The notes under the pieces: generated by a model
Database searches by the model: none
Told to the model about the DNA's origin: nothing
What the model saw: only the letters and a program-made list of their open reading frames with translations
Assembly: GCA_963842525.1 (NCBI GenBank)
Contig: CAWJGT010000009.1
Location: 224,001 to 288,000, forward strand
From: an uncultured Holophagales bacterium
GTDB lineage: Bacteria; Acidobacteriota; Thermoanaerobaculia; Multivoradales; UBA5704
Direction: 5' to 3'
Length of the DNA stretch: 64,000 nt
Position numbers and translations under genes: made by a program
In this document: one piece after another, positions 1 through 64,000 of the stretch
Layout of the letters: every line of letters begins with the position of its first letter
Position numbering within the stretch: the stretch's first letter is position 1

Positions 1-35
1 CCAGCCAGCAGAGCGATCGCTAGAAACTTCCACAT
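1..35 (-). CDS. 5' end of a secreted/outer-membrane protein running off the window (MWKFLAIALLAG...)
   Basis: ATG at 35 with AAGGGAG RBS upstream; signal-peptide-like start. Confidence 0.5.
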   Translation of the reverse strand, partial: MWKFLAIALLA

Positions 36-137
36 CGGACATCTCCCTTGTTCGCGAGGGTTCGACAGAGCCCGGACACACGGGACGCGCCAACGGCGCG
101 ACTCCCAGGCCGGACGGGTACGACGTCTGTCGTCCGG

Positions 138-480
138 CTACGTCAAGGGGATATGGTCGATCGAGAAGACGAACGGCGGCGGGACGTGGTCCCCGCGATC
201 GAGGGCCAGCTCCTGGACGGTCCGCATGCCGTCCAAAGAGGGTCTGGTCCCGAGCACGGCGCTGGCCTGGCAGGCCTTCTGGCACAGGTCGTGGCCGCCC
301 CGCGGGTCGCAGCAGTCGTCGCTGGAAGGAGCCGGCGCGGGCTTTTCCGCCTCATGGCAGGAGCCGTGCTCCATGATGGGCTGGCTTGGCTTCTCCTGGG
401 CCCGGCAGGGATGGGGTCCCGACAGCCAGACCGAGGACCAGCGCGAGCAGGAGGAGCCAGATGGTGGAGCGTGCTTCCAT
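138..480 (-). CDS. Small Cys/His-rich exported protein of the type found upstream of heavy-metal efflux operons; apparent 1-nt frameshift after the signal peptide
   Basis: ATG at 480 gives MEARSTIWLLLLALVLG; the CH..CC..CQKAC..IDHIP part (138-374) is in another frame. Confidence 0.5.
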
Positions 481-601
481 GGCGTGAGGCGGCCCCGGGG
501 AGAAATCCCGGGGGGAGAGTCAGTCTACCACGGCATTGTGCGGGCAGAACCTTCGCAAGTGCGCGCCACGACCGAGGATAGCTCTGGTCCGTGGTCATCT
601 C

Positions 602-710
602 GGCCGCCCGGGCATGAATGCCCGGGCTAGGAACAGCGCCGGGTGAACCCGGCTTCGAGCCCCATTCATGGGGCGCTGTTGCTAGCCCGGCGATTCATCG
701 CCGGGCGGGC
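602..710. repeat. REP-like composite palindrome (REPIN-type doublet)
   Basis: GCCCGGGCATGAATGCCCGGGCTA ... TAGCCCGGCGATTCATCGCCGGGC with inner hairpins. Confidence 0.75.
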
Positions 711-751
711 CTACGCCTCGACGGGCACCACCCCCTTGCTATACGCTCAGA

Positions 752-843
752 TGCCTGCGCCCCTTCGGGGCTCAGGAGAATTTTGGGGGGCGCAAACCTG
801 GCGCTGAAGCGCCAGGCTTTATGCCCGACCCCCTTCGGGGCTC
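752..843. repeat. REP cluster, third copy of the family flanking the Y1 transposase
   Basis: GCCCCTTCGGGGC and CCTGGCGCTGAAGCGCCAGG palindromes. Confidence 0.8.
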
Positions 844-939
844 TTCCCGCGCCGCCCTCTCGAAATGGGTTCACGCTTTGGACTACGTGCCATCTTCCCC
901 TCCGGGGAGCTCGTACCCTGGTCGATTAGAACCTCCACG

Positions 940-1137
940 CTACGAGGAGCTACGCGCTACGTGGTCGAGCACTGCCTCCGCCTGCTCTCGGACAACGCCC
1001 AGCCTTGCGCCGGACTCGAGATTTTCGAACAGCGCCTTGACAGGCACTCGCGTGCCGCGGAAGACCCAGGCGCCGCTCACACGGTCCGGGTAGCGCTCGA
1101 CAGCGGGGCATTGAGACCAGTCCAGCATCGAAGTCAT
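940..1137 (-). pseudogene. DUF433-family antitoxin-like gene, apparently with an internal deletion
   Basis: VSGAWVFRGTRVPVKALFENL motif; the usual middle helix (..EFLEWFP..) is missing. Confidence 0.65.
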
Positions 1138-1197
1138 CTTAACAAAGATCGGCCGACAATGTGGTGGTCGAGGTAGTAGGAGGGGAGGAGGCTGGAA

Positions 1198-1288
1198 CCC
1201 CGAAGGGGGACCGGGCGTAAAGCCTGGCGCTTCAGCGCCAGGTAGCTCGTCCCCACAGATTCCAAGCCCTGAAAGGGCGTAGGCGTGC
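1198..1288. repeat. REP cluster, left flank of tnpA (inverted relative to 1781-1870)
   Basis: CCCCGAAGGGG, CCTGGCGCTTCAGCGCCAGG, GCCCTGAAAGGGCGTAGGCGTGC. Confidence 0.85.
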
Positions 1289-1289
1289 C

Positions 1290-1741
1290 TCAACCGAGCA
1301 GATATTGATCGTCGTACGGAATCCCCTGTCTTTCAAGAAGCTCGATGAGCTCCTCGCGGAAAGATACTCGCCGATGATGCTCCTCCTGGTTCCGGATGTA
1401 ACGCCGGACCTTCTCGGCCAAGGAGGCACTGACGGAGAAGGCGCCATACCCGTCCTGCCAATCAAAAGACCCAGATGAGTCTGGCCTCTCATTGAGCCAT
1501 TTTGACGACTTGCCCTTGATCTTCTGCACCGCCAGGGCGACTGCCATGGCTGGCTTGAGCTTGACAAGAAGGTGGACATGGTCCGGCATGCCACCAATCT
1601 CCAACAGAATCCCCCCTTCTCCGCGGAGAATGCCGCCCATGTATTGGTACAAGGGCTCTCTGGTTTCGGGCTTAATCAGGGGAAAGCGATTCTTCGTCGA
1701 GAACACGATATGAAAGAGGAGGTTGGCAAAGGTCGAGGCAT
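1290..1741 (-). CDS. tnpA: IS200/IS605-family Y1 HUH transposase, REP-associated (RAYT-like)
   Basis: HIVFSTK, DHVH (HUH), WQDGY, YIRNQEEHH; the likely ATG at 1741 is 1 nt out of frame (probable indel). Confidence 0.9.
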
Positions 1742-1780
1742 AGTTTTGAGTGATCTCCAAAATTATTGGCAAGCCCGAGA

Positions 1781-1870
1781 GCACGCCTACGCCCTTTCAG
1801 GGCTTGAGGGATTGGTGGCTGCCACCCTGGCGCTGAAGCGCCAGGCTTTACGCCCGGGCCCCTTCGGGGC
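1781..1870. repeat. REP cluster, right flank of tnpA
   Basis: Near reverse complement of 1198-1288. Confidence 0.85.
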
Positions 1871-1883
1871 CTTGTTTCCCGGC

Positions 1884-3566
1884 TCAGGCCTCGACCGGCA
1901 CCGCGCCTCCGCGCTCCCCCCGCAGCTTGAGCAGCGCCGAGAGCGCCAGATAAATGGCGAGCAGGATCAGCAGCAGGGCCGCCACGCCGTTGAGCAGCTC
2001 GATGTCGAAGCCCTTGGAGGCGTGGAGGTTGGCCCAGGTCAGCTTGCCCAGGGCCCAGAGGGTGATGGTGAGCACGAAGAGCATGGGGTAGAGGGTGAAG
2101 GCGATCCGCTTGCGGGCCTGGTGGAGCCAGACGGTGATGGAGAGCAGCGTCAGCGCCGCCAGGAGCTGGTTCGAGGCCCCGAAAAGGGTCCAGAATTTCT
2201 GCCACATCCCCTCGCCGGCAAAGGAGAGGAGGAGCGCCGGCGCGATCACCGTCACCGCCGTGGCCGCCACCGCGCCGGTCTTGCCCCGCCAGCCGAGAAG
2301 CTCCTGCAGGAGATAGCGGCCGAGCCGTGTCGAGACGTCCAGCGTGTCGAAGACGAAGGTGGAGAAGGCCATGGCGCCGAAGGTGATGGCGAAAGCCAGG
2401 TTCTCCCTGCCGACGAGCAAGGTCAGGAACTGCCCGATGCCGTTGCCGTAGATGGTGCCGGGCGTCAGGCCCTGGAGCTGGTCCTTGGTCATGATCATCA
2501 CGGTCACCAGGGCGATCAGGGCGACGAAACCCTCGGCGAGCATGGCGCCGTAGCCCACCGGACGGATGTGCGACTCCTTGTCGACCTGTTTGGAGGTGGT
2601 CCCCGAGCAGACCAGGCCGTGGAAGCCCGAGCAGGCGCCGCAGGCGATGGTCACGAAGAGGAAGGGGAAGAGGGTGCCGGTCATCCCGCCGACGTCCCAG
2701 CTCTTGAACGCCGGCTGCTGCACCTGGTAGCCGCCGAAGAAGATCCCGATCACCCCCAGGGCCAGGGCCGAGTAGAGGATGAACCCGCCCAGATAGCCGC
2801 GCGGCTGGAGGAGAATCCAGACCGGGATCATGGAAGCGATGCCGCAGTAGACGAGGATCAGGAGGCTCCAGCCCTTGACGTCGAGGAGGAGAAGGTCCGA
2901 GAGGTAGACCCCGGCCCAGGAGCAGGCGAAGCTCGCCGGCACGAAGATGAGGGTGACCAGCCAGAGCGGCGGCTTCCAGAGCTTCTGGACGACGCCCAGC
3001 ACGAAGGCCAGCAGGAGATAGAGGACGCTCGCCGCGGCCACGGCGCCGCCGGGGTGGAAGGAGACGCCTCCCGCGGCCTGCAGCTCCTCGGTGCCCACCA
3101 CGAAGCTGCGCGCGGTGATGTCGACGAAGGCCACGATCACGTAGATCAGGGCGATCCAGATGAAGGCCATCATGGCGAGCCCCGCCTTGCGCCCCAGGTG
3201 CTCGCCGGTGATCTCGGCGATCGAGCTGGCGCCGTGGCGCACCGAGGCGGTCAGGCTGGAGAAGTCGTGCACCGCGCCGATGAATACCACGCCGAGGCCG
3301 ACCCAGAGCAGGCAGGGGAGCCATCCGAAGGCCTGGCAGGCGATGATCGGGCCGGCGATCGGGCCGGCCGCGGCGATCGCCGAGAAGTGCTGGGCGAAGA
3401 GGTAGAAGGGAGCGGTGGGGACGAAGTCGACCCCGTCGTTGACCTTGTGCGCCGGCGTCACCCGGCTGTCATCGAGCGCGAACTGCCGCGCCACCCACCC
3501 GCCGTAGATCCGGTAGGCGGCGAACAGCAGGACCAGGAAACCGGTCGCGAGCAGGGGCAGATTCAT
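1884..3566 (-). CDS. cstA: Carbon starvation protein A family peptide/pyruvate transporter
   Basis: TPAH..NDGVDFVPT, HFSAIAAAGPIAGP, FVTIACGACSGFH, LFGASNQLLA. Confidence 0.95.
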   Translation of the reverse strand: MNLPLLATGFLVLLFAAYRIYGGWVARQFALDDSRVTPAHKVNDGVDFVPTAPFYLFAQHFSAIAAAGPIAGPIIACQAFGWLPCLLWVGLGVVFIGAVHDFSSLTASVRHGASSIAEITGEHLGRKAGLAMMAFIWIALIYVIVAFVDITARSFVVGTEELQAAGGVSFHPGGAVAAASVLYLLLAFVLGVVQKLWKPPLWLVTLIFVPASFACSWAGVYLSDLLLLDVKGWSLLILVYCGIASMIPVWILLQPRGYLGGFILYSALALGVIGIFFGGYQVQQPAFKSWDVGGMTGTLFPFLFVTIACGACSGFHGLVCSGTTSKQVDKESHIRPVGYGAMLAEGFVALIALVTVMIMTKDQLQGLTPGTIYGNGIGQFLTLLVGRENLAFAITFGAMAFSTFVFDTLDVSTRLGRYLLQELLGWRGKTGAVAATAVTVIAPALLLSFAGEGMWQKFWTLFGASNQLLAALTLLSITVWLHQARKRIAFTLYPMLFVLTITLWALGKLTWANLHASKGFDIELLNGVAALLLILLAIYLALSALLKLRGERGGAVPVEA

Positions 3567-5458
3567 GGCGGGGCGACCGCGGCTTCGCTGCGCCTTCCCA
3601 GCCAGAGGACGCCGCCGATGATGATCGCCGTGCCGAGCACCAGCGAGATCCAGGGAGAAAGGCCGTAGGCGGTGGGGATGTCGCCCACCAGCATGCCCAG
3701 GAGCCCGATGCTCAGGGCGTAGGGGAGCTGTGTGCGGACGTGGGCGATGTGGTCACACCCTGAGGCCATGCTGGAGAGGATGGTGGTATCCGAGATGGGG
3801 GAGCAGTGGTCGCCCCAGACGCTGCCCGCCAGCACCGAGGAGATGGTGCCCAGGAGCAGGACATAGTAGACCTCGCTCCCCACTGGATGGCCGCCGTCGA
3901 GCGAGAGCCCGTGGGAGATCGGGATGACCAGGGGCATGAGGATGCCCATGGTGCCCCAGGAGGTGCCGGTGGCGAAGGAGACCGCTGCCGAGACCAGGAA
4001 CACCAGCACCGGCAGGAAGTGCGGCGAGACCACCCCCCGCGTGAGGCTCACCACGTAGTCGGCGGTGTGGAGCTCGGTGCAGACGCCGCTGATGGACCAG
4101 GCGAGGGTGAGGACCACCACCGCGAGCAGCATGGCCTTGAAGCCTTCGAGCAGGGCCGCCACGGCCTCCTTGACGTCGATCAGGCGTTGCGAGAGAGGCA
4201 GGATGAGCGCGGCCAGCACCCCCGAGAGGCTCGCCCAGAGAAGGACGTCGAGCGACGACGCCTCCGAAAAGACGGCGCGGATCCAGGCGGTGAAGCTTGC
4301 GAAGCGCGCCCGGTCTAGGCCCGCCGCACCGGAGACGTAGAGGCCCACGATGGTCACCACGATAACGGTGAAGATGGGCAGGAGGGCGTTGCGCGACCGG
4401 TGGGGGATGCCGGCCCGGGGCGCCAGCCCGGAGCCGGAGAAGTCGCCGAGCGCCACGTGCTCGTCGGCGAGCACCTTGCCGGTGGCCGCGGCGCGCCGCT
4501 CGGCCGCCAGCATGGGGCCGAAGTCGCGGCCGCTCGCCGCGATGGCGAGGCCCAGCACGAGCGCAAACAGAGGATAGAAACGGAAGACGATGGAGCCGAT
4601 GAAGGCGCCGAACGCGTCATAGGGCAGCGACAGGGCCGAGAAGGCGGCGGTGATCAGCCCCACCTCGAAGCCGACCCAGGTCGACAGCGGCACGATGCTC
4701 GCCACCGGCGCCGCGGTGGAGTCGACGATGTAGGCGAGCTTCTCGCGGCTGATCCGCAGGCGGTCGGTGATCGGCCGCATGGTCGGCCCGACGATGAGGG
4801 TGTTGGCGTAGTCGTCGAAGAAGATCAGCAGGCCCATGAGCCAGGCGGCGAGCTGGCCCCGGCGGCTGGAGGTCGCCAGCGGGGTGAGCCTCTCGACGAT
4901 CCCCTGGCTGCCGCCGCTCCGGCTCATCACCCCGACCATCCCGCCGAGGAGGATGGTGAAGATGACGATCTTGGCGTGGTCGCCGTCTGCCAGAGCCGGC
5001 GCCACGAACTGGTCCGCCGAACGGGCGAAGGCGGTCCAGGGTACCCAGCCGTTGAGGGCGAGGGCGCCGACGAAGACGCCCGAGAAAAGCGCGATCAGGA
5101 CGTCCTTGAAGATCAGCGCCAGGCCGATCGCCACCAGCGGCGGGAGAAGAGAGATCCAGGCGGGCAGGGTGCGGATCGCGGCTTCAGCCCGGGAGCCGCC
5201 GGCCTCCAGGGCCAGGGTGTGGCGCCCCGAGGCCAGATCGGCCCCGGGCACGGCGAGGGGTTGGGTGCCGGGCACGAGGCTGACCTGGCTCACCTCGCGG
5301 CCGTCGACGAGGACGCGGCCTGCGAGCGCCTCGCCGGGAGCGAGGCCGGCGACTCCCACCTCGAGGTGGAGCGGCTGGCCCGAGAGCGAAGCGCCGTCCA
5401 GGCTCACCGTGAGCTCGGCAGCCTCCGCCCGCGAGCCGGCGGCCGCCACGAGCAGCAC
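3563..5458 (-). CDS. Na+/H+ antiporter NhaC-family transporter with N-terminal Ig-like extension (start uncertain)
   Basis: FFDDYANT, SREKLAYIVDSTAAP, FATGTSWGT, GDHCSPISDTTILSS. Confidence 0.9.
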   Translation of the reverse strand: MLLVAAAGSRAEAAELTVSLDGASLSGQPLHLEVGVAGLAPGEALAGRVLVDGREVSQVSLVPGTQPLAVPGADLASGRHTLALEAGGSRAEAAIRTLPAWISLLPPLVAIGLALIFKDVLIALFSGVFVGALALNGWVPWTAFARSADQFVAPALADGDHAKIVIFTILLGGMVGVMSRSGGSQGIVERLTPLATSSRRGQLAAWLMGLLIFFDDYANTLIVGPTMRPITDRLRISREKLAYIVDSTAAPVASIVPLSTWVGFEVGLITAAFSALSLPYDAFGAFIGSIVFRFYPLFALVLGLAIAASGRDFGPMLAAERRAAATGKVLADEHVALGDFSGSGLAPRAGIPHRSRNALLPIFTVIVVTIVGLYVSGAAGLDRARFASFTAWIRAVFSEASSLDVLLWASLSGVLAALILPLSQRLIDVKEAVAALLEGFKAMLLAVVVLTLAWSISGVCTELHTADYVVSLTRGVVSPHFLPVLVFLVSAAVSFATGTSWGTMGILMPLVIPISHGLSLDGGHPVGSEVYYVLLLGTISSVLAGSVWGDHCSPISDTTILSSMASGCDHIAHVRTQLPYALSIGLLGMLVGDIPTAYGLSPWISLVLGTAIIIGGVLWLGRRSEAAVAPP

Positions 5459-5622
5459 TGCGAGCCCCAGGATCAGCGATTTCGTGCGGAAGATGCCTTG
5501 GAGCAGGGCGGGCCTCCCATCTTCAAGAGGGTTCAGATCCGGTCAAGAACGGGCGGGAGTGTGACATGGGAGGGAGGTCTGTGCAACCGGCCCGTTTTCC
5601 TCTAGCATAGGCCCCCTATTTC

Positions 5623-6916
5623 ATGGCCAAGCGCATCCCCCTGCACACGCGCATCCTGATTGGCGGCCTCCTGGGCGCGGTGGCCGGGATCGTGGCCCAT
5701 CTCGCCTTCGGGGACGACCCGGGCCTCGCGTCCTTCATCGCCTGGGTCACCGGCCCGATCGGACGGATCTTCCTCAACCTCCTCTTCATGCTGGTGATCC
5801 CGTTGCTCTTCTCGGCCCTGGTGCTGGGAGTGGCGGGCCTGGGAGACCCCCGGTCGCTGGGGCGGATCGGCCTCAAGGCCCTCGCCTATACCGTCGTCGT
5901 GTCGGCCATCGCCGTGCTGCTCGGCATCACCCTGGTCAACCTCTTCCGGCCGGGCGAGGCCATCTCCCCCGAGCTCAAGACGCGCCTGGAGGCGACAGCC
6001 GCGCAGCGCCTGGCCGGCCAGACCGCGGCGCCGGCCCCGAAAAGCGGGATCGACATGCTGGTCGACATCGTCCCGCGCAACCCCATCAAGTCCGCGGCGG
6101 ACGGCGACATGCTCGCCGTGATCTTCTTCTCCCTGTTCGTCGGCATCGGCCTGGCCCTCGTCCGCACCCCCGCCGCCCTGCGCTTCCAGGAGGCCCTCGA
6201 GGGGCTCCTCGACGTCAGCATGCGGCTGATCGGCCTGGTCATCGCCTTCGCCCCCATTGGGGTGGCCGCCCTGCTGTTCAATCTGACCGCCCAGCTCGGG
6301 TATGAGGTGCTGGGGCCGCTCGCCCGCTATGTCGGGGTCGTGCTGCTCGCCCTCGCCATCCACCAGTTCGTCGTCTACTCCCTGGCGGTCCGTTTCCTGG
6401 GCGGCATGAGCCCGCTCGCCTTCTTCCGCGGCATCCAGGAGGCGATGATCACGGCGTTCTCGACGGCGTCGAGCAACGCCACCCTGCCGACCGCCCTGCG
6501 GGTGGCCGAAGACGAGCTGCGGCTGCCGCCGAGCGTCAGCCGCTTCGTGCTGACCGTCGGGGCGACGATGAACCAGAACGGCACCGCCCTGTTCGAAGGG
6601 GTGACGGTGCTGTTCCTGGCCCAGTTCTACGGCGTCGAGCTCGAGCCTGGCGCAGCAGACCATGGTGGTGAGCATCTGCATCCTCGGCGGCGTCGGCACG
6701 GCCGGCGTCCCCGCCGGGTCGATCCCCGTGGTGGCCATGATCCTCGGCCTGGTCGGCATCCCGGCCGAGGGGATCGGCCTGATCCTCGGAGTCGACCGTT
6801 TTCTGGACATGTGCCGTACAGTCCTCAACGTCAGCGGGGACCTGGCGGCAGCAGTGGTGGTGTCGCGTGGCGAGGCAGGCACTGTGATCGCACCGGCGGT
6901 GGCGCCGGACATGTAA
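5623..6916 (+). CDS. Dicarboxylate/amino acid:cation symporter (GltP/DAACS), frameshifted near 6645
   Basis: FSTASSNATLP and GATMNQNGTALFE; the C-terminal GTAGVP..GVDRFLDM part is in ORF 6662-6916. Confidence 0.9.
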
Positions 6917-7066
6917 AACCGGGCAGGCATGGTTCCTGCTATTACCGAGAGCGTGGTTCCCCGGTGCGCCGGGGGCTCATCCTCCTTGGATCGTGAAGGA
7001 CATGCCGGCAGGACACCGGGAACCAAATCCGGGGTGTTCCCATCTAAGTGGCGGAGAGGTGACGAC

Positions 7067-7918
7067 ATGCACAGACCGTTTTCTATTCTTCTCGCCGTAC
7101 TCCTGATCGCCCCGGCCTTGGGGGGGTGCAACAAGGTCCAGGCGCGGGTCGAGATGAAGAAGGGCAACGCGCTGTATCAGCAGGAGGCCTATATTGCAGC
7201 ACTTGATCAATTCCAGAAGGGGCTCGAGCTGGACCCGAACGCCACTTTTGCCTGGCGTTCGGTGGGGCTGACGGCGCTCGCCCTCTACCGCCCCGGGGAT
7301 CCGGGCCCCAAGAACACCGGCTACAGCAAGACCGCCATCGAAGCCTTCGAGAAGTACCTGGTCGACTATCCGGATGACGAGAAGGTCCAGGACTACCTGA
7401 TGACCATGTACGTCAACGACAAGGACTACGACGAGGCGCTGGCCTTCCTCGACAAGCAGGCGCAGAACAGCGACGACCCGAACGATCCGAAGTTCGATAC
7501 CTCGCGGGTGCGCATCCTCCTGCAGTCGAACCGGACCGATCAGGCCTGGCAGCTCGCGCAGAAGCTGCCGGCGAGCCCGGCCAAGGCGGAAACGCTCTAT
7601 TCGATCGGCGTAGCGTCCTGGGACAAGTCGTACAACGACAAGAGCCTCGATCCGGTCACCCGCGAGCAGGTGGTCGACCGGGGGCTCAAGGCGACCGAGC
7701 AGGCTCTGCAAATCAGGCCGGAATATTTTGAAGCGATGGTCTATTACAACCTGCTCTACCGCGAAAAGGCGAAGATGCAGACGGACGTGGCGAAGCGGGA
7801 GGAGTACCTAGCGCAAGCCCAGGAGTGGGTCCAGAAGGCCACTGCGCTACGCAAAAAGCAGCAGGCGGAGGAGAAGGCAAAAGCCGCGGCCGAAGCGAAG
7901 GCCGCATCGGCAACCTAA
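7067..7918 (+). CDS. TPR lipoprotein
   Basis: Lipobox LGGC; TPR-like helices; first gene of the TonB cluster. Confidence 0.8.
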   Translation: MHRPFSILLAVLLIAPALGGCNKVQARVEMKKGNALYQQEAYIAALDQFQKGLELDPNATFAWRSVGLTALALYRPGDPGPKNTGYSKTAIEAFEKYLVDYPDDEKVQDYLMTMYVNDKDYDEALAFLDKQAQNSDDPNDPKFDTSRVRILLQSNRTDQAWQLAQKLPASPAKAETLYSIGVASWDKSYNDKSLDPVTREQVVDRGLKATEQALQIRPEYFEAMVYYNLLYREKAKMQTDVAKREEYLAQAQEWVQKATALRKKQQAEEKAKAAAEAKAASAT

Positions 7919-7942
7919 TCGTCTCAGGGACAGGGTGAAACG

Positions 7943-8716
7943 ATGTTCGAGAGCTCACTGTACGAATTGGACAAGACACGGAAGCGCGGCATCCGCTGGT
8001 ACATCCTGCCGGTCGCCGTCTTCATCCACCTGGCGGTCGCCGGGGCCTTCCTCTTCGCCAACTATTGGGAGGTGCCCCCCGTTCCGGAGCCGCCGATCAA
8101 CGTCGTATTCTTCAGCGCGGCGGCGCCGCCGCCACCACCCCCGCCGCCTCCTCCCCCGCCGCCTCCGGCCCCGAAGGCGGTGCCCAAGGTCGAGACGCCC
8201 AAGGAGCTGCCGGTGGTGCGGCCCACCGAGCCGGTACAGCCCGTCGAGGTGCCTGACATCGTGCCCGAGGCGACCACGGAGCCCGAGGTCGGGGTCGAAG
8301 GCGGCGTCGAAGGCGGCGTCGAAGGCGGTGTCGCCGGCGGTGTCGCCGGCGGTGTGGTGGGCGGCGTCCCCGGCGGTGTCGTCGGTGGTACGCCCGGCGG
8401 CGTGCCCGGCGGCGTTGTCGACGACGCTCCGCTGCGGGTCGGCGGCGGCGTCTCCCGGCCGGAGAAGATCTCCGGCTCGCCTCCGGTGTATACCGAGGTG
8501 GCGCGCAAGGCCCGCGTCACCGGCGTGGTGATCGTGGAGGCCATCATCGACGAGAGTGGAAACGTGACCAATGCGCGGGTGCTCAAGGGGCTGCCCATGG
8601 GCCTCGACAAAGCCGCCCTGGAGGCCGTCCAGAGATGGAAGTTCAAGCCGGCCCAGTACCAGGGACGTCCTGTGAAGGTGTACTACACGCTGACCGTGAA
8701 CTTCCAGGTGCAGTGA
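7943..8716 (+). CDS. tonB: Energy transducer TonB
   Basis: N-terminal TM, poly-Pro and GGVxGG linker, C-terminal YTEVARKARVTG..WKFKPA. Confidence 0.92.
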   Translation: MFESSLYELDKTRKRGIRWYILPVAVFIHLAVAGAFLFANYWEVPPVPEPPINVVFFSAAAPPPPPPPPPPPPPPAPKAVPKVETPKELPVVRPTEPVQPVEVPDIVPEATTEPEVGVEGGVEGGVEGGVAGGVAGGVVGGVPGGVVGGTPGGVPGGVVDDAPLRVGGGVSRPEKISGSPPVYTEVARKARVTGVVIVEAIIDESGNVTNARVLKGLPMGLDKAALEAVQRWKFKPAQYQGRPVKVYYTLTVNFQVQ

Positions 8717-8744
8717 GCACCTGCGTCTAAAGGAGAGCCGAGTT

Positions 8745-9425
8745 ATGGATTTTAGTATCGTCGGCATGTGGGAATCGATGACCATCATCGCCAAGTTGGT
8801 CGTCATTGTCCTCCTGATCCTTTCCGTCTGGTCGCTCTACATCGCCGTGGAGCGCGTCCTGACCTTCCGCAAAGCCGAGAAGCAGTCGCTGGCCTTCGCC
8901 AAGATCGCGACCGACCACCTCAAGCACGACCGGCCGCAGGCGGTGGTCGACAGCGCCATGAAGTACCCTGCCAGCCACCTGGCCCGCGTCGTCTCCGCCG
9001 GGTTGCAGGCGTACCAGTTCGAGGCGCAGACCAGCAATCTGTCGGACGAGGAAATCATCGAGGCCGCCAACCGCGCCGTCGAGCGCGCCAGCCTGCTGAC
9101 CCTCTCCGACTTCAAGAAAGGCACCGGTAGCCTGGCGACCATCGCCACCACCGCCCCCTTCATCGGCCTGTTCGGCACCGTGATCGGCATCATCAACGCC
9201 TTCCGCGGCATGTCCATGACCGGCTCGGCCGGTATCGGCGCGGTGGCGGGCGGTATCGCCGAGGCGCTCGTCGCCACGGCGATCGGTCTGTTCGTGGCCA
9301 TTCCCGCCGCCTGGATGTTCAACTACCTCCAGGGCCGCCTCGAGCGGCTCCAGGTCGAGATGAACAACTCCGGGTCGGAGCTCGTGGACTTTTTCGTGAA
9401 GAGACAGAAAAAGAATGCGGCATAA
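8745..9425 (+). CDS. exbB: MotA/TolQ/ExbB proton channel
   Basis: APFIGLFGTVIGI, GIAEALVATAIGL. Confidence 0.92.
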   Translation: MDFSIVGMWESMTIIAKLVVIVLLILSVWSLYIAVERVLTFRKAEKQSLAFAKIATDHLKHDRPQAVVDSAMKYPASHLARVVSAGLQAYQFEAQTSNLSDEEIIEAANRAVERASLLTLSDFKKGTGSLATIATTAPFIGLFGTVIGIINAFRGMSMTGSAGIGAVAGGIAEALVATAIGLFVAIPAAWMFNYLQGRLERLQVEMNNSGSELVDFFVKRQKKNAA

Positions 9426-9444
9426 TAAGAAAAAGCCCAACCCT

Positions 9445-9858
9445 ATGGCCGATAACTCCTTCCGAGGAGACATCAACGTCACTCCGCTGGTCGATGTCTG
9501 CCTCGTGCTCCTGATCATCTTCATGGTGGTCACCCCGATGCTGCAGAAGGGCGTCGATGTGGCCCTGCCGGAGACCGACAATCCGACGAAGATGCCGGAG
9601 AGCGAAAAGGATCTCGCGGTCTCCATCAAGCAGGACGGCAGCGTCTATGTCCAGGGCAACTGGGTCCAGGACGAGGCCCTGCCCGCCCGGCTCAAGGAGG
9701 TCCATGACCAGACCCCCGAGAAGGCCGTGGTGGTCAAGGGGGACCGCCGTCTCAAGTACAAGGACGTGCGGCGGATCATGCGGCTCATCAACGAGGCCGG
9801 TTTCACACGCGTAGGCTTGGTGACCGACCAGAAGGACAAGTCCGACGGTGGCGCCTAG
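9445..9858 (+). CDS. exbD: ExbD/TolR protein
   Basis: INVTPLVDVCLVLLIIFMV. Confidence 0.9.
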   Translation: MADNSFRGDINVTPLVDVCLVLLIIFMVVTPMLQKGVDVALPETDNPTKMPESEKDLAVSIKQDGSVYVQGNWVQDEALPARLKEVHDQTPEKAVVVKGDRRLKYKDVRRIMRLINEAGFTRVGLVTDQKDKSDGGA

Positions 9859-9870
9859 GAGGTAACGAAC

Positions 9871-10347
9871 ATGGCGATGAGTGTTGGGTCGTCAAGCGGC
9901 CCGAAGAGCGACATCAACATCACACCGCTGGTCGACGTGGTGCTGGTGCTCCTGATCATCTTCATGGTGATCACACCGATCATCCAGATGGGGTACGAGG
10001 TCCAGGTGCCGCCCAAGGTCGAATCGGTGGTGCCGGCCCCCTCCGATGACCAGGTGATCGTGCGCATGGACGCCGAGGGGAACCGGTTCATCAACAAGCA
10101 GATGCTCTCGGAGTCGGAATTCCCCCAGAGGCTGCGCACGGCCCTCACGGGGCGCAAGTCCAAGGTCATCTTCTTCGCGGCGGACGGCGAGCTCGAATAC
10201 GACATGGTCGCGGACTTCATGGACGTCTGCCGCGACAATGGCGCCGAGAACCTCGGCATCGTCTTCGAGGACATGAGGAGCGCACCCGCCGCCGCGTCCG
10301 GGCTCGGTACGGCTGCGCCCGCTCCCGCGGCGACCGGCGGACCCTAG
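9871..10347 (+). CDS. exbD: Second ExbD/TolR protein
   Basis: INITPLVDVVLVLLIIFMV. Confidence 0.9.
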   Translation: MAMSVGSSSGPKSDINITPLVDVVLVLLIIFMVITPIIQMGYEVQVPPKVESVVPAPSDDQVIVRMDAEGNRFINKQMLSESEFPQRLRTALTGRKSKVIFFAADGELEYDMVADFMDVCRDNGAENLGIVFEDMRSAPAAASGLGTAAPAPAATGGP

Positions 10348-10413
10348 GTCCGGCCGCGCCTTTCATTCCCCTGGCTGGAGCAGGGGTGGCCGGGCCACAG
10401 GCCCCGGCCGCCC

Positions 10414-10881
10414 CTACTTCGCGGGCTCGAAGAGCGCTCGGAGCCTTCCCAGCAACAGATTCAGCGGATTGGAACGGGCGAGGAACCGCAGGACCGGAAA
10501 GCGCCGGATCCCGAGCTCGCGGTGCAGGGCCAGCAGCTCCAGGTTGTGCGGGTCGACCTTGAGCCCGTCGAGGATCGCACGGACCGCCTCCGTCCGTTCG
10601 TTGCCCAGAAGGCAGGTCTTCGCCAGGTTCACATAGTTGTCGGGCTCGTAGAACTGCACCTTGATCGAGTGCCGGCAGAGCTTCAGCCCCTCCTGCACCC
10701 GCCGTTGGCAGCGCGCGATCCCATAGCCCAGGTACGAGTAGAACAGCCCCGGCAGAGCCTTCGACCGGTCCGCCTCGGCCACCCGCCCCAGAAAATAGAG
10801 GCCGCCGTCCCAGTCGTCCTGGCGGCAGCATTCGACCCCCCTCCGCACCACCTCCTCCAGACTCTGGCGAGCCGCGAGCAT
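10414..10881 (-). CDS. Small TPR protein
   Basis: TPR-like helices (YSYLGYG, PDNYVNLA, LKVDPHN); GGAGG RBS. Confidence 0.75.
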   Translation of the reverse strand: MLAARQSLEEVVRRGVECCRQDDWDGGLYFLGRVAEADRSKALPGLFYSYLGYGIARCQRRVQEGLKLCRHSIKVQFYEPDNYVNLAKTCLLGNERTEAVRAILDGLKVDPHNLELLALHRELGIRRFPVLRFLARSNPLNLLLGRLRALFEPAK

Positions 10882-11016
10882 GAGAGGACCTCCCCGATAG
10901 TATAGCTAAATGTACATAACAAAAGGCTCTGGAGCAAGCCCCTCCGGCCCCCTCCGAACGCGAGCCCTCTCCGGGCGTGGTATCCTTAAGCCTCTGTCCG
11001 TTTTTGAGGCCGTACC

Positions 11017-12801
11017 ATGAGCGACTCTCAGAGCTTCGCGCACGACGTCGCCGCCCTGACCGAGCTGGCGCAGCGCTTCAGCCAGACCGGCAAGCACGGC
11101 GAGGCGGCCGAGCTGTTCCTCCTCGCCCTCCGCCTGGACCCGAAGAACCTGAGCGTCAAGCTGGCTCTCGCCGAAGCCCGCAAGCTGCAGCGCGAGCAAG
11201 GGGGAGGCAACACCCCGCGGAGCCTGCGCGAGATGCTGCGCGAGAGCCTCCGCCGCGACGCCATCGACGCCGCGCATTTCCTCGGCCTGGCGCACCTGTA
11301 CGCCGAGAAGGGCGAGAACGCCCGCGCCGACGAGTGCCTGGAGGTGGCCCGGGCCAAGTCGCTGGCCAATCCGTCGTACCACAAGCTGCACGGCCGGCTC
11401 CTCTTCCGCCGCAAGGACTTCGACGGCGCGGCCGAGGAGCTCTCCCAGGCGCTGCGTTTCAACCCCTTCGACCGCGAGATCGCCGAGAGCCTGGGACGGT
11501 CCGAGTACGAGCGCAAGCAATACGAGCCCGCGCTGCGGGCCACGGTGCACGCCTTCCTGCTCTCGAACGAGGCCGACGAGGAAGGGATCAAGCGGCTGCG
11601 CCGGCGGATCCAGACCGTGAAACAGATCCTCGGCTGGGGCAACCGCGAGCTGACCCGGCTCTTCCGCGAGCGCCAGGAGCACCTGCACACGGCCTTCGAC
11701 CGGCTGGAGTGGCAGCGCGAGCGCTTCCTGGAGCAGTCCGGCCTGCCGTCGATCAGCACCTTTGCCAGCGCCCCGGCGCCGCGCCGGGAGCGGCAGATCG
11801 GCCAGCTCGAGATGGCGGCGCGCCTGCGGCGCCTGAAGCCCCTGTCGCACTTCTCCGATGAGCAGATCTTCCGCCTCACGCAGGCCGTCGAGGAGGAGGT
11901 GCTGGACGCGGGCGACCAGGTCTTCGCCCACCGTTCGCTGGGGCGCGACCTCTACATCCTGGAGCACGGGGCGATCACCTTCCAGCGCACGACCGGCTAT
12001 GGCACCTTCGTGCTGGGCTCGGTGATCCCGGGAGAGCTGTTCGGCGAGGGCGGCTTCGTCAGCCGGCACGAGCGCTCGGCCGACGCCGTGGCCACGCTGC
12101 CCGGCCAGGTGCTGCGCATCGACGCGGAGGCGCTGGAGCCGGTCCTGGAGGCGTCGCCGGACCTCGGCGTGCAGATCTACTGGACGCTCTGGCACGGCGT
12201 GGCGCGCAAGCTGCGGGCGACCAACGAGCAGCTCAAGGGCTTCTTCTCCGCCGAGGCCGGCCCGGAAGGGTTCCTCCGCCTGCGCCAGCAGCCCACCGGG
12301 GTGGCGGCCTCCGTCAAGGTGGAGGAGAACGACAAGATCCGCCTCTTCCGCGAGCAGGGGATCTCGCGCAAGGAGCTGATCACCCTGGCCGCCTTTTCGC
12401 GGGAGAAGCGCTTCGCCTCCGGCGCCTCGATCTTCCAGGAAGGCGACGCGGGCTCGGAGATGTACGTGATCCTCGAAGGGCGGGCGATGATCAGCAAATT
12501 CATCCCGGGGGCGGGGGAGGAGGCGCTGGCCATCCTGGAGCGCGGCGACTTCTTCGGCGAGATGTCGCTGATCGACGGCGAGCCGCGCTCGGCGGACGCC
12601 CGCGCCTACGGCGGCCCGCTGACCGTCCTCGCCCTGGACCAGGCCACCGTCCACGAGGTGATCGGCATGGACCCCCACGCCGCCCTCGAGTTTCTCCAGC
12701 TCCTCTGCCGCCTCATCGCCAACCGCCTGCGCGAGATCGACGAAAAAGTCATCGGCTGGCGGATCATGTCCGGCGAGAGGAACGAGAGCGCGTCGGCGTA
12801 G
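11017..12801 (+). CDS. TPR protein with two cyclic-nucleotide-binding domains
   Basis: GELFGE..RSADA and GDFFGEMSL..RSADA cNMP motifs; N-terminal TPRs. Confidence 0.85.
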   Translation: MSDSQSFAHDVAALTELAQRFSQTGKHGEAAELFLLALRLDPKNLSVKLALAEARKLQREQGGGNTPRSLREMLRESLRRDAIDAAHFLGLAHLYAEKGENARADECLEVARAKSLANPSYHKLHGRLLFRRKDFDGAAEELSQALRFNPFDREIAESLGRSEYERKQYEPALRATVHAFLLSNEADEEGIKRLRRRIQTVKQILGWGNRELTRLFRERQEHLHTAFDRLEWQRERFLEQSGLPSISTFASAPAPRRERQIGQLEMAARLRRLKPLSHFSDEQIFRLTQAVEEEVLDAGDQVFAHRSLGRDLYILEHGAITFQRTTGYGTFVLGSVIPGELFGEGGFVSRHERSADAVATLPGQVLRIDAEALEPVLEASPDLGVQIYWTLWHGVARKLRATNEQLKGFFSAEAGPEGFLRLRQQPTGVAASVKVEENDKIRLFREQGISRKELITLAAFSREKRFASGASIFQEGDAGSEMYVILEGRAMISKFIPGAGEEALAILERGDFFGEMSLIDGEPRSADARAYGGPLTVLALDQATVHEVIGMDPHAALEFLQLLCRLIANRLREIDEKVIGWRIMSGERNESASA

Positions 12802-12935
12802 CCCGCCTGGAGTACACCCCCCAGGGCCAGGACGCCTACAAGCTTCGTTTCCGCGACGGGCTCGTGACCCATGAAGCGACGGACAGGGACGAGTTCCTGG
12901 CGGTGAAGTAGGAGGGATCTCGGCTTGATCGCCGA

Positions 12936-12967
12936 TTGTGACCTCTTGCGGTAGAATGTAGTCACAA
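12936..12967 (+). promoter_or_regulatory. TA operator/promoter: TTGTGAC...GTCACAA inverted repeat enclosing a TAGAAT -10
   Basis: Seen directly, just upstream of the AGGAGG RBS of the antitoxin. Confidence 0.6.
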
Positions 12968-12976
12968 GGAGGGCTT

Positions 12977-13252
12977 GTGGCCCAGATCACGGTCGGCATT
13001 CGCCAGTTGAAGGAGCAGCTCAGCCACTACATCGAGCAGGTCAAGACTGGCTCCACGGTCGTCATCACCGAGCGGGGGACTCCCGTCGGCCGGATCGTTC
13101 CCGAGGCGCCTTCCCTCGACGAACGTCTCCAGCAGCTTGAGCAGGCGAAGCTTCTCGCCTGGAGCGGCCGGAAGCTTTGCCCCACGGTCCCCACGGTGCG
13201 TGTGCGGGGGCCGAGGACGGTCTCCGAGCTCCTGCTCGAAGACCGGGAATGA
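12977..13252 (+). CDS. Phd/YefM-family antitoxin
   Basis: VGIRQLKEQLS..VVITERGTPVGRIVP. Confidence 0.9.
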   Translation: MAQITVGIRQLKEQLSHYIEQVKTGSTVVITERGTPVGRIVPEAPSLDERLQQLEQAKLLAWSGRKLCPTVPTVRVRGPRTVSELLLEDRE

Positions 13253-13719
13253 TCCTCTACCTGGACGCGAGCGCTCTCGTCAAGCGCTATGTTGCAGAGC
13301 CGGGCTCGGAAGAAGTCCTCCGGAGCATCGGTGCGGCGAGCGCAGTCGGGACGGCCGCAGTCAGCCGGGCCGAGGTCGCTGCTGCGCTGGCGAAGTCGGC
13401 CCGCCTCGGCTTGCTCAGCCGCGAAGATGCCGAGGCAGCCCATCAGACCTTCCGTCAGGAATGGCCTGATTTCATCCGCCTCCCGGTGACCGAATTGCTG
13501 CTCGAACAGGCTGCCGGGCTTGCCTGGAACCACGGGCTCCGCGGCTATGACTCCGTGCAATTGGCAGCGGCGGTCTCCTGGCAAGAGGCCCTTGAAGCTT
13601 CCGTTGCTTTCGCCACGTTCGATCGGCACCTGTGGGAAGCCGCGAGCCATGCGGGGCTCACGTCTTTTCCAGCCGACCTGCCGGCCCTCCTGGACGCCTG
13701 GAAAAAACAGGCCCGCTGA
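13249..13719 (+). CDS. vapC: VapC PIN-domain toxin
   Basis: YLDASALVKRY..E..LRGYDSVQLA..FD; ATGA overlap with antitoxin. Confidence 0.9.
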   Translation: MILYLDASALVKRYVAEPGSEEVLRSIGAASAVGTAAVSRAEVAAALAKSARLGLLSREDAEAAHQTFRQEWPDFIRLPVTELLLEQAAGLAWNHGLRGYDSVQLAAAVSWQEALEASVAFATFDRHLWEAASHAGLTSFPADLPALLDAWKKQAR

Positions 13720-13849
13720 GCGGCTTGGCTGACGCCGTGCGGTCAATTCCCCGGTATGCCCGGGAGCTCTTGGCCCATCCGAAGTGTTTCTTTCTCCTTC
13801 TACCCGTCTTTTTCTCAGCCGTTGTCCTGAACACGCTCCCGGCTTTCCC

Positions 13850-13942
13850 TCACAGCGGTACCGCCCGAACGTTGGTGGCGCCATGAAGGGCGGCTAGCCG
13901 AAGGATCTCGGCCCGCCGTCCCCGCAATTCTTCGATCCTCAT
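13850..13942 (-). pseudogene. 5' fragment of a minimal nucleotidyltransferase (MNT) gene
   Basis: MRIEELRGRRAEILRLAALHGATNVR then stop, before the FGS motif. Confidence 0.55.
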
Positions 13943-14335
13943 ACTCCATGTCCTCCAGGCGCCGCGGTGTTGCGCCGCGACAATAGCTTATACGATGCGT
14001 CAGCATGCCCCCCATCAAGCTCATTCTCCTGCACTCTAGGAAGTAGGGCGGCTCCTCCGTCCCGTGTTGGGACGTGAGCGGATGCCTCGCCCGAAAGGAG
14101 CTCAGGATGATCGGCTTGCTCGCCAGTCTGTTCGGCGGTCTGTGGGAGGCCCTTGCCAGTCTCTCCCAGGCCACAGAAGCGGGATCGGGAGACCGGGGCC
14201 AGCAGATGGATCCGGATGGGTAGGTGACATGCCTTTGGTGCCGGCGCTGCTCCCTGCGGCGCCGGCATCCCTGGTCTCCAGGGCCTCTCTTGCGGTAAAA
14301 TGTCGCCGATAGACGGCACGCGAGAGGAGAGATCG

Positions 14336-15646
14336 ATGGCGGACATCCATCTGACCCGGGAGATGCTGCGCGCCGTGCTCCGCGGCGAGTTGCCAGCGCG
14401 GATCATCTCCCAGATCGGCCTGCAACACCTGATGAGTCTCTGCCCTTCCTGCCGGCAGGAGGTCGAGGCGTTCCGGCACGAGCAGACGGCCGGGGCTCCG
14501 GCCGCCTACAGCCGGACGTTCGAAGTCCTCCCGGCCCTTCTCGAGGACCAGGTGACGCGGCTGGAGGGCGAGCAACGGCAGGCCCGGCGGGATCTCTCCG
14601 AGCTGCTCCGGCTCCCGCGCGAGCGGCGGGCCGGCCGCGTGGAGCGGGCACGAGGCCGCTTTCGCAGCGCGGCCCTCGTGCGCCTTTTGATCGAGGAAAG
14701 CCAGAAGCACATTCCCAAGGGGCCGGAGGAGGCTCTCCATCTCGCCGAGCTGGCCCGGACGGTGGCCAATGCCAATCCCCGCATGCCGGAATTCTTTGAC
14801 CTCACTGTGCTTGCGACCGCGCACATCGCGAACGCCTGCCGGGTCGGCGAGACGCCGCGCAAGGCCGAAGAGCACTTCCTTTATGCACGGCAGGTCATCC
14901 AGCAGCACGGTGTCACCGATCCCGAGGTCCTCGCCCGTGTGGACGACCTTGAAGGCTCGCTGCGCAAGGACCAGCGCCTGTTCGAGAAGGCCGAGGAGCT
15001 TCTGACGCGCGCCGCGATGCTCTACCGCCTGGTGCACGCCCGCGTCCTCATCAAGCTTGGGACGGTCTATGACCTGCGCGGCGATTTTCAGGCTGCGATC
15101 GAGACGACGCAGTCGGCTCTAGACATGCTGCCGCCGGAGAGCGAGCCACGGCTGTATCTGTGTGGCCGCTACAATCTGGCGTGCCAACTCTTCTCGGCAG
15201 GCCGACCCGAGGAGGCGGACGAGATCCTGCGGGCGGATGAGGATCTCTACCGGCGTGACCCGGACCCGTGGACGCAGATCCGGCTCACCTGGCTGCGCGG
15301 CAACCTCGCCGAGGCGCGGGGGGAGGCCGGGCCGGCCGAGCAGGCCTACCGCGGCGCGCGGGACGGCTTCATTGCCCAGGGATGCGGTTACGATGCCGCG
15401 CTCGTTTCGATGGATCTGGCGCTCCTCTCTCTGCGCCAGGGCCGCACCGACAGCGTCCGGCGGCTCGCTGAGGAGATGGTCCCGATCCTGGCGGCCCAGG
15501 ACGTGCACCGCGAGGCGCTCGCCGCCTTGGTGCTTTTCCAGGACGCCGCACGCCGGAACGAGCTCACGATCGGCAAGGTCCGCGAGATCGCGGCCTCTCT
15601 GCGGGAGAGTCGAGGGAGCCGGGCGCGGCCGGCGGTGTCATCCTGA
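14336..15646 (+). CDS. TPR-rich protein with N-terminal HxxxCxxC zinc-binding motif
   Basis: HLMSLCPSC followed by helical repeats; GAGGAG RBS. Confidence 0.75.
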   Translation: MADIHLTREMLRAVLRGELPARIISQIGLQHLMSLCPSCRQEVEAFRHEQTAGAPAAYSRTFEVLPALLEDQVTRLEGEQRQARRDLSELLRLPRERRAGRVERARGRFRSAALVRLLIEESQKHIPKGPEEALHLAELARTVANANPRMPEFFDLTVLATAHIANACRVGETPRKAEEHFLYARQVIQQHGVTDPEVLARVDDLEGSLRKDQRLFEKAEELLTRAAMLYRLVHARVLIKLGTVYDLRGDFQAAIETTQSALDMLPPESEPRLYLCGRYNLACQLFSAGRPEEADEILRADEDLYRRDPDPWTQIRLTWLRGNLAEARGEAGPAEQAYRGARDGFIAQGCGYDAALVSMDLALLSLRQGRTDSVRRLAEEMVPILAAQDVHREALAALVLFQDAARRNELTIGKVREIAASLRESRGSRARPAVSS

Positions 15647-15691
15647 GCGAAGCGTTGGGCGTGGATGCCTTCCGGGCCCCGTGGGACCGAG

Positions 15692-16005
15692 CCAGAAAAT
15701 TTGGAACCGGTCCAGAAAATTTGGTAGCCGTTCCAAATTTCCTGGAACCGCTGCGGAAAATTTGGCAGGCGTTCCAGAATCCGTGGAACCCGTCCAGAAA
15801 ATTTGGCACGCGTGCCAAATTTCGTGGAACCGATCCAGGAATTTTGGCAGGCATCCAGAAAATTTGGAACCGGTTCCAAATTTCGTGGAACCGGTCCAGA
15901 AAATTTGGCAGGCGTTGCAGGTTTCATGGCATCGATCCAGAAAATTTGGAACGCGTTGCGGATCTTTCTGGATCGGTTCAGATTTTTTTGGCACGGGTTC
16001 CAGGT
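15692..16005. repeat. Degenerate tandem array of about 15 units of 20-21 bp (consensus CCAGAAAATTTGGMACCGNT)
   Basis: Read directly; each unit is quasi-palindromic CCA-N7-TGG. Confidence 0.9.
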
Positions 16006-16016
16006 GACTCGGGAGG

Positions 16017-16053
16017 GAAAAAGGGGAGGGGGCGGATGGCAGTCGCCCCCTCC
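16017..16053 (-). terminator. Rho-independent terminator of the 16063-16482 gene
   Basis: GGAGGGGGCG/CGCCCCCTCC stem followed by a U-tract on the minus strand. Confidence 0.7.
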
Positions 16054-16062
16054 GGAGAGGAG

Positions 16063-16482
16063 CTACTTCACGGTGTCAGGGGTGGAGGCCGGTCTCAGCG
16101 CTTCGACCAGCTCGGCTTCGGGTTCCGGCTCGGGCGTGGTCGGGGCCGGTGCAGTCGTCCGCTTCTTGCCGCGGAACGGCTCGATCCCGAACTCGATCAG
16201 CATCTCGCTGTCAGCGCCATAGTGCTCGCGGATGCCGGTGCGCACGAGGTCCGCGATGACGTTGCCGGAACGCAGGACCTCCATCAGCCTCTTCGTCGTC
16301 TCCTGCTTGCTGGCTCTGTAGGCTCCCTGCTCGTTGTAGAGGGACCGGGCCTGGCCCAGGTGCACGTCGAGCCTCGCGCAGAAGGTCCCGAGGTCCTCAA
16401 GCTCGGACTCATGGGCCTTCACGGCCGCCGAGGTCTGCTCCCATCCATTGGTGATGTTCATGTAGCGCTTGACAGAGGGCAT
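16063..16482 (-). CDS. Hypothetical helical protein with Pro-rich tail
   Basis: AAAGGAG RBS, typical codon usage, own terminator. Confidence 0.75.
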   Translation of the reverse strand: MPSVKRYMNITNGWEQTSAAVKAHESELEDLGTFCARLDVHLGQARSLYNEQGAYRASKQETTKRLMEVLRSGNVIADLVRTGIREHYGADSEMLIEFGIEPFRGKKRTTAPAPTTPEPEPEAELVEALRPASTPDTVK

Positions 16483-16714
16483 CTTCGTCTCCTTTCTGGA
16501 GAAAACTCCGGCATCGGGATGATGCCGGAATGTCTGTATCGCGTTCGCTTCTCTCGACTCCCGTTCGTCTTCATGAGCGTGGTAGACTGTTCATATGGAC
16601 TTTGCAAGATCAACTGATGCGGATCATGCACCATAGTGTCCATGGTGTCAACCCCCGTCTCCCATCCTGTCGACCGTATTGGGATAGAATTTCTCCAAGT
16701 CCTGGCAATTGAAG

Positions 16715-17188
16715 ATGACGAAGATCCCGAGGAGCCTGGAGGAGGCGCTGCGCGACGGACGGGTGATCCCGTTCGTGGGGGCCGGCGTGTCCATGGCCGT
16801 GGAGCGCGCCGGGGGTGGACGGATCTTCCCGAGCTGTAAGCAGCTCCTGCTGGACGGCGCGGCGCGCCTGGAGCGGGAGGGCAGGAACGCCAACGTGGTG
16901 CGCGGCCTCGTCGAAGACGACCCGCCGGACTACCTGCAGGCGGCCAAGAAGCTACGCGACAAGCTCGGTCCTCTGTGGGGCGCTTTCTTGAAAGATGCGA
17001 TCGACGTCTCCCGCGCGGAGGTCTCCGACGGGAGCCTTGCGCTCGCGCAAGCGGTATGGCGCCTCGGCAGCCGCCTCGTCATCACCACCAACTACGACCG
17101 GGTCCTCCGGTGGGCCTGTCCCGATGCGTGGCGCGACGACCTCAAGAGCTGGGACGTCAACGCCCCTGCCGAGCAGGCCGAGTACCTC
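16715..17188 (+). pseudogene. N-terminal fragment of a SIR2-like (SIR2_2) domain protein
   Basis: IPFVGAGVS and ITTNYD motifs; truncated before the catalytic xHG. Confidence 0.75.
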
Positions 17189-17431
17189 GTCCGGCTCGTC
17201 AACCTTCGGCAGAGGACGTGGCACCCAGATGAGCTGCGACCGCGCCTGGCCGCGCGCCAGCCGCACCTGTTCCTGGGGATAGGTGGCCTCCGGCTTGCCG
17301 TCGACCTCCCGGCCGGCGTAGCCGTCGAGCAGGTGGACCGAGAGCCGCGCCCGCTCAGACCGTTGCCGCAGGAGCCCCAGGCGGTGCTCCTCGACGGCCA
17401 TCCCAAGGACGAGAACGTGCTCGGCGAGGTC
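17180..17431 (-). pseudogene. Internal fragment of an unrelated gene (resembles the C-terminal region of TIR-associated proteins)
   Basis: Open frame ..ARLSVHLLDGYAGREVDG..TYPQEQVRLA..QLIWVP..; ends at the 17432 motif. Confidence 0.4.
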
Positions 17432-17452
17432 GAATGTTCGCCTGGCACCTAT
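17432..17452 (+). repeat. 21-bp motif GAATGTTCGCCTGGCACCTAT (copy 1; unoccupied IS110 target-like site)
   Basis: Matches the reconstructed IS insertion site and copy 3 at 19633. Confidence 0.85.
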
Positions 17453-17474
17453 CTGGGCACGGTGGACGGCCTTC

Positions 17475-17586
17475 CCCTGGGACCGCGGGCGTCCCGCCCG
17501 CGCGGATTCCCAGCGACCGGCGAGTTGGCGTTAATCCTGGACGACCCAAGCCCAAGGAGGGTGGGCGGACGCCCGCGGTCCCAGGG
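17475..17586. repeat. REP-like inverted pair CCCTGGGACCGCGGGCGTCCCGCCC ... GGGCGGACGCCCGCGGTCCCAGGG
   Basis: Seen directly. Confidence 0.75.
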
Positions 17587-17730
17587 AGAACCGACGACAA
17601 GGAGCGGCGAGGGTTGCCAGAGGTGCCGGAATGTTCCGGAATGTTCGGCTGATGATCCTCTAGAAGGCTCCTCCCTTCTGACGAGCCGCGATAGGCTCGT
17701 CGGGAGACCAATCCCTGAAAGGAGGAGCGC

Positions 17731-18747
17731 ATGGGACTTTACTGTGGAATCGACTTGCATTCAACCAACAGCTATCTCGTGGTGATGAACGAGCAACTGC
17801 AATCGGTCCTCAGCAGGCGGGTGGCCAACCGTCTGGAGGCGGTCCTGGAATCCCTGGAGCCCTTCCGAGAGCAGATCCAGGCGACCGCCGTGGAGTCCAC
17901 CTTCAACTGGTACTGGTTGGTGGATGGCCTCATGGAGGCCGGCTACGAGGTTCGCTTGGTCAACACCTCCGCTGTCCGCCAGTACGAGGGCTTGAAGTAC
18001 GTCGATGACCGCCATGACGCGCGGTGGTTGGCGCGCCTGCTCCACCTCAACATTCTGCCCACCGGCCACATCTATCCGAAAAAGGAGCGCGCGGTGCGAG
18101 ATCTACTGCGCCGCCGAACCTTTCTGGTGCGACAGCGCACCGCCAGCTTGCTGAGCGTCAAAAATGTTTTCTCTCGCTACACCGGGGTTCAAGTTTCCCT
18201 CAACGAGCTCAAGCGCATGACGGCCGAGCAGGTCGAGGAGCAGTTCACGGACCCACACATCGCCTTGACGATCACGAGCAGCCTGGCGATCGCCCGCACC
18301 CTGAAAGACCAAATCTCTGGCATCGAGAAAGCTGTCCTCAAACAAGCCAGGCTGAGGCCCGAATTCGAGCTGCTCGAGAGCATTCCCGGCATCGGTCTGA
18401 CCCTTGCCCTGACCATCATGTACGAGACGGGATCCATCGCTCGCTTTGCCGAGGCCGGCCACTTCTCCTCCTACTGCCGCTGTGTACCCAGCCAGCACCT
18501 CAGCAACGGCAAGGTCAAGGGCTCGGGTAACGTGCGCAATGGCAACCCGTACCTGTCCTGGGCGTTCACAGAGGCCTCTCACTTCGCCATCCGGTTCGAG
18601 CCTCTCGCCAAGCGTCTCTACGAGCGCAAGCGGGCCAGGACCAATGAGTTGGTCGCCCTGCGGACGATCTCGAACAAGCTGACTCGTGCCGCGTTCTACA
18701 TCCTGCGCGACCAGGTGCCGTTCCGGTCGGCGCAAGCTTTCGGTTGA
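17731..18747 (+). CDS. IS110-family DEDD transposase / bridge recombinase
   Basis: GIDLH, VESTFNW, DRHDA (RuvC-like DEDD); IPGIG, SNGK and GNPYL Tnp domain; AGGAGG RBS. Confidence 0.95.
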   Translation: MGLYCGIDLHSTNSYLVVMNEQLQSVLSRRVANRLEAVLESLEPFREQIQATAVESTFNWYWLVDGLMEAGYEVRLVNTSAVRQYEGLKYVDDRHDARWLARLLHLNILPTGHIYPKKERAVRDLLRRRTFLVRQRTASLLSVKNVFSRYTGVQVSLNELKRMTAEQVEEQFTDPHIALTITSSLAIARTLKDQISGIEKAVLKQARLRPEFELLESIPGIGLTLALTIMYETGSIARFAEAGHFSSYCRCVPSQHLSNGKVKGSGNVRNGNPYLSWAFTEASHFAIRFEPLAKRLYERKRARTNELVALRTISNKLTRAAFYILRDQVPFRSAQAFG

Positions 18748-18751
18748 TTCA

Positions 18752-19090
18752 GGTGGGGGACAGGGAGCCTGCAATAGGTGCTGGGCGAAAGAACCCTCCG
18801 TGGCTGATTGGCCTCTGTCTTCCACCGTTTTTGGCTCTTTTGTCGGAGATGCGCCCAGGTCGTGAGCCCGAATGTGCTGGCACCTCTGAACCCTCCTTCG
18901 GGGGGAGGAGGTAGCCTTATTGGTTGTCCTGAACCTTGGACACGAACCTGGAACCGAAGATTTTCTGGGGGCACGCAAACCGTGCCAGGGGCGGGTCGGA
19001 GCCGTCACCGGCTCCGACCCGCCTTGATCCCGATGGGTGGCTGGTGCGGATCTCCGCACCTGAAGCACAGCGAGACTACGGGCGCGCAAA
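18752..19090 (+). ncRNA. Predicted bridge/seek RNA of the IS110 element (two target-like loops and one donor loop)
   Basis: Guide AATAGGTGC is the reverse complement of the right flank; GGCTG equals left flank plus core; ATGGGTG equals the element end; closing stems visible. Confidence 0.8.
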
Positions 19091-19506
19091 CCCGACACGG
19101 GAGCACATCTTGCCGGAACGAGCCGTTCTTGAAACGAACACTCCCGGGAGGGAGACGTGTGGGTCGTTGACAAGAGCCTTCTAATGGGTGTGCTGGCACC
19201 TCTGAACCCTCCTTCGGGGGGAGGAGGTAGCCTTATTGGTTGTCCTGAACCTTGGACACGAACCTGGAACCGAAGATTTTCTGGGGGCACGCAAACCGTG
19301 CCAGGGGCGGGTCGGAGCCGTCACCGGCTCCGACCCGCCTTGATCCCGATGGGTGGCTGGTGCGGATCTCCGCACCTGAAGCACAGCGAGACTACGGGCG
19401 CGCAAACCCGACACGGGAGCACATCTTGCCGGAACGAGCCGTTCTTGAAACGAACACTCCCGGGAGGGAGACGTGTGGGTCGTTGACAAGAGCCTTCTAA
19501 TGGGTG
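18873..19506 (+). repeat. 316-bp tandem duplication of the IS right end (18873-19188 / 19189-19504)
   Basis: The two copies appear identical by eye; duplicated 82-aa ORFs appear in the ORF track. Confidence 0.95.
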
Positions 19507-19519
19507 GCACCTATTCTCC

Positions 19520-19633
19520 TCGGCAGCCGCCTCGTCATCACCACCAACTATGACCAGGCCCTCAGATGGGCCTGTCCCGAAGCGGGACGCGACGACCTCA
19601 AGATCTGGGACGTCAACGCCCCTGCCGAGCAGG
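19520..19633 (+). pseudogene. Second, diverged SIR2-gene fragment homologous to about 17063-17176
   Basis: LGSRLVITTNYDQALRWACPEAGRDDLKIWDVNAPAEQ. Confidence 0.8.
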
Positions 19634-19653
19634 AATGTTCGGCAGGCACCTAT
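19633..19653 (+). repeat. 21-bp motif copy 3 GAATGTTCGGCAGGCACCTAT
   Basis: Seen directly. Confidence 0.85.
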
Positions 19654-19701
19654 TCGGGCAGAAGGAGCGCCGGAAGCGTGGCCGAGCATAAACCAATTGA
19701 T

Positions 19702-21519
19702 ATGCCAACCGCGAAACGAATGACCGAGGTCTCGAACGCGATCGTCGTCGCGTGCACGCCGCGAGCGGCCCACGAGGCGCTCCAACTCATGCAATCCCTG
19801 CGTGACCTCGGATACGCATTGGCGGAGGCTATCATATCCGTAGATTCCGATGCCAGCGCGTTCGATTCGATCGCCCGGAACAAGCTCATCATCGTTTGTA
19901 TTGCTGCCGACTTTGAAGCTCACGACGCGTTTCTCAACAGAATCATTGATGCGAAGAGGCCCGAGCAGCAACCAGTCTTAGTGCTGCGCGATATTTACCT
20001 TGAGCAACTGCCACCTCGCTTCCTAATTCACTGCCTCAGTAGCTACTTGGAGTGGTCGACACCGACGAGCGTCTCAGCCAATGCAGTTCCGATTCTTGAG
20101 GAGTTCGTTTCGGCATCGGGTAATCATCCTCTCGTCTCGTATGCTAAAGAGCAAGCCGCAATGCCTCTTATCGAGGTCGAGTTCACTCTCAGGCAGGTGG
20201 CCCAGGGCGACTTGAATGAACTCGGAAAGCTTGGACTAGATTTTGTTTTTGAGGGTTACCGAGATCATGACTCTCGTGAGGTCAGGGAAGCAGCGCACAG
20301 AATCCAGGAGTACGCGAAGCAACACGGAGTTGACCATCAGTTCGATCTTACCCGTGACCGGAGGTTTGCCGGAGATAAATCCCTCGCCCGTGGCAAATAT
20401 TATACCGTGGCCGAAGATCAATCTGGATCTGATCGAGGAGTGCTCGTCGCGGAGCTAATGGCCTACTACAATCCCCTGCACTCCGGGATCATCGAGATCT
20501 ACGATCTGACCGTTCCGGCCTACAAGCAGGTCTTCCAGCGTAGGTATGGGCTCGAAATTTGTCGACGGGCGGGTGTCAGCTTGCCCGAGGATGGTCTCGT
20601 GGTCGTGTATTTTCTGCCAAGCTGCAAAGCCCACCCGTTCGGGCACCTGGTCAGCAGCAACCAGACTCTGGCCTTCATTACGATACCGGTGACGGTGACG
20701 ACGCAGAGAATACCGGGGGTCCTGGACCTTCGGCAGCCCGCAGTCGCCGATTGGTTCGCAAAGCACTTTTCGTCTTTGGTCTGGAACCGGGATGGGGTCA
20801 ATGTGCCGGTGTTTCCGAATAAGGAGCCAGTTAGTAACTTCCGGGAGATCCTGCCGTCTCTCTTGACACAGCAGTTAGGGGGAGGCGGGTTCACGAAAGT
20901 TGTGGGTTGGTGGCTCCGAAGACACGGTGTGCGCGGGCTTGTGTTCCCGTCCGCACGTTATGACAGCAGCTTGAAGGCTTCAAACGGGAAGTGCGTGTCG
21001 TTCAGCGGCTGGAATTTGGTTGACTATCGGGGTTCTTCCCTGGGCGACGTCGATCTACGGATAGACGTAAGCTCAACGTGGCCGGACATCATTGAGAATT
21101 CTCCCGACGGGTTGCTGGATGCGCTAATGGGGAAGCAACCCGTTCGATACACAGACGTAGACCTGAAGTATACCAGGACAGGGGAAGCGGCTGGGAGCTG
21201 GGAGGTAACTGGATTGGTTGCCCGCCGGCTCGCCACCACACAAGTCGCCAAAGTGTTCTCGCAACTGGCTGGGCTGGAGATCTCAGACGAGAGCAAGAGA
21301 GTGCTGGGTAGCTGGTTGCTTTCGATGCAGCCGAATCAGGCCCGGACAGCACACGCAGACGTTTTGATCTGGGCATTGCTCGGCGTCGAGCAGGCGAAGG
21401 CGGATATCCTCGCCTGGAAGTCTGCGGCAGAGTCAGGCAAACATCACGAGCTGGCAGGCGCTTTTGACGATGTTGTTAAGAACTCTCGAGTGTTTCCAAG
21501 CCAATCTGGATATGAATAG
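19702..21519 (+). CDS. Putative TIR-like + RES-domain protein (integron-type gene cassette)
   Basis: Lower GC; N-terminal flavodoxin/TIR-like beta-alpha pattern; VLDLR..GLVFPSAR..NLV RES signature; followed by an attC. Confidence 0.6.
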   Translation: MPTAKRMTEVSNAIVVACTPRAAHEALQLMQSLRDLGYALAEAIISVDSDASAFDSIARNKLIIVCIAADFEAHDAFLNRIIDAKRPEQQPVLVLRDIYLEQLPPRFLIHCLSSYLEWSTPTSVSANAVPILEEFVSASGNHPLVSYAKEQAAMPLIEVEFTLRQVAQGDLNELGKLGLDFVFEGYRDHDSREVREAAHRIQEYAKQHGVDHQFDLTRDRRFAGDKSLARGKYYTVAEDQSGSDRGVLVAELMAYYNPLHSGIIEIYDLTVPAYKQVFQRRYGLEICRRAGVSLPEDGLVVVYFLPSCKAHPFGHLVSSNQTLAFITIPVTVTTQRIPGVLDLRQPAVADWFAKHFSSLVWNRDGVNVPVFPNKEPVSNFREILPSLLTQQLGGGGFTKVVGWWLRRHGVRGLVFPSARYDSSLKASNGKCVSFSGWNLVDYRGSSLGDVDLRIDVSSTWPDIIENSPDGLLDALMGKQPVRYTDVDLKYTRTGEAAGSWEVTGLVARRLATTQVAKVFSQLAGLEISDESKRVLGSWLLSMQPNQARTAHADVLIWALLGVEQAKADILAWKSAAESGKHHELAGAFDDVVKNSRVFPSQSGYE

Positions 21520-21639
21520 TAAAGGCTATCGTACGCGACGGGCTGTGTTGCCGAGAGCACGTCCGCCCGGTGCGGCTGAACGGACCATCGTCGGGGAATC
21601 TCTTGGCCTGAACCAGGCGACCGCGGGCCATCGAGGGCG

Positions 21640-22412
21640 GCATAACCAGCACGTGAGCCCGACGGGTTCGCCCGCGGGTTACGCGCATCCCGTGTGTGCC
21701 AGGCATGGCACAGAACTGAAGAGGTGAAAGCCCTCTGCCAGGTGTTCGCAGAGCCGAAGGCTAGGATAAGGCAAGGGCGTCATCGCGAGGTGGGGTCTGA
21801 AGGAAGCCTGATTCCAAAACTGCGGGGCGACGAACAGGAACCAGATATGAGGTGTGGTCCATCCGGGACGAGCTGGCACGGAACAGCGAAGTCCTCCTTC
21901 TGCGATTGGGGTGGGCTTTATAAATCTGGCGCTTATGCAGTGAAAGTTCTGTGTCTTACCCTGGGAGATCTGCTCGGTGTTCGGTGGGAGCCGAACTGAG
22001 TGGGGAGCAATCCCTTCTGACCGCCGTGCAGAAGTCAGCAGAGGGCATAGTAGAGGCGAGAGCCTTGAAGGCCTGAACGGTGCCCCGGCCAGGAGCGGGG
22101 TGAATGAGAGGAGAAGTCGCTTCGTGAGGAACCACGGCATTGCATCTGTCAAGCAGCGAAAGCTGCCTCTGGCTTGTCCAGAGGATGAAGCCGGGGTTAG
22201 GTCACGGGGAGGACACTCCGGTTTGTCCCACGAACCGGCTGGAGCGGGAGTTGGAGCCATCCAACCCAACATCAGTTCCCGCGACGGCAGTTCGCCGAAG
22301 GGCGAATGGCAAGAGGGGCCGACCAATCAGCCGAACCGCCGTGTACGTGACCCGTATGCACGGTGGTGTGGGAGGAGGGGGTCCGTGAGGGCCCCCCCTA
22401 TCCCGATTGGCC
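21640..22412 (+). other. attC site (59 bp when reconstructed) interrupted by a group II intron
   Basis: GCATAAC-CAGCA-CGTGAGCCCGACGGG-TTCG-CCCGCGGGTTACG-CGCATCCC-GT|TGGCC, with two unpaired bases on the left arm. Confidence 0.8.
21694..22407 (+). mobile_element. Group IIC intron ribozyme lacking its RT ORF
   Basis: 5' GTGTGCC; TTACCCTGGGAGATCT and AGAAGTCAGCAGAGG..GAAGG..GAAC junctions; short DV GAACCGCCGTGTACG..CGGTGGTGTGGGAGG; 3' CCTATCCCGAT. Confidence 0.93.
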
Positions 22413-22516
22413 GTCGCAACTTGCCCGCTCCTCCTGCGGGCGGTAGGTCGTCGACCACAAACGAGCGCTTTGCCAATTCCGGATCCATCGCAACCCTCCA
22501 TGGCCTTGTCGGGGAA

Positions 22517-23107
22517 TTAGGCCGGGCCAAGGACTTTGCGCAGGAGCCGGTCGAACTCGGGAATCCGCTCCGGTGTGTCCAAGATTTGAGCGAACTCACG
22601 GACGAAAGCACGCACTCTCTCCAGATCGATACGGTCTCCATGCAGCGTGAGTAGCTGCTCAATGTCGTATCGATCCCGATCCCTCCAGGCAAGCGCTTTG
22701 TAGATCACGAGGTCTTCGGGAACCGCCACCGGGATCTTCACCCCTCCGAAGCTTACCTCGACGGCTCTCTCCAGGGCTTCCTGCTCGAAGGAGGAAAAGG
22801 CCAAGCTGATTTCCAGGGTGACCTGCGTCTTCTCATGCACGAGCAAGAGGACTTGGCTCTCCTCGGCAAACTCCAGGATGTCTGCAATCCGAGGACGAAT
22901 CGAGCACCCTGCCAGGACTTCGAGAATTTGGGAAGTATCCAGTCGAGTGGCGAGGACCGTAGCATCGATATCGACGGTCTGGCGAGCTACTCCGTGAGCG
23001 ATGACCGCGATTCCCCCGATCACCATACTAGGGGCTTCGATCCGCTGGAGAGCTTTCGTCAGGTCGGCGAGAGCCTTAAGGATCTTCTGGCTTGGCCGCT
23101 TTGCCAT
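22517..23107 (-). CDS. Nucleotidyltransferase (AbiEii/DUF6036-like)
   Basis: IGGIAV..R.TVDID..EDLVIYK..RDRDRYDI. Confidence 0.8.
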   Translation of the reverse strand: MAKRPSQKILKALADLTKALQRIEAPSMVIGGIAVIAHGVARQTVDIDATVLATRLDTSQILEVLAGCSIRPRIADILEFAEESQVLLLVHEKTQVTLEISLAFSSFEQEALERAVEVSFGGVKIPVAVPEDLVIYKALAWRDRDRYDIEQLLTLHGDRIDLERVRAFVREFAQILDTPERIPEFDRLLRKVLGPA

Positions 23108-23345
23108 GGGCTTGGTAGAAGCTGCGGACACGGACCCAGCGCCTCCGCGCCAGCTCGTTGTCGCGACGGCGAGCTTCATTTTCGGGAGGAGGCCAGCCGT
23201 GCATTTTGCCGAACAGGTCCATGAGCTCCAAGGACCCCTGGACGGCCGTAGCGATATCAGGCCCCGCCTTGCGGCGTTCTTTGCGCTCTTGCGCCTCAGC
23301 AGCCTGCCACCCAGCCACCATGCGGCGCACGTCTTCCGGGTTCAT
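23076..23345 (-). CDS. Small partner (antitoxin-like) gene of the nucleotidyltransferase
   Basis: 89-aa helical ORF overlapping the NTase start; TATACT -10 just upstream. Confidence 0.6.
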   Translation of the reverse strand: MNPEDVRRMVAGWQAAEAQERKERRKAGPDIATAVQGSLELMDLFGKMHGWPPPENEARRRDNELARRRWVRVRSFYQAHGKAAKPEDP

Positions 23346-23395
23346 GGGACAGAGTATACGCGCCTGCCACTCCAAGCTTCGAGCTACGAGGTAGC

Positions 23396-24305
23396 TTACA
23401 AGGAGGACGCAACCGCCGCTGCCACCCTGGCGTTGTTCCGCAGCAGCGTGAGGTTGGCGGTCTTGCTCCTCCCTGCCGTGAGCTCGGCGACGCGGGTCAG
23501 CAGGAAGGGGGTCACAGGTTTGCCGCGGAGGCCCTGGGCGGCGGCTTCGTGGACGGCCTGGGCGATGGCGGCTTCCATGTCGGCCGCGGGGATGGCGGCG
23601 TCTTCCGGGCAGGGAACGCAGAGGAGCAGACCGCTCGCGGGGCTGTGGGACCACAGCTCACGGGCGATCGCGGCCACGTCGCCGGGCGTGTCGGCCCGCG
23701 CTTCGAGGGGGAGGCCGCTCTCGCGCGAGTAGAAGGCGGGGGAGCTCATCGGTCTGGTAGCCGACGACCGGGACGCCCCAGGTCTCCAGCCATTCCAGGG
23801 TCGCGGGCAGGTCGAGGATTGCCTTGGCTCCCGCGCAGACGACGAGGACGGGGGTGCGCGCCAGCTCGGGCAGGTCGGCGGAGACGTCGGTGTGGTCGCC
23901 GCGCTCGCTGCGATGAACGCCGCCGATGCCGCCGGTGGCCATCACCCGGATTCCGGCCGCGTGGGCCGCGATCATCGTGCCGGCGACGGTCGTCGCGCCG
24001 TCCCTCTGCTGGGCGATCGCCACCGGGAGATCGCGGCGGCTGATTTTCCAGATGCCGGGCGCGCGGGCGAGGTGCTTGAGGGCGCTGTCCTCCAGGCCGA
24101 TGTGGATGCGCCCGCCGAGGAGAGCGATGGTGGCCGGCTCGGCGCCGCCGGCACGCACCTCGGCCTCCATGCCGCGCGCCAGCTCGAGGTTCTCCGGCCA
24201 GGGCAGGCCGTGCGAGATGACGGTCGATTCGAGCGCGACCACGGGGCGGCCGGCGTCCAGGGCGGCGCGCACCGCTGGATGGAGGACGAGGTTCGGGTCG
24301 GGCAT
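23396..24305 (-). CDS. psuG: Pseudouridine-5'-phosphate glycosidase, 1-nt frameshift in a C-run near 23740
   Basis: [36 protein letters not shown]; C-terminal [12 protein letters not shown] is in the next frame. Confidence 0.92.
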
Positions 24306-24310
24306 TTTCC

Positions 24311-25759
<1,449 letters not shown>

Positions 25760-25799
25760 GGGAAGGCTTCCTTATTTATGGTGGTGCCGGCGGCCGTGG

Positions 25800-25909
25800 G
25801 CCCTCACCCCCGGCCCCTCTCCCATCCGCACTCCCCACCCCCGGGAGAGGGGAGCCCCCCACCCGGGGAGCTCCCTGCCTTTGCATCTTCCCCCCTCTCC
25901 CGGTGAGGG
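25800..25909. repeat. CCCTCACCCC/GGGAGAGGGG REP-family element
   Basis: CCCTCACCCCCGGCCCCTCTCCC..GGGAGAGGGG. Confidence 0.75.
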
Positions 25910-27108
25910 CTCCGCGGCAACATCAGCCTGAAAATCGTCCCCTCCTCCGATGTCCCCAGCAGCTCCAGGTCGCCGCCGTGGTCGAGGAGGATCTTCTTGG
26001 AGATGGCCAGGCCGAGGCCCATGCCCTGGCCCAGCGGGCGGGTGGTGACGTAGGGCTCGAAGACCCGGGCGCGGATCGTGGCCGGGATGCCCGGTCCGTC
26101 GTCGGCGACGTCGAGGACCACGTCCCGGGTCGTTCCCGAGAGCCGCAGGGTGACGGTGCCGCGGCGCTCTCCAAGGGCGAGCGCGCTGTTGTCGCAGAGG
26201 TTCACCAGGGCCTGGCGCAGCATCTCGCGGTCCACGGGGACCGTGAAGTCTCCCGCCGCGGGCGGCTCGCAGCGGAGAGTCAGGTTCGGCCAGGCGCGAG
26301 CGAAGGTCTCGGCGGTCTCTTCCACGACTTGCCGCAGGTCGTGCGCCTCCAGGCGGGGCTGCGGCAGGCGGGCGAAGGAGGTGAACTGGCGGGTGAAGCG
26401 GCCGAGGCGGTCGAGCTCCTCGGCCACGCTGCCCGCCACCTGCCGGACCTCCCCGGCCGGCGGCAGCTCCTCGCCGGCCAGGAGCTCCTGGAGCCGCGAC
26501 AGCTCGAGCTGGGCGGCGCCGAGAGGGGTCCGCATCTCGTGGGCGTGGCGGCGCGCCGTCTCCTGCCAGCGCGAGAGGTTCTCCATGGCCGCGAGGCGCC
26601 GCCGGTCCCGGGCCATGAGGCGCGAGACCTCTTCCACCATGACGGCGATCCGTCCGAGCGTGTCCCGGCCGCGGTCGCCGACCTCGACCGTGTCCTGGCC
26701 CGACGAGAGGCGGACCAGGGCATCGCGCAAGCGGGCGATCCGGCGTTCCCGCCGCCCCTGCCGCACCAGGTGCGCGCCGCCCGCCGTCAGCAGGATGCCG
26801 CCGACGAGCCCGAGGAGGATCAGCTCGTAGCGGCGGAGGATCGCCCCCCGGTTGTGCTCCAGGATGCGCAGGTGCTCGAGGAGCGTCTGGGCCTCGTCGA
26901 AGCGGCGGCGGTAGCCGGCGCTCCGCTCCGGCTCCAGGCGGGCGAGCCGTTTCTGGTCGTCCCGCGACCGTTCGAGGGCGGCGATCACCTCGGGCTGGAC
27001 GCCGAGGCGAAACCAGGAGGCCGAGACCTGCCGTTCGAACAGCCAGAGGACGGCCGCCGCGGCGAGCAGGAGACCGGCGAGCGTCGCGGCGGCCGAGCGC
27101 CAGCTCAC
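25804..27108 (-). CDS. Membrane sensor histidine kinase (NtrY-like)
   Basis: Two TMs, HAMP, AHEMRTPL, NLCDNS, DDGPG, GMGLGL. Confidence 0.9.
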   Translation of the reverse strand: MSWRSAAATLAGLLLAAAAVLWLFERQVSASWFRLGVQPEVIAALERSRDDQKRLARLEPERSAGYRRRFDEAQTLLEHLRILEHNRGAILRRYELILLGLVGGILLTAGGAHLVRQGRRERRIARLRDALVRLSSGQDTVEVGDRGRDTLGRIAVMVEEVSRLMARDRRRLAAMENLSRWQETARRHAHEMRTPLGAAQLELSRLQELLAGEELPPAGEVRQVAGSVAEELDRLGRFTRQFTSFARLPQPRLEAHDLRQVVEETAETFARAWPNLTLRCEPPAAGDFTVPVDREMLRQALVNLCDNSALALGERRGTVTLRLSGTTRDVVLDVADDGPGIPATIRARVFEPYVTTRPLGQGMGLGLAISKKILLDHGGDLELLGTSEEGTIFRLMLPRSPHRERGEDAKAGSSPGGGLPSPGGGECGWERGRG

Positions 27109-27779
27109 TGCTTCCTCCCCGTACCCGTCGCGGACGGGAAGATGAGATTCCACTCCTGCTCCAGCAGGGCCGAGCGCTGGATCGAGGTGGCCAGCAGCAG
27201 GTTGAGGACTTGGCCAAGCGTCTCCGGCTGCTCTTCCAGGGCCCGCGAGACCGCTCCGGCGCTGCCCGGCTCCTCGGCCGCGAGGGCCTGCGAGAACCAG
27301 CGCTGGGTCTCGAGCTGCTCGGACTGCGAGAAGGGGATGAGCCGCAGCCGCACCTCGACCCGCCAGGGCGGCTGGTCCGCGGCCCGCGGCAGCCGGGCCA
27401 CGTCGAGCTTCACCTCCCGCCACCATGCGGCGAGGCGCTCGAAGCTCGGGAAGCTCGTGCGGACGGCGCGGCCCGCGGCGTCGATCCGGGTCACCAGGTA
27501 CACCTCGTCCCACAGCTCGTAGCGGATGTCCACGCGGGCGCCGCCGTCCACCCGCCCGCGGCCCGGCACGGTGGCGCGCACATGGAAGGCCAGCGTCGTC
27601 GTGAGGCCGGTCGCGAGCTGTTTGCGGACCTCGGCGTCGCCCAGGAGGGGAGGGAAGCCGGTGAGGGCGGCCCAGTCGCCGGCCGAGGGCTCCAGCCGCG
27701 GGGGAGGCGGATCGGGCGCGGCGGCCAGGAGGCCCGGGAGCAGCAAAAGCAGCGCCGCCGGCAGCGCGGCGCGCCTCAC
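27105..27779 (-). CDS. DUF4390-like periplasmic protein
   Basis: Signal peptide, IRYELWDEVY motif, position in a kinase operon. Confidence 0.65.
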   Translation of the reverse strand: MRRAALPAALLLLLPGLLAAAPDPPPPRLEPSAGDWAALTGFPPLLGDAEVRKQLATGLTTTLAFHVRATVPGRGRVDGGARVDIRYELWDEVYLVTRIDAAGRAVRTSFPSFERLAAWWREVKLDVARLPRAADQPPWRVEVRLRLIPFSQSEQLETQRWFSQALAAEEPGSAGAVSRALEEQPETLGQVLNLLLATSIQRSALLEQEWNLIFPSATGTGRKQ

Positions 27780-29194
27780 GGCAGCACCTCTCCGAGGTCC
27801 AGGTAGACGAAGCCCACCCGCAGCCGGCCCCATTGGTTGCGGAAGACGAGCCCCGTCGAAACCTGGAGCCTCTCCATGGGGTTGGGGGTTTGCGCCAGGC
27901 CAAGGTCCGGCGAGGTGGTCTCCATGCCGAGCTCTACGCCGGTCTCGAAGCGCAGGTCACCGAATCCGCGGTCGCCGCGAGACCGCCAGAGGCTCACCGC
28001 ATGCCGGAAGCCGGCGGACGCTCCGAAGACGTCGAGGTCCGTCCTGGCGATGGGGCCATCGAGGGTGGGCAGGTTGTGGACGGTGGAGGTGCCGACCGAG
28101 AGCCGTCCTGTCCCGGAGATCGTCTGGCGGGGAGTGATCGACCAGTGGCGGGTGGCGGAGAAGGACGCTGCGACGTACTCGGACTCGAACGGCGGCAGCT
28201 CTTCGATCCTGAATCCCGGGGCCTCTTCCTGGAGCCGGAACCAGAGCAGCCGCTCGGACTCCAGGGTGGAGCGCTCGACTCCGGCCGTGAGTGTCAGGCC
28301 CCGGGTCGGCAGCAGCGGATCGTCGCTGGTGTCCAGGACCCACTGGATCTCGGCGCGCTCGTAGGTCACATCCGAGCCGATGCTGGTGACATCCAGGAAA
28401 GACCGGAAGTCCTGGGTTTCGAGGATCTCCCGCCGTATGGACCCGTTGCCGGTCCTGCGGCTCCATCCCATCTGGAGCGACTGGCTGGTCCGCAGCGGGA
28501 CGGCAAGGTGGAACGAGGCTTTCTCGGACTCGGTCCATTGCCAGGTGACGAACCCGGGGTCGAGCCCGAAGGGGACCGCCTCGCGGACGCAGCAGAGCCC
28601 GTTGTACGAGTAGCTGACCCCGGCCAGGATGCCGCGGCCGAAGAGGTTGTAGTGCGTGTAGCCCGCCTGGACGCCCTCCACGTTGTCGAGGCTCGCGAAG
28701 AGGACGCCGGAGCGGCCGGTGAACAGGCGGGCTCCGATCAGGCCCGGCAGGTTGTAGACGACGTCCGCACCGTCCCCGAAGCTCCCGTCGAGGTCCACCG
28801 GCTGGTCGAAGAAGAAGAGGCGGAAAGAGTGGTCGTAGAAAAACCAGCGAGCCGGCTGGGCCTGGATGACCAGCTCGTAGGCGCCGCGTGCGCTCCCCTT
28901 GCGCAGCGAGAATGTCGCGTCGAGCACGAAGGGGAGGCGGTGGACCCGGTAGACCGCCTGGCGCAGCTCGTCCTCGGTGTAGGTCTGCCCTTCCCGGAGC
29001 AGCGTCTCGGCCTTGACGATCCGCGCGGCGGCCTCGCGCGTCCCCTCGACGGAGATCTTCTCGATCAGCAGCCGCGGCGGCTCCGCGTTCACCTCCTGTG
29101 CGCGGACGGAGACCGCGGCCAGCAGGAGGAGCGCTCCGAGCAGTAGTGCCCGAGGTCGCCGGGGCCGGGGGAATCGGAATGCAGAAGCCATCAT
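27776..29194 (-). CDS. Outer-membrane protein, single POTRA + Omp85-like barrel
   Basis: IEKISVEG..LREGQTY..LPF POTRA; NLFGRG and DDPLLPTRG barrel motifs. Confidence 0.75.
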   Translation of the reverse strand: MMASAFRFPRPRRPRALLLGALLLLAAVSVRAQEVNAEPPRLLIEKISVEGTREAAARIVKAETLLREGQTYTEDELRQAVYRVHRLPFVLDATFSLRKGSARGAYELVIQAQPARWFFYDHSFRLFFFDQPVDLDGSFGDGADVVYNLPGLIGARLFTGRSGVLFASLDNVEGVQAGYTHYNLFGRGILAGVSYSYNGLCCVREAVPFGLDPGFVTWQWTESEKASFHLAVPLRTSQSLQMGWSRRTGNGSIRREILETQDFRSFLDVTSIGSDVTYERAEIQWVLDTSDDPLLPTRGLTLTAGVERSTLESERLLWFRLQEEAPGFRIEELPPFESEYVAASFSATRHWSITPRQTISGTGRLSVGTSTVHNLPTLDGPIARTDLDVFGASAGFRHAVSLWRSRGDRGFGDLRFETGVELGMETTSPDLGLAQTPNPMERLQVSTGLVFRNQWGRLRVGFVYLDLGEVLP

Positions 29195-29596
29195 GGGCTC
29201 ACCTCTCCTCGTCCGGTCGGGGGCGGGATCGCCCGCGACGGCGGCCGCGGAAGGGGCAAGGCCGGTGCCGTCCTCGCGCCGCACCGGGAGGGAGCATGGA
29301 TCTCCCGGGAAACAAAGGTCTTCCAGGCGCGGAGGAAGCCTGTGGGAACGGCCGTCCGTCCTGCGGAATCGTATGGAGAAGCATACACCCTGTGCGGGAA
29401 ACCGTCCTGCGGGACATAAAAAAACGCGGAGGATTCCTCCGCGAAACCAAATCACAGATTTCGATCGCAACCGAACCCGCGAGGCGTGGGGCGGCAACCG
29501 GAGAGAGGGGTTCCCCGCGCCTCGCGAAGTTTTCGGGTCTCTAAGAGTGGTAGTGCTCCGGAGCGAGAAAAGCGAGCCAGGGAAACGAGGAATCCT

Positions 29597-29971
29597 CTAC
29601 CGTGAGTCCTGGGGGAGGATCAGCAGGACGAGCTGGTTCAAGTGATAGGCGATGGCCTGGGTGTGCTCGGAGACGGCCCGCAGCAGAGGCTCCCGCTCCG
29701 CCGGGAACGGTGCCGCGGCCTGCTGGGCCTCGCCGTTCTCCACGGCGACGCGCTGGTTGCGCTCCCCCCAGGCCGCCTCTTCGAGGACCTGGGGCTCGAC
29801 GCCGAGGCCCAGGGAGAGCTTGGCGAACATGTCCGCGCGCGGCATGCGGTCGCCGCCCTCATAGATGCTCCACGCGGAGGGGCTGATACCCGCGATGTCT
29901 GCGCATTCCTTCTGCGTGCGGGGGCCCCGCAACTTCTTGATCGCCCGTCCGAGGTCTTCCTTTCCGAACAT
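29597..29971 (-). CDS. XRE-family HTH regulator
   Basis: IKKLR..TQKECA..GIS..WSIYEGGDRMP. Confidence 0.85.
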   Translation of the reverse strand: MFGKEDLGRAIKKLRGPRTQKECADIAGISPSAWSIYEGGDRMPRADMFAKLSLGLGVEPQVLEEAAWGERNQRVAVENGEAQQAAAPFPAEREPLLRAVSEHTQAIAYHLNQLVLLILPQDSR

Positions 29972-30354
29972 GGGCCCATCATAGAAAGGCGGTTCTTCAA
30001 AGGCAATCCAAGTAAAGCAGAATCAAGAAGTTACGGGGAACGAGCAGAAGTGGTCGGCGGACGTTATCGAGCGCGTGTGAGGTCCATGGAGGACAACATT
30101 CCGTGATCGTTCGACCGAAATCTATTTACGCGCGGCGTAGAGCTTGGAGCGCGGAAAATGTCGCGGCAAGTAGCGCTTTCGGGCCTCTACGGGCACGGAG
30201 GGGCGTATCGCTCCTCCTTCCGGGGGTCCGGGCCCGGCCAGCCTGTTGCCTTGAAGGGGGCGGGGACATCAAGGAGGGTGATGCCCCAACTCCGGAGCCG
30301 ATCGGCAACGGTCTGTGGGGGCAGGCGGCGGAGGTGGGTAGGTAACCTCGTTGC

Positions 30355-30753
30355 TCAGACGGCCGGAAACGACACCCACGGAAGGTCGTCGATATGGCTG
30401 AAGTGGGGATCGGAGGAGATGAGATCCGCGTTGGCTTCGAACGCGTGCGCCGCAATCCAGATGTCGTTGGTCGGGATGGGCCGCCCTTTCTTCCGCAACG
30501 CGGCAGAAATCCGCCCGAACCGATCGGCGGTATCCCAGGTGACCAGTAGCAGGCGAACGTTCGGATCTTCGAGGAAAGATTTGAGCGCTCGGGCATTCTC
30601 TTCGTAGCGCGAGCCGTTCCGGAAGCCGAACAGCAGCTCGCCTACGACGACGATCGACAAGAGCACCTCTTCCGAGCTTCTCACCTGCTCGGCGACGAAT
30701 TCGTGACCCTGCCGTAAGGCCGAGTAGGCGTTGGTATCGAGAAGGACTCTCAC
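30355..30753 (-). CDS. vapC: VapC PIN toxin
   Basis: LLDTNAY..GEL..PIPTNDIWIAA..SD.HF. Confidence 0.92.
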   Translation of the reverse strand: MRVLLDTNAYSALRQGHEFVAEQVRSSEEVLLSIVVVGELLFGFRNGSRYEENARALKSFLEDPNVRLLLVTWDTADRFGRISAALRKKGRPIPTNDIWIAAHAFEANADLISSDPHFSHIDDLPWVSFPAV

Positions 30754-31031
30754 TGCCAGAAGGATTCGTCGACCTGCTCGAAGATCTCGACGGCCTTGAG
30801 GACTTCGGCTCCCTGCTCCGCCGACCAGGTGCCGATGAAGCGATCCAGAGCATGGCCGATCGCCTTGGGCGGCTCGTAGGCTCCCCGATCCTCTTGCCCT
30901 TCTTGGCGAACGAGCGTCAGGCGCACCGTCCGACCGCCAGTGCTCGTGATGACGACCTCCCGCCCAGCGGCTGCCTCCTCAATCAGCTCACCGAGATGTC
31001 CTTCCGCTTCCTTGAGGCTGACCTTGATCAT
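30750..31031 (-). CDS. Antitoxin with Phd-like N-terminus
   Basis: VSLKEAEGHLGELIEEA..EVVIT; overlaps vapC start. Confidence 0.75.
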   Translation of the reverse strand: MIKVSLKEAEGHLGELIEEAAAGREVVITSTGGRTVRLTLVRQEGQEDRGAYEPPKAIGHALDRFIGTWSAEQGAEVLKAVEIFEQVDESFWQ

Positions 31032-31151
31032 GGGGAGGAGGATACCACTCCTGTCCAAGCCTGAGGCAGCCCGCAGAGGCGGGTAGTGTCCAGAGAGGGT
31101 GCCGATCCTTCCAGGATGCGGAGGGAAATGTCTTTCAGAGGGGATAGAAAA

Positions 31152-31224
31152 TGGAGCAGAAGGGATTCGAACCCTCGACCCCCACGTTGCGAACGTGGTG
31201 CTCTCCCAGCTGAGCTACTGCCCC
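31152..31224 (-). tRNA. tRNA-Ala (anticodon CGC)
   Basis: Full cloverleaf, G3:U70 pair, GGTTCGAATCC T-arm; CCA not encoded. Confidence 0.97.
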
Positions 31225-31368
31225 ACACAGGGAGCCGGTATTGTACTCACCGCAGGACGGCGCGGCAAGGCCGTGACGGATCCCGGCTCGCGACCCTCAA
31301 CCCGGGCCGGGCGCAGAGGAATTCCCCTCCGGCATCCGGCGCTATCATGTCCAGGATTGGATCTTCCC

Positions 31369-31716
31369 GTGGCGAACACCATCCGTCCCCGCATCCGCGT
31401 CCTCCATGGTACCGAGATCGCCCTCGGGCCGGGGAAGGTCGAGCTGCTGGAAGCCATCGAGCGCGCGGGGACTCTGGCGGAGGCGGCCCGCTCTCTCGGC
31501 ATGTCGTACATGCGGGCCTGGAAGCTCCTGCAGACCATGAACGCGTGCTTCCGCCAGCCGCTGGTCGACACGTCCCGCGGCGGTACCGGCCACGGGAAGG
31601 CCACCCTGACCGAGACCGGCCGCACGGCAGTCGCCCTCTACCGCCGCATGGAGGAGGACAGCCTCAAGGCTGTCGAGCCTGCCTGGCGGGCGCTCCTGGA
31701 GCAGCTCGCGGATTGA
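31369..31716 (+). CDS. modE: ModE-family regulator (winged-helix domain only)
   Basis: LGPGKVELLEAI..GT..AAR.LGMSY.RAW..GG.G.G.A.LT. Confidence 0.88.
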   Translation: MANTIRPRIRVLHGTEIALGPGKVELLEAIERAGTLAEAARSLGMSYMRAWKLLQTMNACFRQPLVDTSRGGTGHGKATLTETGRTAVALYRRMEEDSLKAVEPAWRALLEQLAD

Positions 31717-31732
31717 GCGCGCTCCCTCCTCC

Positions 31733-31756
31733 CGATATAGTTGACCGTAGATAACG
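31733..31756 (+). promoter_or_regulatory. ModE-binding box upstream of porin-modABC
   Basis: CGATATAGT-N6-TAGATAACG versus consensus CGTTATATA-N6-TATATAACG. Confidence 0.75.
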
Positions 31757-31798
31757 CGGCTGCTACGCTCTCCCGGACTTCGAGGACAGGAGGGTTCT

Positions 31799-32920
31799 GT
31801 GGCGAACGCAAGAGCCCGTCGGGCAGCTGCTCTGTTCCTTGGACTCTGGGGAACGGCCACGGTCCTGCCGGCGCAGACGCTGGTCGTCGTCAAGCCTGCC
31901 GGCAAGGAGCCGATCCTGGCGGTCGGCGGATTGCTTCAGGTCCAGGCCGATGCCGGCGACCGCGGGGACAGCCGCTTCACCAACGACAACGACCGTTTCT
32001 ATCTCCGGCGGGCGCGGCTGAATGCAACCGGCAAGTTCCTCGAGGAATTCGACTTCCGGCTGGAGCTCGACCTCGCCGGGAGCCTGTCCAACACCAGCGG
32101 CCTGCGCGCCCAGCTCACCGACGGCTACATCACCTGGAACCGCCATCCGGCGGCCAGCGTCCGCGTGGGCCAGTTCAAGACCCCTTTTGGCTTCGAACAG
32201 CTCTATAGCGATCCGCGCCTGTTGACGCTCGAACGCACCCTGGTCAACGACCGCCTGACGCTCAGCCGGCAGATCGGCGCCCAGATCGCAGGAGACCTGC
32301 TGGAGAAGCGTTTCACCTACGCCGCGGGGCTGTTCAACGGCAACAGCGTCAACAACAACTTCAACGACAACGACAAGTTCGCCTCGTTCGCGCGGCTGGC
32401 GGTCGTCCCCTGGCAGGGGAAGCTCTTCGGTCAGTCCACCAACTGGTCTGTCGGAGCGAACGGGTACTCCACCAGCGACACGGCCCTCGCCCTCTCGGCG
32501 GATCTGGGCCTGGATTCGACTCCTGCCACGCCGGACCGGGACGGCGTCTTCTCGGGCGATCGCCGCGGCCTGGGCTTCGACACGCAGCTCGTGGCGGGCC
32601 GTTTCGAGCTCTGGACCGAGTACCTGAATGTGCGCTTCGAGCCGATCAACCGCATCCCGAAGGCGAGCTTCGAGGCGGACGGCTGGTATGTCCAGGGCTC
32701 GTACTTCCTGATCCCCCTGAAGCTGCAGCTCGTCGCCAAGCAGGAGACCTTCGACCCGCGGGACGACCTCGACCAGGACGAGACCGACACCAGCACCCTG
32801 GGGCTCAACTACTACGTCAAAGGGCACGACCTGAAGCTGATGATCGATTATCAACGCGTCGACGTCGGCCCGCTCGAGAGCCAGGACAAGGTCCTTGCGC
32901 GGCTGCAGGTGATCTTCTGA
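31799..32920 (+). CDS. Anion-selective porin (OprO/OprP-like) heading the molybdate operon
   Basis: RRARL, GQFKTPFG.E, GLNYY, C-terminal F; TGATG coupling to modA. Confidence 0.8.
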   Translation: MANARARRAAALFLGLWGTATVLPAQTLVVVKPAGKEPILAVGGLLQVQADAGDRGDSRFTNDNDRFYLRRARLNATGKFLEEFDFRLELDLAGSLSNTSGLRAQLTDGYITWNRHPAASVRVGQFKTPFGFEQLYSDPRLLTLERTLVNDRLTLSRQIGAQIAGDLLEKRFTYAAGLFNGNSVNNNFNDNDKFASFARLAVVPWQGKLFGQSTNWSVGANGYSTSDTALALSADLGLDSTPATPDRDGVFSGDRRGLGFDTQLVAGRFELWTEYLNVRFEPINRIPKASFEADGWYVQGSYFLIPLKLQLVAKQETFDPRDDLDQDETDTSTLGLNYYVKGHDLKLMIDYQRVDVGPLESQDKVLARLQVIF

Positions 32921-33687
32921 TGAAAGCCAGATTCTTCCTTGCTTTGGGGATCGCGAGCCTGTTTCTCGCGAGCGCGGGTCGCGCGCAGGCCGCCGACCTG
33001 AACGTCTTCGCCGCGGCCAGCCTCACGGACGCGCTCCAGGAGATCGCAGCCGCCTACGAGAAGGCGAGCGGCGACCGGATCGCCCTCAACCTCGGCGCAT
33101 CGAGCACGCTCGCCCGCCAGATCCAGGAGGGGGCGCCGGCCGACCTCTTCCTCTCGGCGGACGAGGAGAAGATGGACGGCCTGGAAAAGCGCGGCCTGTT
33201 GCTTCCGGGGACGCGGAAGAGCGTCCTCTCGAACACCCTGGTCATCGTCGTCCCCGCGGAAGGCGGGCTGCCGATCGCCAAGCCTCAGGACCTCGCCGGC
33301 ACCCGCGTCCGCGCCATCGCTCTCGCCGAGCCGCAGTCAGTGCCGGCCGGCATCTATGCCAAGGAATACCTCCGCAAGCTGAAGCTCTGGAGCAAGGTCA
33401 TCGACCGGGTGATCCCTACGGAGAACGTGCGTGCGGCGCTCGCCGCCGTGGAGTCGGGCAACGTGGACGCCGCGATCGTCTACAAGACCGACGCCGGGAT
33501 CTCGAAGAAGGTCCGCGTCGCCTACGAGGTGGCCCTGGCCGAGGGGCCGAAGATCTCCTATCCGTTTGCGGTCCTGAAGGAGTCGGAGAATCCGGAGGCG
33601 GCGCGCCGGTTCCTCGCCTATCTGGGATCGAAGCCGGCCTTGGACGTTTTCCGTAAATTCGGCTTCCTGATCCTGGATGGCGGATAG
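32920..33687 (+). CDS. modA: Molybdate ABC transporter substrate-binding protein
   Basis: FAAASL, GASSTLARQI..GAPADLFLSA, VPAG.YA, ENVR. Confidence 0.95.
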   Translation: MKARFFLALGIASLFLASAGRAQAADLNVFAAASLTDALQEIAAAYEKASGDRIALNLGASSTLARQIQEGAPADLFLSADEEKMDGLEKRGLLLPGTRKSVLSNTLVIVVPAEGGLPIAKPQDLAGTRVRAIALAEPQSVPAGIYAKEYLRKLKLWSKVIDRVIPTENVRAALAAVESGNVDAAIVYKTDAGISKKVRVAYEVALAEGPKISYPFAVLKESENPEAARRFLAYLGSKPALDVFRKFGFLILDGG

Positions 33688-33699
33688 GCTACGGACCGC

Positions 33700-34371
33700 A
33701 TGAGCGGCGCGGAGTGGCAGATCGTCGGCTTCACGGTCGGCGTGGCGGCATTGGCGACGCTGCTCATCCTGCCGCCGGGGCTTGCCGTGGCCTGGCTGCT
33801 GGCGCGCCGCCGCTGGCGGGGTAAATCCCTGGTCGAGACTCTGGTCGCCCTGCCTCTGGTGATGCCTCCGGTGGCCACGGGCCTGATCCTGCTCAAGCTC
33901 CTGGGGCGCCGCGGACCGATCGGCGCCTTCCTCCATCGCCTGGACCTCGACGTGGTCTTCACCTGGCGAGGGGTGGTGGCGGCCATGGCGGTCATGTCCT
34001 TCCCGCTCCTCGTGCGCGGCGCGCGCGTGGCCTTCGAGGAGGTCAACCCGCGGCTCGAACAGATCGCCCGCACGCTTGGCGCGAGCGACGGCCGGGTCTT
34101 CTTCACGATCACTCTGCCGCTCGCCTTGCGCGGCATCCTGGGAGGCACCCTCCTCGCCTTCGCCCGGGCGCTGGGCGAGTTCGGCGCCACCATCCTGGTG
34201 GCCGGCAACATACCGGGGAAGACCTCGACATTGTCGCTCGCGATTTACAATTTCGTGCAGCTCGGCAAGGACGCGGACGCGTTCCGCCTGCTGGCGGTCT
34301 CGGTCGCCGTGGCGTTCGCGGCCGTCTGGGCGAGCGAGTGGTTCCTCCGGCGCGGGGCGGCGCGGCGATGA
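33700..34371 (+). CDS. modB: Molybdate ABC transporter permease
   Basis: LPLVMPPVATG, FARALGEFGAT..AGNIPGKT. Confidence 0.95.
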   Translation: MSGAEWQIVGFTVGVAALATLLILPPGLAVAWLLARRRWRGKSLVETLVALPLVMPPVATGLILLKLLGRRGPIGAFLHRLDLDVVFTWRGVVAAMAVMSFPLLVRGARVAFEEVNPRLEQIARTLGASDGRVFFTITLPLALRGILGGTLLAFARALGEFGATILVAGNIPGKTSTLSLAIYNFVQLGKDADAFRLLAVSVAVAFAAVWASEWFLRRGAARR

Positions 34372-35072
34372 GGCTCACTCTCCGAGAGATCCGGCTGCCG
34401 CTGGCGCCGTTCACCCTGGAGGTGGAGGCGACCCTCACGGCCGACGTCACGGCGCTCTTCGGGCCCTCCGGCTCGGGCAAGACCTCCCTGCTCGACCTGA
34501 TCGCGGGGCTGCGCCGCGCCGACTCGGCCTTCATCCAGCTCGGCGACCGCGTGCTGACCGACACCCGGCAGCGGATCGAGGTCCCCACACGGGAGCGGCG
34601 GATCGGCTATGTGCCGCAGGACGACGCTCTGTTCCCGCACCTGTCCGTGCGCGAGAACCTCCTCTACGGATTCCGGCCGGGCGATATCGAGCTCGAGCAC
34701 GTCGTAGATGTGCTGGAGATCGGCGCGCTCCTGAACCGCGGGATCAGCAATCTTTCCGGGGGCGAGAAGCAGCGGGTCGCCCTGGCCCGGGCGCTGCTTT
34801 CCGCACCGCAGCTCCTGCTCCTCGATGAGCCGTTGTCGGCGCTCGACCAGAAGCTCAAGGCGCGGATCCTCCCCTATCTACAGAAAGTCCGCGGCGTATT
34901 CGGCGTGCCCATGCTCTACGTCACCCACCACGCCGGCGAGGCCGTGGCCCTGTGCGACGAGGTCGTCGTCCTGGAGCGAGGGCGGGTCGTGGACCAGGGA
35001 CCGGCTGCGCAGCTCTTCCTCAACACCGGCCGGCCTTCGTACGAGCTGCGGACGCCTCCGGAGAGTGGGTAG
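34368..35072 (+). CDS. modC: Molybdate ABC transporter ATPase (no TOBE tail)
   Basis: GPSGSGKT, LSGGEKQRVA, LLLDEP. Confidence 0.92.
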   Translation: MRLTLREIRLPLAPFTLEVEATLTADVTALFGPSGSGKTSLLDLIAGLRRADSAFIQLGDRVLTDTRQRIEVPTRERRIGYVPQDDALFPHLSVRENLLYGFRPGDIELEHVVDVLEIGALLNRGISNLSGGEKQRVALARALLSAPQLLLLDEPLSALDQKLKARILPYLQKVRGVFGVPMLYVTHHAGEAVALCDEVVVLERGRVVDQGPAAQLFLNTGRPSYELRTPPESG

Positions 35073-35276
35073 TCTCCGGCTCTTGATACGGATGGAATCG
35101 AGATAGGATGCCGTCCGGCCCCCTTGTCGGCGCGCTTGCGCTATCCTCTTTGGGGAATGTCAGCAGTAAAGTTCCAGGGTTGAAATCTTGTTGAAGCCCG
35201 AGGTTATGCGCTCACGCCCACTTGGGCCTTCTTTGCCTGAATACTCGCTTCTCGCGTCGATCGTTTACGTAGGCCT

Positions 35277-35660
35277 TCAGCGGATCACGCGGATTTCGAT
35301 GTCCGCGTCGAGGGATTTCCAGGTCTTGTCTGTCGTAAGCACCGGAAGGCCGAGGGATTGACCGAGGGCAATACAGGCCCGATCGCCAAACGAAAGCCCC
35401 AGATGCCGCGTGGGGACTCGCAGCATTCCTGTGTCAAAGGCGGCGACCGTGTCGAAGGATAGGATTTCTAGCTTGACATTCCCGAGGGCTCGCCGGATGA
35501 GCTCGGCGGGCATACCTCTCTCGGCCAGTTTTGCGACCACCTCAGACAGATTGACGGCGCTCATTACGGCACCCGGGATCGCCTCTTCGACCATTTCTCC
35601 TCCGGGCTCTTCGTTGAGGAGCGCCAGCAAGGCTGATGCGTCGAGCACGGCTCTATTCAC
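35277..35660 (-). CDS. vapC: VapC PIN toxin
   Basis: VLDASALLA..EPG..VNLSEV..LSFGDRAC..TTD. Confidence 0.9.
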   Translation of the reverse strand: MNRAVLDASALLALLNEEPGGEMVEEAIPGAVMSAVNLSEVVAKLAERGMPAELIRRALGNVKLEILSFDTVAAFDTGMLRVPTRHLGLSFGDRACIALGQSLGLPVLTTDKTWKSLDADIEIRVIR

Positions 35661-35901
35661 GCCGAGCCTCCCTCCGACGCTCCTTGATGAGCTCGTCGGA
35701 GATCCTGACCCCTTCGGGGATGTAGGACCGGACGAGCTCCTGGGCTCGCCGGATGCCTTCCCGGACGGTTGAGATCCGTAAGCTGCCCTCTTCGAGCTCC
35801 AGGACCAACTCGTCCCCGGTGTCTACGCCAAGAGCCTTCCGATACTCCGCGGGAATAACCAACCTGCCACCTTCGCCTAATTTTGTCATTGTGCGGTCCA
35901 T
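35653..35901 (-). CDS. AbrB/MazE-family antitoxin
   Basis: GGRLVIPAEYRKALG..GD. Confidence 0.88.
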   Translation of the reverse strand: MDRTMTKLGEGGRLVIPAEYRKALGVDTGDELVLELEEGSLRISTVREGIRRAQELVRSYIPEGVRISDELIKERRREARRE

Positions 35902-35948
35902 ATGCCACCTCGGCGGCAGTCTACCATTGCTGGGCAGCTCAGGCCCTC

Positions 35949-37229
35949 TTATTTCCCCTCTGGGGATGAAGGGCCCTCTACCGGCCTCTCCGTGAGCAGC
36001 TCCGCCACCGTGACCTCGCCGAGTCGTTCCGCCCGGCAGGCGGCAAGCTCGCCGATCAGGGACTCCAGGCGCTCGGTCAGCTCTCCTCCGACCAGCTCGA
36101 CGCCGCGGCGGGCGCGGTGGTCGTAGGCCAGGAGGATATTTTCGACGGACAGGCTGTGTGGGTCGGCCCCCAGGAGATAGCCCTGGCCTCCGACCGCGCG
36201 CAGCAGGCCGTGGCTGAGGAGAGGGTGGAGGATGCGCTCGAGGTCCCTGAGAGGGAGGGTCAGGCGGTCGGCCAGCAGGTCGCGCGACATCACCGGCTCG
36301 CCGCGGGCGAAGCGGCGGGCGATCAGGACCAGCGCGGCCAGGCCGACCCAGGCCGCCTGCACCGGCGGGTTGCGGTGCATTCCGCGGGAGAGGACTCGGT
36401 AGTGTTGCGCGGTGTAGGACGCCACCGCTCCCAGGAGGACGATCATCCAGGTCACATCGATCGAGATCATGAAGAGCAGGGCGAAGGCGAAGCTTCCATA
36501 GACGATGTTGACTCCCTGGAAGACCTCGACGTAGCGGCCGAAGCCCTGCCGCAGCAGCTCCAGGAGGATCGCCGCCAGCAGGCCGCCGGCCAGGGCGTTG
36601 CGGAGCTGGACCGTGGTGTAGGGCACGAGCCAATAGAGGATCGTCAGTCCCACCAGAGTGGCGAGAAATGGAAGGATGCCGAGGAAGATCGACTCCCGGA
36701 AGAGGACCCGCAGCCCGGGGCTCTGGCGCAGCAGGATCAGGCTGGTGAAGGTGGCGCCGACGACCAGGGGGCCCCAGAAGAGGAGGAGCAGGAAGGAGAA
36801 GAACCGCACCGGGATCGGCCGGCGGCGCGACACGTTCCAGATCCGGTTGAAGGCCTCCTCGACCGTGGCGAAGAGGAACAGGGACGAGGCGAAGAAGGCG
36901 AGGACGCCGATGCCGTGGAGGGTCTCGGCCTGGTCCAGGAACTCGGAGATCTTGTCGACCACCGTCTTGTCCGAATAGGGGAGGATCTGGACGAAGACTT
37001 CCAGGCTCCGCTGCGGGTACTGGCTGAAGACCCGAGCGCCGATGAAGGAAAATGCGGTGAGCAGCGGGATGAGCGACAGGATGGTGACGAACGCCAGGGC
37101 CGACGCGGTCAGCAACACCGAGTCTTCGTTGGCCTGCCGCAGGGTGACCAGGAAGTAACGGCCGATCTTCGCGGGCAGGCTCGCCGCCAGGCGCGACCGG
37201 AGGCCGGCGGCCGCGGCGGGCAGGCTCAC
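35949..37229 (-). CDS. YihY/BrkB-family membrane protein with C-terminal winged helix
   Basis: ASALAFVTILSLIP, EEAFNRIW, YGSFA; Rrf2-like tail. Confidence 0.85.
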   Translation of the reverse strand: MSLPAAAAGLRSRLAASLPAKIGRYFLVTLRQANEDSVLLTASALAFVTILSLIPLLTAFSFIGARVFSQYPQRSLEVFVQILPYSDKTVVDKISEFLDQAETLHGIGVLAFFASSLFLFATVEEAFNRIWNVSRRRPIPVRFFSFLLLLFWGPLVVGATFTSLILLRQSPGLRVLFRESIFLGILPFLATLVGLTILYWLVPYTTVQLRNALAGGLLAAILLELLRQGFGRYVEVFQGVNIVYGSFAFALLFMISIDVTWMIVLLGAVASYTAQHYRVLSRGMHRNPPVQAAWVGLAALVLIARRFARGEPVMSRDLLADRLTLPLRDLERILHPLLSHGLLRAVGGQGYLLGADPHSLSVENILLAYDHRARRGVELVGGELTERLESLIGELAACRAERLGEVTVAELLTERPVEGPSSPEGK

Positions 37230-38620
37230 CACGGCACGGTCTCTCCTGTGAGCGGGAGCTGCGGCCGCGGCCAGCCCAGGCCGGCGATCGCGACGGCGAG
37301 GGCCTTGCGCGGCGGGTCTTCCCCGTGGTTCAGGAAGATCCGCTGCGGCACGCCCGGCAGCGCCTGACACCAGCGCAGCAACTCGTCGCGGTCGGCGTGG
37401 GCCGACATGCTGTGGAGCTGGTGGATGTGGGCGCGGACGGGGACCTCCCGGCCGTGGATGGCGACCGTCTCCGCCCCTTCGGTCAGCGCCCGGCCGCGGG
37501 TCCCCGCCGCCTGGTAGCCGACGAGCACGACCGACGACCGTGCGTCTCCGAGGCGGTGCATCAGGTGGTGCACCACCCGGCCGCCGGTCGCCATGCCGCT
37601 CGAAGCCACGATGACGGCCGGCCGGCCCCGGGTGTTCAGGCTCTTGGACTGGTCCACGGTCCGGCAGCGCTGGAACCGAGTGGGCGCCAGCGGGTCGGCC
37701 GGCGTGCCGCCGAGCGCCGCCAGGTCTTCGTCGTGCTCGGCCTCGGTACGGTCGTAGATGTCGGTCGCATCGATCGCCATCGGGCTGTCCAGGAACACGT
37801 CCTGGGGATCGAGCCGGCCCTTCCCGGCGAGGTCCGAGAGGTGGTAGAGGATCTCCTGCGTGCGGCCCAGGGCGAAGGCCGGGATGATTACCATGCCGCC
37901 GCGGTCGAAGGTCTCGTCGATGATCTTGCCCAGCGCCTCGGCCGGATCCTCCTGCACGTGGTTGCGGTCGCCGTAGGTCGATTCGAGGAGCAGGGCGGCC
38001 GGCGCGTCGAGCGGCGGCTCCGGGTCCTTGAGGATGGGGACGCCGTAGCGCCCCACGTCTCCCGAGAAGCACCAGCTCCGGCGCTCGCCGTCGGTCCCCT
38101 TGGCGGAGACCTCCAGGCTCGCCGCTCCCAGGAGGTGGCCGGCGCGGCGGAAGCGGAAGCGTACGCCCGGGAACAGCTCATGGTCCTGGTCGAACGGCAC
38201 CGGCTCGAGGAGCTTGAGGACGCGCCGCACGTCCTCGGTCGTGTAGAGGGGGCGGGGGTGGGGGTGGCGGCTCCAGCCCTTGCGCAGGGCGGAGCGGTGC
38301 TCTTCCTCCTGCAGCTTGCCGGCGTCCTGGAGGACGAGCGAGACCAGTCCCCGGCTGGCCTTGGTGCACCAGATGGGGCCGGAGAACCCTTCGGCGGCCA
38401 GGCGGGGGAGAAGGCCGGAGTGGTCGAGGTGCGCGTGGGTGAGGAGGACGGCTTTCAGGCCGGCCGGCGGGAACGGGAAGGGGTTCCAGTTGCGCTGCTC
38501 CAGCTCTTCGGTCCCCTGATAGAGTCCACAGTCGACGAGCGCGGTGTTGTCGCCCCAGGCGAGGTGCGTTGCGCTGCCGGTCACGTACCCGCAGGCGCCG
38601 AGGAAAGTGACGTTCGCCAT
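37226..38620 (-). CDS. MBL-fold beta-CASP ribonuclease
   Basis: THAHLDHSG, AGHLLG, ESTYG, SAHAD, NHGE. Confidence 0.93.
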   Translation of the reverse strand: MANVTFLGACGYVTGSATHLAWGDNTALVDCGLYQGTEELEQRNWNPFPFPPAGLKAVLLTHAHLDHSGLLPRLAAEGFSGPIWCTKASRGLVSLVLQDAGKLQEEEHRSALRKGWSRHPHPRPLYTTEDVRRVLKLLEPVPFDQDHELFPGVRFRFRRAGHLLGAASLEVSAKGTDGERRSWCFSGDVGRYGVPILKDPEPPLDAPAALLLESTYGDRNHVQEDPAEALGKIIDETFDRGGMVIIPAFALGRTQEILYHLSDLAGKGRLDPQDVFLDSPMAIDATDIYDRTEAEHDEDLAALGGTPADPLAPTRFQRCRTVDQSKSLNTRGRPAVIVASSGMATGGRVVHHLMHRLGDARSSVVLVGYQAAGTRGRALTEGAETVAIHGREVPVRAHIHQLHSMSAHADRDELLRWCQALPGVPQRIFLNHGEDPPRKALAVAIAGLGWPRPQLPLTGETVPW

Positions 38621-38736
38621 GTTTGAGAGCCCTCCTCTTCGGGGTTCAAGGTTATCCTCTGGGGCATGATTCCTGCTACACCAGGGTGGGAGCCCAACTG
38701 AGGGCTCCTGACCCGTTCACAGATACGGAGGCAGCA

Positions 38737-39213
38737 ATGGCCGAAAACGATCATCCGGGAACGACCGGGAGTGCCGAAACGGCGCGCGACGGCGGCGCCG
38801 ACGGCGAAGATAGTGGTGTGGTGACGGCGCGCGAGCGGTTCCAGCGGCTGAGCCAGGATGTCCAGGGCCGCTACGAGAAGGTCTCGGACGACGTGCGGCG
38901 GGGCGCCGAGCGCGCCTCCAGCGAGATCCGGCGCGGTGCCGAGGCAGCCCGCGAAGGCTACGACCGAGTCCGCGAAGGGGCTCGCGAAGGCTACGACAAG
39001 GTCCGCGAAGGGGCTCGCGAAGGTTACGACAAGGTCCGCGAAGGGGCTCGTGAAGGCTATGACAAGGTGCGGGAGCACGCCGGTGACTGGTCCCGCGACC
39101 TCAGCTACTACGTGCGGGACAACCCCGGCAAGGCGGTGCTGATCGCGGCCGGGGTCGGCTTCCTCTTCGGCCTGCTCGTGCGGCGGGGCCGGGACGAGGA
39201 AGACGAGGGGTAG
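38737..39213 (+). CDS. DUF883/ElaB-like tail-anchored protein with 11-aa repeats
   Basis: About four (V)REGAREGYDK repeats (33 bp); YVRDNP..AAGVGFLFG. Confidence 0.75.
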   Translation: MAENDHPGTTGSAETARDGGADGEDSGVVTARERFQRLSQDVQGRYEKVSDDVRRGAERASSEIRRGAEAAREGYDRVREGAREGYDKVREGAREGYDKVREGAREGYDKVREHAGDWSRDLSYYVRDNPGKAVLIAAGVGFLFGLLVRRGRDEEDEG

Positions 39214-39249
39214 GGCCCCACCCGAATCGAGGCGGGTTGTCCGGGGATG

Positions 39250-39289
39250 CCCCTCTCCCGATGACGGGAGAGGGGACAGGGGTGAGGGT
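39250..39289. repeat. REP-family element
   Basis: CCCTCTCCCG..CGGGAGAGGGG..GGGTGAGGG. Confidence 0.7.
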
Positions 39290-39329
39290 TTCCCGGGTGG
39301 CGCAGGGACGAATACCAGAGGAGACGACC

Positions 39330-39575
39330 ATGGAAGATTTCGTCAACGAGGAGACGCAGCACGGGGGTGGTCTCGAGGGGATGCTGGACGAGATCCTGCC
39401 GGAAGGTCTGGACTGGGAGCGGCTCGTGCGGTCGTATCCACTGCCGGCCCTGGCGCTCGCGGCGGCCGGCGGCTTCTGGCTCGGGCTCCGCCATGGACCG
39501 GCCGTCGTGGCCGCGGTCTCCAGCTACGCGACAGCCCAGGTCTCGAAGAACGTCGGCGATCTCTTCGGGCAGTAG
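39330..39575 (+). CDS. Small membrane-anchored hypothetical protein
   Basis: GAGGAG RBS; VRSYP..AAAGGFWLG. Confidence 0.65.
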   Translation: MEDFVNEETQHGGGLEGMLDEILPEGLDWERLVRSYPLPALALAAAGGFWLGLRHGPAVVAAVSSYATAQVSKNVGDLFGQ

Positions 39576-39610
39576 ATCCGGAGTAGATCCGGTTAGCCCC
39601 GATCCGGCGC

Positions 39611-40492
39611 GTGCGCACGATCTTGCACATCTCCGACGTCCACTTCGGACCCCCGCACCTGCCGCGGGTGTCCGAAGGCGTCCTGGAATTCATCGAGCTC
39701 CATCGGCCCGATATGGTCGTCCTCTCGGGCGACCTGACGCAGCGCGCCCGCCCCGAGCAGTTCCAGCAGGCGCGCGCGTTCATCGACCGGATCGAGGCGA
39801 CGGGGACCCCGACCGTGACGGTGCCGGGGAACCACGACGTGCCGCTCTACCGCGTCTGGGAGCGAGTCTTCAACCCGTACGGCTGCTACCGCCAGCATTT
39901 CAGCCCGGAGCTGGAGCCGGTCTGGCGCGACGACGAGATGCTGGTTGTCGGCGTCAACACCGCCTACGGCTGGACGCTCAAGGACGGTCGCATCAAGATC
40001 CGCCGGCTGCTCGAGCTGGCCGAGCTCTTCGAGCAGACCCCCGAGTCGGCCTTCAAGGTCGTGATCGCCCACCACCACCTGATCCCGCCGCCGAACTTCG
40101 GCAGCCAGGCGGTGGCCCTCAACGCCTACGAGGCGATCGACGTCTTCTCGCGCGCCGGCGTCGACCTGATCCTCTCCGGCCACCAGCACCAGACCTACAT
40201 CGGCAACTCCGAGGAGTTCTACCCCAAGGGCCGCCCGCCGGTCGTCATTCTGCATGCGGGCACCACCACCTCGAACCGCGGGCGGGGCGGCGAGCGGGAG
40301 GCGAACAGTTGCAACTGGATCCGGGTCGACCGGGATTCGATGATCGTCTCGCACTACCGCTGGCACCGCTCGCTCGACCGTTTCGCCGAGCACAGCCGCC
40401 ACTGGTACCCCCGCCAGGAGCGGGTCCCCTACACCCTCGAAGGGCTGAAGCTGGAAGACCCCGCGCCGGTGCCCGAGCCGCATACCCCGTGA
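39611..40492 (+). CDS. Metallophosphoesterase (CpdA-like)
   Basis: SDVHFG, SGDLT, PGNHD, HH, SGHQH. Confidence 0.9.
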   Translation: MRTILHISDVHFGPPHLPRVSEGVLEFIELHRPDMVVLSGDLTQRARPEQFQQARAFIDRIEATGTPTVTVPGNHDVPLYRVWERVFNPYGCYRQHFSPELEPVWRDDEMLVVGVNTAYGWTLKDGRIKIRRLLELAELFEQTPESAFKVVIAHHHLIPPPNFGSQAVALNAYEAIDVFSRAGVDLILSGHQHQTYIGNSEEFYPKGRPPVVILHAGTTTSNRGRGGEREANSCNWIRVDRDSMIVSHYRWHRSLDRFAEHSRHWYPRQERVPYTLEGLKLEDPAPVPEPHTP

Positions 40493-40576
40493 GGAGGGAG
40501 CATCCCGCCCTTGCCGCCTCAGGCAAGCGCATCTATACTTCCTGCTTTGCAATCTAACCTAACCTATAATCAACTC

Positions 40577-41190
40577 TGTCCCGGCGCCCTTCTCGGCTGC
40601 CTTATTACCTGTCTCCCGAAGCCAACCGGGCCCAGATGGTCGAAATGCAACGGTTCTACGTGACTCGTATTGATTAATACAATCCTAGCTTGGATTTCCA
40701 CGGGAAGTCATTGACCTAACAGAACCCCGTCCCGAGAGGCCGTGCCTTTAAGGGGAAGCCGCAGGCTCCGCTGGTTAGGTCGTCGGGTGCTCTGATACAC
40801 CAACATGCGCGGTCCTATCCGGGACGTTTTGGCCCCAAAACGCCCCAATAACTCCAGAAGAAGGACCGCGCATGAACGCCTATCAGAGCATCAGTCTGGA
40901 TAACGTACGTCGGTCTCGCGCTGCCTCCTCGCTCCATGGAGTTCCAACTGGTAGCGTTAGGCCAATTTCTAGCCCGTGGAAATCCAGGCTAGTCTACTTC
41001 AGCCTCGACGTCAACGCGGGGTGCGCATGTCATATGCACGCTAGCTGGACAGGGTTTGCGCTGGGCTCCTTAGTCGCCCCGAGGCGGGATGCAGGGTGTG
41101 TGGCAGGTCGGGGCTTGGTGATCCCAGCTATGCGAACTGCTTCTCGGAGGCGCAGCCCAGCATCTTTTCCCGGTCAGCCCCCAGCCGGGG
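40577..41190 (+). ncRNA. Unassigned large structured RNA candidate (core 40685-40992)
   Basis: TATAAT at 40565; 20-bp closing IR, three internal arms and further outer stems; mismatches are G-U on the + strand. Confidence 0.6.
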
Positions 41191-41309
41191 CGATGGAAGC
41201 GTGGGGAAGAAATCTCGAAGGGCTCGAAGAGAGGATTTGGAGGGCTTCGGAATTCTGGAGGGCTTCAGGCGGGTTTCTCCAGTCCTCTGACGTTGCGGTG
41301 GCCCGCAGA

Positions 41310-41450
41310 GCCCTCACCCCCTAGCCCTCTCTCGTGCGTCCCGCACCCGCCACCATGAACGGGAGAGGGGTAAACCAGCAGAAACGGGGTGGAAGCGCCC
41401 CTCTCCCGCTCGGGGTAGGAGGTGGTAGTCACGCGGGAGGGGAGGGGGTT
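41310..41450. repeat. Degenerate CCCTCACCCC REP-family doublet
   Basis: Seen directly. Confidence 0.6.
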
Positions 41451-41477
41451 GACGTTCCCGGCAGCTTTCCACCTCCC

Positions 41478-41501
41478 GGGCGGGGTCAAGCCCCGCCCTA
41501 C
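41478..41501 (-). repeat. GTAG-type REP (GTAG-GGCGGGG-CTTGA-CCCCGCC)
   Basis: GTAG tetranucleotide followed by a GC-rich palindrome. Confidence 0.7.
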
Positions 41502-41651
41502 TTCGAAATCCGTCACACAAAGTTAGCGCGTACGGGGTGGAGGGGGTGAGAGACCTCGGCAGACACCTCGCGGACGCTTTTGAGACCGCCTCTGGGAAAG
41601 GGGGAAATTCCGGCCTTGCACCGGCACACGAGTCCGAGGTACGATTTCAAC

Positions 41652-41870
41652 ATGCCGAATGTCAGTCTCAAGGCTCACTACGACGGGAAAACGATCCGCC
41701 TCGACGAACCTTTCGAGCTGCCAAAGGGGGCACAGTTGATCGTCACTGTGCTGGAAGCGGCGCAGCTTGAGCAGGAGAGAGCCGGGTGGAGCGAGCTCAG
41801 CGCCCGCGGGTTGGCGCGTGCCTATGGGGAGTCTGAGCCCGAGTATTCGAGCGCCGACATTCTCCCATGA
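41652..41870 (+). CDS. Antitoxin (AF2212/DUF104-like)
   Basis: LKAHYDGKTIRLDEP; ATGA overlap with toxin. Confidence 0.75.
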   Translation: MPNVSLKAHYDGKTIRLDEPFELPKGAQLIVTVLEAAQLEQERAGWSELSARGLARAYGESEPEYSSADILP

Positions 41871-42215
41871 AAGAGGGCGATGTCCTTCTCGCCCCGTTGC
41901 GCCAGGGTGACGGTACTTTCAAGGATCGGCCTGCCCTCTTCTTGAAGAGAATGCCGCCCTTCCAGGATTTACTCGTCTGCGGTATCAGCACCCAACTCCA
42001 GCAGGCCGTGCCTGAATTCGACGAAACCATTGACCCAACGGATGCCGATTTCCGAACGAGCGGCCTCAAAGCGGCTTCGCTGATTCGGCTCGGCTACTTG
42101 GCGGTCCTCCCACGCTCGGAAGCTCAGGGGGCGCATCGGGAGCGTGTCGACGGCGCGACGCATGCGCCTCCTCACCAGGCTCAGTGATTTTCTTCGCCCT
42201 CCAGCAGAGGGCTAA
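41867..42215 (+). CDS. PemK/MazF-family toxin, frameshift near 42120
   Basis: GDV..K.RPAL..GIST..SGLK..S.IR; IGSVS..LL..LSDFL tail is in the next frame. Confidence 0.8.
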
Positions 42216-42291
42216 CCCCTTCGCCCAACAGCCCCGATGCCGGGCAGGTCAACTGATATGATCCCGCCCGGTGCCTGGGAGGTGACCGACG

Positions 42292-42552
42292 ATGGATGAG
42301 AACTGGGAGACTGCGAAGGTCGTCAACGGTGAGGAGGAGGCCGCGCTGGTGGTCGGCTTCCTGAACAGCAACGGCATCGAGGCTGCGGCCGAGTCGCTTT
42401 TTGCGAGCGAGTTCCCGGCCGAGGTCGGCAGCTTGGCGGAGGTCCGGATCAAGGTCCCTTCGGATCGGCTGGCCGAGGCATTGGCCCTTCTCGAAGAGAG
42501 CGAGCGGGCCGTCGCGGAGGGGAGCGACTTCACGCCTCCGAACGAGGAGTAG
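42292..42552 (+). CDS. DUF2007-like small signalling protein
   Basis: EEEAALVVGFL..GIEA..V.V..AEALALL; GGAGG RBS. Confidence 0.75.
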   Translation: MDENWETAKVVNGEEEAALVVGFLNSNGIEAAAESLFASEFPAEVGSLAEVRIKVPSDRLAEALALLEESERAVAEGSDFTPPNEE

Positions 42553-42561
42553 CCTCCGCCG

Positions 42562-44635
42562 GTGAACAGCCTGGAGAACGGCGCCAGCGTCGGACGCTAC
42601 CGCGTCCTGCAGTTCCTCGGCTCGGGAGCGATGGGTGAGGTCTATCTCGCCGAAGACCCCCAGATCGAGCGGCGGCTGGCGATCAAGACGGTCCGCCTGG
42701 CCGGCCGGGCGCAGGAGATCGAGGACCGCAAGCGGCGGCTGCTGCGCGAGGCGCGCGCCGCCGGCCGGCTGCTCCATCCCAACGTGGTGGCTCTGTTCGA
42801 TGCCGGGGAGCAGGAAGGGCTCCTCTTCCTGGCCTTCGAATTCGTCGAGGGCACGGACCTGGCCGAACGGCTGGAGGCGGGTCCCCCCCTCTCGCTGCGC
42901 GACGTGCTGCGCGTCGTCCGACAGACCGCGGGCGCCCTCGACTACGCCCACCGCCAGGGGATCGTCCATCGTGACATCAAGCCGAGCAACATCCTGCTCG
43001 ACACCGCCGGCCAGGTGAAGGTGGCAGACTTCGGCATCGCCAAGGTGGCGGGCCAGAGCACGGAGCTGACCATGGCCGGCTCGGTGATGGGCAGCCCGCA
43101 GTACCTGTCGCCCGAGCAGATCCGGGGGGAGGAGCTGGACGGCCGTTCCGACATCTTCTCGCTCGGCGTCGTCCTCTACGAGCTGCTGTCGAAGACGCGG
43201 CCGTTCAACGGCGAGACGATCACGACGCTCGTCTACCAGATCCTGCACATGGAGCCGCCGCCGATCTCGGAGCTGCGCTCGGTCCCCGCACGGCTCGAGA
43301 CGCTGCTCCGGCGGATGCTGGCGAAGAACCGCGACGAGCGCTTCGCCGCCGCGAGCGAGATCGCGACGGAGATCGCGACGATCGAGCGCGAGCTGTCGGA
43401 CGAGACGCTCTCGGCACCGGCCTCGGACCTGCCGCTGGAGCCGACCCGCGTCATGACCCGCAATACCGGCGCGGCGCAGCCCCCTGCACCTCAGGTCCCG
43501 CCGCCACCGCCCGCTGCACCTGTCGCAGCCATTCCGCCAGGGCGGGCCGCGGTGGCGCAGAGAGGGCACGGTCCGGCCCTGGCGCTTGCGATCGGCGCGG
43601 TGGTCCTGTTCCTCGGTGTCGTGCTCGCCGGGGGCTGGTATGTGTTCTTCCGGAAGCCGAAAGGGCCGATCGTGGCCGAGGCACAGCCGCCGGCCGGACA
43701 GACCGCTCCAGTGGCCGGCCCCGGGATGTCCGGGAAGCTCCGGGACGCCTTCGATCGGTGAGCCGCCCAAGCAGGTCCCGTCTTCGCCGCCGATCCTTCC
43801 CACGAGCCCGGCCGAGACACCCGCTCGCGGTGCCGTGGAGCCGACCCCGGCGCTGTCCCGGAGCCGGATCGAGGAGACCCCTGCGTCGGCCCCCGTGCGG
43901 CAGCCTCCTCTCGTCACCCGCCCGCAGGACCGACCCGTCCTGCCGCCGCCGGCTGGCTCGTCCGGCCCGCAGCCGTCCACCGGGAGAGAGGCTGCGCCGG
44001 TCCCCTCCAGCGGTACCCGCGAGGAGGCACCCTCGCCCGCGGCTCCGTCGCCGTCCGTGCCCGCCCCCGAGGTCGACCAGGTCCTGCCTACCGGGCTGGA
44101 GGTCGCCTTCCGCGTCACGCCCGCGGACGCCTTCGTGCTGGTCGATCGCGTCCCGATCGGCCGGGCGGCGGAGTGGAGTGGCCTCAAGGGGAACCGCACC
44201 TACGCCCTGGATCCGGGCGACCACCTGATCAGGATCCGGAGCCAGGGGATGAAGGAGCACCGCATCCTCGTCAAGGCGGGCGCGACCGGCGGCGTGACGC
44301 CCATCACCGTGAGCCTCCGCCCACTGGCTGCCGAGACGGCGGACGTCAGCGACCTGCAGACGATCCGCGTGCGCGAGGCCGTCGCCTTCCGGGTCGAGCC
44401 GCCTCTTCCCGGCATCGGCGTCCAGGTGGATGGACAGCCGGTGGGGCGCGCGCGGCAGTTCGCCGGACGGTTGGGACAACCGGCGAGCTGGCTGCGCCTG
44501 ACGCCGGGTACCTACCGGATCAGCCTGGTCGCGCCCGGCTTCCAGCGCCAGGACTTCAAGGTCGAGGTAACCCCCGGGGCCGAGAACGAGCGCGAGCGCA
44601 TCGAGGTGCGGATGACCCGCGGAGGAGGCGGATGA
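42562..44635 (+). CDS. Membrane Ser/Thr protein kinase with Pro-rich linker and PEGA-like domains, frameshift near 43730
   Basis: GSGAMGEV, HRDIKPSN, DFG, YLSPE; TM; PEGA-like repeats in ORF 43586-44635. Confidence 0.88.
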
Positions 44636-45921
44636 TGCGGACCCGCTTTCGAGTCGCCGAGGTGGAAGCCCCCGCCGCGCTGCCCGGCCGGCCGGAGCTC
44701 CACGTGCTGGACAACGGCCTCACCGTCTGCCTGCTGGAGAACCGGCAGGCGCCGATCGTCACCACGGCCCTCTTCTATAAGGCCGGCACGCGCGACGAGC
44801 CGGCGGGGCACGGCGGCGTGGCGCACTTCCTCGAGCACATGATGTTCAAGGGCTCGCCCGCCTATGGTCCCGGCGAGATCGACCGCCGCACGCAGGCCTT
44901 GGGTGGGGTCAACAACGCTTTCACGAGCCACGACGCGACCGGCTATTACTTCAATTTCGCCGCCGACCGCTGGACCGAGGCGCTGGCGATCGAAGCCGAC
45001 CGCATGGCGGAGCTGACCCTCGACTCCGAGCACGTGGCGAGCGAGCGGCAGGTGATCCTGGAAGAGATCGCCATGTACGACAGCGAGCCGTGGGACGCCC
45101 TGGAGATGGCCGTGCACGCGGCGCTCTTCGGGACGCACTCCTACGGCCGGCCGGTGCTCGGCACGCGTGAGGAATTGCTCGCGACCGGAGGAGAGGCCCT
45201 GCGCGACTTCCACGCCCGCTTCTACCGTCCGGACAACGCAGTTCTGGCGGTGACCGGGGAGATCGACGGCCATGCCCTGGAGGCGGTCGCCCGCAGCCTG
45301 GGGCGGCTGCCGCGAGGAGCGGAGCGCCGCAACGGGCCGCTGCCGCCGCGGACCCTGCCGACATCCCTCACGCGGCTCGAACGGCGCAAGGGGGAGGTGG
45401 CGCGGATGATGCTCGCCCTGCCGGCGCCGCCGGGCGACCATCCGGACCACCCGCCGCTGCGGCTCGCCACCACCTTGCTCGCCGGCGGCCGGGTCAGCCG
45501 GCTCCACGCCGCCCTGGTCGACGAAGGCCAGCTCTGCGCCTGGATCTCGGCCGACCTCTCGGAGAGCCTGGACGCCAGCCAGATCACCTTTGCCGCCGAG
45601 GTCGTCCCTGGCATCGAGCCCGCCCATGTAGAGGCGGAGATGCTCCGGCTCCTCGACGAGCTCTTCCGCGACCCGCCGTCCGAGGAGGAGCTCGAGCGCG
45701 CCAAGCAGATCGCCACGGCCGACTGGGTCTTCGGCCACGAGCGGGTCCACCAGCAGGCCCTGTCGCTCGGCCTCGCCGCCACCCTCTTCGGCATCGACCA
45801 CCTGGACTATCAACTGCGGGGCATGATCGAGACCGGGCCGGAGCGCCTGCTCGAGGTCGCCTCGCGCTACCTCCGCCCCGAGCGCGGCGCCGTGCTCGGC
45901 TGGTCGCTGCCGCGCGAGTGA
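44632..45921 (+). CDS. M16 zinc peptidase, catalytic subunit
   Basis: HFLEHMMFKG, NAFTS.D.T, ERQVILEE. Confidence 0.93.
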   Translation: MMRTRFRVAEVEAPAALPGRPELHVLDNGLTVCLLENRQAPIVTTALFYKAGTRDEPAGHGGVAHFLEHMMFKGSPAYGPGEIDRRTQALGGVNNAFTSHDATGYYFNFAADRWTEALAIEADRMAELTLDSEHVASERQVILEEIAMYDSEPWDALEMAVHAALFGTHSYGRPVLGTREELLATGGEALRDFHARFYRPDNAVLAVTGEIDGHALEAVARSLGRLPRGAERRNGPLPPRTLPTSLTRLERRKGEVARMMLALPAPPGDHPDHPPLRLATTLLAGGRVSRLHAALVDEGQLCAWISADLSESLDASQITFAAEVVPGIEPAHVEAEMLRLLDELFRDPPSEEELERAKQIATADWVFGHERVHQQALSLGLAATLFGIDHLDYQLRGMIETGPERLLEVASRYLRPERGAVLGWSLPRE

Positions 45922-47132
45922 CCCTCCCCCTCGAGGATCACCCCATGGACGACCGCGTCCGCCAATGGCGGCTGGACACCCCGGGGTGTGCGCGCCGCAT
46001 CCATTTCAACAACGCCGGCGCGTCCCTGCCGCCGCGGCAGGTGGTGGAGGCGGTCCATCGCCATGTGGACCGCGAGGCCGAGATCGGCGGCTATGAGGCG
46101 GAAGACGAGGCCGCCGAGGCGATCCATGCGGTCTACGGCGACCTCGGCCGGCTCCTCGGCGCCCGCGCGGACAACATGGCCCTGGTCGAGAACGCGACCG
46201 TGGCCGTGGCCCAGGCCCTGTCGGCCTTCGACCTTCAGGCCGGCGACGTGCTGGTGACCACCCACAACGACTACACCTCGAACCAGCTCATGTACCTGTC
46301 GCTCTCGCGGCGGCTCGGCCTCGAGGTCCAGCGGGCCGACGACCTGCCCGAGGGGGGTGTGGATCCCGACTCGGTGCGGCGGCTGGTGGCGCATCCGCGC
46401 TGCCGGCTGGTGTCGCTGACCTGGGTGCCCACCAACTCCGGGCTGGTCCAGCCGGCCGAAGAGGTGGGCGAGATCTGCGAGGCCGCGGGCGTGCCGTACC
46501 TGCTGGACGCCTGCCAGGCGGTCGGCCAGCTTCCGGTCGACGTGGGCCGCCTGCGCTGCGACTTCCTGGCCGGCACCGCGCGCAAGTTCCTGCGCGGGCC
46601 GCGCGGGCTGGGCTTCCTCTACGTGTCGGACCGCCTGCTGGAGCGCGGCGCCTACCCCCTGTTCGTTGACATGCGGGGGGCGGGGCTGATCGATGACTCG
46701 CGCTTCGAGCTCTCCCCGGGGGCCCGCCGCTTCGAAAACTGGGAGTTCTCGCATGCCCTGGTCCTCGGGTTGGGGGAGGCGGCGCGCTACGCCCTGGAGG
46801 TCGGGATCGAGACCGGCGGCGGCCGGGCCCAGGAGCTCGCGGACCGGGTGCGGGAGCGGCTGGCGGCGGTCCCCGGGCTGTGCCTCCACGACCGCGGACC
46901 CCGCCTCTGCGCCATCGTGACGGCCGCGGTCCCGGGCCGCGATGTGGGCGAGATCGTCCGCCGGCTGCGCCAGGAGGGGATCAACTTCCACAACTCGCTC
47001 GGCGGCCCCGGCCCCTTCAATGCCCCGGATGCGCAGGCGACCCCGATCCTGCGCATCTCGCCCCACTACTACAACACCCCGGAGGAGGTCGACACGGCCA
47101 TGACGGCCCTGGAGGCCCTGCTGCATGTCTGA
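45918..47132 (+). CDS. Class V PLP-dependent aminotransferase / C-S lyase
   Basis: FNNAGAS, DACQAVGQ, TARKFLRGPRG, RISPHYYN. Confidence 0.88.
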   Translation: MTLPLEDHPMDDRVRQWRLDTPGCARRIHFNNAGASLPPRQVVEAVHRHVDREAEIGGYEAEDEAAEAIHAVYGDLGRLLGARADNMALVENATVAVAQALSAFDLQAGDVLVTTHNDYTSNQLMYLSLSRRLGLEVQRADDLPEGGVDPDSVRRLVAHPRCRLVSLTWVPTNSGLVQPAEEVGEICEAAGVPYLLDACQAVGQLPVDVGRLRCDFLAGTARKFLRGPRGLGFLYVSDRLLERGAYPLFVDMRGAGLIDDSRFELSPGARRFENWEFSHALVLGLGEAARYALEVGIETGGGRAQELADRVRERLAAVPGLCLHDRGPRLCAIVTAAVPGRDVGEIVRRLRQEGINFHNSLGGPGPFNAPDAQATPILRISPHYYNTPEEVDTAMTALEALLHV

Positions 47133-48336
47133 CCAGTTGGCCATGCGGGTGCGCCGGGTGGAAGGGGCGCCGGTCGTGGCCGTGCGCCTCTGGTTCCGTG
47201 CCGGCGCGCGGGTCGAGACCATTCCGGGGCAGGCCCTCCTGACCGGCCGCATGCTCACCGAAGGGACCCGCACGCGGGACTGGCGGAAGATCGCCGACGA
47301 CGCCGAGAGCAAGGGGATGATCCTCTCCAGCTACGGCACCTTCGAGTGCCACGGCGTGACCGTCGACGCCCTGGCGCGCGACTGGGAGCAGGCGCTGGAC
47401 TGGGCGGTCGAGCTGCTCTTCGATTCCTCCTTTCCCGAGGACCGTTGCGCCTGGACGGCCAAGCAGGCCGCTGCGGAGCTCGAAAGCCTGGCCGACCAGC
47501 CGGACGTCAAGACCGCCTGGGGCTTCCTCGACCAGCTCTACGCGCCCCATCCGCGCCGCCGGCCGCTCCACGGCAGCGTCGACAGCCTGCTCGGCCTGAC
47601 CCCGGACGACTGCCTCGGGTTCCATCGCGCCGCTCTCCAGCAGGGGATGCTGGCCACCGTGGCGGGAGTCCTCGACGAGGACGCCGTGCGCGCGAGGCTC
47701 GAACGGCTCCTCTCCGGTTTCGAGACCGTACCGGCCCCTTTCCCGGAGCCGCCGGCACCGGCCGGCCTGCCGGACCGCTATCTCGTGGAGACCGAGGCCG
47801 AGGACCAGGCCCACCTCTACATCGGTCACCTCACGGTGCCGCGGCACCATCCGGATTTCACCGCTCTGGAGCTGGTGGCGGTGGTCCTCGGCTCGGGCGC
47901 GGGGCTCACCGGCCGCATCCCGATGCGCATCCGCGAGCAGGAGGGCCTCGCCTACAGCGCCCACGCCCAGACCGTTGCCGGCGCCGGGCTCGACCCCGGC
48001 CGGCTGGTCGCCTATGTAGGAACCGCCCCGGCCACGGTGGAGAAGGCCGAAACGGGCGTCAAAGAGGAGATCGCCCGTCTGGTCGAGGGCGGAATCGAGG
48101 AGTCCGAGCTGGAGGAGGCCCGCTCCTACCTCCTCGGCCGCGAGCCCTTCCGCCGGGAGACCGCCCGCCAATGGGCCGACCTGCTGACCGAGGCCGCGCA
48201 GTACGACCTCCCCCTGGACGACCCCGCCCTGCGTGAACAGGAGCTGCGGGCCCTCGACCTCGCGACCATCCAGGACGTCATCCGCCGCCACCTCCGGCCG
48301 CAGGATCTGCGGGTGACCGTGGGATTGCCGGGGTAA
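47125..48336 (+). CDS. M16 peptidase, non-catalytic subunit
   Basis: No HxxEH; R..IREQEGLAYS motif. Confidence 0.88.
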   Translation: MSDQLAMRVRRVEGAPVVAVRLWFRAGARVETIPGQALLTGRMLTEGTRTRDWRKIADDAESKGMILSSYGTFECHGVTVDALARDWEQALDWAVELLFDSSFPEDRCAWTAKQAAAELESLADQPDVKTAWGFLDQLYAPHPRRRPLHGSVDSLLGLTPDDCLGFHRAALQQGMLATVAGVLDEDAVRARLERLLSGFETVPAPFPEPPAPAGLPDRYLVETEAEDQAHLYIGHLTVPRHHPDFTALELVAVVLGSGAGLTGRIPMRIREQEGLAYSAHAQTVAGAGLDPGRLVAYVGTAPATVEKAETGVKEEIARLVEGGIEESELEEARSYLLGREPFRRETARQWADLLTEAAQYDLPLDDPALREQELRALDLATIQDVIRRHLRPQDLRVTVGLPG

Positions 48337-48528
48337 AGCGCGTACCGCGGCCAGTCGAGCCGAAGATCACCACGGCAATCAGCCGCTCGCCTGAAACCTC
48401 CTCGCGCAGATCCCGCTCACCGTCGCCACCTTCGCGGCCCTTTGCCTCGCCATCGTGGGCATCGCTGCCGCCGTGGGCACCCAGCCATCCTTTCGAGGCG
48501 TCACGGTCGGCTTCAGCCTCCTCTTCGT

Positions 48529-49013
48529 CAGCTCGCACTGGAGTAGCGTCCCGAGACACTGGCCCAGCGGACGCTCCGCAAAGCCAGTGTGAGCTCACAC
48601 TGGCGCAGCGTCTCGGGACGCTGGCCCAGCGTGCGCTCCGCAAACCCAGCGTGAGCTCACACTGGAACAGAGTCCCGGGACGCTGGCTCAGCGTGTGCTC
48701 CGCAAAGCCAGCGTGAGCTCACGCTGGAACAGAGTGTCGGGACGCTGGCTCAGCGTGTGCTCCGCAAACCCAGCGTGAGCTCACGCTGGAACAGAGTGTC
48801 GGGACGCTGGCTCAGCGTGTGCTCCGCAAACCCAGCGTGAGCTCACGCTGGAACAGAGTGTCGGGACGCTGGCTCAGCGTGTGCTCCGCAAACCCAGCGT
48901 GAGCTCACGCTGGAACAGAGTGTCGGGACACTGGCCCAGCGTGTGCTCCGCAAACCCAGCGTGAGCTCACGCTGGAGCAGAGTCCCGGGACGCTGGCTCA
49001 GCGTGTGCTCCGC
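48529..49013. repeat. 62-bp tandem repeat, about 7.8 copies
   Basis: GAGCTCAC recurs at 48591, 48653, 48715, 48777, 48839, 48901 and 48963. Confidence 0.95.
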
Positions 49014-49063
49014 GGCGCGCCTGATCCTGGATCAGAGGTGGCTGTTGCTGAAGCTGTAACGTG

Positions 49064-49270
49064 TCAGTTGTCCCCTCCGCAGGGTGGCGGCGGGGCGCAG
49101 AGGAGGTCCACGCAGCTCCGACCGCAGCACTGCATGTAGCAGCAGACATAGCCGCACGGGTTCGGGGTGGTGCAATAGGTGATGCAGTCGTCGGCGTTGG
49201 CCGGAGCCAGGGGGAGGAGAGCGGCCGTGGAGATGACCAGGGCCAGGATCACCAACATGAGCTTGCGCAT
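49064..49270 (-). CDS. Secreted cysteine-rich peptide (68 aa, 10 Cys in mature part)
   Basis: AGGAGG RBS; signal peptide ending ANA; DDCITYCTTPNPCGYVCCYMQCCGRSCVDLLCAPPPPCGGDN. Confidence 0.8.
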   Translation of the reverse strand: MRKLMLVILALVISTAALLPLAPANADDCITYCTTPNPCGYVCCYMQCCGRSCVDLLCAPPPPCGGDN

Positions 49271-49299
49271 GTTCAGAAACCTCCTGTCTTCTTCGTCCG

Positions 49300-49461
49300 T
49301 TAGCACTGGTCGAGCGACGGGGGCGGAGGACAGCTATCCGACATCCCGCAACAGACTTGGGGCTTGACCGTCGCGGCGCCATTGGCGTCGGCGAGCTTGC
49401 CGTCCTCCAGCCGGACGAGGGTCTCCCGGTTGAGGGTCAGCCGCTTTATCTTTTTCTTCAT
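49300..49461 (-). CDS. RiPP (lanthipeptide-like) precursor, 53 aa, not in the ORF track
   Basis: AAGGAG RBS; MKKKIKRLTLNRETLVRLEDGKLADANGA-ATVKPQVCCGMSDSCPPPPSLDQC. Confidence 0.75.
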   Translation of the reverse strand: MKKKIKRLTLNRETLVRLEDGKLADANGAATVKPQVCCGMSDSCPPPPSLDQC

Positions 49462-49616
49462 GACTGTCTCCTTTTAAGTCGTCTCTGAAGAAGAAGTGCT
49501 TCACGATGTGCCATTGGGGACTTCAGGCAGAGCTTGGGCTCCTCCGCCTCTGATTGACAGCCCGAGCGCGCCGCCCGAGAATGGCTTCGGTTCCGTTAGC
49601 GAAAGGCCCATTGGGA

Positions 49617-50303
49617 ATGGACAAGCCCGTCGTTTTCATCAGCTCCACCTCGGACCTGTCCGAGGAGAGGAGAGCCCTGCTCGCCAGCCTGGGACCGCTC
49701 TATGAGCCGTATCTCTACGAGGAGGACCGGGCCCGGCGGGGCAGCCCGGAGGAGCGCTGCCGCGAGATGATCGAGAGCTCCCACGTGTTCGTGGGCGTCC
49801 TCGGCGCCACATACGGTACCCCGTTCCCGAGCGATCCGCAGCGCTCCATCGTCGAATGGGAGATCGATACGGCCCGCCGCTGCGAGAACGTGGAGATCAT
49901 GGCCTTCCTGAAGAAGCTGCCGCCCGGGGCCGAGGTCGACCCGCGTCAGAAGCAGCTTCTCGACCGGGTCACCGCCTTCGAGAGCGGCTTCTGGTGCAAG
50001 GCCTTCGAGTCGACGGACAGCTTGGTCCAGCTCGTCCGCAGCTCGCTGGAGGGCTGGCTCGTCGAGTTCTGGGGCCGGGTGCAACAACGGCAGCTCCGGG
50101 GGGCTCTCAGCCTCCACAAGATCCTGGCCGCGGTCGCGGCGGTGTTAGTCCTGGGCCTCGTCGTGCTCGCTGCGACTCCGCTGCGCTCTCAATTCACGGC
50201 CACGTCCCTGTTCGTCGCGAGCGGTGCGATCGCGGCGCTCGTCCTGCTCTGTATTGTCCTGCTGGTCGCCGAGACCGGAGGTCGCCATGGCCACACTGGA
50301 TAG
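49617..50303 (+). CDS. DUF4062-domain protein with two C-terminal TM helices
   Basis: VFISSTSDL.EER..FVGVLG..YGT..SIVEWE. Confidence 0.8.
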   Translation: MDKPVVFISSTSDLSEERRALLASLGPLYEPYLYEEDRARRGSPEERCREMIESSHVFVGVLGATYGTPFPSDPQRSIVEWEIDTARRCENVEIMAFLKKLPPGAEVDPRQKQLLDRVTAFESGFWCKAFESTDSLVQLVRSSLEGWLVEFWGRVQQRQLRGALSLHKILAAVAAVLVLGLVVLAATPLRSQFTATSLFVASGAIAALVLLCIVLLVAETGGRHGHTG

Positions 50304-50955
50304 CCCTTCCGCCCGCAGCAATCGGATCGAGAACGCCGTAGAGCGCGAGCTGGCGCGCCGGCGCCGTCTGCTGCGCTTCTATCTCCTCCTGCTGCTCGTG
50401 CCGTTGGGCCTCGCGGCCTGGTTCCTCGCCGCCGGACGATCCGACCATGAAAGCGTCCGTCAAACGTTGGACATGCGGGTCGCTCCGGTCGAAGAGCGCT
50501 ATGCGGAGATCGCGCCGAAGCTCGATCAGGTGGAGGGCCTCAACGAGGCTCTGCCGATCGTCCGGAAGGCGGCGGCGCAGCTCCAGGCTCAAGAAAAGCA
50601 GGTCGAGACCTTGGAGCAGCAGGTCAAGGAGATCGTGCCGGCGGTGAAGGAGATCGAGGCCAACCAGGCCAGCCAGGACTCGCTCCTGCGGACCGCGCTT
50701 GCGTCCAAGCCCCCTTCCGAAGAGCTGAACCGGCTTTCGGCCCGGCTTACGGACATGGAGAGGAGCATCGCCACTGTGCAAGCCCGGCAGGTCGAGGTCC
50801 AGCGCGACCTCAAGGCCGTGCAGTTGAAGGTTGACAGGCAGCCCGCCGGGCCTGCCGATCGCCTGGATCCGAAGGAGCTGAATGCTCTGATCGACGCTCG
50901 GCTCCGCGCCCTGCAGCAGCGGGGCAGGGGCTTGGTCCAGCCGCCGCCGCAGTGA
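50287..50955 (+). CDS. Membrane-anchored coiled-coil protein
   Basis: GGAGG RBS, one TM, heptad-rich; overlaps the upstream gene. Confidence 0.7.
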   Translation: MATLDSPSARSNRIENAVERELARRRRLLRFYLLLLLVPLGLAAWFLAAGRSDHESVRQTLDMRVAPVEERYAEIAPKLDQVEGLNEALPIVRKAAAQLQAQEKQVETLEQQVKEIVPAVKEIEANQASQDSLLRTALASKPPSEELNRLSARLTDMERSIATVQARQVEVQRDLKAVQLKVDRQPAGPADRLDPKELNALIDARLRALQQRGRGLVQPPPQ

Positions 50956-50968
50956 TCAAGCCCCCGGC

Positions 50969-53152
50969 TTATCGGACGTCCACGTCCTCGACAACCACCT
51001 CCTGCAGCGTCCGTTTGAAAAACTCTTCCATGCGCGCATAGAAGTGGGTGAGGGCAGGAGGGTTGACGGCGTGCTTCTGGCCCGGATAGAAGCCCTGCTC
51101 GAAGGGGATGCCGGCTTTTACCAGGGCGTCGGTCAACAGGATCGTGTTCTGCGGGTGGACGTTGTCGTCCGCCAGACCATGAATGAGCAGGAGCCGGTCC
51201 TTGATCCGGTCGGCATAGGTGAGGGGGGACGATTCGAGGTAGCCCGATTCGTTGTCCTGCGGGGTGTCGAGGTAGCGTTCGGTCCAGATCGAGTCGTAGA
51301 GGTGCCAGTCGGTCACCGGCGCGCCCGCGACGCCGGCTTTCCAGACGCCGGGGCGATGGATCAGGCAATACAGGGTGTTGTAGCCGCCGCCGGACCAGCC
51401 CCAGAGGCCGATCCGCGCGGGGTCGACCCAGGGGAGGCTCTTGAGGTAGTCGACCCCGGCGAGCTGGCCGGCGAGGTTGACCTCGCCCATCCGGCGGTAG
51501 TCCAGATCCTCCCCCTTCTTGCCGAAGAAGGTCGAGGCCTGGTTGTCGACGCTGAAGACCACGAAGCCGCGCTGAGCCATCCGCTTGTGCCAAAGGTCGC
51601 GCCGGCGGGTGTCCGGCTTGTCGGCCACGACCTGGGAGCCGGGGCCGCCGTAGTGGTAGACGATCACGGGGTAGCGGCGCGACGGATCGAACCCCTGCGG
51701 CTTGAGGAGCCGGGCGGGCAGGCGCGCGCCGCCGGGCCCGGGAATGGTCAGGTACTCCCAGTGCGGCAGGCTCGCCGGGTCGTATCTGGACGGCGGCACC
51801 CAGGGCAGGGGCACCGCGCTGCCGTCGGCCCGCCGCACCTCCAACCGGCCCGGGAGGTCTGCGCTGGTCCAGGTATGGACCCAGGCGCCGGTCGGAGCCA
51901 CCGGCTGTGCCTCATGGGTGCCCTTCCCTTGCGTGAGGCTCTCCCAACGGTCCTCCCCGAGCCGGGCGCGCAGGACATGGCGCTCGGCGGGGCCCAGGCC
52001 CTGGGTCCGGAAGGCCGTGAGGATCACCTCGCCGCCGTCCCCGGCCAGGCCGCCGAGCCCGGTGACGGCCCAGCCTTCGGGGGAGACCTGACGCAGCAGG
52101 CGGCCGTCGGCGCCGTAGAAGTAGAGCGCCCGCCAGCCGCTCCGTTCGGAGCCCCAGAGGAACCGGCCGTCGGGGAGGAAGAGGAGGTCGTTCGCCAGGT
52201 TCACCCAGGTCGGCCAGCTCTCAGTGGCGAGGGGCGAGCAGCGGCCGTCCGTGGCGGCGCAGCGGAGGAGGTCGAGCCGGGTCTGGCTGCGCGTGAGCGC
52301 CTGGATGGCCAGGGCGTCTCCGGCGGGCGTCCAGGCCACCCGCGCCAGGTATTGGTCCTGGTCGCCGGTCGACATCCAGGTGGTCCGGCCGCTGGCGAGG
52401 TCGAGCACTCCGACGCGCACCCTGGGATTGGGATCGCCCGGCTTGGGGAATTTCTGCCAGTTGACCTTCGGATGGAGCGGCGATTCGTCGACCAGGGGGT
52501 GGACGGGGACGTCGCGCTCGTCGAACTCGTAGTAGGCGATCCGCCGGCTGTCGGGGCTCCACCAGAAGCCGGTGGCTTCGCGGTCCCAGATCTCCTCCCA
52601 ATAGACCCAATCGGTCGTGCCGTTCAGGGTCAGGTTCTTTGCGCCGCCTTCGGTGAGGCGCCGCACCTGGCGTGTTCCGAGGTCCATCAGATAAAGGTCA
52701 TACTCGCGCACGAAGGCGACCTGCGTGCCGTCGGGCGAGAGCTTCGGGTCCTCCTCGGCCTCGGCGGTCTCGGTCAGCCGCCGGAGCCGGCGGTCGGCCA
52801 GCGGGAAGAGGAAGAGGTCGCCGCTCGACTCCAGCAGCAGCGCGTCTCCCTGGGGGGACCAGGCGTAGCCGTCGAGCGTGGCCTCCGCGCCCGCGGCCTT
52901 GGCAAGATCGGCCAGGGACAGCAGGGCCTCGCTCTGGCCCGTGGCGGGGTCGAGGGCCTGGAGGGCCTCACCGCGGCCGTCGTCCCAGAGGTAGGTGAGC
53001 CGCCGGCCGTCCGGCGACCAGGCAATCTGGCCGGGAGAGCGGCCTGCCCAGTCGGCAGAGGCGATCGCGTCGTAGGAGAGCGCGGCTTGGCCAGCGCCCG
53101 CGGCGGGGACGAGGAGACCGAGCAAGAGCGGGAGAAGGAGGGCGGAACGCAT
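50969..53152 (-). CDS. S9B dipeptidyl-peptidase IV
   Basis: DWVYWEE, GWSGGG, DDNVH, catalytic His. Confidence 0.93.
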   Translation of the reverse strand: MRSALLLPLLLGLLVPAAGAGQAALSYDAIASADWAGRSPGQIAWSPDGRRLTYLWDDGRGEALQALDPATGQSEALLSLADLAKAAGAEATLDGYAWSPQGDALLLESSGDLFLFPLADRRLRRLTETAEAEEDPKLSPDGTQVAFVREYDLYLMDLGTRQVRRLTEGGAKNLTLNGTTDWVYWEEIWDREATGFWWSPDSRRIAYYEFDERDVPVHPLVDESPLHPKVNWQKFPKPGDPNPRVRVGVLDLASGRTTWMSTGDQDQYLARVAWTPAGDALAIQALTRSQTRLDLLRCAATDGRCSPLATESWPTWVNLANDLLFLPDGRFLWGSERSGWRALYFYGADGRLLRQVSPEGWAVTGLGGLAGDGGEVILTAFRTQGLGPAERHVLRARLGEDRWESLTQGKGTHEAQPVAPTGAWVHTWTSADLPGRLEVRRADGSAVPLPWVPPSRYDPASLPHWEYLTIPGPGGARLPARLLKPQGFDPSRRYPVIVYHYGGPGSQVVADKPDTRRRDLWHKRMAQRGFVVFSVDNQASTFFGKKGEDLDYRRMGEVNLAGQLAGVDYLKSLPWVDPARIGLWGWSGGGYNTLYCLIHRPGVWKAGVAGAPVTDWHLYDSIWTERYLDTPQDNESGYLESSPLTYADRIKDRLLLIHGLADDNVHPQNTILLTDALVKAGIPFEQGFYPGQKHAVNPPALTHFYARMEEFFKRTLQEVVVEDVDVR

Positions 53153-53230
53153 GGCGCGGAGTCTACTATTCTGGAGTTGCAACCTTGGCGTTGCAGCGCT
53201 CGTAGTGGGGACACGATGGAGGGACACGCC

Positions 53231-54433
53231 ATGAAACCACAAAGACCTGCCGCGCTGCTCGCGGCTTCGCTGCTCCTGACCGGCGCGCTGGCCGCCGTTG
53301 CCGAGACTCCAACCAAGACGCGGGCCTTGCGCCACGCCTTTCCCGCAAAGACCGCCGAGCTGCGGCTCGCCAACCTGGCCGGCCGGATCGAGCTGGTCCG
53401 CGCGCCGGGAAACCAGGTGGTGGTCGACGCCACGATCCACGCCGCCGGCGACAACGCCCGCGAGACCAAGGAGCTGCTCGACGGCATGAAGTGGGTGCGC
53501 GGCGAGGACCGGGACGGCAACGACGAGTGGGTGCTCTCCTACCCTGTCGACGACTACCGCGGCTTCCACTACCCCCGGCCCGGCAAGGATTCGGACATCC
53601 CCGAATTCCTCCGCTTCCTCGACTTCGGCGGGTACTCCACCACGTTCTATCGCGGCGAGAACGTCCGCATCTACCGGGAGAAGCGCTCGTCGGTTCCCAC
53701 TCTCTACGCCAATCTGCGGATCGCGCTGCCGGCCGGAAGCCACGTCGCGGTGCGCAACGCCGTGGGCGCGGTGCGCGCGGACGGGCCGCTCGAAGGGGAC
53801 CTGCAGGTGAGGACCGGCAGCGGCGACGTCCGGATGGCCGCGTTCTCCGGCCAGTTGGGGGTCCGCACCGGCTCGGGCGACGTCACCATGGGCTCGGTCA
53901 CGGGCGAGAGCTCGATCGCCACCGGCTCGGGCGATGTGGTCGTCCGCAAGATGGTGGGCAACGGCTCGCTGGACACCGGCTCGGGCGACGTTACAGTCGA
54001 GAGCGTCTCGGCCGGCAAGCTGGCGGTGGACACCGGCTCGGGCGACGTGGTGGTGCGCAACGGCACGACCGGCCGGCTGCTGGCCAAGACCGGCTCGGGC
54101 AGCGTGCAACTGCTCGGCGTGGAGGTCCAGGAGCTGGACGCCAAGACCGGCTCGGGTGACGTGGTCCTCCGCAGCTCGCTCGCCCAGGCCAAAGAGGTGG
54201 TCGCCCGCACGGGCAGCGGCGACATCGAAATCTTCGCGGGCCCGCAGGCCTCGTTTGACATCACATCGTCCCAGGGGAGCGGCGACCTCGAGGTGGGCTA
54301 TCGGGACGCCAACCTGCGCCGCTCCTCGTCGGGCCGCAAGGTCATCGGTGCCAAGCGCGGCGACGGCCGCACGGTGATCCGCCTCCAGACCGGCAGCGGG
54401 GACTGCGTGATCACCCCGCGGCAGTCCTCCTAA
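53231..54433 (+). CDS. DUF4097 beta-strand-repeat secreted protein
   Basis: Many TGSGDV repeats; signal peptide. Confidence 0.88.
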   Translation: MKPQRPAALLAASLLLTGALAAVAETPTKTRALRHAFPAKTAELRLANLAGRIELVRAPGNQVVVDATIHAAGDNARETKELLDGMKWVRGEDRDGNDEWVLSYPVDDYRGFHYPRPGKDSDIPEFLRFLDFGGYSTTFYRGENVRIYREKRSSVPTLYANLRIALPAGSHVAVRNAVGAVRADGPLEGDLQVRTGSGDVRMAAFSGQLGVRTGSGDVTMGSVTGESSIATGSGDVVVRKMVGNGSLDTGSGDVTVESVSAGKLAVDTGSGDVVVRNGTTGRLLAKTGSGSVQLLGVEVQELDAKTGSGDVVLRSSLAQAKEVVARTGSGDIEIFAGPQASFDITSSQGSGDLEVGYRDANLRRSSSGRKVIGAKRGDGRTVIRLQTGSGDCVITPRQSS

Positions 54434-54472
54434 ACCTCGAACTGATCTGCTGTTGTCTCGTCTCTTCGTTCC

Positions 54473-54500
54473 GGCCCCCTTTGGCGAGGGGGCTTTTTTT
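54473..54500 (+). terminator. Rho-independent terminator
   Basis: GCCCCCT-TTGGCG-AGGGGGC followed by a T-run. Confidence 0.8.
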
Positions 54501-54702
54501 CCTCACCCCCTGTCCCCCTCTCCCATCGCCCCACCCCCGGCCGGGAGAGGGGGGACGTCGCTGGGGCTGAAAGGCGAGGTCGAGGCTCTCTGGTGAGGGA
54601 GCCCCTGAAGAGGCTCTGCAAGCGATCCCCTCAGAGCATCAACTACGTCCCCCCTCTCCCGGGGGAAGGTGGGGCGACGGGAGAGGGGGACAGGGGGTGA
54701 GG
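54501..54702. repeat. Inverted doublet of the CCCTCACCCC REP family between convergent genes
   Basis: CCTCACCCCCTGTCCCCCTCTCCC ... GGGAGAGGGGGACAGGGGGTGAGG. Confidence 0.85.
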
Positions 54703-54704
54703 TT

Positions 54705-56387
54705 TTACATCTTGCTGTAGTTCGGCCCGCCGCCGCCCTCGGGGGGGACCCAGGTGATGATCCCGTACGGGTCCATGATGTCGCAGGTTTTGCAGTGCAC
54801 GCAGTTGCTGGCGTTGATCTGCAGCCGCTGGCCCGTGGGCGAGGCCGGCTCGGGCACCATCTCGTAGACCGAGGCCGGGCAGAAGCGCTGGCAGGGGTTG
54901 GCGTATTCGACCGCGCACTGGTAGATGCAGATGTCGGTGTCCGCGACCAGCAGGTGGACCGGCTGGTCCTCCTCGTGCGCGGTCCCCGAGTTGTAGACGT
55001 CCGCCAGCTTGTCGAAGGTGAGCACGCCGTCGGGCTTGACCGGCTCGGGCGGCTTGAGCTTCTGTCCTTCGGGGCTGTTCAGCCGGACCATCCGCTCGTG
55101 GCCGGGCCGGGTCTGCAGGCGGTCGAGGGCTCCCCAGCCGCGGCCGTTCGTCACCAGGCCGAGGCCCGCCTGGACCATGCCGGCCGCGACCCCGTGGTCG
55201 AAGGCCTGGTGGAAGTTGCGCACCTGCCAGAGCTCGTCCTTGATCCAGCTCTCGTCGATCTTCTGCTCGAAGCGGGACAACCGCTCGGCCGTGGCGCCGC
55301 CGGCCACCAGCGCCTCGAAGATCGTCTCGGCGGCGAGCATCCCGGACTTCATGCCGAGGTGGATTCCCTTGAGGCGCTGGCTGTTGAGCGTCCCCGCCGA
55401 GTCGCCGATGATCAGGAAGCCGTCGCCCCAGGAGCGCGGCATCGCCCACCAGCCGCCCTCGGGGATCGCCTTGGCGCCATAGAACGCCATCCGTCCGCCT
55501 TCGAGGAGGCTGCGGATCTCGGGATGGGTCTTGAAGCGCTGGAATTCCTGGTGCGGGTCGAGCAGCGGGTTGCGGTAGTCCAGGCCGACGACCAGGCCGA
55601 CGACGAGCTGGTCATTCTGCATGCCGTAGAGGAAGCCGCCGCCGAAGATGTGCATGTCGAGCGGCCAGCCCATGGTGTGGATCACGTCGCCCGCCGCGAT
55701 CCGTCCCGGCGGGAGGTCCCAGACCTCCTTGATGCCGATCGAGTAGACCTGCGGGTTCTTCCCCTCCCAGAGGCCCAGGTCCGCGTCGAGCTGCTTGACC
55801 AGGGTGCCGCGGGGACCTTCGCCGAGCACCACCACCTGCGAGCGGATGTCGACCCCCGGCTCGTAGTTGGCCTTCTTCTCGCCGGTATGCGAGATGCCGC
55901 GGTCCGCGGTGCGGACGCCGACCACCCGGCCGTTCTCGACCAGCGCGCGGGAGGCGGGAAACTCGTAGAAGATGTCGACCCCCAGCTCCTCGACCCGCGG
56001 GACCATCCACTTGAGGAGCTTGCCGAGCGAGGCGACGTAGTTGCCCTCGTTCTCGAGCGGCGGCGGGATGGGCATGCCGAAGGCCCGTTTGCCGGTGAGG
56101 AACAGGAGCTTCTCGTGCTCGACCTTGCCCTCGTACGGAGCGTTGCGCCAGTCGTCGGGGAACAGCTCGCGGAGGGCGCGCGGGTCCACCACGGCGCCGG
56201 AGAGGGCGTGGCTGCCGATCTCGCGGCCCTTCTCCAGGACCCCGATCGAGACCTCCAGCTTCGCGGCGGATTTTGCATTGTGATCGCGGATTAGGCGCGC
56301 GAGGTGATAGGCCCCGGCCAGGCTGGCCGGTCCGGCGCCGACGAAGAGGACATCGATGTCCAGAGTTTCGCGTTCCTGGTCGCTCAT
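54705..56387 (-). CDS. Electron transfer flavoprotein-ubiquinone oxidoreductase
   Basis: VGAGPA, H.LSGA, KGIH.GMKSG, CPA.VYE, NCVHCKTCDI. Confidence 0.95.
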   Translation of the reverse strand: MSDQERETLDIDVLFVGAGPASLAGAYHLARLIRDHNAKSAAKLEVSIGVLEKGREIGSHALSGAVVDPRALRELFPDDWRNAPYEGKVEHEKLLFLTGKRAFGMPIPPPLENEGNYVASLGKLLKWMVPRVEELGVDIFYEFPASRALVENGRVVGVRTADRGISHTGEKKANYEPGVDIRSQVVVLGEGPRGTLVKQLDADLGLWEGKNPQVYSIGIKEVWDLPPGRIAAGDVIHTMGWPLDMHIFGGGFLYGMQNDQLVVGLVVGLDYRNPLLDPHQEFQRFKTHPEIRSLLEGGRMAFYGAKAIPEGGWWAMPRSWGDGFLIIGDSAGTLNSQRLKGIHLGMKSGMLAAETIFEALVAGGATAERLSRFEQKIDESWIKDELWQVRNFHQAFDHGVAAGMVQAGLGLVTNGRGWGALDRLQTRPGHERMVRLNSPEGQKLKPPEPVKPDGVLTFDKLADVYNSGTAHEEDQPVHLLVADTDICIYQCAVEYANPCQRFCPASVYEMVPEPASPTGQRLQINASNCVHCKTCDIMDPYGIITWVPPEGGGGPNYSKM

Positions 56388-56747
56388 GCGGCTCGGCTCC
56401 TCCCGTTCCTGCATCTCATGTCATCGAGCGCAGGGGATGCTACCATGCGGAAGGCCCGTGCAAGGAATCCGGCCGCGGGTTTCGACCCCGACGGTCAAAA
56501 AGAGGAGCCTTCATGCTCCCTCGCCCGCCTCGATGCACTCGCCGCCACGGCCGGCCTCGTCTGCGGGGCGGAGCAGGGCCTCGATGCCGGCATCCACAAC
56601 CGCTGGCACATCCGGACCTACGCCATGGGAAGCCGCACCGCCGTCCGCGAGGCACCCCTGGCCCGGGATCCTCAGGGCTTCATCGACGAGTGGCTCGCCC
56701 GCAGCCGAACCGCATTTGATAAGCTCGCGCCCTGACTGAGTCGGCAC

Positions 56748-56763
56748 CGCCCTCATAGGATAG
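56748..56763 (+). repeat. 16-bp direct repeat CGCCCTCATAGGATAG, left copy
   Basis: Identical to 60814-60829. Confidence 0.9.
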
Positions 56764-56886
56764 TTTCTATTCAGACATGGGCTCATACTGGGAGTATCGG
56801 AATGTCTTCGACAAACGTCGGCTCCAAGCCGAATCTCACGCCGACTGAGAAAACTGTCCTCAGGGTCATGTCAGAAGCTCCAGGAG

Positions 56887-58686
56887 ATGTTCGGCGAGCT
56901 CGTCATCAACGAGCAAAGGAGTGAGCTGGTTCGAGAGCTGGATTCTGCGATCCTGCGATCCACCTTCTCGCCGCAGGAAGTCTTTGAGCTTATCATTGAG
57001 AATTGCTTGTCCCGTACAGACTCGCAGCATGGGCAGGTGCTTCTATACAAGCACAATCGCCTGGTGGTGGCTGCGAGCTCGGAGCCGAGCCGTATCGGCG
57101 AGGAGCTGTTTCTCCATAACTCTTTGTGCGGCAAGGCCATCCGCGAGAGATCCGATCAACACTATCCGGACGTTTCCGTGATACCACCGAGCTCTTACGC
57201 TCGGTATCACGACGAGACAAAAAGCGAGCTCGTCGTCCTTATCCAGCCAGCCAACGTAGGCAGGGTCCTCGGTGTGCTGGCTTTGGAGCGCGAAGCGCTC
57301 GGTCCATTCCCAGCAACGGCGCGCGACTTCGCCAAGCTCCTTGCTGGCCAGGCAGCCATTGCCATCCAGCATGCCCGCACGTGGTCCGGCGTAAAGACCC
57401 TATATGACCTCAGCACCGCGCTGGTTGCAGGTACTGTGGAGCTTGAGCAGAGTGGTCAGGAAATCCTCAATGCTCTGCTGGACAACTTCGACTTTGAATA
57501 CGGCCAGATTCTAGGCTTCGAGAGTAATGAGTTTGTTATCATCGCGAGCAGCCGTAGGGGCGACATTGGACTTCGTCCTGGCCGGGACTCGTCACTGTGC
57601 GGCCACTATCTATTAGCCGAGGGTAAGCGGGATATCTTGGTCATCAATGATATTGAGCGGTCGGAGTACAAAGATCTTTACCTGGCTCTGCTCGGGGCGG
57701 AGGGCGAACGTATGAAGAGCGAGATGATCATACCGCTCGTCGACAATTCGGGTCGACTCACAGGGGCGTTGAACATTGAAAGCCCTCAGGTCGGGATTTT
57801 CTCAGATTTTGATGTAAGTTTGTTCGGCGTGGTCGGACACCTTTTGGCCGCTGCAATCTCGGCCACGTTTGCCCGTCGTAAACGAGCGAAAGAGGAGCAA
57901 ATAAAGAGGGCGGATCTAGCTATGACGCACCTCGGCAATGTCGCCCAGTCGTTTCTTCATCGATTTGGCAGTAGCGTTGGCGACGCTAAAGGGCGGATGC
58001 TCGAGCTCAGGCAGCATTTGGAAGGGCGAGATTTGCCGAAATTGCGACGAAAAGAGCTCAGCGTGGTTGATTTCATAGGCGACATCGTGGAGAGCCTCGG
58101 CGAGGCCAAGGTGGTGGTGGATGACTTCAGCAACCGGTTCGATCCACAATTGGTCGACTTCCAGTTCCAGGACATCGATCTCGCGGCGGTCGGTAGAGAG
58201 CTCTTGGAGAAGTACCAGCAAAGGTATGCCGATACTGGGATCGAATTTCGTTTCGATGACCAGATGCCGTCAGTCGACAAAAATGGCCGGATGAGTGTCG
58301 GCAGCCGTGCTGTGTGTCGGTTGACTGAGAAGGTATACGACGTTATCGAAAATCTTTTGGATAATGCCGTGCGAGCCGTGGTGGAGCGGCCTGCGGTGGA
58401 CAGGCCCGGCGAGATCGCCATAATCCTCTCCCTCAGCGCTGCCCTCAGCGCGCGCCTGCGGGTGCAAGACAACGGAGTCGGTATCGACGCGGCAGAGCGG
58501 CGAAAGATTTTCGAGTTCGGTTACAGCACTCGCAAGAGCGGAGGCACTTCGCTTGGTATAGGACTTTGGTTCTGCGAGTACTACACTCTTCAGCTCGGAG
58601 GGAAGATCACCTTCGATTCGGAGAGAGGGTCAGGTTCGTGGTTCGAGATCGAGTTCCCTACGATTGCCATAGAGGCTGAAGCCTGA
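56887..58686 (+). CDS. Cytoplasmic GAF-GAF histidine kinase (true start possibly 56802 with a 1-nt indel)
   Basis: Two GAF domains; H-box SFLHRF; NLLDNA, DNGVGI, IFEFGYST, GIGL. Confidence 0.88.
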   Translation: MFGELVINEQRSELVRELDSAILRSTFSPQEVFELIIENCLSRTDSQHGQVLLYKHNRLVVAASSEPSRIGEELFLHNSLCGKAIRERSDQHYPDVSVIPPSSYARYHDETKSELVVLIQPANVGRVLGVLALEREALGPFPATARDFAKLLAGQAAIAIQHARTWSGVKTLYDLSTALVAGTVELEQSGQEILNALLDNFDFEYGQILGFESNEFVIIASSRRGDIGLRPGRDSSLCGHYLLAEGKRDILVINDIERSEYKDLYLALLGAEGERMKSEMIIPLVDNSGRLTGALNIESPQVGIFSDFDVSLFGVVGHLLAAAISATFARRKRAKEEQIKRADLAMTHLGNVAQSFLHRFGSSVGDAKGRMLELRQHLEGRDLPKLRRKELSVVDFIGDIVESLGEAKVVVDDFSNRFDPQLVDFQFQDIDLAAVGRELLEKYQQRYADTGIEFRFDDQMPSVDKNGRMSVGSRAVCRLTEKVYDVIENLLDNAVRAVVERPAVDRPGEIAIILSLSAALSARLRVQDNGVGIDAAERRKIFEFGYSTRKSGGTSLGIGLWFCEYYTLQLGGKITFDSERGSGSWFEIEFPTIAIEAEA

Positions 58687-58703
58687 GGCACAGGAGGAAG
58701 AGC

Positions 58704-59519
58704 ATGAAGGCGCGCATTCTTGTGGTCGAAGACGAGGAGCGGTGGCTGGAGAACTTCCAGGAGTGGATACCGGAGGATCTGGCTTCCCAGGACTCCGCTT
58801 CATCCTCGATCGAGGCTGCCAGGCTGCTGCGCAGGTTTCATTACGACCTTGTGCTGCTCGATTTGTCGATGGACGTTACCAATATCTCCAATCGGGATAC
58901 CCGTCCGATTCAGGAGTATCTTGCACGGCGGCCCGAGGGGACGCTGTACATTGTGATCTCGGCAACAGCGCAGAAGCACGACGTTCGTGACGCGGCGTTC
59001 AGGCTTGGGGCATGGGACGTCATCTTCAAAACTGAAGCTGAGCCGGCTGTTCTCAGGGAGAGGGTGGCGGCAGCGGTGGCAGACACTGGTCGACATCATG
59101 AGCAATGGATCATCGAGGCCAGGACAAAGTTGATCAAGGATCACGTGCATGACGGCCAGATCCTCAGCGCTCTGCAGCCACGTGGGGGAGCATCCAGCAT
59201 GTACGGCCTCATGGATGCCCTGTTTCGCGCCATCGCTCCGATCGGACAGCATCGCGACAGGCTGCACTTCGCCGTCACAGGCCAATGCGTGTGCGGTCTG
59301 GTATGGAGCCGCCTTCGGGGGGCAGCGGTTTCCTTCGTCCTTGCGAATCGCAGCATAGAGGAAGAGGCCGCGCTGGCAGAGCTCGCGGACTGGATGGGGT
59401 TTGCGGAGCGGGGCGAGCGCCTGATCTCTCGAGAGCTGCACCGAGTTCGTATATGGGGATTCGAGGAGACGAGCATCACGGATTCCCACTTCGACCTTCC
59501 TGACATCCGGGTCGCTTGA
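58704..59519 (+). CDS. Response regulator: receiver + unrecognised C-terminal domain
   Basis: ILVVEDE, LLDL, ISA, FK; no HTH recognised. Confidence 0.85.
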   Translation: MKARILVVEDEERWLENFQEWIPEDLASQDSASSSIEAARLLRRFHYDLVLLDLSMDVTNISNRDTRPIQEYLARRPEGTLYIVISATAQKHDVRDAAFRLGAWDVIFKTEAEPAVLRERVAAAVADTGRHHEQWIIEARTKLIKDHVHDGQILSALQPRGGASSMYGLMDALFRAIAPIGQHRDRLHFAVTGQCVCGLVWSRLRGAAVSFVLANRSIEEEAALAELADWMGFAERGERLISRELHRVRIWGFEETSITDSHFDLPDIRVA

Positions 59520-60637
59520 GTGGCACGATGGAGTTGCCGATCGACCTGATCCGTGCGTTCAAGCTGGTAGGCGGTGAGGGTGTGGTGGCTTTCGTTGGAT
59601 CTGGCCCCTCGTGCGATGCCGGCGTCCCGAATTGGTCGGATCTGATCCGGTGCGTCGCAGTTGACGTCGGTCTCGATGCCGAGATCTCTCCATATTTGTC
59701 GACGGGGCGCCTGCTGGAAGCGGCACAGTTTCTCAGTCGCTCGAGGTCGGAGGAGGACATCCAGGAGAGGGTAGCGAAGGAGATTCAACGGACCGCCCGG
59801 CCGGGACGTGTCCACGAGCTCATCGTTGGCGCGCCCTTTTCGGGCATCGTGACCACAAATTACGACTTGCTGCTGAGCATGGCCGATCGAGCTCGAAAGT
59901 TTGACGTTCCGACGACCCATCAGAGCGTCACCGTTCGCGACCACCTTCATCGCCCATTCGTTCTCCATCTCCATGGGCATGTGAATGAGCCAAGGACGAT
60001 CGTGCTCAGTCGTAGCGGCTATGACCAGATCGTCGCCCCGGCAGGAGCGCCAGCCCGGCAGTTCTTGTATAGCACCCTGGGATCGTTTACGCTGCTCTTT
60101 ATCGGATTCGGGTTTCGAGACCCAAATATCGACGCCATCCTCAGGGAGGGCAGCGAGTTGAGCACAATCGGCGGGTCTAGCGTCTTTGCTCTAGTGCCGT
60201 CGGGCCCGAAGATTGATCATGTGCTCGATGCCAACCTAAGAACGAGGAAAGTCAATCCAATCTATATCGAAGATCGGGGCGATCACGGCACGCAAGCACT
60301 TTGCGAGTGGCTGGAAAGCCTGACACGGGCAGTCGAGAGGGTCACCTTGTCGCGTCAGTCGCCGGTGCGGAACGCCAAGCCGGCCGAGTTGCTGCAGAGG
60401 ATTCAGTCGCTGTTGCAATCAGGTGACTGGAGGCTTGTCCTCGCGAAGGCTGTGGCGGAACTGGAAAACCGCCCGGATTTGCAGAATCTTGCGCGCAAGG
60501 GATTCACCAATGAAGACATCCCAAGATTGTTCGATCAGATGTCGATCGGCGAGACACGGAGGATTTTGATGTCAGTGAATCGAGAGCGCAGGAATGAGGT
60601 GGTGGAGGATGCCCTCTCCTGCTTTCCGCCCGGGTGA
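59516..60637 (+). CDS. SIR2-like (SIR2_2) NADase-type protein
   Basis: FVGSGPS..PNW, TTNYD, LHLHG, LFIGFGFRDPNI. Confidence 0.88.
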   Translation: MSGTMELPIDLIRAFKLVGGEGVVAFVGSGPSCDAGVPNWSDLIRCVAVDVGLDAEISPYLSTGRLLEAAQFLSRSRSEEDIQERVAKEIQRTARPGRVHELIVGAPFSGIVTTNYDLLLSMADRARKFDVPTTHQSVTVRDHLHRPFVLHLHGHVNEPRTIVLSRSGYDQIVAPAGAPARQFLYSTLGSFTLLFIGFGFRDPNIDAILREGSELSTIGGSSVFALVPSGPKIDHVLDANLRTRKVNPIYIEDRGDHGTQALCEWLESLTRAVERVTLSRQSPVRNAKPAELLQRIQSLLQSGDWRLVLAKAVAELENRPDLQNLARKGFTNEDIPRLFDQMSIGETRRILMSVNRERRNEVVEDALSCFPPG

Positions 60638-60813
60638 GGTCCAGCGGGACAGGTCCCAGATCCTCTGCGGAGCGCTCGACACTGCGGCGAGCTTGGCGCT
60701 TCCCCACGCTCGCCGGCCCGAGGGATTCCTCGACCAAGGGCTCGCTCTCCCCTGGGACGAGACGGTCCGCTGGTCCGACCCACGCGCAGTGACCGGATTT
60801 GGAAAAAGAGTGG

Positions 60814-60829
60814 CGCCCTCATAGGATAG
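60814..60829 (+). repeat. 16-bp direct repeat, right copy (contains a TAGGAT -10 of tdh)
   Basis: Identical to 56748-56763. Confidence 0.9.
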
Positions 60830-60836
60830 CGGCGCC

Positions 60837-61802
60837 ATGAATGAACGCATCCTTGTCACAGGAGCCCTTGGACAGATCGGGTCCGAGCTGGTCGCGGCCC
60901 TTCGGCAGCGCTACGGTGCCGAGCAGGTCGTGGCCTCGGACGTGCGGATGCCACCGGCCGTGCGGTGGAAGCCCGAGGACGGTCCCTTCGAGTTCGTCGA
61001 CTGCACCAACCAGCGGCAGATCCAGGAGGCGGTGCGCCACTATGGCGTCCGCACCATCTACCACATGGCAGCGCTCCTCTCGGCGGTGGCCGAGGAGCGG
61101 CCGCAGGTGGCATGGGACGTCAACATGGGGGGGCTCTACCGTGTTCTGGAGGTGGCACGCCAGACGCGCTGCGCCGTCTTCTTCCCCAGCTCGATTGGCG
61201 CCTTCGGCCCCACGACTCCGCCCGACCACACACCCCAGGACACCATCCAGCGCCCGACGACCATGTATGGCGTCACCAAAGTGACGGGTGAGTTGTTGTG
61301 CGATTACTATCATTTGCGCTTCGGCGTCGACACCCGGGGTCTGCGCTTCCCGGGCCTGATCTCCCACGGCGTGCCTCCCGGCGGTGGCACCACCGACTAT
61401 GCCGTCGAGATCTTCTACGAGGCCATCCGCCACCGCCACTACACCTGCTTCCTGCGCCGCAACACCCGTCTCGACATGATGTACATGCCCGACGCCGTCA
61501 AGGCCCTGGTCGATCTGATGGAGGCCGATCCGGACCGCCTGAAGCATCGCAATGCCTTCAACGTGACGGCGATGAACTTCACACCCGAAGAGCTCGCCGC
61601 CGAGATCCGCAAGCACATCCCGGACTTCGTGCTCGACTACCGCGTCGATCCGGTGCGGCAGGCGATCGCGGACTCCTGGCCCGACAGCCTCGACGACTCG
61701 GCGGCCCGCGAGGAGTGGGGCTGGAACCCGGCCTACGACCTCGCCGCCATGACCCGCGACATGCTGGAGAACCTGAGTCGGAAGCTCACGGTCGAAGCCT
61801 AG
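60837..61802 (+). CDS. tdh: L-threonine 3-dehydrogenase (SDR type)
   Basis: GALGQIG, LLSA, PSSIG, YGVTK, GGGTTDY; adjacent to kbl. Confidence 0.9.
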   Translation: MNERILVTGALGQIGSELVAALRQRYGAEQVVASDVRMPPAVRWKPEDGPFEFVDCTNQRQIQEAVRHYGVRTIYHMAALLSAVAEERPQVAWDVNMGGLYRVLEVARQTRCAVFFPSSIGAFGPTTPPDHTPQDTIQRPTTMYGVTKVTGELLCDYYHLRFGVDTRGLRFPGLISHGVPPGGGTTDYAVEIFYEAIRHRHYTCFLRRNTRLDMMYMPDAVKALVDLMEADPDRLKHRNAFNVTAMNFTPEELAAEIRKHIPDFVLDYRVDPVRQAIADSWPDSLDDSAAREEWGWNPAYDLAAMTRDMLENLSRKLTVEA

Positions 61803-61834
61803 ACCGGTCGACCTTTTCACGGAGAACCGCCGCG

Positions 61835-63070
61835 ATGCCGATCGATCGCCTCACCACCGCCCTGGCCGCCGATCTCGACGACCGCCGCAGCCGCGGCATC
61901 CTCAAGGGGGACGAGGCGGTCATCACCCGGGTCCTGTCCGCGAGCGGCGAGCATGGGCCCCGCTATCTGCTGGAGGGGCAAGGCGACAAGCCCTTCCTCA
62001 AGATGAACTCGAACGGCTACCTCGGCATGGCCCTGCGACTCGAGGTGATCGAGGCGGAGGAGGAAGCCTGCCGCGCCTTCGGCACCGGTCCGGGTGCGGT
62101 GCGTTTCATCAGCGGCACCTACAGCACCCACATCGAGCTCGAGCGGCGCCTGGCCGCCTTCCACGGCCGTGAGGCGGCGATGCTGTTCAGCTCCGCCTAT
62201 GCCACCGTGGTCGGCATTCTGGTCCCTCTCATCACCGCCGAAACGGCGTTGGTCTCCGACGAGCTGAACCACAACTGCATCATCAATGCCATGCGCCTCG
62301 CCCGGCCCAAGGAGAAGTACATCTACAAGCACGTCGACATGGGCGATCTGGACGCCAAGCTGGCGCAGGCGGCCGAGTCCGGTGCCCGCCGGGCCATTGT
62401 GGTGACCGACGGCATCTTCTCCATGCGGGGTGCCCATGCCCCCATGCCGAAGATCGTGGAGATCGCCCGCCGCTACGACGACCGTTTTCCCGAGAACGTC
62501 CTGGTGATCATGGATGACTCGCACGGCGTCGGCGCTGTCGGGCGCACCGGCCGCGGTACCGAGGAGCTCACGGGCGCTTCGGGGATCGACCTCCTGGTGG
62601 CCACCCTCGGCAAGGCGCTGGGGGTCAACGGCGGCTATGTGGCCACCAGCCGTCTGATCGTCGAGTTCCTGCGCGAGTCTTCGCCGTTCTACATCTATTC
62701 GAACCCGATAACTCCGGCCGAGGCAGCAGCGGCCACGAAGGCGCTGGAAGTCCTCGACAGCCCGCAGGGCCGCGAGATCCTCGACCACCAGCGGGCCATG
62801 ACCTCGCGCTTCCGGCAGGGTCTGATCGATCTGGGCTTCGAGACCCTCCAGGGCGAGCACCCGGTGGTGCCCCTCTTCGTGCGCGACACGCCGAAGACCG
62901 CCGCCCTGGTCCGCCACCTCAAGGAGAACGGCATTCTCGCCACCGGCCTCAACTTCCCCGTCGTGCCCAAGGGAGACGAGTCCATCCGTTTCCAGGTCTC
63001 GGCCGACCATACGGCGGCGGATATCGACTTCGTGCTGCGGACGCTCGCGGAGTTCCCGGGGCGGGGGTAG
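61835..63070 (+). CDS. kbl: Glycine C-acetyltransferase (2-amino-3-ketobutyrate CoA ligase)
   Basis: N.YLG, VRFISGT, SDELNH, DDSH, TLGKA. Confidence 0.9.
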   Translation: MPIDRLTTALAADLDDRRSRGILKGDEAVITRVLSASGEHGPRYLLEGQGDKPFLKMNSNGYLGMALRLEVIEAEEEACRAFGTGPGAVRFISGTYSTHIELERRLAAFHGREAAMLFSSAYATVVGILVPLITAETALVSDELNHNCIINAMRLARPKEKYIYKHVDMGDLDAKLAQAAESGARRAIVVTDGIFSMRGAHAPMPKIVEIARRYDDRFPENVLVIMDDSHGVGAVGRTGRGTEELTGASGIDLLVATLGKALGVNGGYVATSRLIVEFLRESSPFYIYSNPITPAEAAAATKALEVLDSPQGREILDHQRAMTSRFRQGLIDLGFETLQGEHPVVPLFVRDTPKTAALVRHLKENGILATGLNFPVVPKGDESIRFQVSADHTAADIDFVLRTLAEFPGRG

Positions 63071-63111
63071 GTCTCGTGGACCCGAAAGGGACCACGCTAT
63101 GCTCTCGCCGG

Positions 63112-63585
63112 ATGAGCGAGAGGCGTCAGCCCAACCTGTATGTCCTGGCCGGCCCGAACGGCGCCGGCAAGAGCACCTTCGCGCGCCTCTTCCTGCCGGA
63201 CTATGCGGACTGCAAGGAGCTCGTCAACGCGGACCTGATCGCTGCCGGCCTGTCTCCGTTCAACCCGGAGAGCCTGGCCCTCCAGGCGGGCCGGCTCATG
63301 CTGGAACGGATCGAGGCTCTCGCGAAGGCGGGAGAGGATTTCGGCTTCGAGACGACCCTGGCGGGGCGGAGCTGGCTGCCTCTCCTGCATCGCCTGCGGC
63401 GGCTCGGTTATCGCCTGCACCTCTTCTTTCTCTGGCTTCCGACTCCGGAGCTGGCAATCGACCGCGTGCAGGAGAGGGTACGGTCCGGCGGCCATTCGAT
63501 CCCCGACGAGGTCGTCCGCCGGCGCTTCGGCCGCGGGCTTCCGGATCTCCTCCAGAGGATCGAAAGAGAGGGGAAGGGAGGATGA
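63112..63585 (+). CDS. Zeta-toxin-like P-loop ATPase, C-terminus apparently shortened
   Basis: AGPNGAGKST, VNAD.IA, FETTL, RV..GGH.IP. Confidence 0.8.
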   Translation: MSERRQPNLYVLAGPNGAGKSTFARLFLPDYADCKELVNADLIAAGLSPFNPESLALQAGRLMLERIEALAKAGEDFGFETTLAGRSWLPLLHRLRRLGYRLHLFFLWLPTPELAIDRVQERVRSGGHSIPDEVVRRRFGRGLPDLLQRIEREGKGG

Positions 63586-63794
63586 CAGAGGACATCGAGA
63601 TCGGCGAGAAGGATCTGCCTCTCTGGGTCGCCAAAGCCCGGCGTGCCATCAAGGAGGCGGCGCAGGCCGCCGCCGCCGAGCACTGGCGGGCCGGGCGGCC
63701 GGTCTACATCTGGCGGGACGAGCAGGTGATGGCGCTGTATGGGGATGGAACCTGCATCCCGGCGGAAGAGGCAAAACGGAGAGAGGGCCGATGA
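63582..63794 (+). CDS. Small partner protein of the zeta-like ATPase
   Basis: GGAGG RBS, ATGA overlap; G.PVYIWRD.QV motif. Confidence 0.7.
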   Translation: MTEDIEIGEKDLPLWVAKARRAIKEAAQAAAAEHWRAGRPVYIWRDEQVMALYGDGTCIPAEEAKRREGR

Positions 63795-64000
63795 GCCTTC
63801 CTAGCGAGGTCCTCCGGCTGCTGAGTTGCCCGGCTTGTGGAGGGCAGCTCTCCGATGCCGAGTCCGGGCTGGCCTGCCTGGGGCCCTCCAGACACATCTT
63901 TCCGCTCGAAGACGGCTTCCTCACCTTCGCCAAGCCGCCTGTGGGCAAGTACGATCCCGCCTATGCGGCGCGGTACGCGGCTCTCTGGGCCTTCGGATAC
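63791..64000 (+). CDS. 5' part of a probable methyltransferase with N-terminal Zn-ribbon (runs off the window)
   Basis: LSCPACGGQL..C..H.FPLEDG. Confidence 0.6.
   Translation, partial: MSLPSEVLRLLSCPACGGQLSDAESGLACLGPSRHIFPLEDGFLTFAKPPVGKYDPAYAARYAALWAFGY

Follow-up and report, generated by a model that had tools for sequence, protein, structure and literature searches.

Efforts are under way to turn bridge and seek RNAs into programmable recombinases; in the published model, a guide RNA of this kind comprises one target loop and one donor loop. For IS1111 elements, the parts of Siddiquee et al. drawn on here (2024, PMC11187229) report that the match to the top strand precedes the match to the bottom strand in the RNA and that an 82-nt RNA is sufficient, the role of the long form being one that "remains to be established"; in ISEc11 the short RNA alone is functional. 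According to the portions of text used from two further studies, excision substrates bind across both loops (PMC13626964), and direct transfer involves the joint action of the bridge RNA and an RNA that consists of the TBL only (bioRxiv 10.1101/2025.10.25.684509).

The locus described here, an IS1111-type insertion sequence in a window of 64,000 nt (the whole stretch of DNA that was analysed), resembles the seekRNA elements ISEc11, ISPa11 and ISKpn4, as far as the same parts of Siddiquee et al. describe them (PMC11187229), in its subterminal repeats, in the non-coding region 3' of a DEDD gene, in a loop of ~75 nt with the top-strand match 5' of the bottom-strand match, in natural retargeting among close relatives and in a longer RNA form that extends 3'. 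It differs from them in the length of the non-coding region (440 nt vs long forms of 145-170 nt), in its terminal extensions (9 and 5 nt without the TG vs 7 and 3) and in a 3' part that holds a second target-like loop and donor guides. With the IS621 bridge RNA, as presented in the sections used of Durrant et al. (2024, PMC11208160) and Hiraizumi et al. (2026, PMC13626964), it shares two guides that address both strands around the core dinucleotide as well as short "handshake" extensions that recognize the partner DNA; at this locus, they are 18807-08 (left end) and 19040 (right flank). Unlike in IS621, the RNA is located at the right end, the guide order is reversed, the donor guides lie in a multiloop and an extra target-like module is found between target and donor modules. 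The predicted IS1111-group bridge RNAs, too, carry donor guides 3' of the target loop, in a region with multiple branches, but the portion of the text used mentions no second target-like loop (Durrant et al. 2024, PMC11208160). The literature searched, i.e. the parts of it that were available, contained no description of a conserved third module that tracks the target weakly; the supplementary folds of PMC11187229 and the table of PMC11208160 may bear on this point.

The insertion sequence and its target-binding loop

The element and its ends comprise the following features.

17650-17651 (+): left copy of the TG core dinucleotide (four-copy junctions; single TG in empty look-alike sites)
17652-19188 (+): IS1111-type insertion sequence, 1537 bp excluding cores (ends from flank comparison)
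17652-17660 (+): left terminal extension ATGATCCTC, 9 nt, preceding the left subterminal repeat
17661-17670 (+): left subterminal inverted repeat TAGAAGGCTC, reverse complement of 19174-19183
17731-18747 (+): transposase/recombinase gene, 338 aa (Pfam domains)
19167-19172 (+): TTGACA, -35-like hexamer (read by eye; TTGAC conserved before the right repeat)
19174-19183 (+): right subterminal inverted repeat GAGCCTTCTA, pairing with the left repeat
19184-19188 (+): right terminal extension ATGGG, after the right subterminal repeat
19189-19190 (+): right-end TG core, adjoined by the duplicated segment

The genome harbors four full copies, all of which share ...TTCGGC-TG-ATGATCC at the left junction; the own-genome copies L002-L004 match window positions 17644-19190 at 95-97%. 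TG is the core at both ends of all four copies and in 51 relatives, with CG at few right junctions, and empty look-alike sites contain one TG (TTCGGCTGGCAC). Site-specific insertion, a core shared by both junctions and a single core in empty sites assign the element to IS110/IS1111, and so do the DEDD (RuvC-like) N-terminal and Transposase_20 C-terminal domains of the transposase (DEDD_Tnp_IS110, PF01548, E 2.2e-14; Transposase_20, PF02371, E 7e-18; both past the cut-offs). The 440-nt non-coding region 3' of the transposase gene and the 10-bp subterminal inverted repeats, which are inset 9 and 5 nt from the IS ends, place it in the IS1111 group. Elements from Pseudoalteromonas are among the members of this IS-type clade, which is large; at least 545 relatives were confirmed. 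A circle junction would place the left-end GATGAT (GATAAT in relatives), a -10-like motif, 17 nt past TTGACA. The stretch of interest is located within the 440-nt region and not at the right end of the IS; an Rfam search of 16500-20500 (E<=1) matched no family, the sole result being a chance snoRNA (E 0.39).

The first module of this region is loop 1.

18752-18826 (+): loop 1, target-binding loop, equivalent of the short seekRNA (guide/flank covariation)
18773-18781 (+): 5' guide, complementary to the right flank GCACCTATT
18800-18806 (+): 3' guide, same sense as the left flank plus TG
18807-18808 (+): AT, equal to the first two bases of the left end

Judged by its covariation with the flanks, loop 1 is the canonical target-binding loop as known from seekRNAs and bridge RNAs. 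In 51 elements its guides match the element's own flanks at frequencies of 0.96-0.65 at left-flank positions LT-1 to LT-5 and 0.80-0.61 at right-flank positions RT+1 to RT+8, with 0 of 2000 shuffles as high at nearly all positions, and guide/flank pairs of loop 1 are among the top pairs of an unbiased mutual-information (MI) scan. Natural retargeting of the loop is seen in the L031 group, L037, L041 and L040. The target read by loop 1 is TTCGGC-TG-GCAC. The 51 elements were obtained from 68 sources with a model match by dropping rows in which an end was missing by fuzzy patterns, the left end had >3 mismatches, <9 flank bases were available or the flank contained N, as well as L077, L095 and L104, whose right-end match appeared wrong by eye. 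L054, L048, L101, L086 and L107, in which the 3' strand of domain 2 (see below) is visibly misaligned, were yet retained, which lowers the scores of domain 2.

Domain 2: structure and resemblance to loop 1

Downstream of loop 1 lies a second module, referred to as domain 2.

18855-18951 (+): domain 2, three-way-junction module with the layout of loop 1 (covariance model R1, helix covariation)
18855-18864/18941-18951 (+): closing stem (covariation)
18865-18880 (+): 5' strand
18874-18877 (+): 5' pseudo-guide GUGC, complementary to right flank +1 to +4 (GCAC)
About 18881-18912 (+): hairpin H1
18913-18927 (+): 3' strand
18920-18926 (+): 3' pseudo-guide UUGGU+UG, same sense as the left flank TCGGC+TG
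18926-18940 (+): hairpin H2

The initial annotation of this DNA had proposed a second domain closed by a stem of CCAGGTCGTG (18855-18864) and CACGAACCTGG (18941-18951), with GAATGTGC (18870-18877) and GGTAGCCTT (18910-18918) as guides that differ from those of loop 1. All these strings are found at the positions given, and the stem is real. It is kept with compensatory changes in alignment A1 (13 sequences), and in alignment A2 (69 distinct rows) both-side changes occur at 8 of 9 pairs, with 92.8% of cells pairing, and at 5 of 5 pairs of hairpin H1, although these A2 counts are biased towards structure since A2 was fitted to the model. The covariance model R1 identifies domain 2 in 68 of 74 sources (67 full length and one cut match). 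As the single-sequence fold of 18745-19000 is no better than shuffles (z -1.61, 13 of 200), the structural evidence for domain 2 is comparative. RNAalifold additionally proposed AGC/GCU and CCC/GGG helices, for which no compensatory changes were seen, and a helix GCGCC(18850)/GGCGC(~19097) that closes a multiloop in the fold of 18 close sequences is invariant there and thus without support from covariation. A pairing of the two strands of domain 2 with each other was considered and dropped, being inconsistent across relatives by eye.

Domain 2 repeats the motif order of loop 1. GAGCC, GTGCTGG, GAACCCTCC and ATTGG follow each other in loop 1 at 18765-69, 18778-84, 18791-99 and 18807-11 and in domain 2 at 18864-68, 18874-80, 18888-96 and 18919-23. 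Only part of this four-motif scaffold holds beyond the lineage. GAGCC and (G)CTGG are family-wide, and the order GAGCC..TGG-hairpin-CCA(C/T)..TG is common to both loops throughout the family. GAACCCTCC and ATTGG in domain 2 are restricted to the lineage of this genome, close relatives having a short hairpin and CTTTCGAC at these positions, and the GTGC within the GTGCTGG of loop 1 is guide, varying with the target (AGCGCTGG, GGAGCTAG, GGTGCCTG). A profile HMM of loop 1 matches domain 2 in 8 of 51 relatives (E<=1) and in none of the controls (51 reversed, 255 shuffled), leaving 43 of 51 elements without a match. With the loop 1 model R2, a sequence profile without base pairs (MAFFT misaligned the stems and RNAalifold gave no pair), cmsearch matched domain 2 in 1 of 12 sources (L079, E 0.02). 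Domain 2 is probably a paralogue of loop 1, and the claim that it is a second loop of the target-binding type is supported by the shared motif order and the HMM matches.

The proposed guides fare differently. GGTAGCCTT is the equivalent of (G/A)A(G/A)CCA(C/T), the family scaffold, plus linker, and across the family the 3' guide occupies the 5 nt that precede a conserved TGT, i.e. 18920-18926. In this register domain 2 resembles the target of loop 1 instead of a different one. Among the 51 elements the 3' pseudo-guide is identical to the left flank at frequencies of 0.78, 0.49, 0.51, 0.45 and 0.51 at LT-1 to LT-5 (shuffled 0.29-0.37; observed identity reached by at most 23 of 2000 shuffles), and opposite the bottom strand U:G wobbles would form at the two positions where it has U for C. 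The 5' pseudo-guide is complementary to the right flank at frequencies of 0.71, 0.65, 0.73 and 0.76 at +1 to +4, the values beyond being at shuffle level. The pairs 18924/LT-1 (MI 0.96, 0.83 identical) and 18877/RT+1 (MI 0.77, 0.72 complementary) rank within the top ten of the unbiased MI scan, and the match between domain 2 and target ends sharply at RT+4 and LT-5. By these comparisons domain 2 contains a short, degenerate copy of TTCGGC-TG-GCAC, the target of loop 1, and the element is thus not aimed at a second site.

This bears directly on the possibility that domain 2 is a second target loop for a different repeat family, so that one RNA would address two targets, as the initial annotation had suggested from the target-loop layout and from variable segments that differ from those of loop 1. 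The second target predicted from it, GGTAGCC-T(T/G)-GCACATTC, has 0 matches at <=1 mismatch in the 9.95-Mb genome; the two 17-mers have 1 match each at 2 mismatches and 18 and 7 at <=3, which is no excess over ten shuffled patterns (9-114 matches at <=3 mismatches). The same register searched as GGTAGCCT[G/T]GCAC has 0 matches in the genome. No insertions in such a target were found either: all four full copies and two right-end remnants of this genome are located in sites that fit loop 1, Logan contigs from three runs of other samples show the IS in the loop 1 target, and of 51 family members 47 have a better fit to loop 1 than to domain 2, two are tied and two favor domain 2, one of which (L082) is probably a register slip in extraction. 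Although target family and insertions are missing, domain 2 is neither invariant nor unstructured across homologues. A two-target RNA is thus largely refuted, and we regard it as extremely improbable.

A different question is whether domain 2 pairs with DNA at all. It may be a scaffold or relic, i.e. an old duplicate of the target loop that serves as protein-binding or folding module and never contacts DNA, its target-like bases being inherited or occasionally copied from loop 1. Target tracking by domain 2 is much weaker than by loop 1: 24 sister pairs contain 52 left-flank positions with a difference between the two members, and both members are matched by loop 1 at 27 of these and by domain 2 at 8, and at RT+1 to RT+4 the numbers are 18 of 37 and 7 of 37. 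The 5' strand gives no signal once the permutation of flanks is confined to right-flank clades (the observed value is reached in 4404 and 4795 of 5000 permutations), so that the match of domain 2 to the right flank may be inherited. Moreover, the L031 group (five loci: L031-33, L042 and L096) has a new target and is evidently active, but its domain 2 is identical to that of L034, and in L036/L041 domain 2 does not match the target; a match of domain 2 is thus not needed for transposition. That the 9-mer GAACCCTCC is identical in the two loops, in this lineage alone, also hints at sequence exchange between them. Against a module that never pairs stands the 3' strand, which scores 3.58 with its own LT-1 to LT-7, compared with 2.58 upon permutation (0 of 5000) and 3.18 upon permutation within clades (0 of 5000), relatedness persisting in the permutations. 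The match to LT-1 to LT-5 is position-specific on the long independent branches L068, L082, L106, L099 and L037, the singletons L068, L082 and L106 matching 4 of 5 left-flank bases each, and a G/C difference between L058 and L040 at LT-3 is found in flank and domain 2 alike. No co-variation is seen between scaffold positions of loop 1 and those of domain 2 (e.g. GAGCTAGT vs GAGCCACA in L062), which argues against broad copying, and the sharp boundaries of the match likewise speak against a mere relic. On balance, we consider a domain 2 that never reads DNA unlikely, albeit a serious alternative to an auxiliary loop that reads the flanks.

Donor guides and the duplicated right part

Two segments 3' of domain 2 covary with the ends of the IS, as expected for donor-binding guides, and both are located outside domain 2.

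18956-18964 (+): probable left-end (donor) guide GAAGAUUUU, 7/9 complementary to the left-end top strand, one wobble included
19032-19040 (+): right-end (donor) guide GAUGGGUG plus one base reading the first right-flank base (covariation)

The left-end guide covaries with the left end in L106 (AAUGAUCUU / AAGATCATG), L068, L040, L082 and L063, and per position the observed match is reached by 0 of 2000 shuffles at LE+4, 5 of 2000 at LE+7 and 10 of 2000 at LE+2; as the basis is few lineages, we make this assignment with moderate confidence. Sequence covariation provides strong evidence for the right-end guide: the RNA variants GUG, GAG and GGC match the right ends AATGTG, AATGAG and AATGGC, and position 19040 equals RT+1 in 0.86 of the 51 elements, with all four bases used and an MI of 1.27, the top pair of the scan. 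Module 3 would be a multiloop 3' of domain 2 with one guide complementary to the left end and another in the same sense as the right end, core and first flank base.

As the second structured loop, located 3' of the target loop, domain 2 would itself be the donor-binding loop according to the canonical model of two loops, and GAGCC and AGCCTT in domain 2 do resemble the subterminal repeat GAGCCTTCTA. Permutation, however, rejects this assignment, as domain 2 scores 2.25 with the left end (permuted 2.35) and 1.80 with the right end (permuted 1.79). In agreement with this, GAGCC remains unchanged where the repeat turns into GGGCC (L036, L039, L041). Together with the location of the covarying segments outside domain 2, this makes a donor-binding function of domain 2 very unlikely.

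The right part of the IS is present twice.

19191-19506 (+): perfect tandem second copy of 18875-19188 plus TG (repeat search, read in the assembled contig)

In the repeat search 18873-19172 equals 19189-19488 at 100%, and by reading the identity covers 18873-19190 and 19189-19506. The duplication of 316 bp extends from a TG within domain 2 to the IS end, and GCACCTATTC, the true flank of the target on the right, begins past the second copy at 19507. An origin by nested insertion at the TG at 18878-79, the better pseudo-target, or at 18875-76 was rejected: the first right end is followed by GGG-TG-TGCTGG, which is consistent with the TG at 18873-74 alone. This site is matched by neither loop 1 nor domain 2; speculatively, the right-end guide could pair with CGAATG, via three G:T wobbles only.

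As the duplicated segment begins within domain 2, the latter might span a joint at which a minimal IS (17652-18872) meets a MITE-like hitchhiker (18875-19188), its fold being accidental. The parallel would be ISPpu9 with ssr9, for which the text portion used describes sub-module circles and tandem ssr9 copies (PMC12288879). Like this locus, ISPpu9 / MITEPpu9 belongs to the IS110 family and has a right-hand sub-module that can be duplicated in tandem via recombination at the core dinucleotide (PMC12288879). By the same source, ssr9 is dispensable, occurs in few strains and is flanked by copies of the IS end boxes (PMC12288879), whereas the segment duplicated here is part of a conserved guide RNA region and has no free copies in the genome. 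In favor of such a joint, the perfect tandem copy covers exactly 18875-19188 plus TG, but the 440-nt region is collinear across 14 relatives with 67-80% identity, and the closing stem, conserved and covarying family-wide, spans the proposed joint. The genome contains neither a solo full module nor a short IS ending at 18872; L006 is cut off at 18882 by a group II intron, and both L007 and L013 are truncated remnants. An accidental fold across such a joint is therefore very unlikely.

A possible auxiliary role of domain 2

We hold with high confidence that domain 2 is a structured, conserved module with the layout of loop 1 that resembles the same target, has no complementarity to the IS ends and specifies no second target. 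What it does is a more tentative matter. The guide RNA would have three guide-bearing modules instead of two, with domain 2 located between the target loop and the donor multiloop. The 3' strand of domain 2 presents 5 nt of left-flank sequence followed by TG, its 5' strand ~4 nt of complementarity to the right flank. Domain 2 might then act on the donor side as auxiliary docking and flank-reading loop, which would help the recombinase to retain, for excision or direct transfer, those flanks of the integrated element that derive from the target. It would not choose new sites, because a lineage retargeted in loop 1 alone still multiplied. Taken as a whole, a three-module RNA with domain 2 as auxiliary loop is the best explanation and somewhat favored by us; its inferred part, the auxiliary role, is possible but far from assured. 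Similarly, we are doubtful that domain 2 is a working third DNA-reading loop, with short guides and low stringency, beside the donor guides.

By analogy, a way in which a second target-type loop built into the RNA could be used is suggested by the direct transfer of CazIS110-1, in which, according to the part of the preprint used, two target-type loops act with donor recognition (bioRxiv 10.1101/2025.10.25.684509). The second loop there is a separate truncated RNA with identical guides, whereas the one described here is diverged, has shorter guides and is part of the same RNA.

The sequence does not encode natural multiplexing. A third module that is conserved and still echoes the target would have consequences for how minimal guide RNAs are designed and for the balance between excision and insertion, and off-target pairing would have to be watched at a second site. 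The covariation map provides coordinates of donor guides and handshake bases for the clade, which are directly testable. If domain 2 does read DNA, one RNA could simultaneously hold the target-derived flanks of the resident copy and the IS ends (or a new target in loop 1), and a working domain 2 would provide this IS1111-type clade with excision control, or with direct transfer that needs no circle, as a built-in function.

IS1111-type element and its target loop

The ORF at window 17731-18747 encodes a 338-aa protein with DEDD_Tnp_IS110 and Transposase_20 domains, and the host genome (9.95 Mb, 34 contigs) contains three further full copies, 95-97% identical to window 17644-19190, and several fragments. 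Comparison of the flanks of the four copies delimits the element to 17652-19188 with a TG dinucleotide on either side, and unoccupied look-alike sites carry one TG only (TTCGGC-TG-GCAC). Based on the protein domains, the TG-bounded ends, the single-TG empty sites and the subterminal inverted repeats, the element belongs to the IS110 family as an IS1111-type member; 440 nt of non-coding sequence follow its gene on the 3' side. The region 18752-18951 is the first half of these 440 nt and not the right end of the element, and Rfam holds no family for it.

Features in and around the element (window coordinates)
17661-70: left subterminal inverted repeat, 10 bp, TAGAAGGCTC
19174-83: right subterminal inverted repeat, 10 bp, GAGCCTTCTA
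17434-17460: short repeat, first copy
17625-17651 with 19507-19520: short repeat, middle copy
19632-19660: short repeat, third copy

The whole 440 nt are common to 14 relatives at 67-80% identity (alignment of 18 copies). In loop 1 (18752-18826) the 5' segment, AAUAGGUGC at 18773-81, is reverse-complementary to the right flank GCACCTATT. The 3' segment (18800-06) runs in the same sense as the left flank and TG, and the AU behind it matches the left end's first two bases. Among relatives, both segments vary together with the flanks: the flanks AGCC-TG-GCGCTTC of the L031 group (five loci of one genome) go with GAGAAGCGC and AGCCUG, in locus L041 GAAAGGUGU corresponds to ACACCTTTC and in locus L040 CGCGUGA to CGCG-TG-A. 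Across 51 family members, loop 1 is identical to each element's own left flank in 0.96-0.65 at -1 to -5 and complementary to the right flank in 0.80-0.61 at +1 to +8. Judged by this covariation, loop 1 is the target-binding loop, and according to PMC11187229 the top-strand match also comes first in IS1111 seekRNAs. Retargeting in nature is visible between sister IS lineages of one metagenome-assembled genome (L031-L033, L042 and L096 vs L034 and L035), where the targets are AGCC-TG-GCGCTTC and TCGGC-TG-GCACCTATT, respectively, both loop-1 guides differ and the RNA region outside them is nearly the same.

Three runs of other samples gave contigs in which the right end leads straight into GCACCTAT..., i.e. 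the loop-1 target, and in one of these contigs the left flank AAATAAGT is followed by GGCTG, which fits the loop-1 3' guide of our copy (GUGGCUG) better than the window flank does. In the host genome, recurrent sites ...AATAAGTGGCTGGCACC(T/C).. (e.g. C3:9649, C9:144390, C9:148456, C12:67365, C22:46644 and C31:39161) look like an empty-target repeat family fitting the same guide, and the 10-mer GGCTGGCACC occurs 71 times. Directly after the IS copy L002 (contig C9, about 1078290-1078378) lie short tandem repeats GCACTCATTTCGG(G), with a second, empty target site (GATTCGGCTGGCACTTATTT) ~80 nt past them. The short repeat GAATGTTCG(C/G)C(T/A)GGCACCTAT(C/T)..GGGCA has three copies within 2.2 kb; the IS occupies the middle one, and the third has AG in place of the TG core. 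Next to the target-like site 17434-17455 lies a palindromic repeat of ~120 nt (17474-17593), whose arms 17475-94 and 17567-86 are perfect over 20 nt. With dozens of copies at 73-81% identity throughout the genome, it resembles a family of REP or MITE type. The IS is further flanked by a 116-nt direct repeat (17062-17177 and 19518-19633, 92% identity), whose copies resemble fragments of paralogous genes on either side of the insertion; the ORFs holding them (16709-17785 and 19504-21519) have no Pfam match. By eye, TTGACA (19167-19172) near the right end resembles a -35 element and GATGAT (17651-17656; relatives have GATAAT) at the left end a -10 element; only the junction of a circle would bring them together as a promoter-like pair, 17 nt apart.

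Structure and conservation of domain 2

Domain 2 (18855-18951) had been proposed as a second target loop. Its stem is real and is kept by compensatory changes among close relatives. A covariance model, R1, built on 18841-19071, matches in 68 of the 74 sources searched (67 full length, one cut at a contig end), among them elements of many phyla and of Pseudoalteromonas whose proteins are 49-58% identical. Two-sided changes occur at 8/9 pairs of the closing stem (92.8% of cells paired) and at 5/5 pairs of hairpin H1 (about 18881-18912), counts that lean towards structure, the alignment having been fitted to the model. Domain 2 is real and old.

The impression of a repeated scaffold was right in kind, as the motif order corresponds: the domain-2 consensus reads stem, GAGCCA(C), few variable bases, (T)GG, H1, (G/A)A(G/A)CCA(C/T), ~7 variable bases ending in TG, T, hairpin H2 (18926-18940), GGAC, stem, and the order in loop 1 of those elements is stem, (G/A)AGCC, guide, (T)GG, hairpin, CCA(C/T), guide ending in TG, AUUGG, stem. 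Of the four motifs initially listed, GAACCCTCC and ATTGG occur in domain 2 only in the lineage of this genome, and GGTAGCCTT, taken for a guide, is scaffold plus linker. A loop-1 profile HMM matches the domain-2 position in 8/51 elements at E<=1 (controls: 0/51 reversed, 0/255 shuffled).

One IS copy (L006:1725-1937, C9) is broken within domain-2 DNA at the equivalent of window 18882, directly after ...GTGCTGGCA; the insert begins with GTGCG and is a group II intron according to Rfam (RF02003, 89.8 bits, E 2.2e-19). The same copy is split within tnp at the equivalent of about 18660 (L005:2517, L006:1501), and its halves, now on contigs C3 and C9, each adjoin another element's inverted-repeat end (GGCGACAATTAGAACTGCGGG and its complement), which suggests insertion followed by rearrangement.

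Target signal in domain 2

Guide-position strings of domain 2 in the family register (9 nt up to (T)GG; 9 nt ending in the conserved TG) were scored against each element's own flanks and ends. As matches to the left end (2.25 vs 2.35 permuted) and the right end (1.80 vs 1.79) do not rise above permutation, domain 2 is not the donor loop. The 3' strand agrees with the left flank at -1 to -5 in 0.78, 0.49, 0.51, 0.45 and 0.51 (shuffled 0.29-0.37; reached by at most 23/2000 shuffles), and the 5' strand is complementary to the right flank at +1 to +4 in 0.71, 0.65, 0.73 and 0.76, past +4 only at shuffle level. In an unbiased mutual-information scan of each RNA column against each flank or end position, 18924 with left flank -1 (0.83 identical) and 18877 with right flank +1 (0.72 complementary) are among the top ten beside the loop-1 guide columns. 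In our element, the 9 positions of UAUUGGU-UG read against GTTCGGC-TG comprise 5 Watson-Crick pairs and 2 wobbles; for CGAAUGUGC against GCACCTATT the counts are 5 and 1. Given these flank signals, domain 2 echoes the core-proximal part of the loop-1 target, specifying no other. The second target predicted initially, searched in the genome as its two 17-mers, gave no match at 0-1 mismatch; 2 mismatches yielded one for each 17-mer and up to 3 mismatches 18 and 7, with ten shuffled patterns giving 9-114.

The domain-2 signal is weaker than that of loop 1. With 13 positions scored, the average number of matches is 9.9 for loop 1 and 6.8 for domain 2, and loop 1 is better in 47/51 elements. In 24 sister pairs, no element used twice, both members are matched at 27 (loop 1) and 8 (domain 2) of 52 differing left-flank positions, and at 18/37 vs 7/37 for right flank +1 to +4. 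With flanks permuted only between elements whose right flanks are similar, the 3' signal stays (0/5000) and the 5' signal is lost (4404/5000), so that the 5' match may be simply inherited; relatedness is not fully removed by any of these tests. On the 3' side, the long-branch singletons L068, L082 and L106, with quite different left flanks, each match 4/5 bases, and flank and domain 2 of L058 and L040 differ at one and the same position. In the L031 group loop 1 is retargeted although its domain 2 does not differ from that of L034, and domain 2 of L036/L041 does not match the flanks; spread therefore does not need a matching domain 2. We give about equal weight to domain 2 truly pairing with DNA and to a pure scaffold or relic, each well short of an even chance, and the rest falls to mixtures or something unforeseen.

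Donor guides, duplication and possible role

The stretch best conserved in distant relatives, 18936-19052, contains GAUGGGUG (19032-39), which equals the right end plus TG; right ends AATGTG, AATGAG and AATGGC go with GUG, GAG and GGC in the RNA. Base 19040 equals the first right-flank base in 0.86 of 51 elements, with all four bases used, and forms with it the top pair of the mutual-information scan; it is a one-base counterpart of the 'handshake' of PMC13626964. GAAGAUUUU (18956-64), complementary to the left end at 7/9 positions and varying with it in L106, L068, L040, L082 and L063, is the probable left-end guide, an assignment less secure than that of 19032-40 to the right end. Two covarying hairpins between these guides fit a remark in PMC11208160 on donor-binding bases located in a multiloop in many IS1111 orthologues.

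In the window, 18873-19190 is perfectly repeated at 19189-19506, and the true right flank GCACCTATTC begins only at 19507. The 316-bp unit (18875-19188 plus TG) is bounded by a TG in the 5' strand of domain 2 and by the TG at the end of the IS. As one boundary lies exactly at the IS end and both lie on TG, the duplication was probably made by the recombinase. It may go back to unequal exchange of the right junction with an internal TG, or to a nested insertion that homologous recombination or the assembler collapsed afterwards. It is not seen in the other three full copies nor in the three outside runs covering the right end, and free copies of the piece are absent from the copies and fragments in this genome. 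For circles of sub-modules and for tandem copies, ISPpu9 (PMC12288879) sets a precedent; unlike there, the piece duplicated here belongs to the conserved guide region.

The comparisons show the putative RNA-coding region to be composed of three modules, i.e. loop 1, domain 2 and the donor-guide part. We speculate that domain 2 may assist on the donor side as an auxiliary loop. The left flank and TG adjoin the left end in the resident copy, and in the RNA the left-flank strand of domain 2 lies ~30 nt before the left-end guide. In published work, donor flanks have to match the guide RNA for IS1111 movement (PMC11187229) and a TBL-only RNA works with full RNA in circle-free transfer (bioRxiv 10.1101/2025.10.25.684509), which makes such a role thinkable. 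The observation underlying the initial annotation was largely correct, but its interpretation as multiplexing over two repeat families gives way to an echo of the same target. The literature searched contains no description of the third module, although supplementary figures outside that search may hold one. What remains, in a widespread IS1111-type clade, is a conserved third module that is built like a target loop and tracks the target weakly.

Follow-up and report, generated by a model that had tools for sequence, protein, structure and literature searches.

Organization of the locus

We found that the window, a stretch of 64,000 nucleotides from an uncultured Holophagales bacterium, contains three tightly packed + strand genes, encoding a sensor histidine kinase (HK), a response regulator (RR) and a SIR2_2 protein, which are the sole genes between two exact copies of the 16-mer CGCCCTCATAGGATAG (Table 1). 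The 16-mer has only these two copies in the whole 9.95-Mb genome (blastn-short E value of 2e-4), and the 4-kb cassette has a GC content of 0.579 (58%), compared with 0.691 and 0.670 (67-69%) in its flanks. An earlier account made from the letters alone (the sequence-only reading), which described a tight three-gene operon of atypical composition in a direct-repeat setting, was thus borne out on each of these points. Its kinase start at 56802 had to be abandoned, as the ATG there does not lie in the kinase reading frame, and the start was set at 56887 because homologues align from residue 1 there. Its overlap between the SIR2 and RR genes holds (4 nt) if translation begins at TTG 59516, but homologues and the database gene call start at ATG 59528, 8 nt past the RR stop codon, a spacing that implies co-transcription of the two genes.

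Table 1. Features of the cassette, in window coordinates
Feature	Position (nt)	Strand	Basis and remarks
Left 16-nt direct repeat CGCCCTCATAGGATAG	56748..56763		exact copy, bounds the cassette; GC drop starts here
Low-GC leader 5' of the kinase gene	56764..56886	+	sequence; promoter presumed here
Sensor histidine kinase (HK), soluble, 599 aa	56887..58686	+	ORF, Pfam, motif script, homologue alignment
Response regulator (RR), 271 aa	58704..59519	+	ORF, Pfam, alignment, structure model
SIR2_2 protein, 369 aa from ATG 59528 (373 aa from TTG 59516)	59528..60637	+	ORF, Pfam, PADLOC, model
Right 16-nt direct repeat CGCCCTCATAGGATAG	60814..60829		exact copy; 7 nt 5' of epimerase ATG (60837)

The cassette promoter is presumed to lie in the leader; a promoter and terminator scan gave nothing above shuffle expectation and no sigma-70-like site in the leader. 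The RR gene is preceded by an AGGAGG Shine-Dalgarno sequence. Three small ORFs to the left of the repeat (56356-56739, 56415-56735 and 56513-56719) had no family match, and among the sequencing runs listed in a search there was no RNA run and a single soil-metagenome DNA run, with 37% of the words.

Components of the phosphorelay

Pfam searches matched HK to GAF_2 (2.2e-24, two stretches), GAF and HATPase_c (6.5e-18), the domains being GAF1 (approximately residues 28-161), GAF2 (approximately 186-324) and HATPase_c (482-591). A motif script located FLHRFG (356-361), with the phospho-accepting H358 (codon 57958-57960) within the DHp, ENLLDNAV (488-495), DNGVGI (528-533), FEFGYST (542-548) and GIGLWF (557-562). 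With a His in the DHp and N, G1, F and G2 boxes, HK is a class I histidine kinase, and H358, N493, DNGxGI and GxGL are invariant in all seven kinases of the orthologue alignment, in which each GAF domain also has an invariant cysteine within an SxCG motif. The DHp is regarded as divergent because the Pfam HisKA model did not match. PADLOC gave no match for HK at E values up to 10, its library possibly lacking Detocs models.

RR matched Response_reg (1e-10, residues 5-118), with no Pfam match beyond residue 118, and its architecture comprises a REC domain (1-112), a long linker helix (114-143) and an alpha/beta C-terminal domain (147-255; nt 59142-59468). The receiver has the acidic pocket, phospho-Asp, Ser/Thr and Lys of its class; the 19 RRs compared show no variation at D10, D53 (codon 58860-58862), S86 and K109, and the REC fold aligned with KdpE at a Z score of 18.3 and an rmsd of 2.0 A over 123 residues (VIA-align wide).

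The SIR2 protein

The third protein matched SIR2_2 (PF13289; 2.4e-22, 80 bits against a cut-off of 24.5). With residues counted from TTG 59516, the motif script located GSGPS (28-32), TTNYD (113-117) and HLHGH (151-155), which include the catalytic N115 (codon 59858-59860) and H153 (codon 59972-59974); GSGxS, TTNYD and HxHG, including N115, D117, H151 and H153, are invariant in all 20 SIR2s. PADLOC, a check proposed in the sequence-only reading, matched the protein to ThsA (5.8e-32), and a profile search of the PDB gave ThsA (3.6e-31), KomC (4.6e-24) and DSR2 (6.8e-19), with the TTNYD and HxHG motifs aligned with those of ThsA. The same three were the top Foldseek matches of the SIR2 model. 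By these comparisons, the closest relatives of the SIR2 domain are ThsA, KomC and DSR2, all of them defence NADases, as opposed to deacetylase sirtuins, and the protein is probably a ThsA-like NADase. Residues 259-368 form an all-helical tail in the predicted model, with no match to a Pfam family or PDB sequence, and a conserved C-terminal peptide ending in EDALSCFPP spans residues 348-372 (nt 60557-60631).

The protein descriptions in the sequence-only reading therefore stand: the soluble GAF-GAF kinase with H, N, G1, F and G2 boxes agrees with the Pfam matches and located motifs, the receiver with a phospho-Asp and a non-HTH C-terminal domain with the invariant D53 and the lack of any DNA-binding family match, and the SIR2_2 protein with TTNYD and HG motifs and a helical tail of about 100 aa with the modelled tail. 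All the motifs that the script located in HK, RR and SIR2 show no variation across the alignments of orthologues.

The C-terminal domain of RR and its predicted coupling to SIR2

The C-terminal domain of RR matched nothing in Pfam or among PDB sequences, and an Atlas search with residues 135-271 gave no usable match; fold searches with the full-length RR (Foldseek against the PDB, VIA-align wide and BFVD) returned receiver-domain matches alone, REC filling every list. Among 1.84 billion representatives, the domain was found in just 38 proteins, 28 of them of REC-plus-domain length (262-288 aa), nine shorter and one longer. The longer protein, P0110, is a REC-domain-TIR_2 fusion, as is P0122, a relative with 51% identity to it; in both, the regulator is thus covalently wired to another NAD+-consuming immune effector. 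Invariant residues of the domain are H183, R186, W201-S-R, W230 and G232. The domain is confined almost wholly to the REC-plus-domain architecture, and we predict from the models that it is a previously undescribed docking domain. The E. coli adaptor response regulator RssB has a comparable layout, in which a long helical linker joins the receiver to a C-terminal domain whose ligand is a partner protein and not DNA, and it was both the best NCBIfam match of RR (1.2e-11, residues 3-159) and among the top Foldseek matches, but the similarity is confined to REC and linker (rmsd 14-18 A over whole chains). The output domain of RssB is PP2C-like and delivers RpoS to ClpXP.

A complex prediction for RR and SIR2, which the sequence-only reading had proposed as a check, scored 0.85 in three runs, whereas the best of three controls scored 0.00; contacts agreed to 97% or more, with a partner pLDDT of 87-88. 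The score is a model confidence computed from alignments made in this analysis; of 80 solved complexes, 58 came up to this mark, as did 2 of 110 mismatched pairs. In the predicted interface, SIR2 residues 348-372 lie on a set of RR residues to which the invariant H183, R186, W230 and G232 belong; in P0110 and P0122, where there is no SIR2 tail for the domain to hold, both R186 and W230/G232 are changed.

The order HK-RR-SIR2, with gaps of a few nucleotides or overlaps, was retained in all six loci of full-length SIR2 orthologues, four in Acidobacteriota and one each in Bacillota and Planctomycetota, so that the co-occurrence elsewhere on which the sequence-only reading had made its proposal depend was found in three phyla; the triad was present in none of 74 distant SIR2 loci. 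Pairwise identities of HK, RR and SIR2 correlate over 21 locus pairs (r = 0.78, 0.76 and 0.57), from which the three proteins appear to diverge together. As indirect evidence, nine of 18 RR relatives have a longest contig equal in length to that of a SIR2 relative; for the other nine, on contigs that were short or had no partner of equal length listed, no linked SIR2 was found. Coupling of the phosphorelay to SIR2, as the sequence-only reading had it, is well supported in silico by the conserved triad, the co-divergence, the predicted binding of RR to the tail and the two REC-domain-TIR fusions.

These data bear on three other readings of the gene arrangement. Chance might have placed an ordinary two-component pair beside an independent SIR2 defence gene, as orphan two-component systems and SIR2 defence genes that stand alone are generally known to be common; we consider this highly improbable and have rejected it, given that the triad is kept in six of six orthologue loci from three phyla, the proteins co-diverge, binding of RR to SIR2 is predicted and all three genes sit inside one GC-deviant, repeat-bounded unit.

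Most response regulators are transcription factors, and the C-terminal fold of RR is without assignment, so RR might carry an unrecognised DNA-binding domain and control SIR2 or other genes without coupling to SIR2 at the protein level. Ambrosia, likewise a HATPase kinase and a REC protein inside a defence operon, has a two-component system proposed to control expression; unlike RR, its REC protein carries a wHTH, with a proposed role in the transcription of RM-like genes, and no NADase is described for the system (10.1101/2025.09.30.679545). Such a role for RR seems very unlikely, because searches with RR gave no match to HTH or any other family that binds DNA, SIR2 is co-transcribed with the supposed regulator, the predicted interface falls on invariant residues, and TIR is fused directly to the C-terminal domain in two relatives.

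A toxin-antitoxin-like addiction module, in which a SIR2 toxin would be kept inactive by the C-terminal domain of RR, with the kinase tuning its release, and would serve to stabilise the mobile cassette, is favoured by the tight predicted interface, by translational coupling, through which RR would be made before SIR2, and by the behaviour of the cassette as a mobile unit. A 599-aa double-GAF kinase with all its catalytic boxes conserved would, however, be costly for mere addiction, and the TIR fusions join the effector and the supposed antitoxin in one polypeptide. The idea also overlaps largely with abortive-infection defence, and on balance we regard it as quite unlikely.

Distribution, mobility and genomic neighbourhood

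The cassette was found in none of 30 relatives, although both flanks are conserved, in one of 401 genomes of its own phylum (that of the window) and in one of 401 genomes of the phylum of locus L001. Its GC content is below that of the flanks in the window and in all six orthologue loci, flanking direct repeats occur in four of the seven loci at E < 1e-3, and all seven lack a fourth cassette gene, no integrase being present in the cassette. The foreign GC content, flanking repeats and sporadic distribution indicate that the cassette is rare and horizontally transferred. Among the matches listed in a metagenome scan with the RR alignment, one locus was full-length, L087, a repeat of L002, and two others, L096 and L098, matched RR residues 2-198 at 26-28%. 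No RR relative was found in viral contigs.

The neighbours of the cassette in the window encode ETF-QO, an epimerase and an aminotransferase, and the nearest genes in the six orthologue loci encode NadC, UbiD, alanine racemase, DnaB, DUF711 and gluconolactonase; in L004, a lone REC gene lies approximately 1 kb downstream on the other strand. PADLOC gave no specific match for 10 ORFs taken from the flanks of the cassette (12.7 kb on the upstream side and 3.2 kb on the downstream side, without ETF-QO), and for 52 pooled flank ORFs of the six loci it gave generic matches alone (subtilase, mad3/mad8, AriA and MTase), not assignable to a locus. One window flank ORF had a marginal match to DruC (E value of 0.00099, no stretch passing alone), and another matched SspA/DndA and was read as a generic cysteine desulfurase. 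Defence-island enrichment, suggested as a check in the sequence-only reading, thus found no defence neighbours in the window or the six loci, seven loci being too few for enrichment statistics.

The housekeeping neighbours at every locus and the lack of a defence island would suit a physiological module, in which the GAF kinase senses a metabolite or redox state and RR recruits or releases a SIR2 deacylase, ADP-ribosyltransferase or NAD+ tuner. Small metabolites are the usual GAF ligands, and the invariant SxCG cysteines could indicate redox sensing. Against this, the SIR2 domain has its nearest relatives among defence NADases and not among deacetylase sirtuins, the cassette occurs extremely sporadically and has a foreign GC content and flanking repeats, and conflict systems typically exchange effectors in the way seen here with TIR; we therefore think a physiological role unlikely, though it deserves more weight than the three alternatives discussed above.

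Proposed mode of action and relationship to Detocs

Detocs, which consists of the DtcA kinase, the DtcB buffer receiver and the DtcC receiver-effector, is a defensive two-component system in which a His-Asp relay gates abortive-infection effectors, and its effectors are swapped (10.1101/2023.01.24.525353). The sequence-only reading had known of no system triggered by a His-Asp relay, a remark that has to be qualified in view of Detocs; for SIR2 as the effector, a full-text literature search found no description, although the Detocs effector table (Table S5), outside that search, may list one. The cassette resembles Detocs in being a three-gene operon, in the proposed direct use of a His-Asp relay as an anti-phage switch and not for transcription, and in an effector that would degrade an essential nucleotide cofactor and whose domains are exchangeable. 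The Detocs sensor is TPR (DtcA), whereas that of the cassette is GAF-GAF; the stand-alone DtcB has a counterpart in none of seven cassettes; and the Detocs effector is a fused PNP acting on ATP, as opposed to a SIR2 that would act on NAD+ as a separate protein on a docking domain. Receiver-effector fusions like DtcC occur among the cassette relatives only in the TIR variants P0110 and P0122. Membership in Detocs as so described was rejected for lack of the TPR sensor, the buffer receiver and the receiver-effector fusion.

We lean, with modest confidence, towards the view that the cassette is a self-contained, horizontally transferred defensive two-component system akin to Detocs, whose effector consumes NAD+ and is held in trans; its role in anti-phage defence is what we infer from the data above. 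In this model, the cytoplasmic GAF-GAF kinase would sense an intracellular cue, perhaps a phage-induced molecule or state, autophosphorylate on H358 and pass the phosphate to D53 of RR. RR, without a DNA-binding output, would grip the conserved C-terminal tail of SIR2 through its docking domain, and phosphorylation of the receiver may drive RR dimerisation through the long linker helix. Dimerisation would then alter how the tethered SIR2 assembles and switch on a ThsA-like NADase, so that NAD+ would be depleted and infection aborted. That phosphorylation activates the effector, and not the reverse, is a direction borrowed by analogy from Detocs.

More tentatively, the cassette may represent an undescribed family of defensive two-component systems, in which an RR adaptor domain grips the tail of a SIR2 NADase, or is fused to TIR in sister forms, a cytoplasmic double-GAF kinase could turn, through phosphorylation, an infection-specific signal inside the cell into NAD+ depletion, and a naked three-gene unit crosses phyla and inserts at short homologies without a recombinase of its own. 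If true, Detocs, the one described defensive two-component logic, would extend to NAD+-depleting effectors, and there would be a second wiring of receiver to effector, in which a docking domain holds a separate enzyme by its tail, as opposed to fusion. Together, the H183/R186/W230 surface and the conserved SIR2 tail would make a protein-protein switch that is both testable and portable. The soluble GAF-GAF sensor raises the question of which intracellular molecule reports infection, and the repeat-flanked, integrase-less cassette illustrates on a small scale how modules resembling defence systems pass from phylum to phylum.

Comparison with Thoeris and KomBC

The SIR2 domain is homologous to that of Thoeris ThsA, the two sharing the TTNYD and HxHG(D/H)V motifs, and ThsA structures are the closest solved ones. 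ThsA is a SIR2-SLOG protein, however, whereas the cassette SIR2 has a helical tail in place of SLOG; a ThsB (TIR) gene is absent from the cassette, its neighbours encoding ETF-QO and the epimerase; and ThsA is activated by gcADPR, in contrast to the phosphorylated protein partner proposed here. With neither a C-terminal SLOG domain nor an adjacent ThsB gene, the cassette was rejected as a member of Thoeris. KomC of KomBC (PDB 8zsf and 9xvc) is, as far as its PDB entries describe it, likewise a short SIR2-only NADase that depends on a separate partner protein, but by the PDB titles that partner is a HAM1-type protein with dITP, no kinase or receiver being named, and KomC in these entries is without the 110-aa helical tail of the cassette SIR2. 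The two proteins matched in Foldseek with an E value of 7e-12 and a TM-score of 0.76 on the target.

Gene layout and conservation of the cassette

Three co-directional ORFs lie within 56887-60637 of the window: a sensor kinase gene (HK), a response regulator gene (RR), which is preceded by an AGGAGG ribosome-binding site, and a SIR2 gene. Every motif that the sequence-only reading had named in the three proteins was located, and two of its gene boundaries were revised. The ATG at 56802, where its interval had begun, is out of frame with the kinase, whose start is at 56887; and SIR2, described as overlapping RR, most likely starts at ATG 59528, 8 nt past the RR stop, the start seen also in the homologues and in the database gene call.

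When 185,579 species, each represented by one genome, were scanned with the SIR2 alignment, 80 loci were returned, six of which (L001 to L006) contain full-length orthologues with 41-63% identity, four in Acidobacteriota, one in Heliomicrobium and one in Pirellulales. At all six, HK and RR orthologues were found directly upstream of SIR2, unchanged in order and spaced or overlapping by a few bases, showing that the proposed triad is conserved; they were directly upstream at none of the other 74. The metagenome locus L087 is a repeat of L002. Pairwise identities of HK, RR and SIR2 co-vary over the seven loci (r = 0.78, 0.76 and 0.57). A large protein collection contained 18 full-length relatives of RR and 47 of SIR2 (E 3e-48 or better), nine of the 18 being on contigs equal in size to the contig of a SIR2 relative. 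The cassette is very rare: of 401 sampled genomes in the window's phylum, the window's own was the one that had it, and sampling in the phylum of L001 likewise gave one in 401.

Coordinates of cassette genes, repeats and neighbouring features
Locus	Feature	Position (strand)	Description
Window	HK, first ORF	56887-58686 (+)	599 aa; two GAF domains and HATPase_c (Pfam)
Window	GAF S-x-C-G motifs	57121-57138; 57592-57609	HK residues 79-84; 236-241
Window	RR, second ORF	58704-59519 (+)	271 aa; receiver domain at residues 5-118
Window	SIR2, third ORF	59528-60637 (+)	
Window	Direct repeat	56748-56763; 60814-60829	exact 16-mer
Window	ETF-QO start to left repeat	56415-56735 (+)	330 nt
Window	DUF4062 gene	49554-50303 (+)	
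Window	DUF4097 gene	51044-54433 (+)	1129 aa
L001	Direct repeat	4839-4851; 9175-9187	13 nt, exact
L001	NadC gene	3378-4424 (-)	quinolinate phosphoribosyltransferase
L003	Direct repeat	251-281; 4544-4574	31 nt, 87%
L004	Direct repeat	5026-5063; 9152-9189	38 nt, 87%
L006	Direct repeat	150-355; 4263-4470	208 nt, 86%; copies 3' end of upstream ORF
L006	RelA_SpoT-domain gene	6669-7274 (+)	201 aa
L082	Gene at cassette site	456-1514 (-)	352 aa

Protein domains and the predicted RR-SIR2 contact

No transmembrane or periplasmic part of HK was recognisable from Pfam, and its alignment keeps H358 (FLHxFG..GD box), N493, DNGxGI and GxGL. The S-x-C-G cysteine of each GAF domain is invariant in all seven kinases and may serve to attach a ligand or to sense redox state.

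The receiver of RR keeps D10, D53, S86 and K109. Past residue 118, family searches (Pfam and others) recognised no domain, and the alignment of this part keeps P179, H183, R186, W201-S-R, G206, W230, G232 and F263-x-L-P. In the RR model (pLDDT 90.7), a helix of 30 residues follows the receiver and leads to an alpha/beta domain; structure searches gave receiver matches only, with RssB at the top, and none for the output fold. A profile of this C-terminal domain had no matches in Pfam or among PDB sequences and retrieved no more than 38 of 1.84 billion representative proteins: 28 of the same length class, nine shorter ones that are probably fragments, and one of 439 aa. The latter, P0110, and P0122 (437 aa, 51% identical) are fusions of a receiver, this domain and TIR_2. 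Three other proteins, P0129, P0142 and P0155 (284-306 aa), join Response_reg to TIR_2 without the C-terminal domain, indicating that receiver-TIR fusion arises in more than one arrangement.

The SIR2 product matches SIR2_2 (2.4e-22, 80 bits versus a cut-off of 24.5), and in the PADLOC check its nearest model was ThsA (5.8e-32), followed by LmuA and Dsr1/2. In its structural model (pLDDT 86), the core resembles ThsA, KomC and DSR2, and the helical tail noticed earlier occupies residues 259-368 (numbered from the alternative TTG start at 59516); no family match was found for the tail. Solved relatives of the SIR2 profile include human FAM118B (PDB 9r0p and 9r3e; 7e-13).

Prediction of the RR-SIR2 complex, a check proposed from the sequence, gave 0.85 in three runs, whereas three controls reached 0.00 at best; partner pLDDT was 87-88 and contact agreement at least 97%. 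Of 80 solved complexes 58 scored as high, as did 2 of 110 mismatched pairs, but these counts are a rough guide only, since the prediction used alignments made for this analysis. In the predicted interface, the last 25 SIR2 residues (with the conserved ...EDALSCFPP end) lie on the RR C-terminal domain, and the invariant RR residues H183, R186, W230 and G232 fall within it. Both TIR fusions keep the receiver residues, H183 and WSR and have R186 and W230-x-G232 replaced, as expected if these residues hold a separate SIR2. We know of no comparable complex, and it is therefore unlikely that the score reflects memorisation by the predictor.

Foreign composition and a variable insertion site

The atypical composition and direct repeats noted previously were both borne out, the cassette having 57.9% GC versus 69.1% and 67.0% in its flanks, with an exact 16-mer at each composition change. 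No further exact copies of the 16-mer occur in the 9.95-Mb genome, and copies with up to two mismatches (three) are no commoner than those of a reversed control pattern (six). In 30 same-order relatives, both flanks (ETF-QO on one side, epimerase/aminotransferase on the other) are recovered with 67-85% DNA identity, and no matches were found to the 4.3 kb between them. The same-genus genome G004 has in place of the cassette, between ETF-QO and the epimerase (locus L082), a gene whose product, judged by sequence, resembles an EgtD-type SAM methyltransferase, and in both G004 and the window genome ATAGGATAG sits immediately before the start of the epimerase. The site is thus variable and, of the two repeat copies, the right one is resident. 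The 330 nt separating the left repeat from the start of ETF-QO contain short overlapping ORFs with no family matches.

Cassette GC is also below flank GC at all six other loci. Flanking direct repeats with E < 1e-3 were present at four of the seven loci and differ in sequence (16, 31, 38 and 208 nt); the repeats of L001, L003, L004 and L006 are mutually unrelated, and none bracketing L002 or L005 were found. Such unrelated bracketing repeats, around a cassette with no recombinase genes inside, suggest Campbell-type integration, in which a circular intermediate would insert at short stretches of homology.

Possible function and neighbourhood

The simplest account is that the cassette is a Detocs-like defensive two-component system, in which the regulator would act as an adaptor that holds the putative NADase and would be phosphorylated by a cytoplasmic sensor kinase; by analogy with Detocs (bioRxiv 10.1101/2023.01.24.525353), this phosphorylation would switch the NADase on. 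PDB titles describe helical assemblies for the solved SIR2 relatives ThsA and KomC, and the NADase may thus be activated via phosphorylation-driven assembly. The replacement of SIR2 by TIR, the ThsA-like core, the foreign composition and the patchy occurrence across phyla all point to a conflict system. Counting against defence, no defence island was recognisable at any of the seven loci, and RR relatives were not found on viral contigs; a physiological role in NAD-linked signalling, or an addiction-type role, is possible. The sequence-only reading knew of no SIR2 system triggered by a His-Asp relay. Two-component parts do occur in described defence systems, Detocs (10.1101/2023.01.24.525353) and Ambrosia (bioRxiv 10.1101/2025.09.30.679545); full-text literature searches, whose scope did not extend to the Detocs supplementary effector table, revealed no description of a SIR2 or TIR effector under an HK and receiver pair. 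New here are the GAF-GAF sensor, the predicted docking domain at the RR C-terminus, a SIR2 effector acting in trans and the alternative form with a fused TIR.

Elsewhere in the window, a slightly GC-poorer stretch encodes a DUF4062 protein and adjoins the gene for a protein with a terminal DUF4097 'toastrack', neither having a PADLOC match. At one of the six loci, L001, the gene for NadC, an enzyme of NAD synthesis, precedes the cassette by 1 kb, and this is probably a coincidence. In the Pirellulales locus, L006, the cassette is followed by two ORFs without family and then, 2.4 kb downstream, by a gene like those for small alarmone synthetases.
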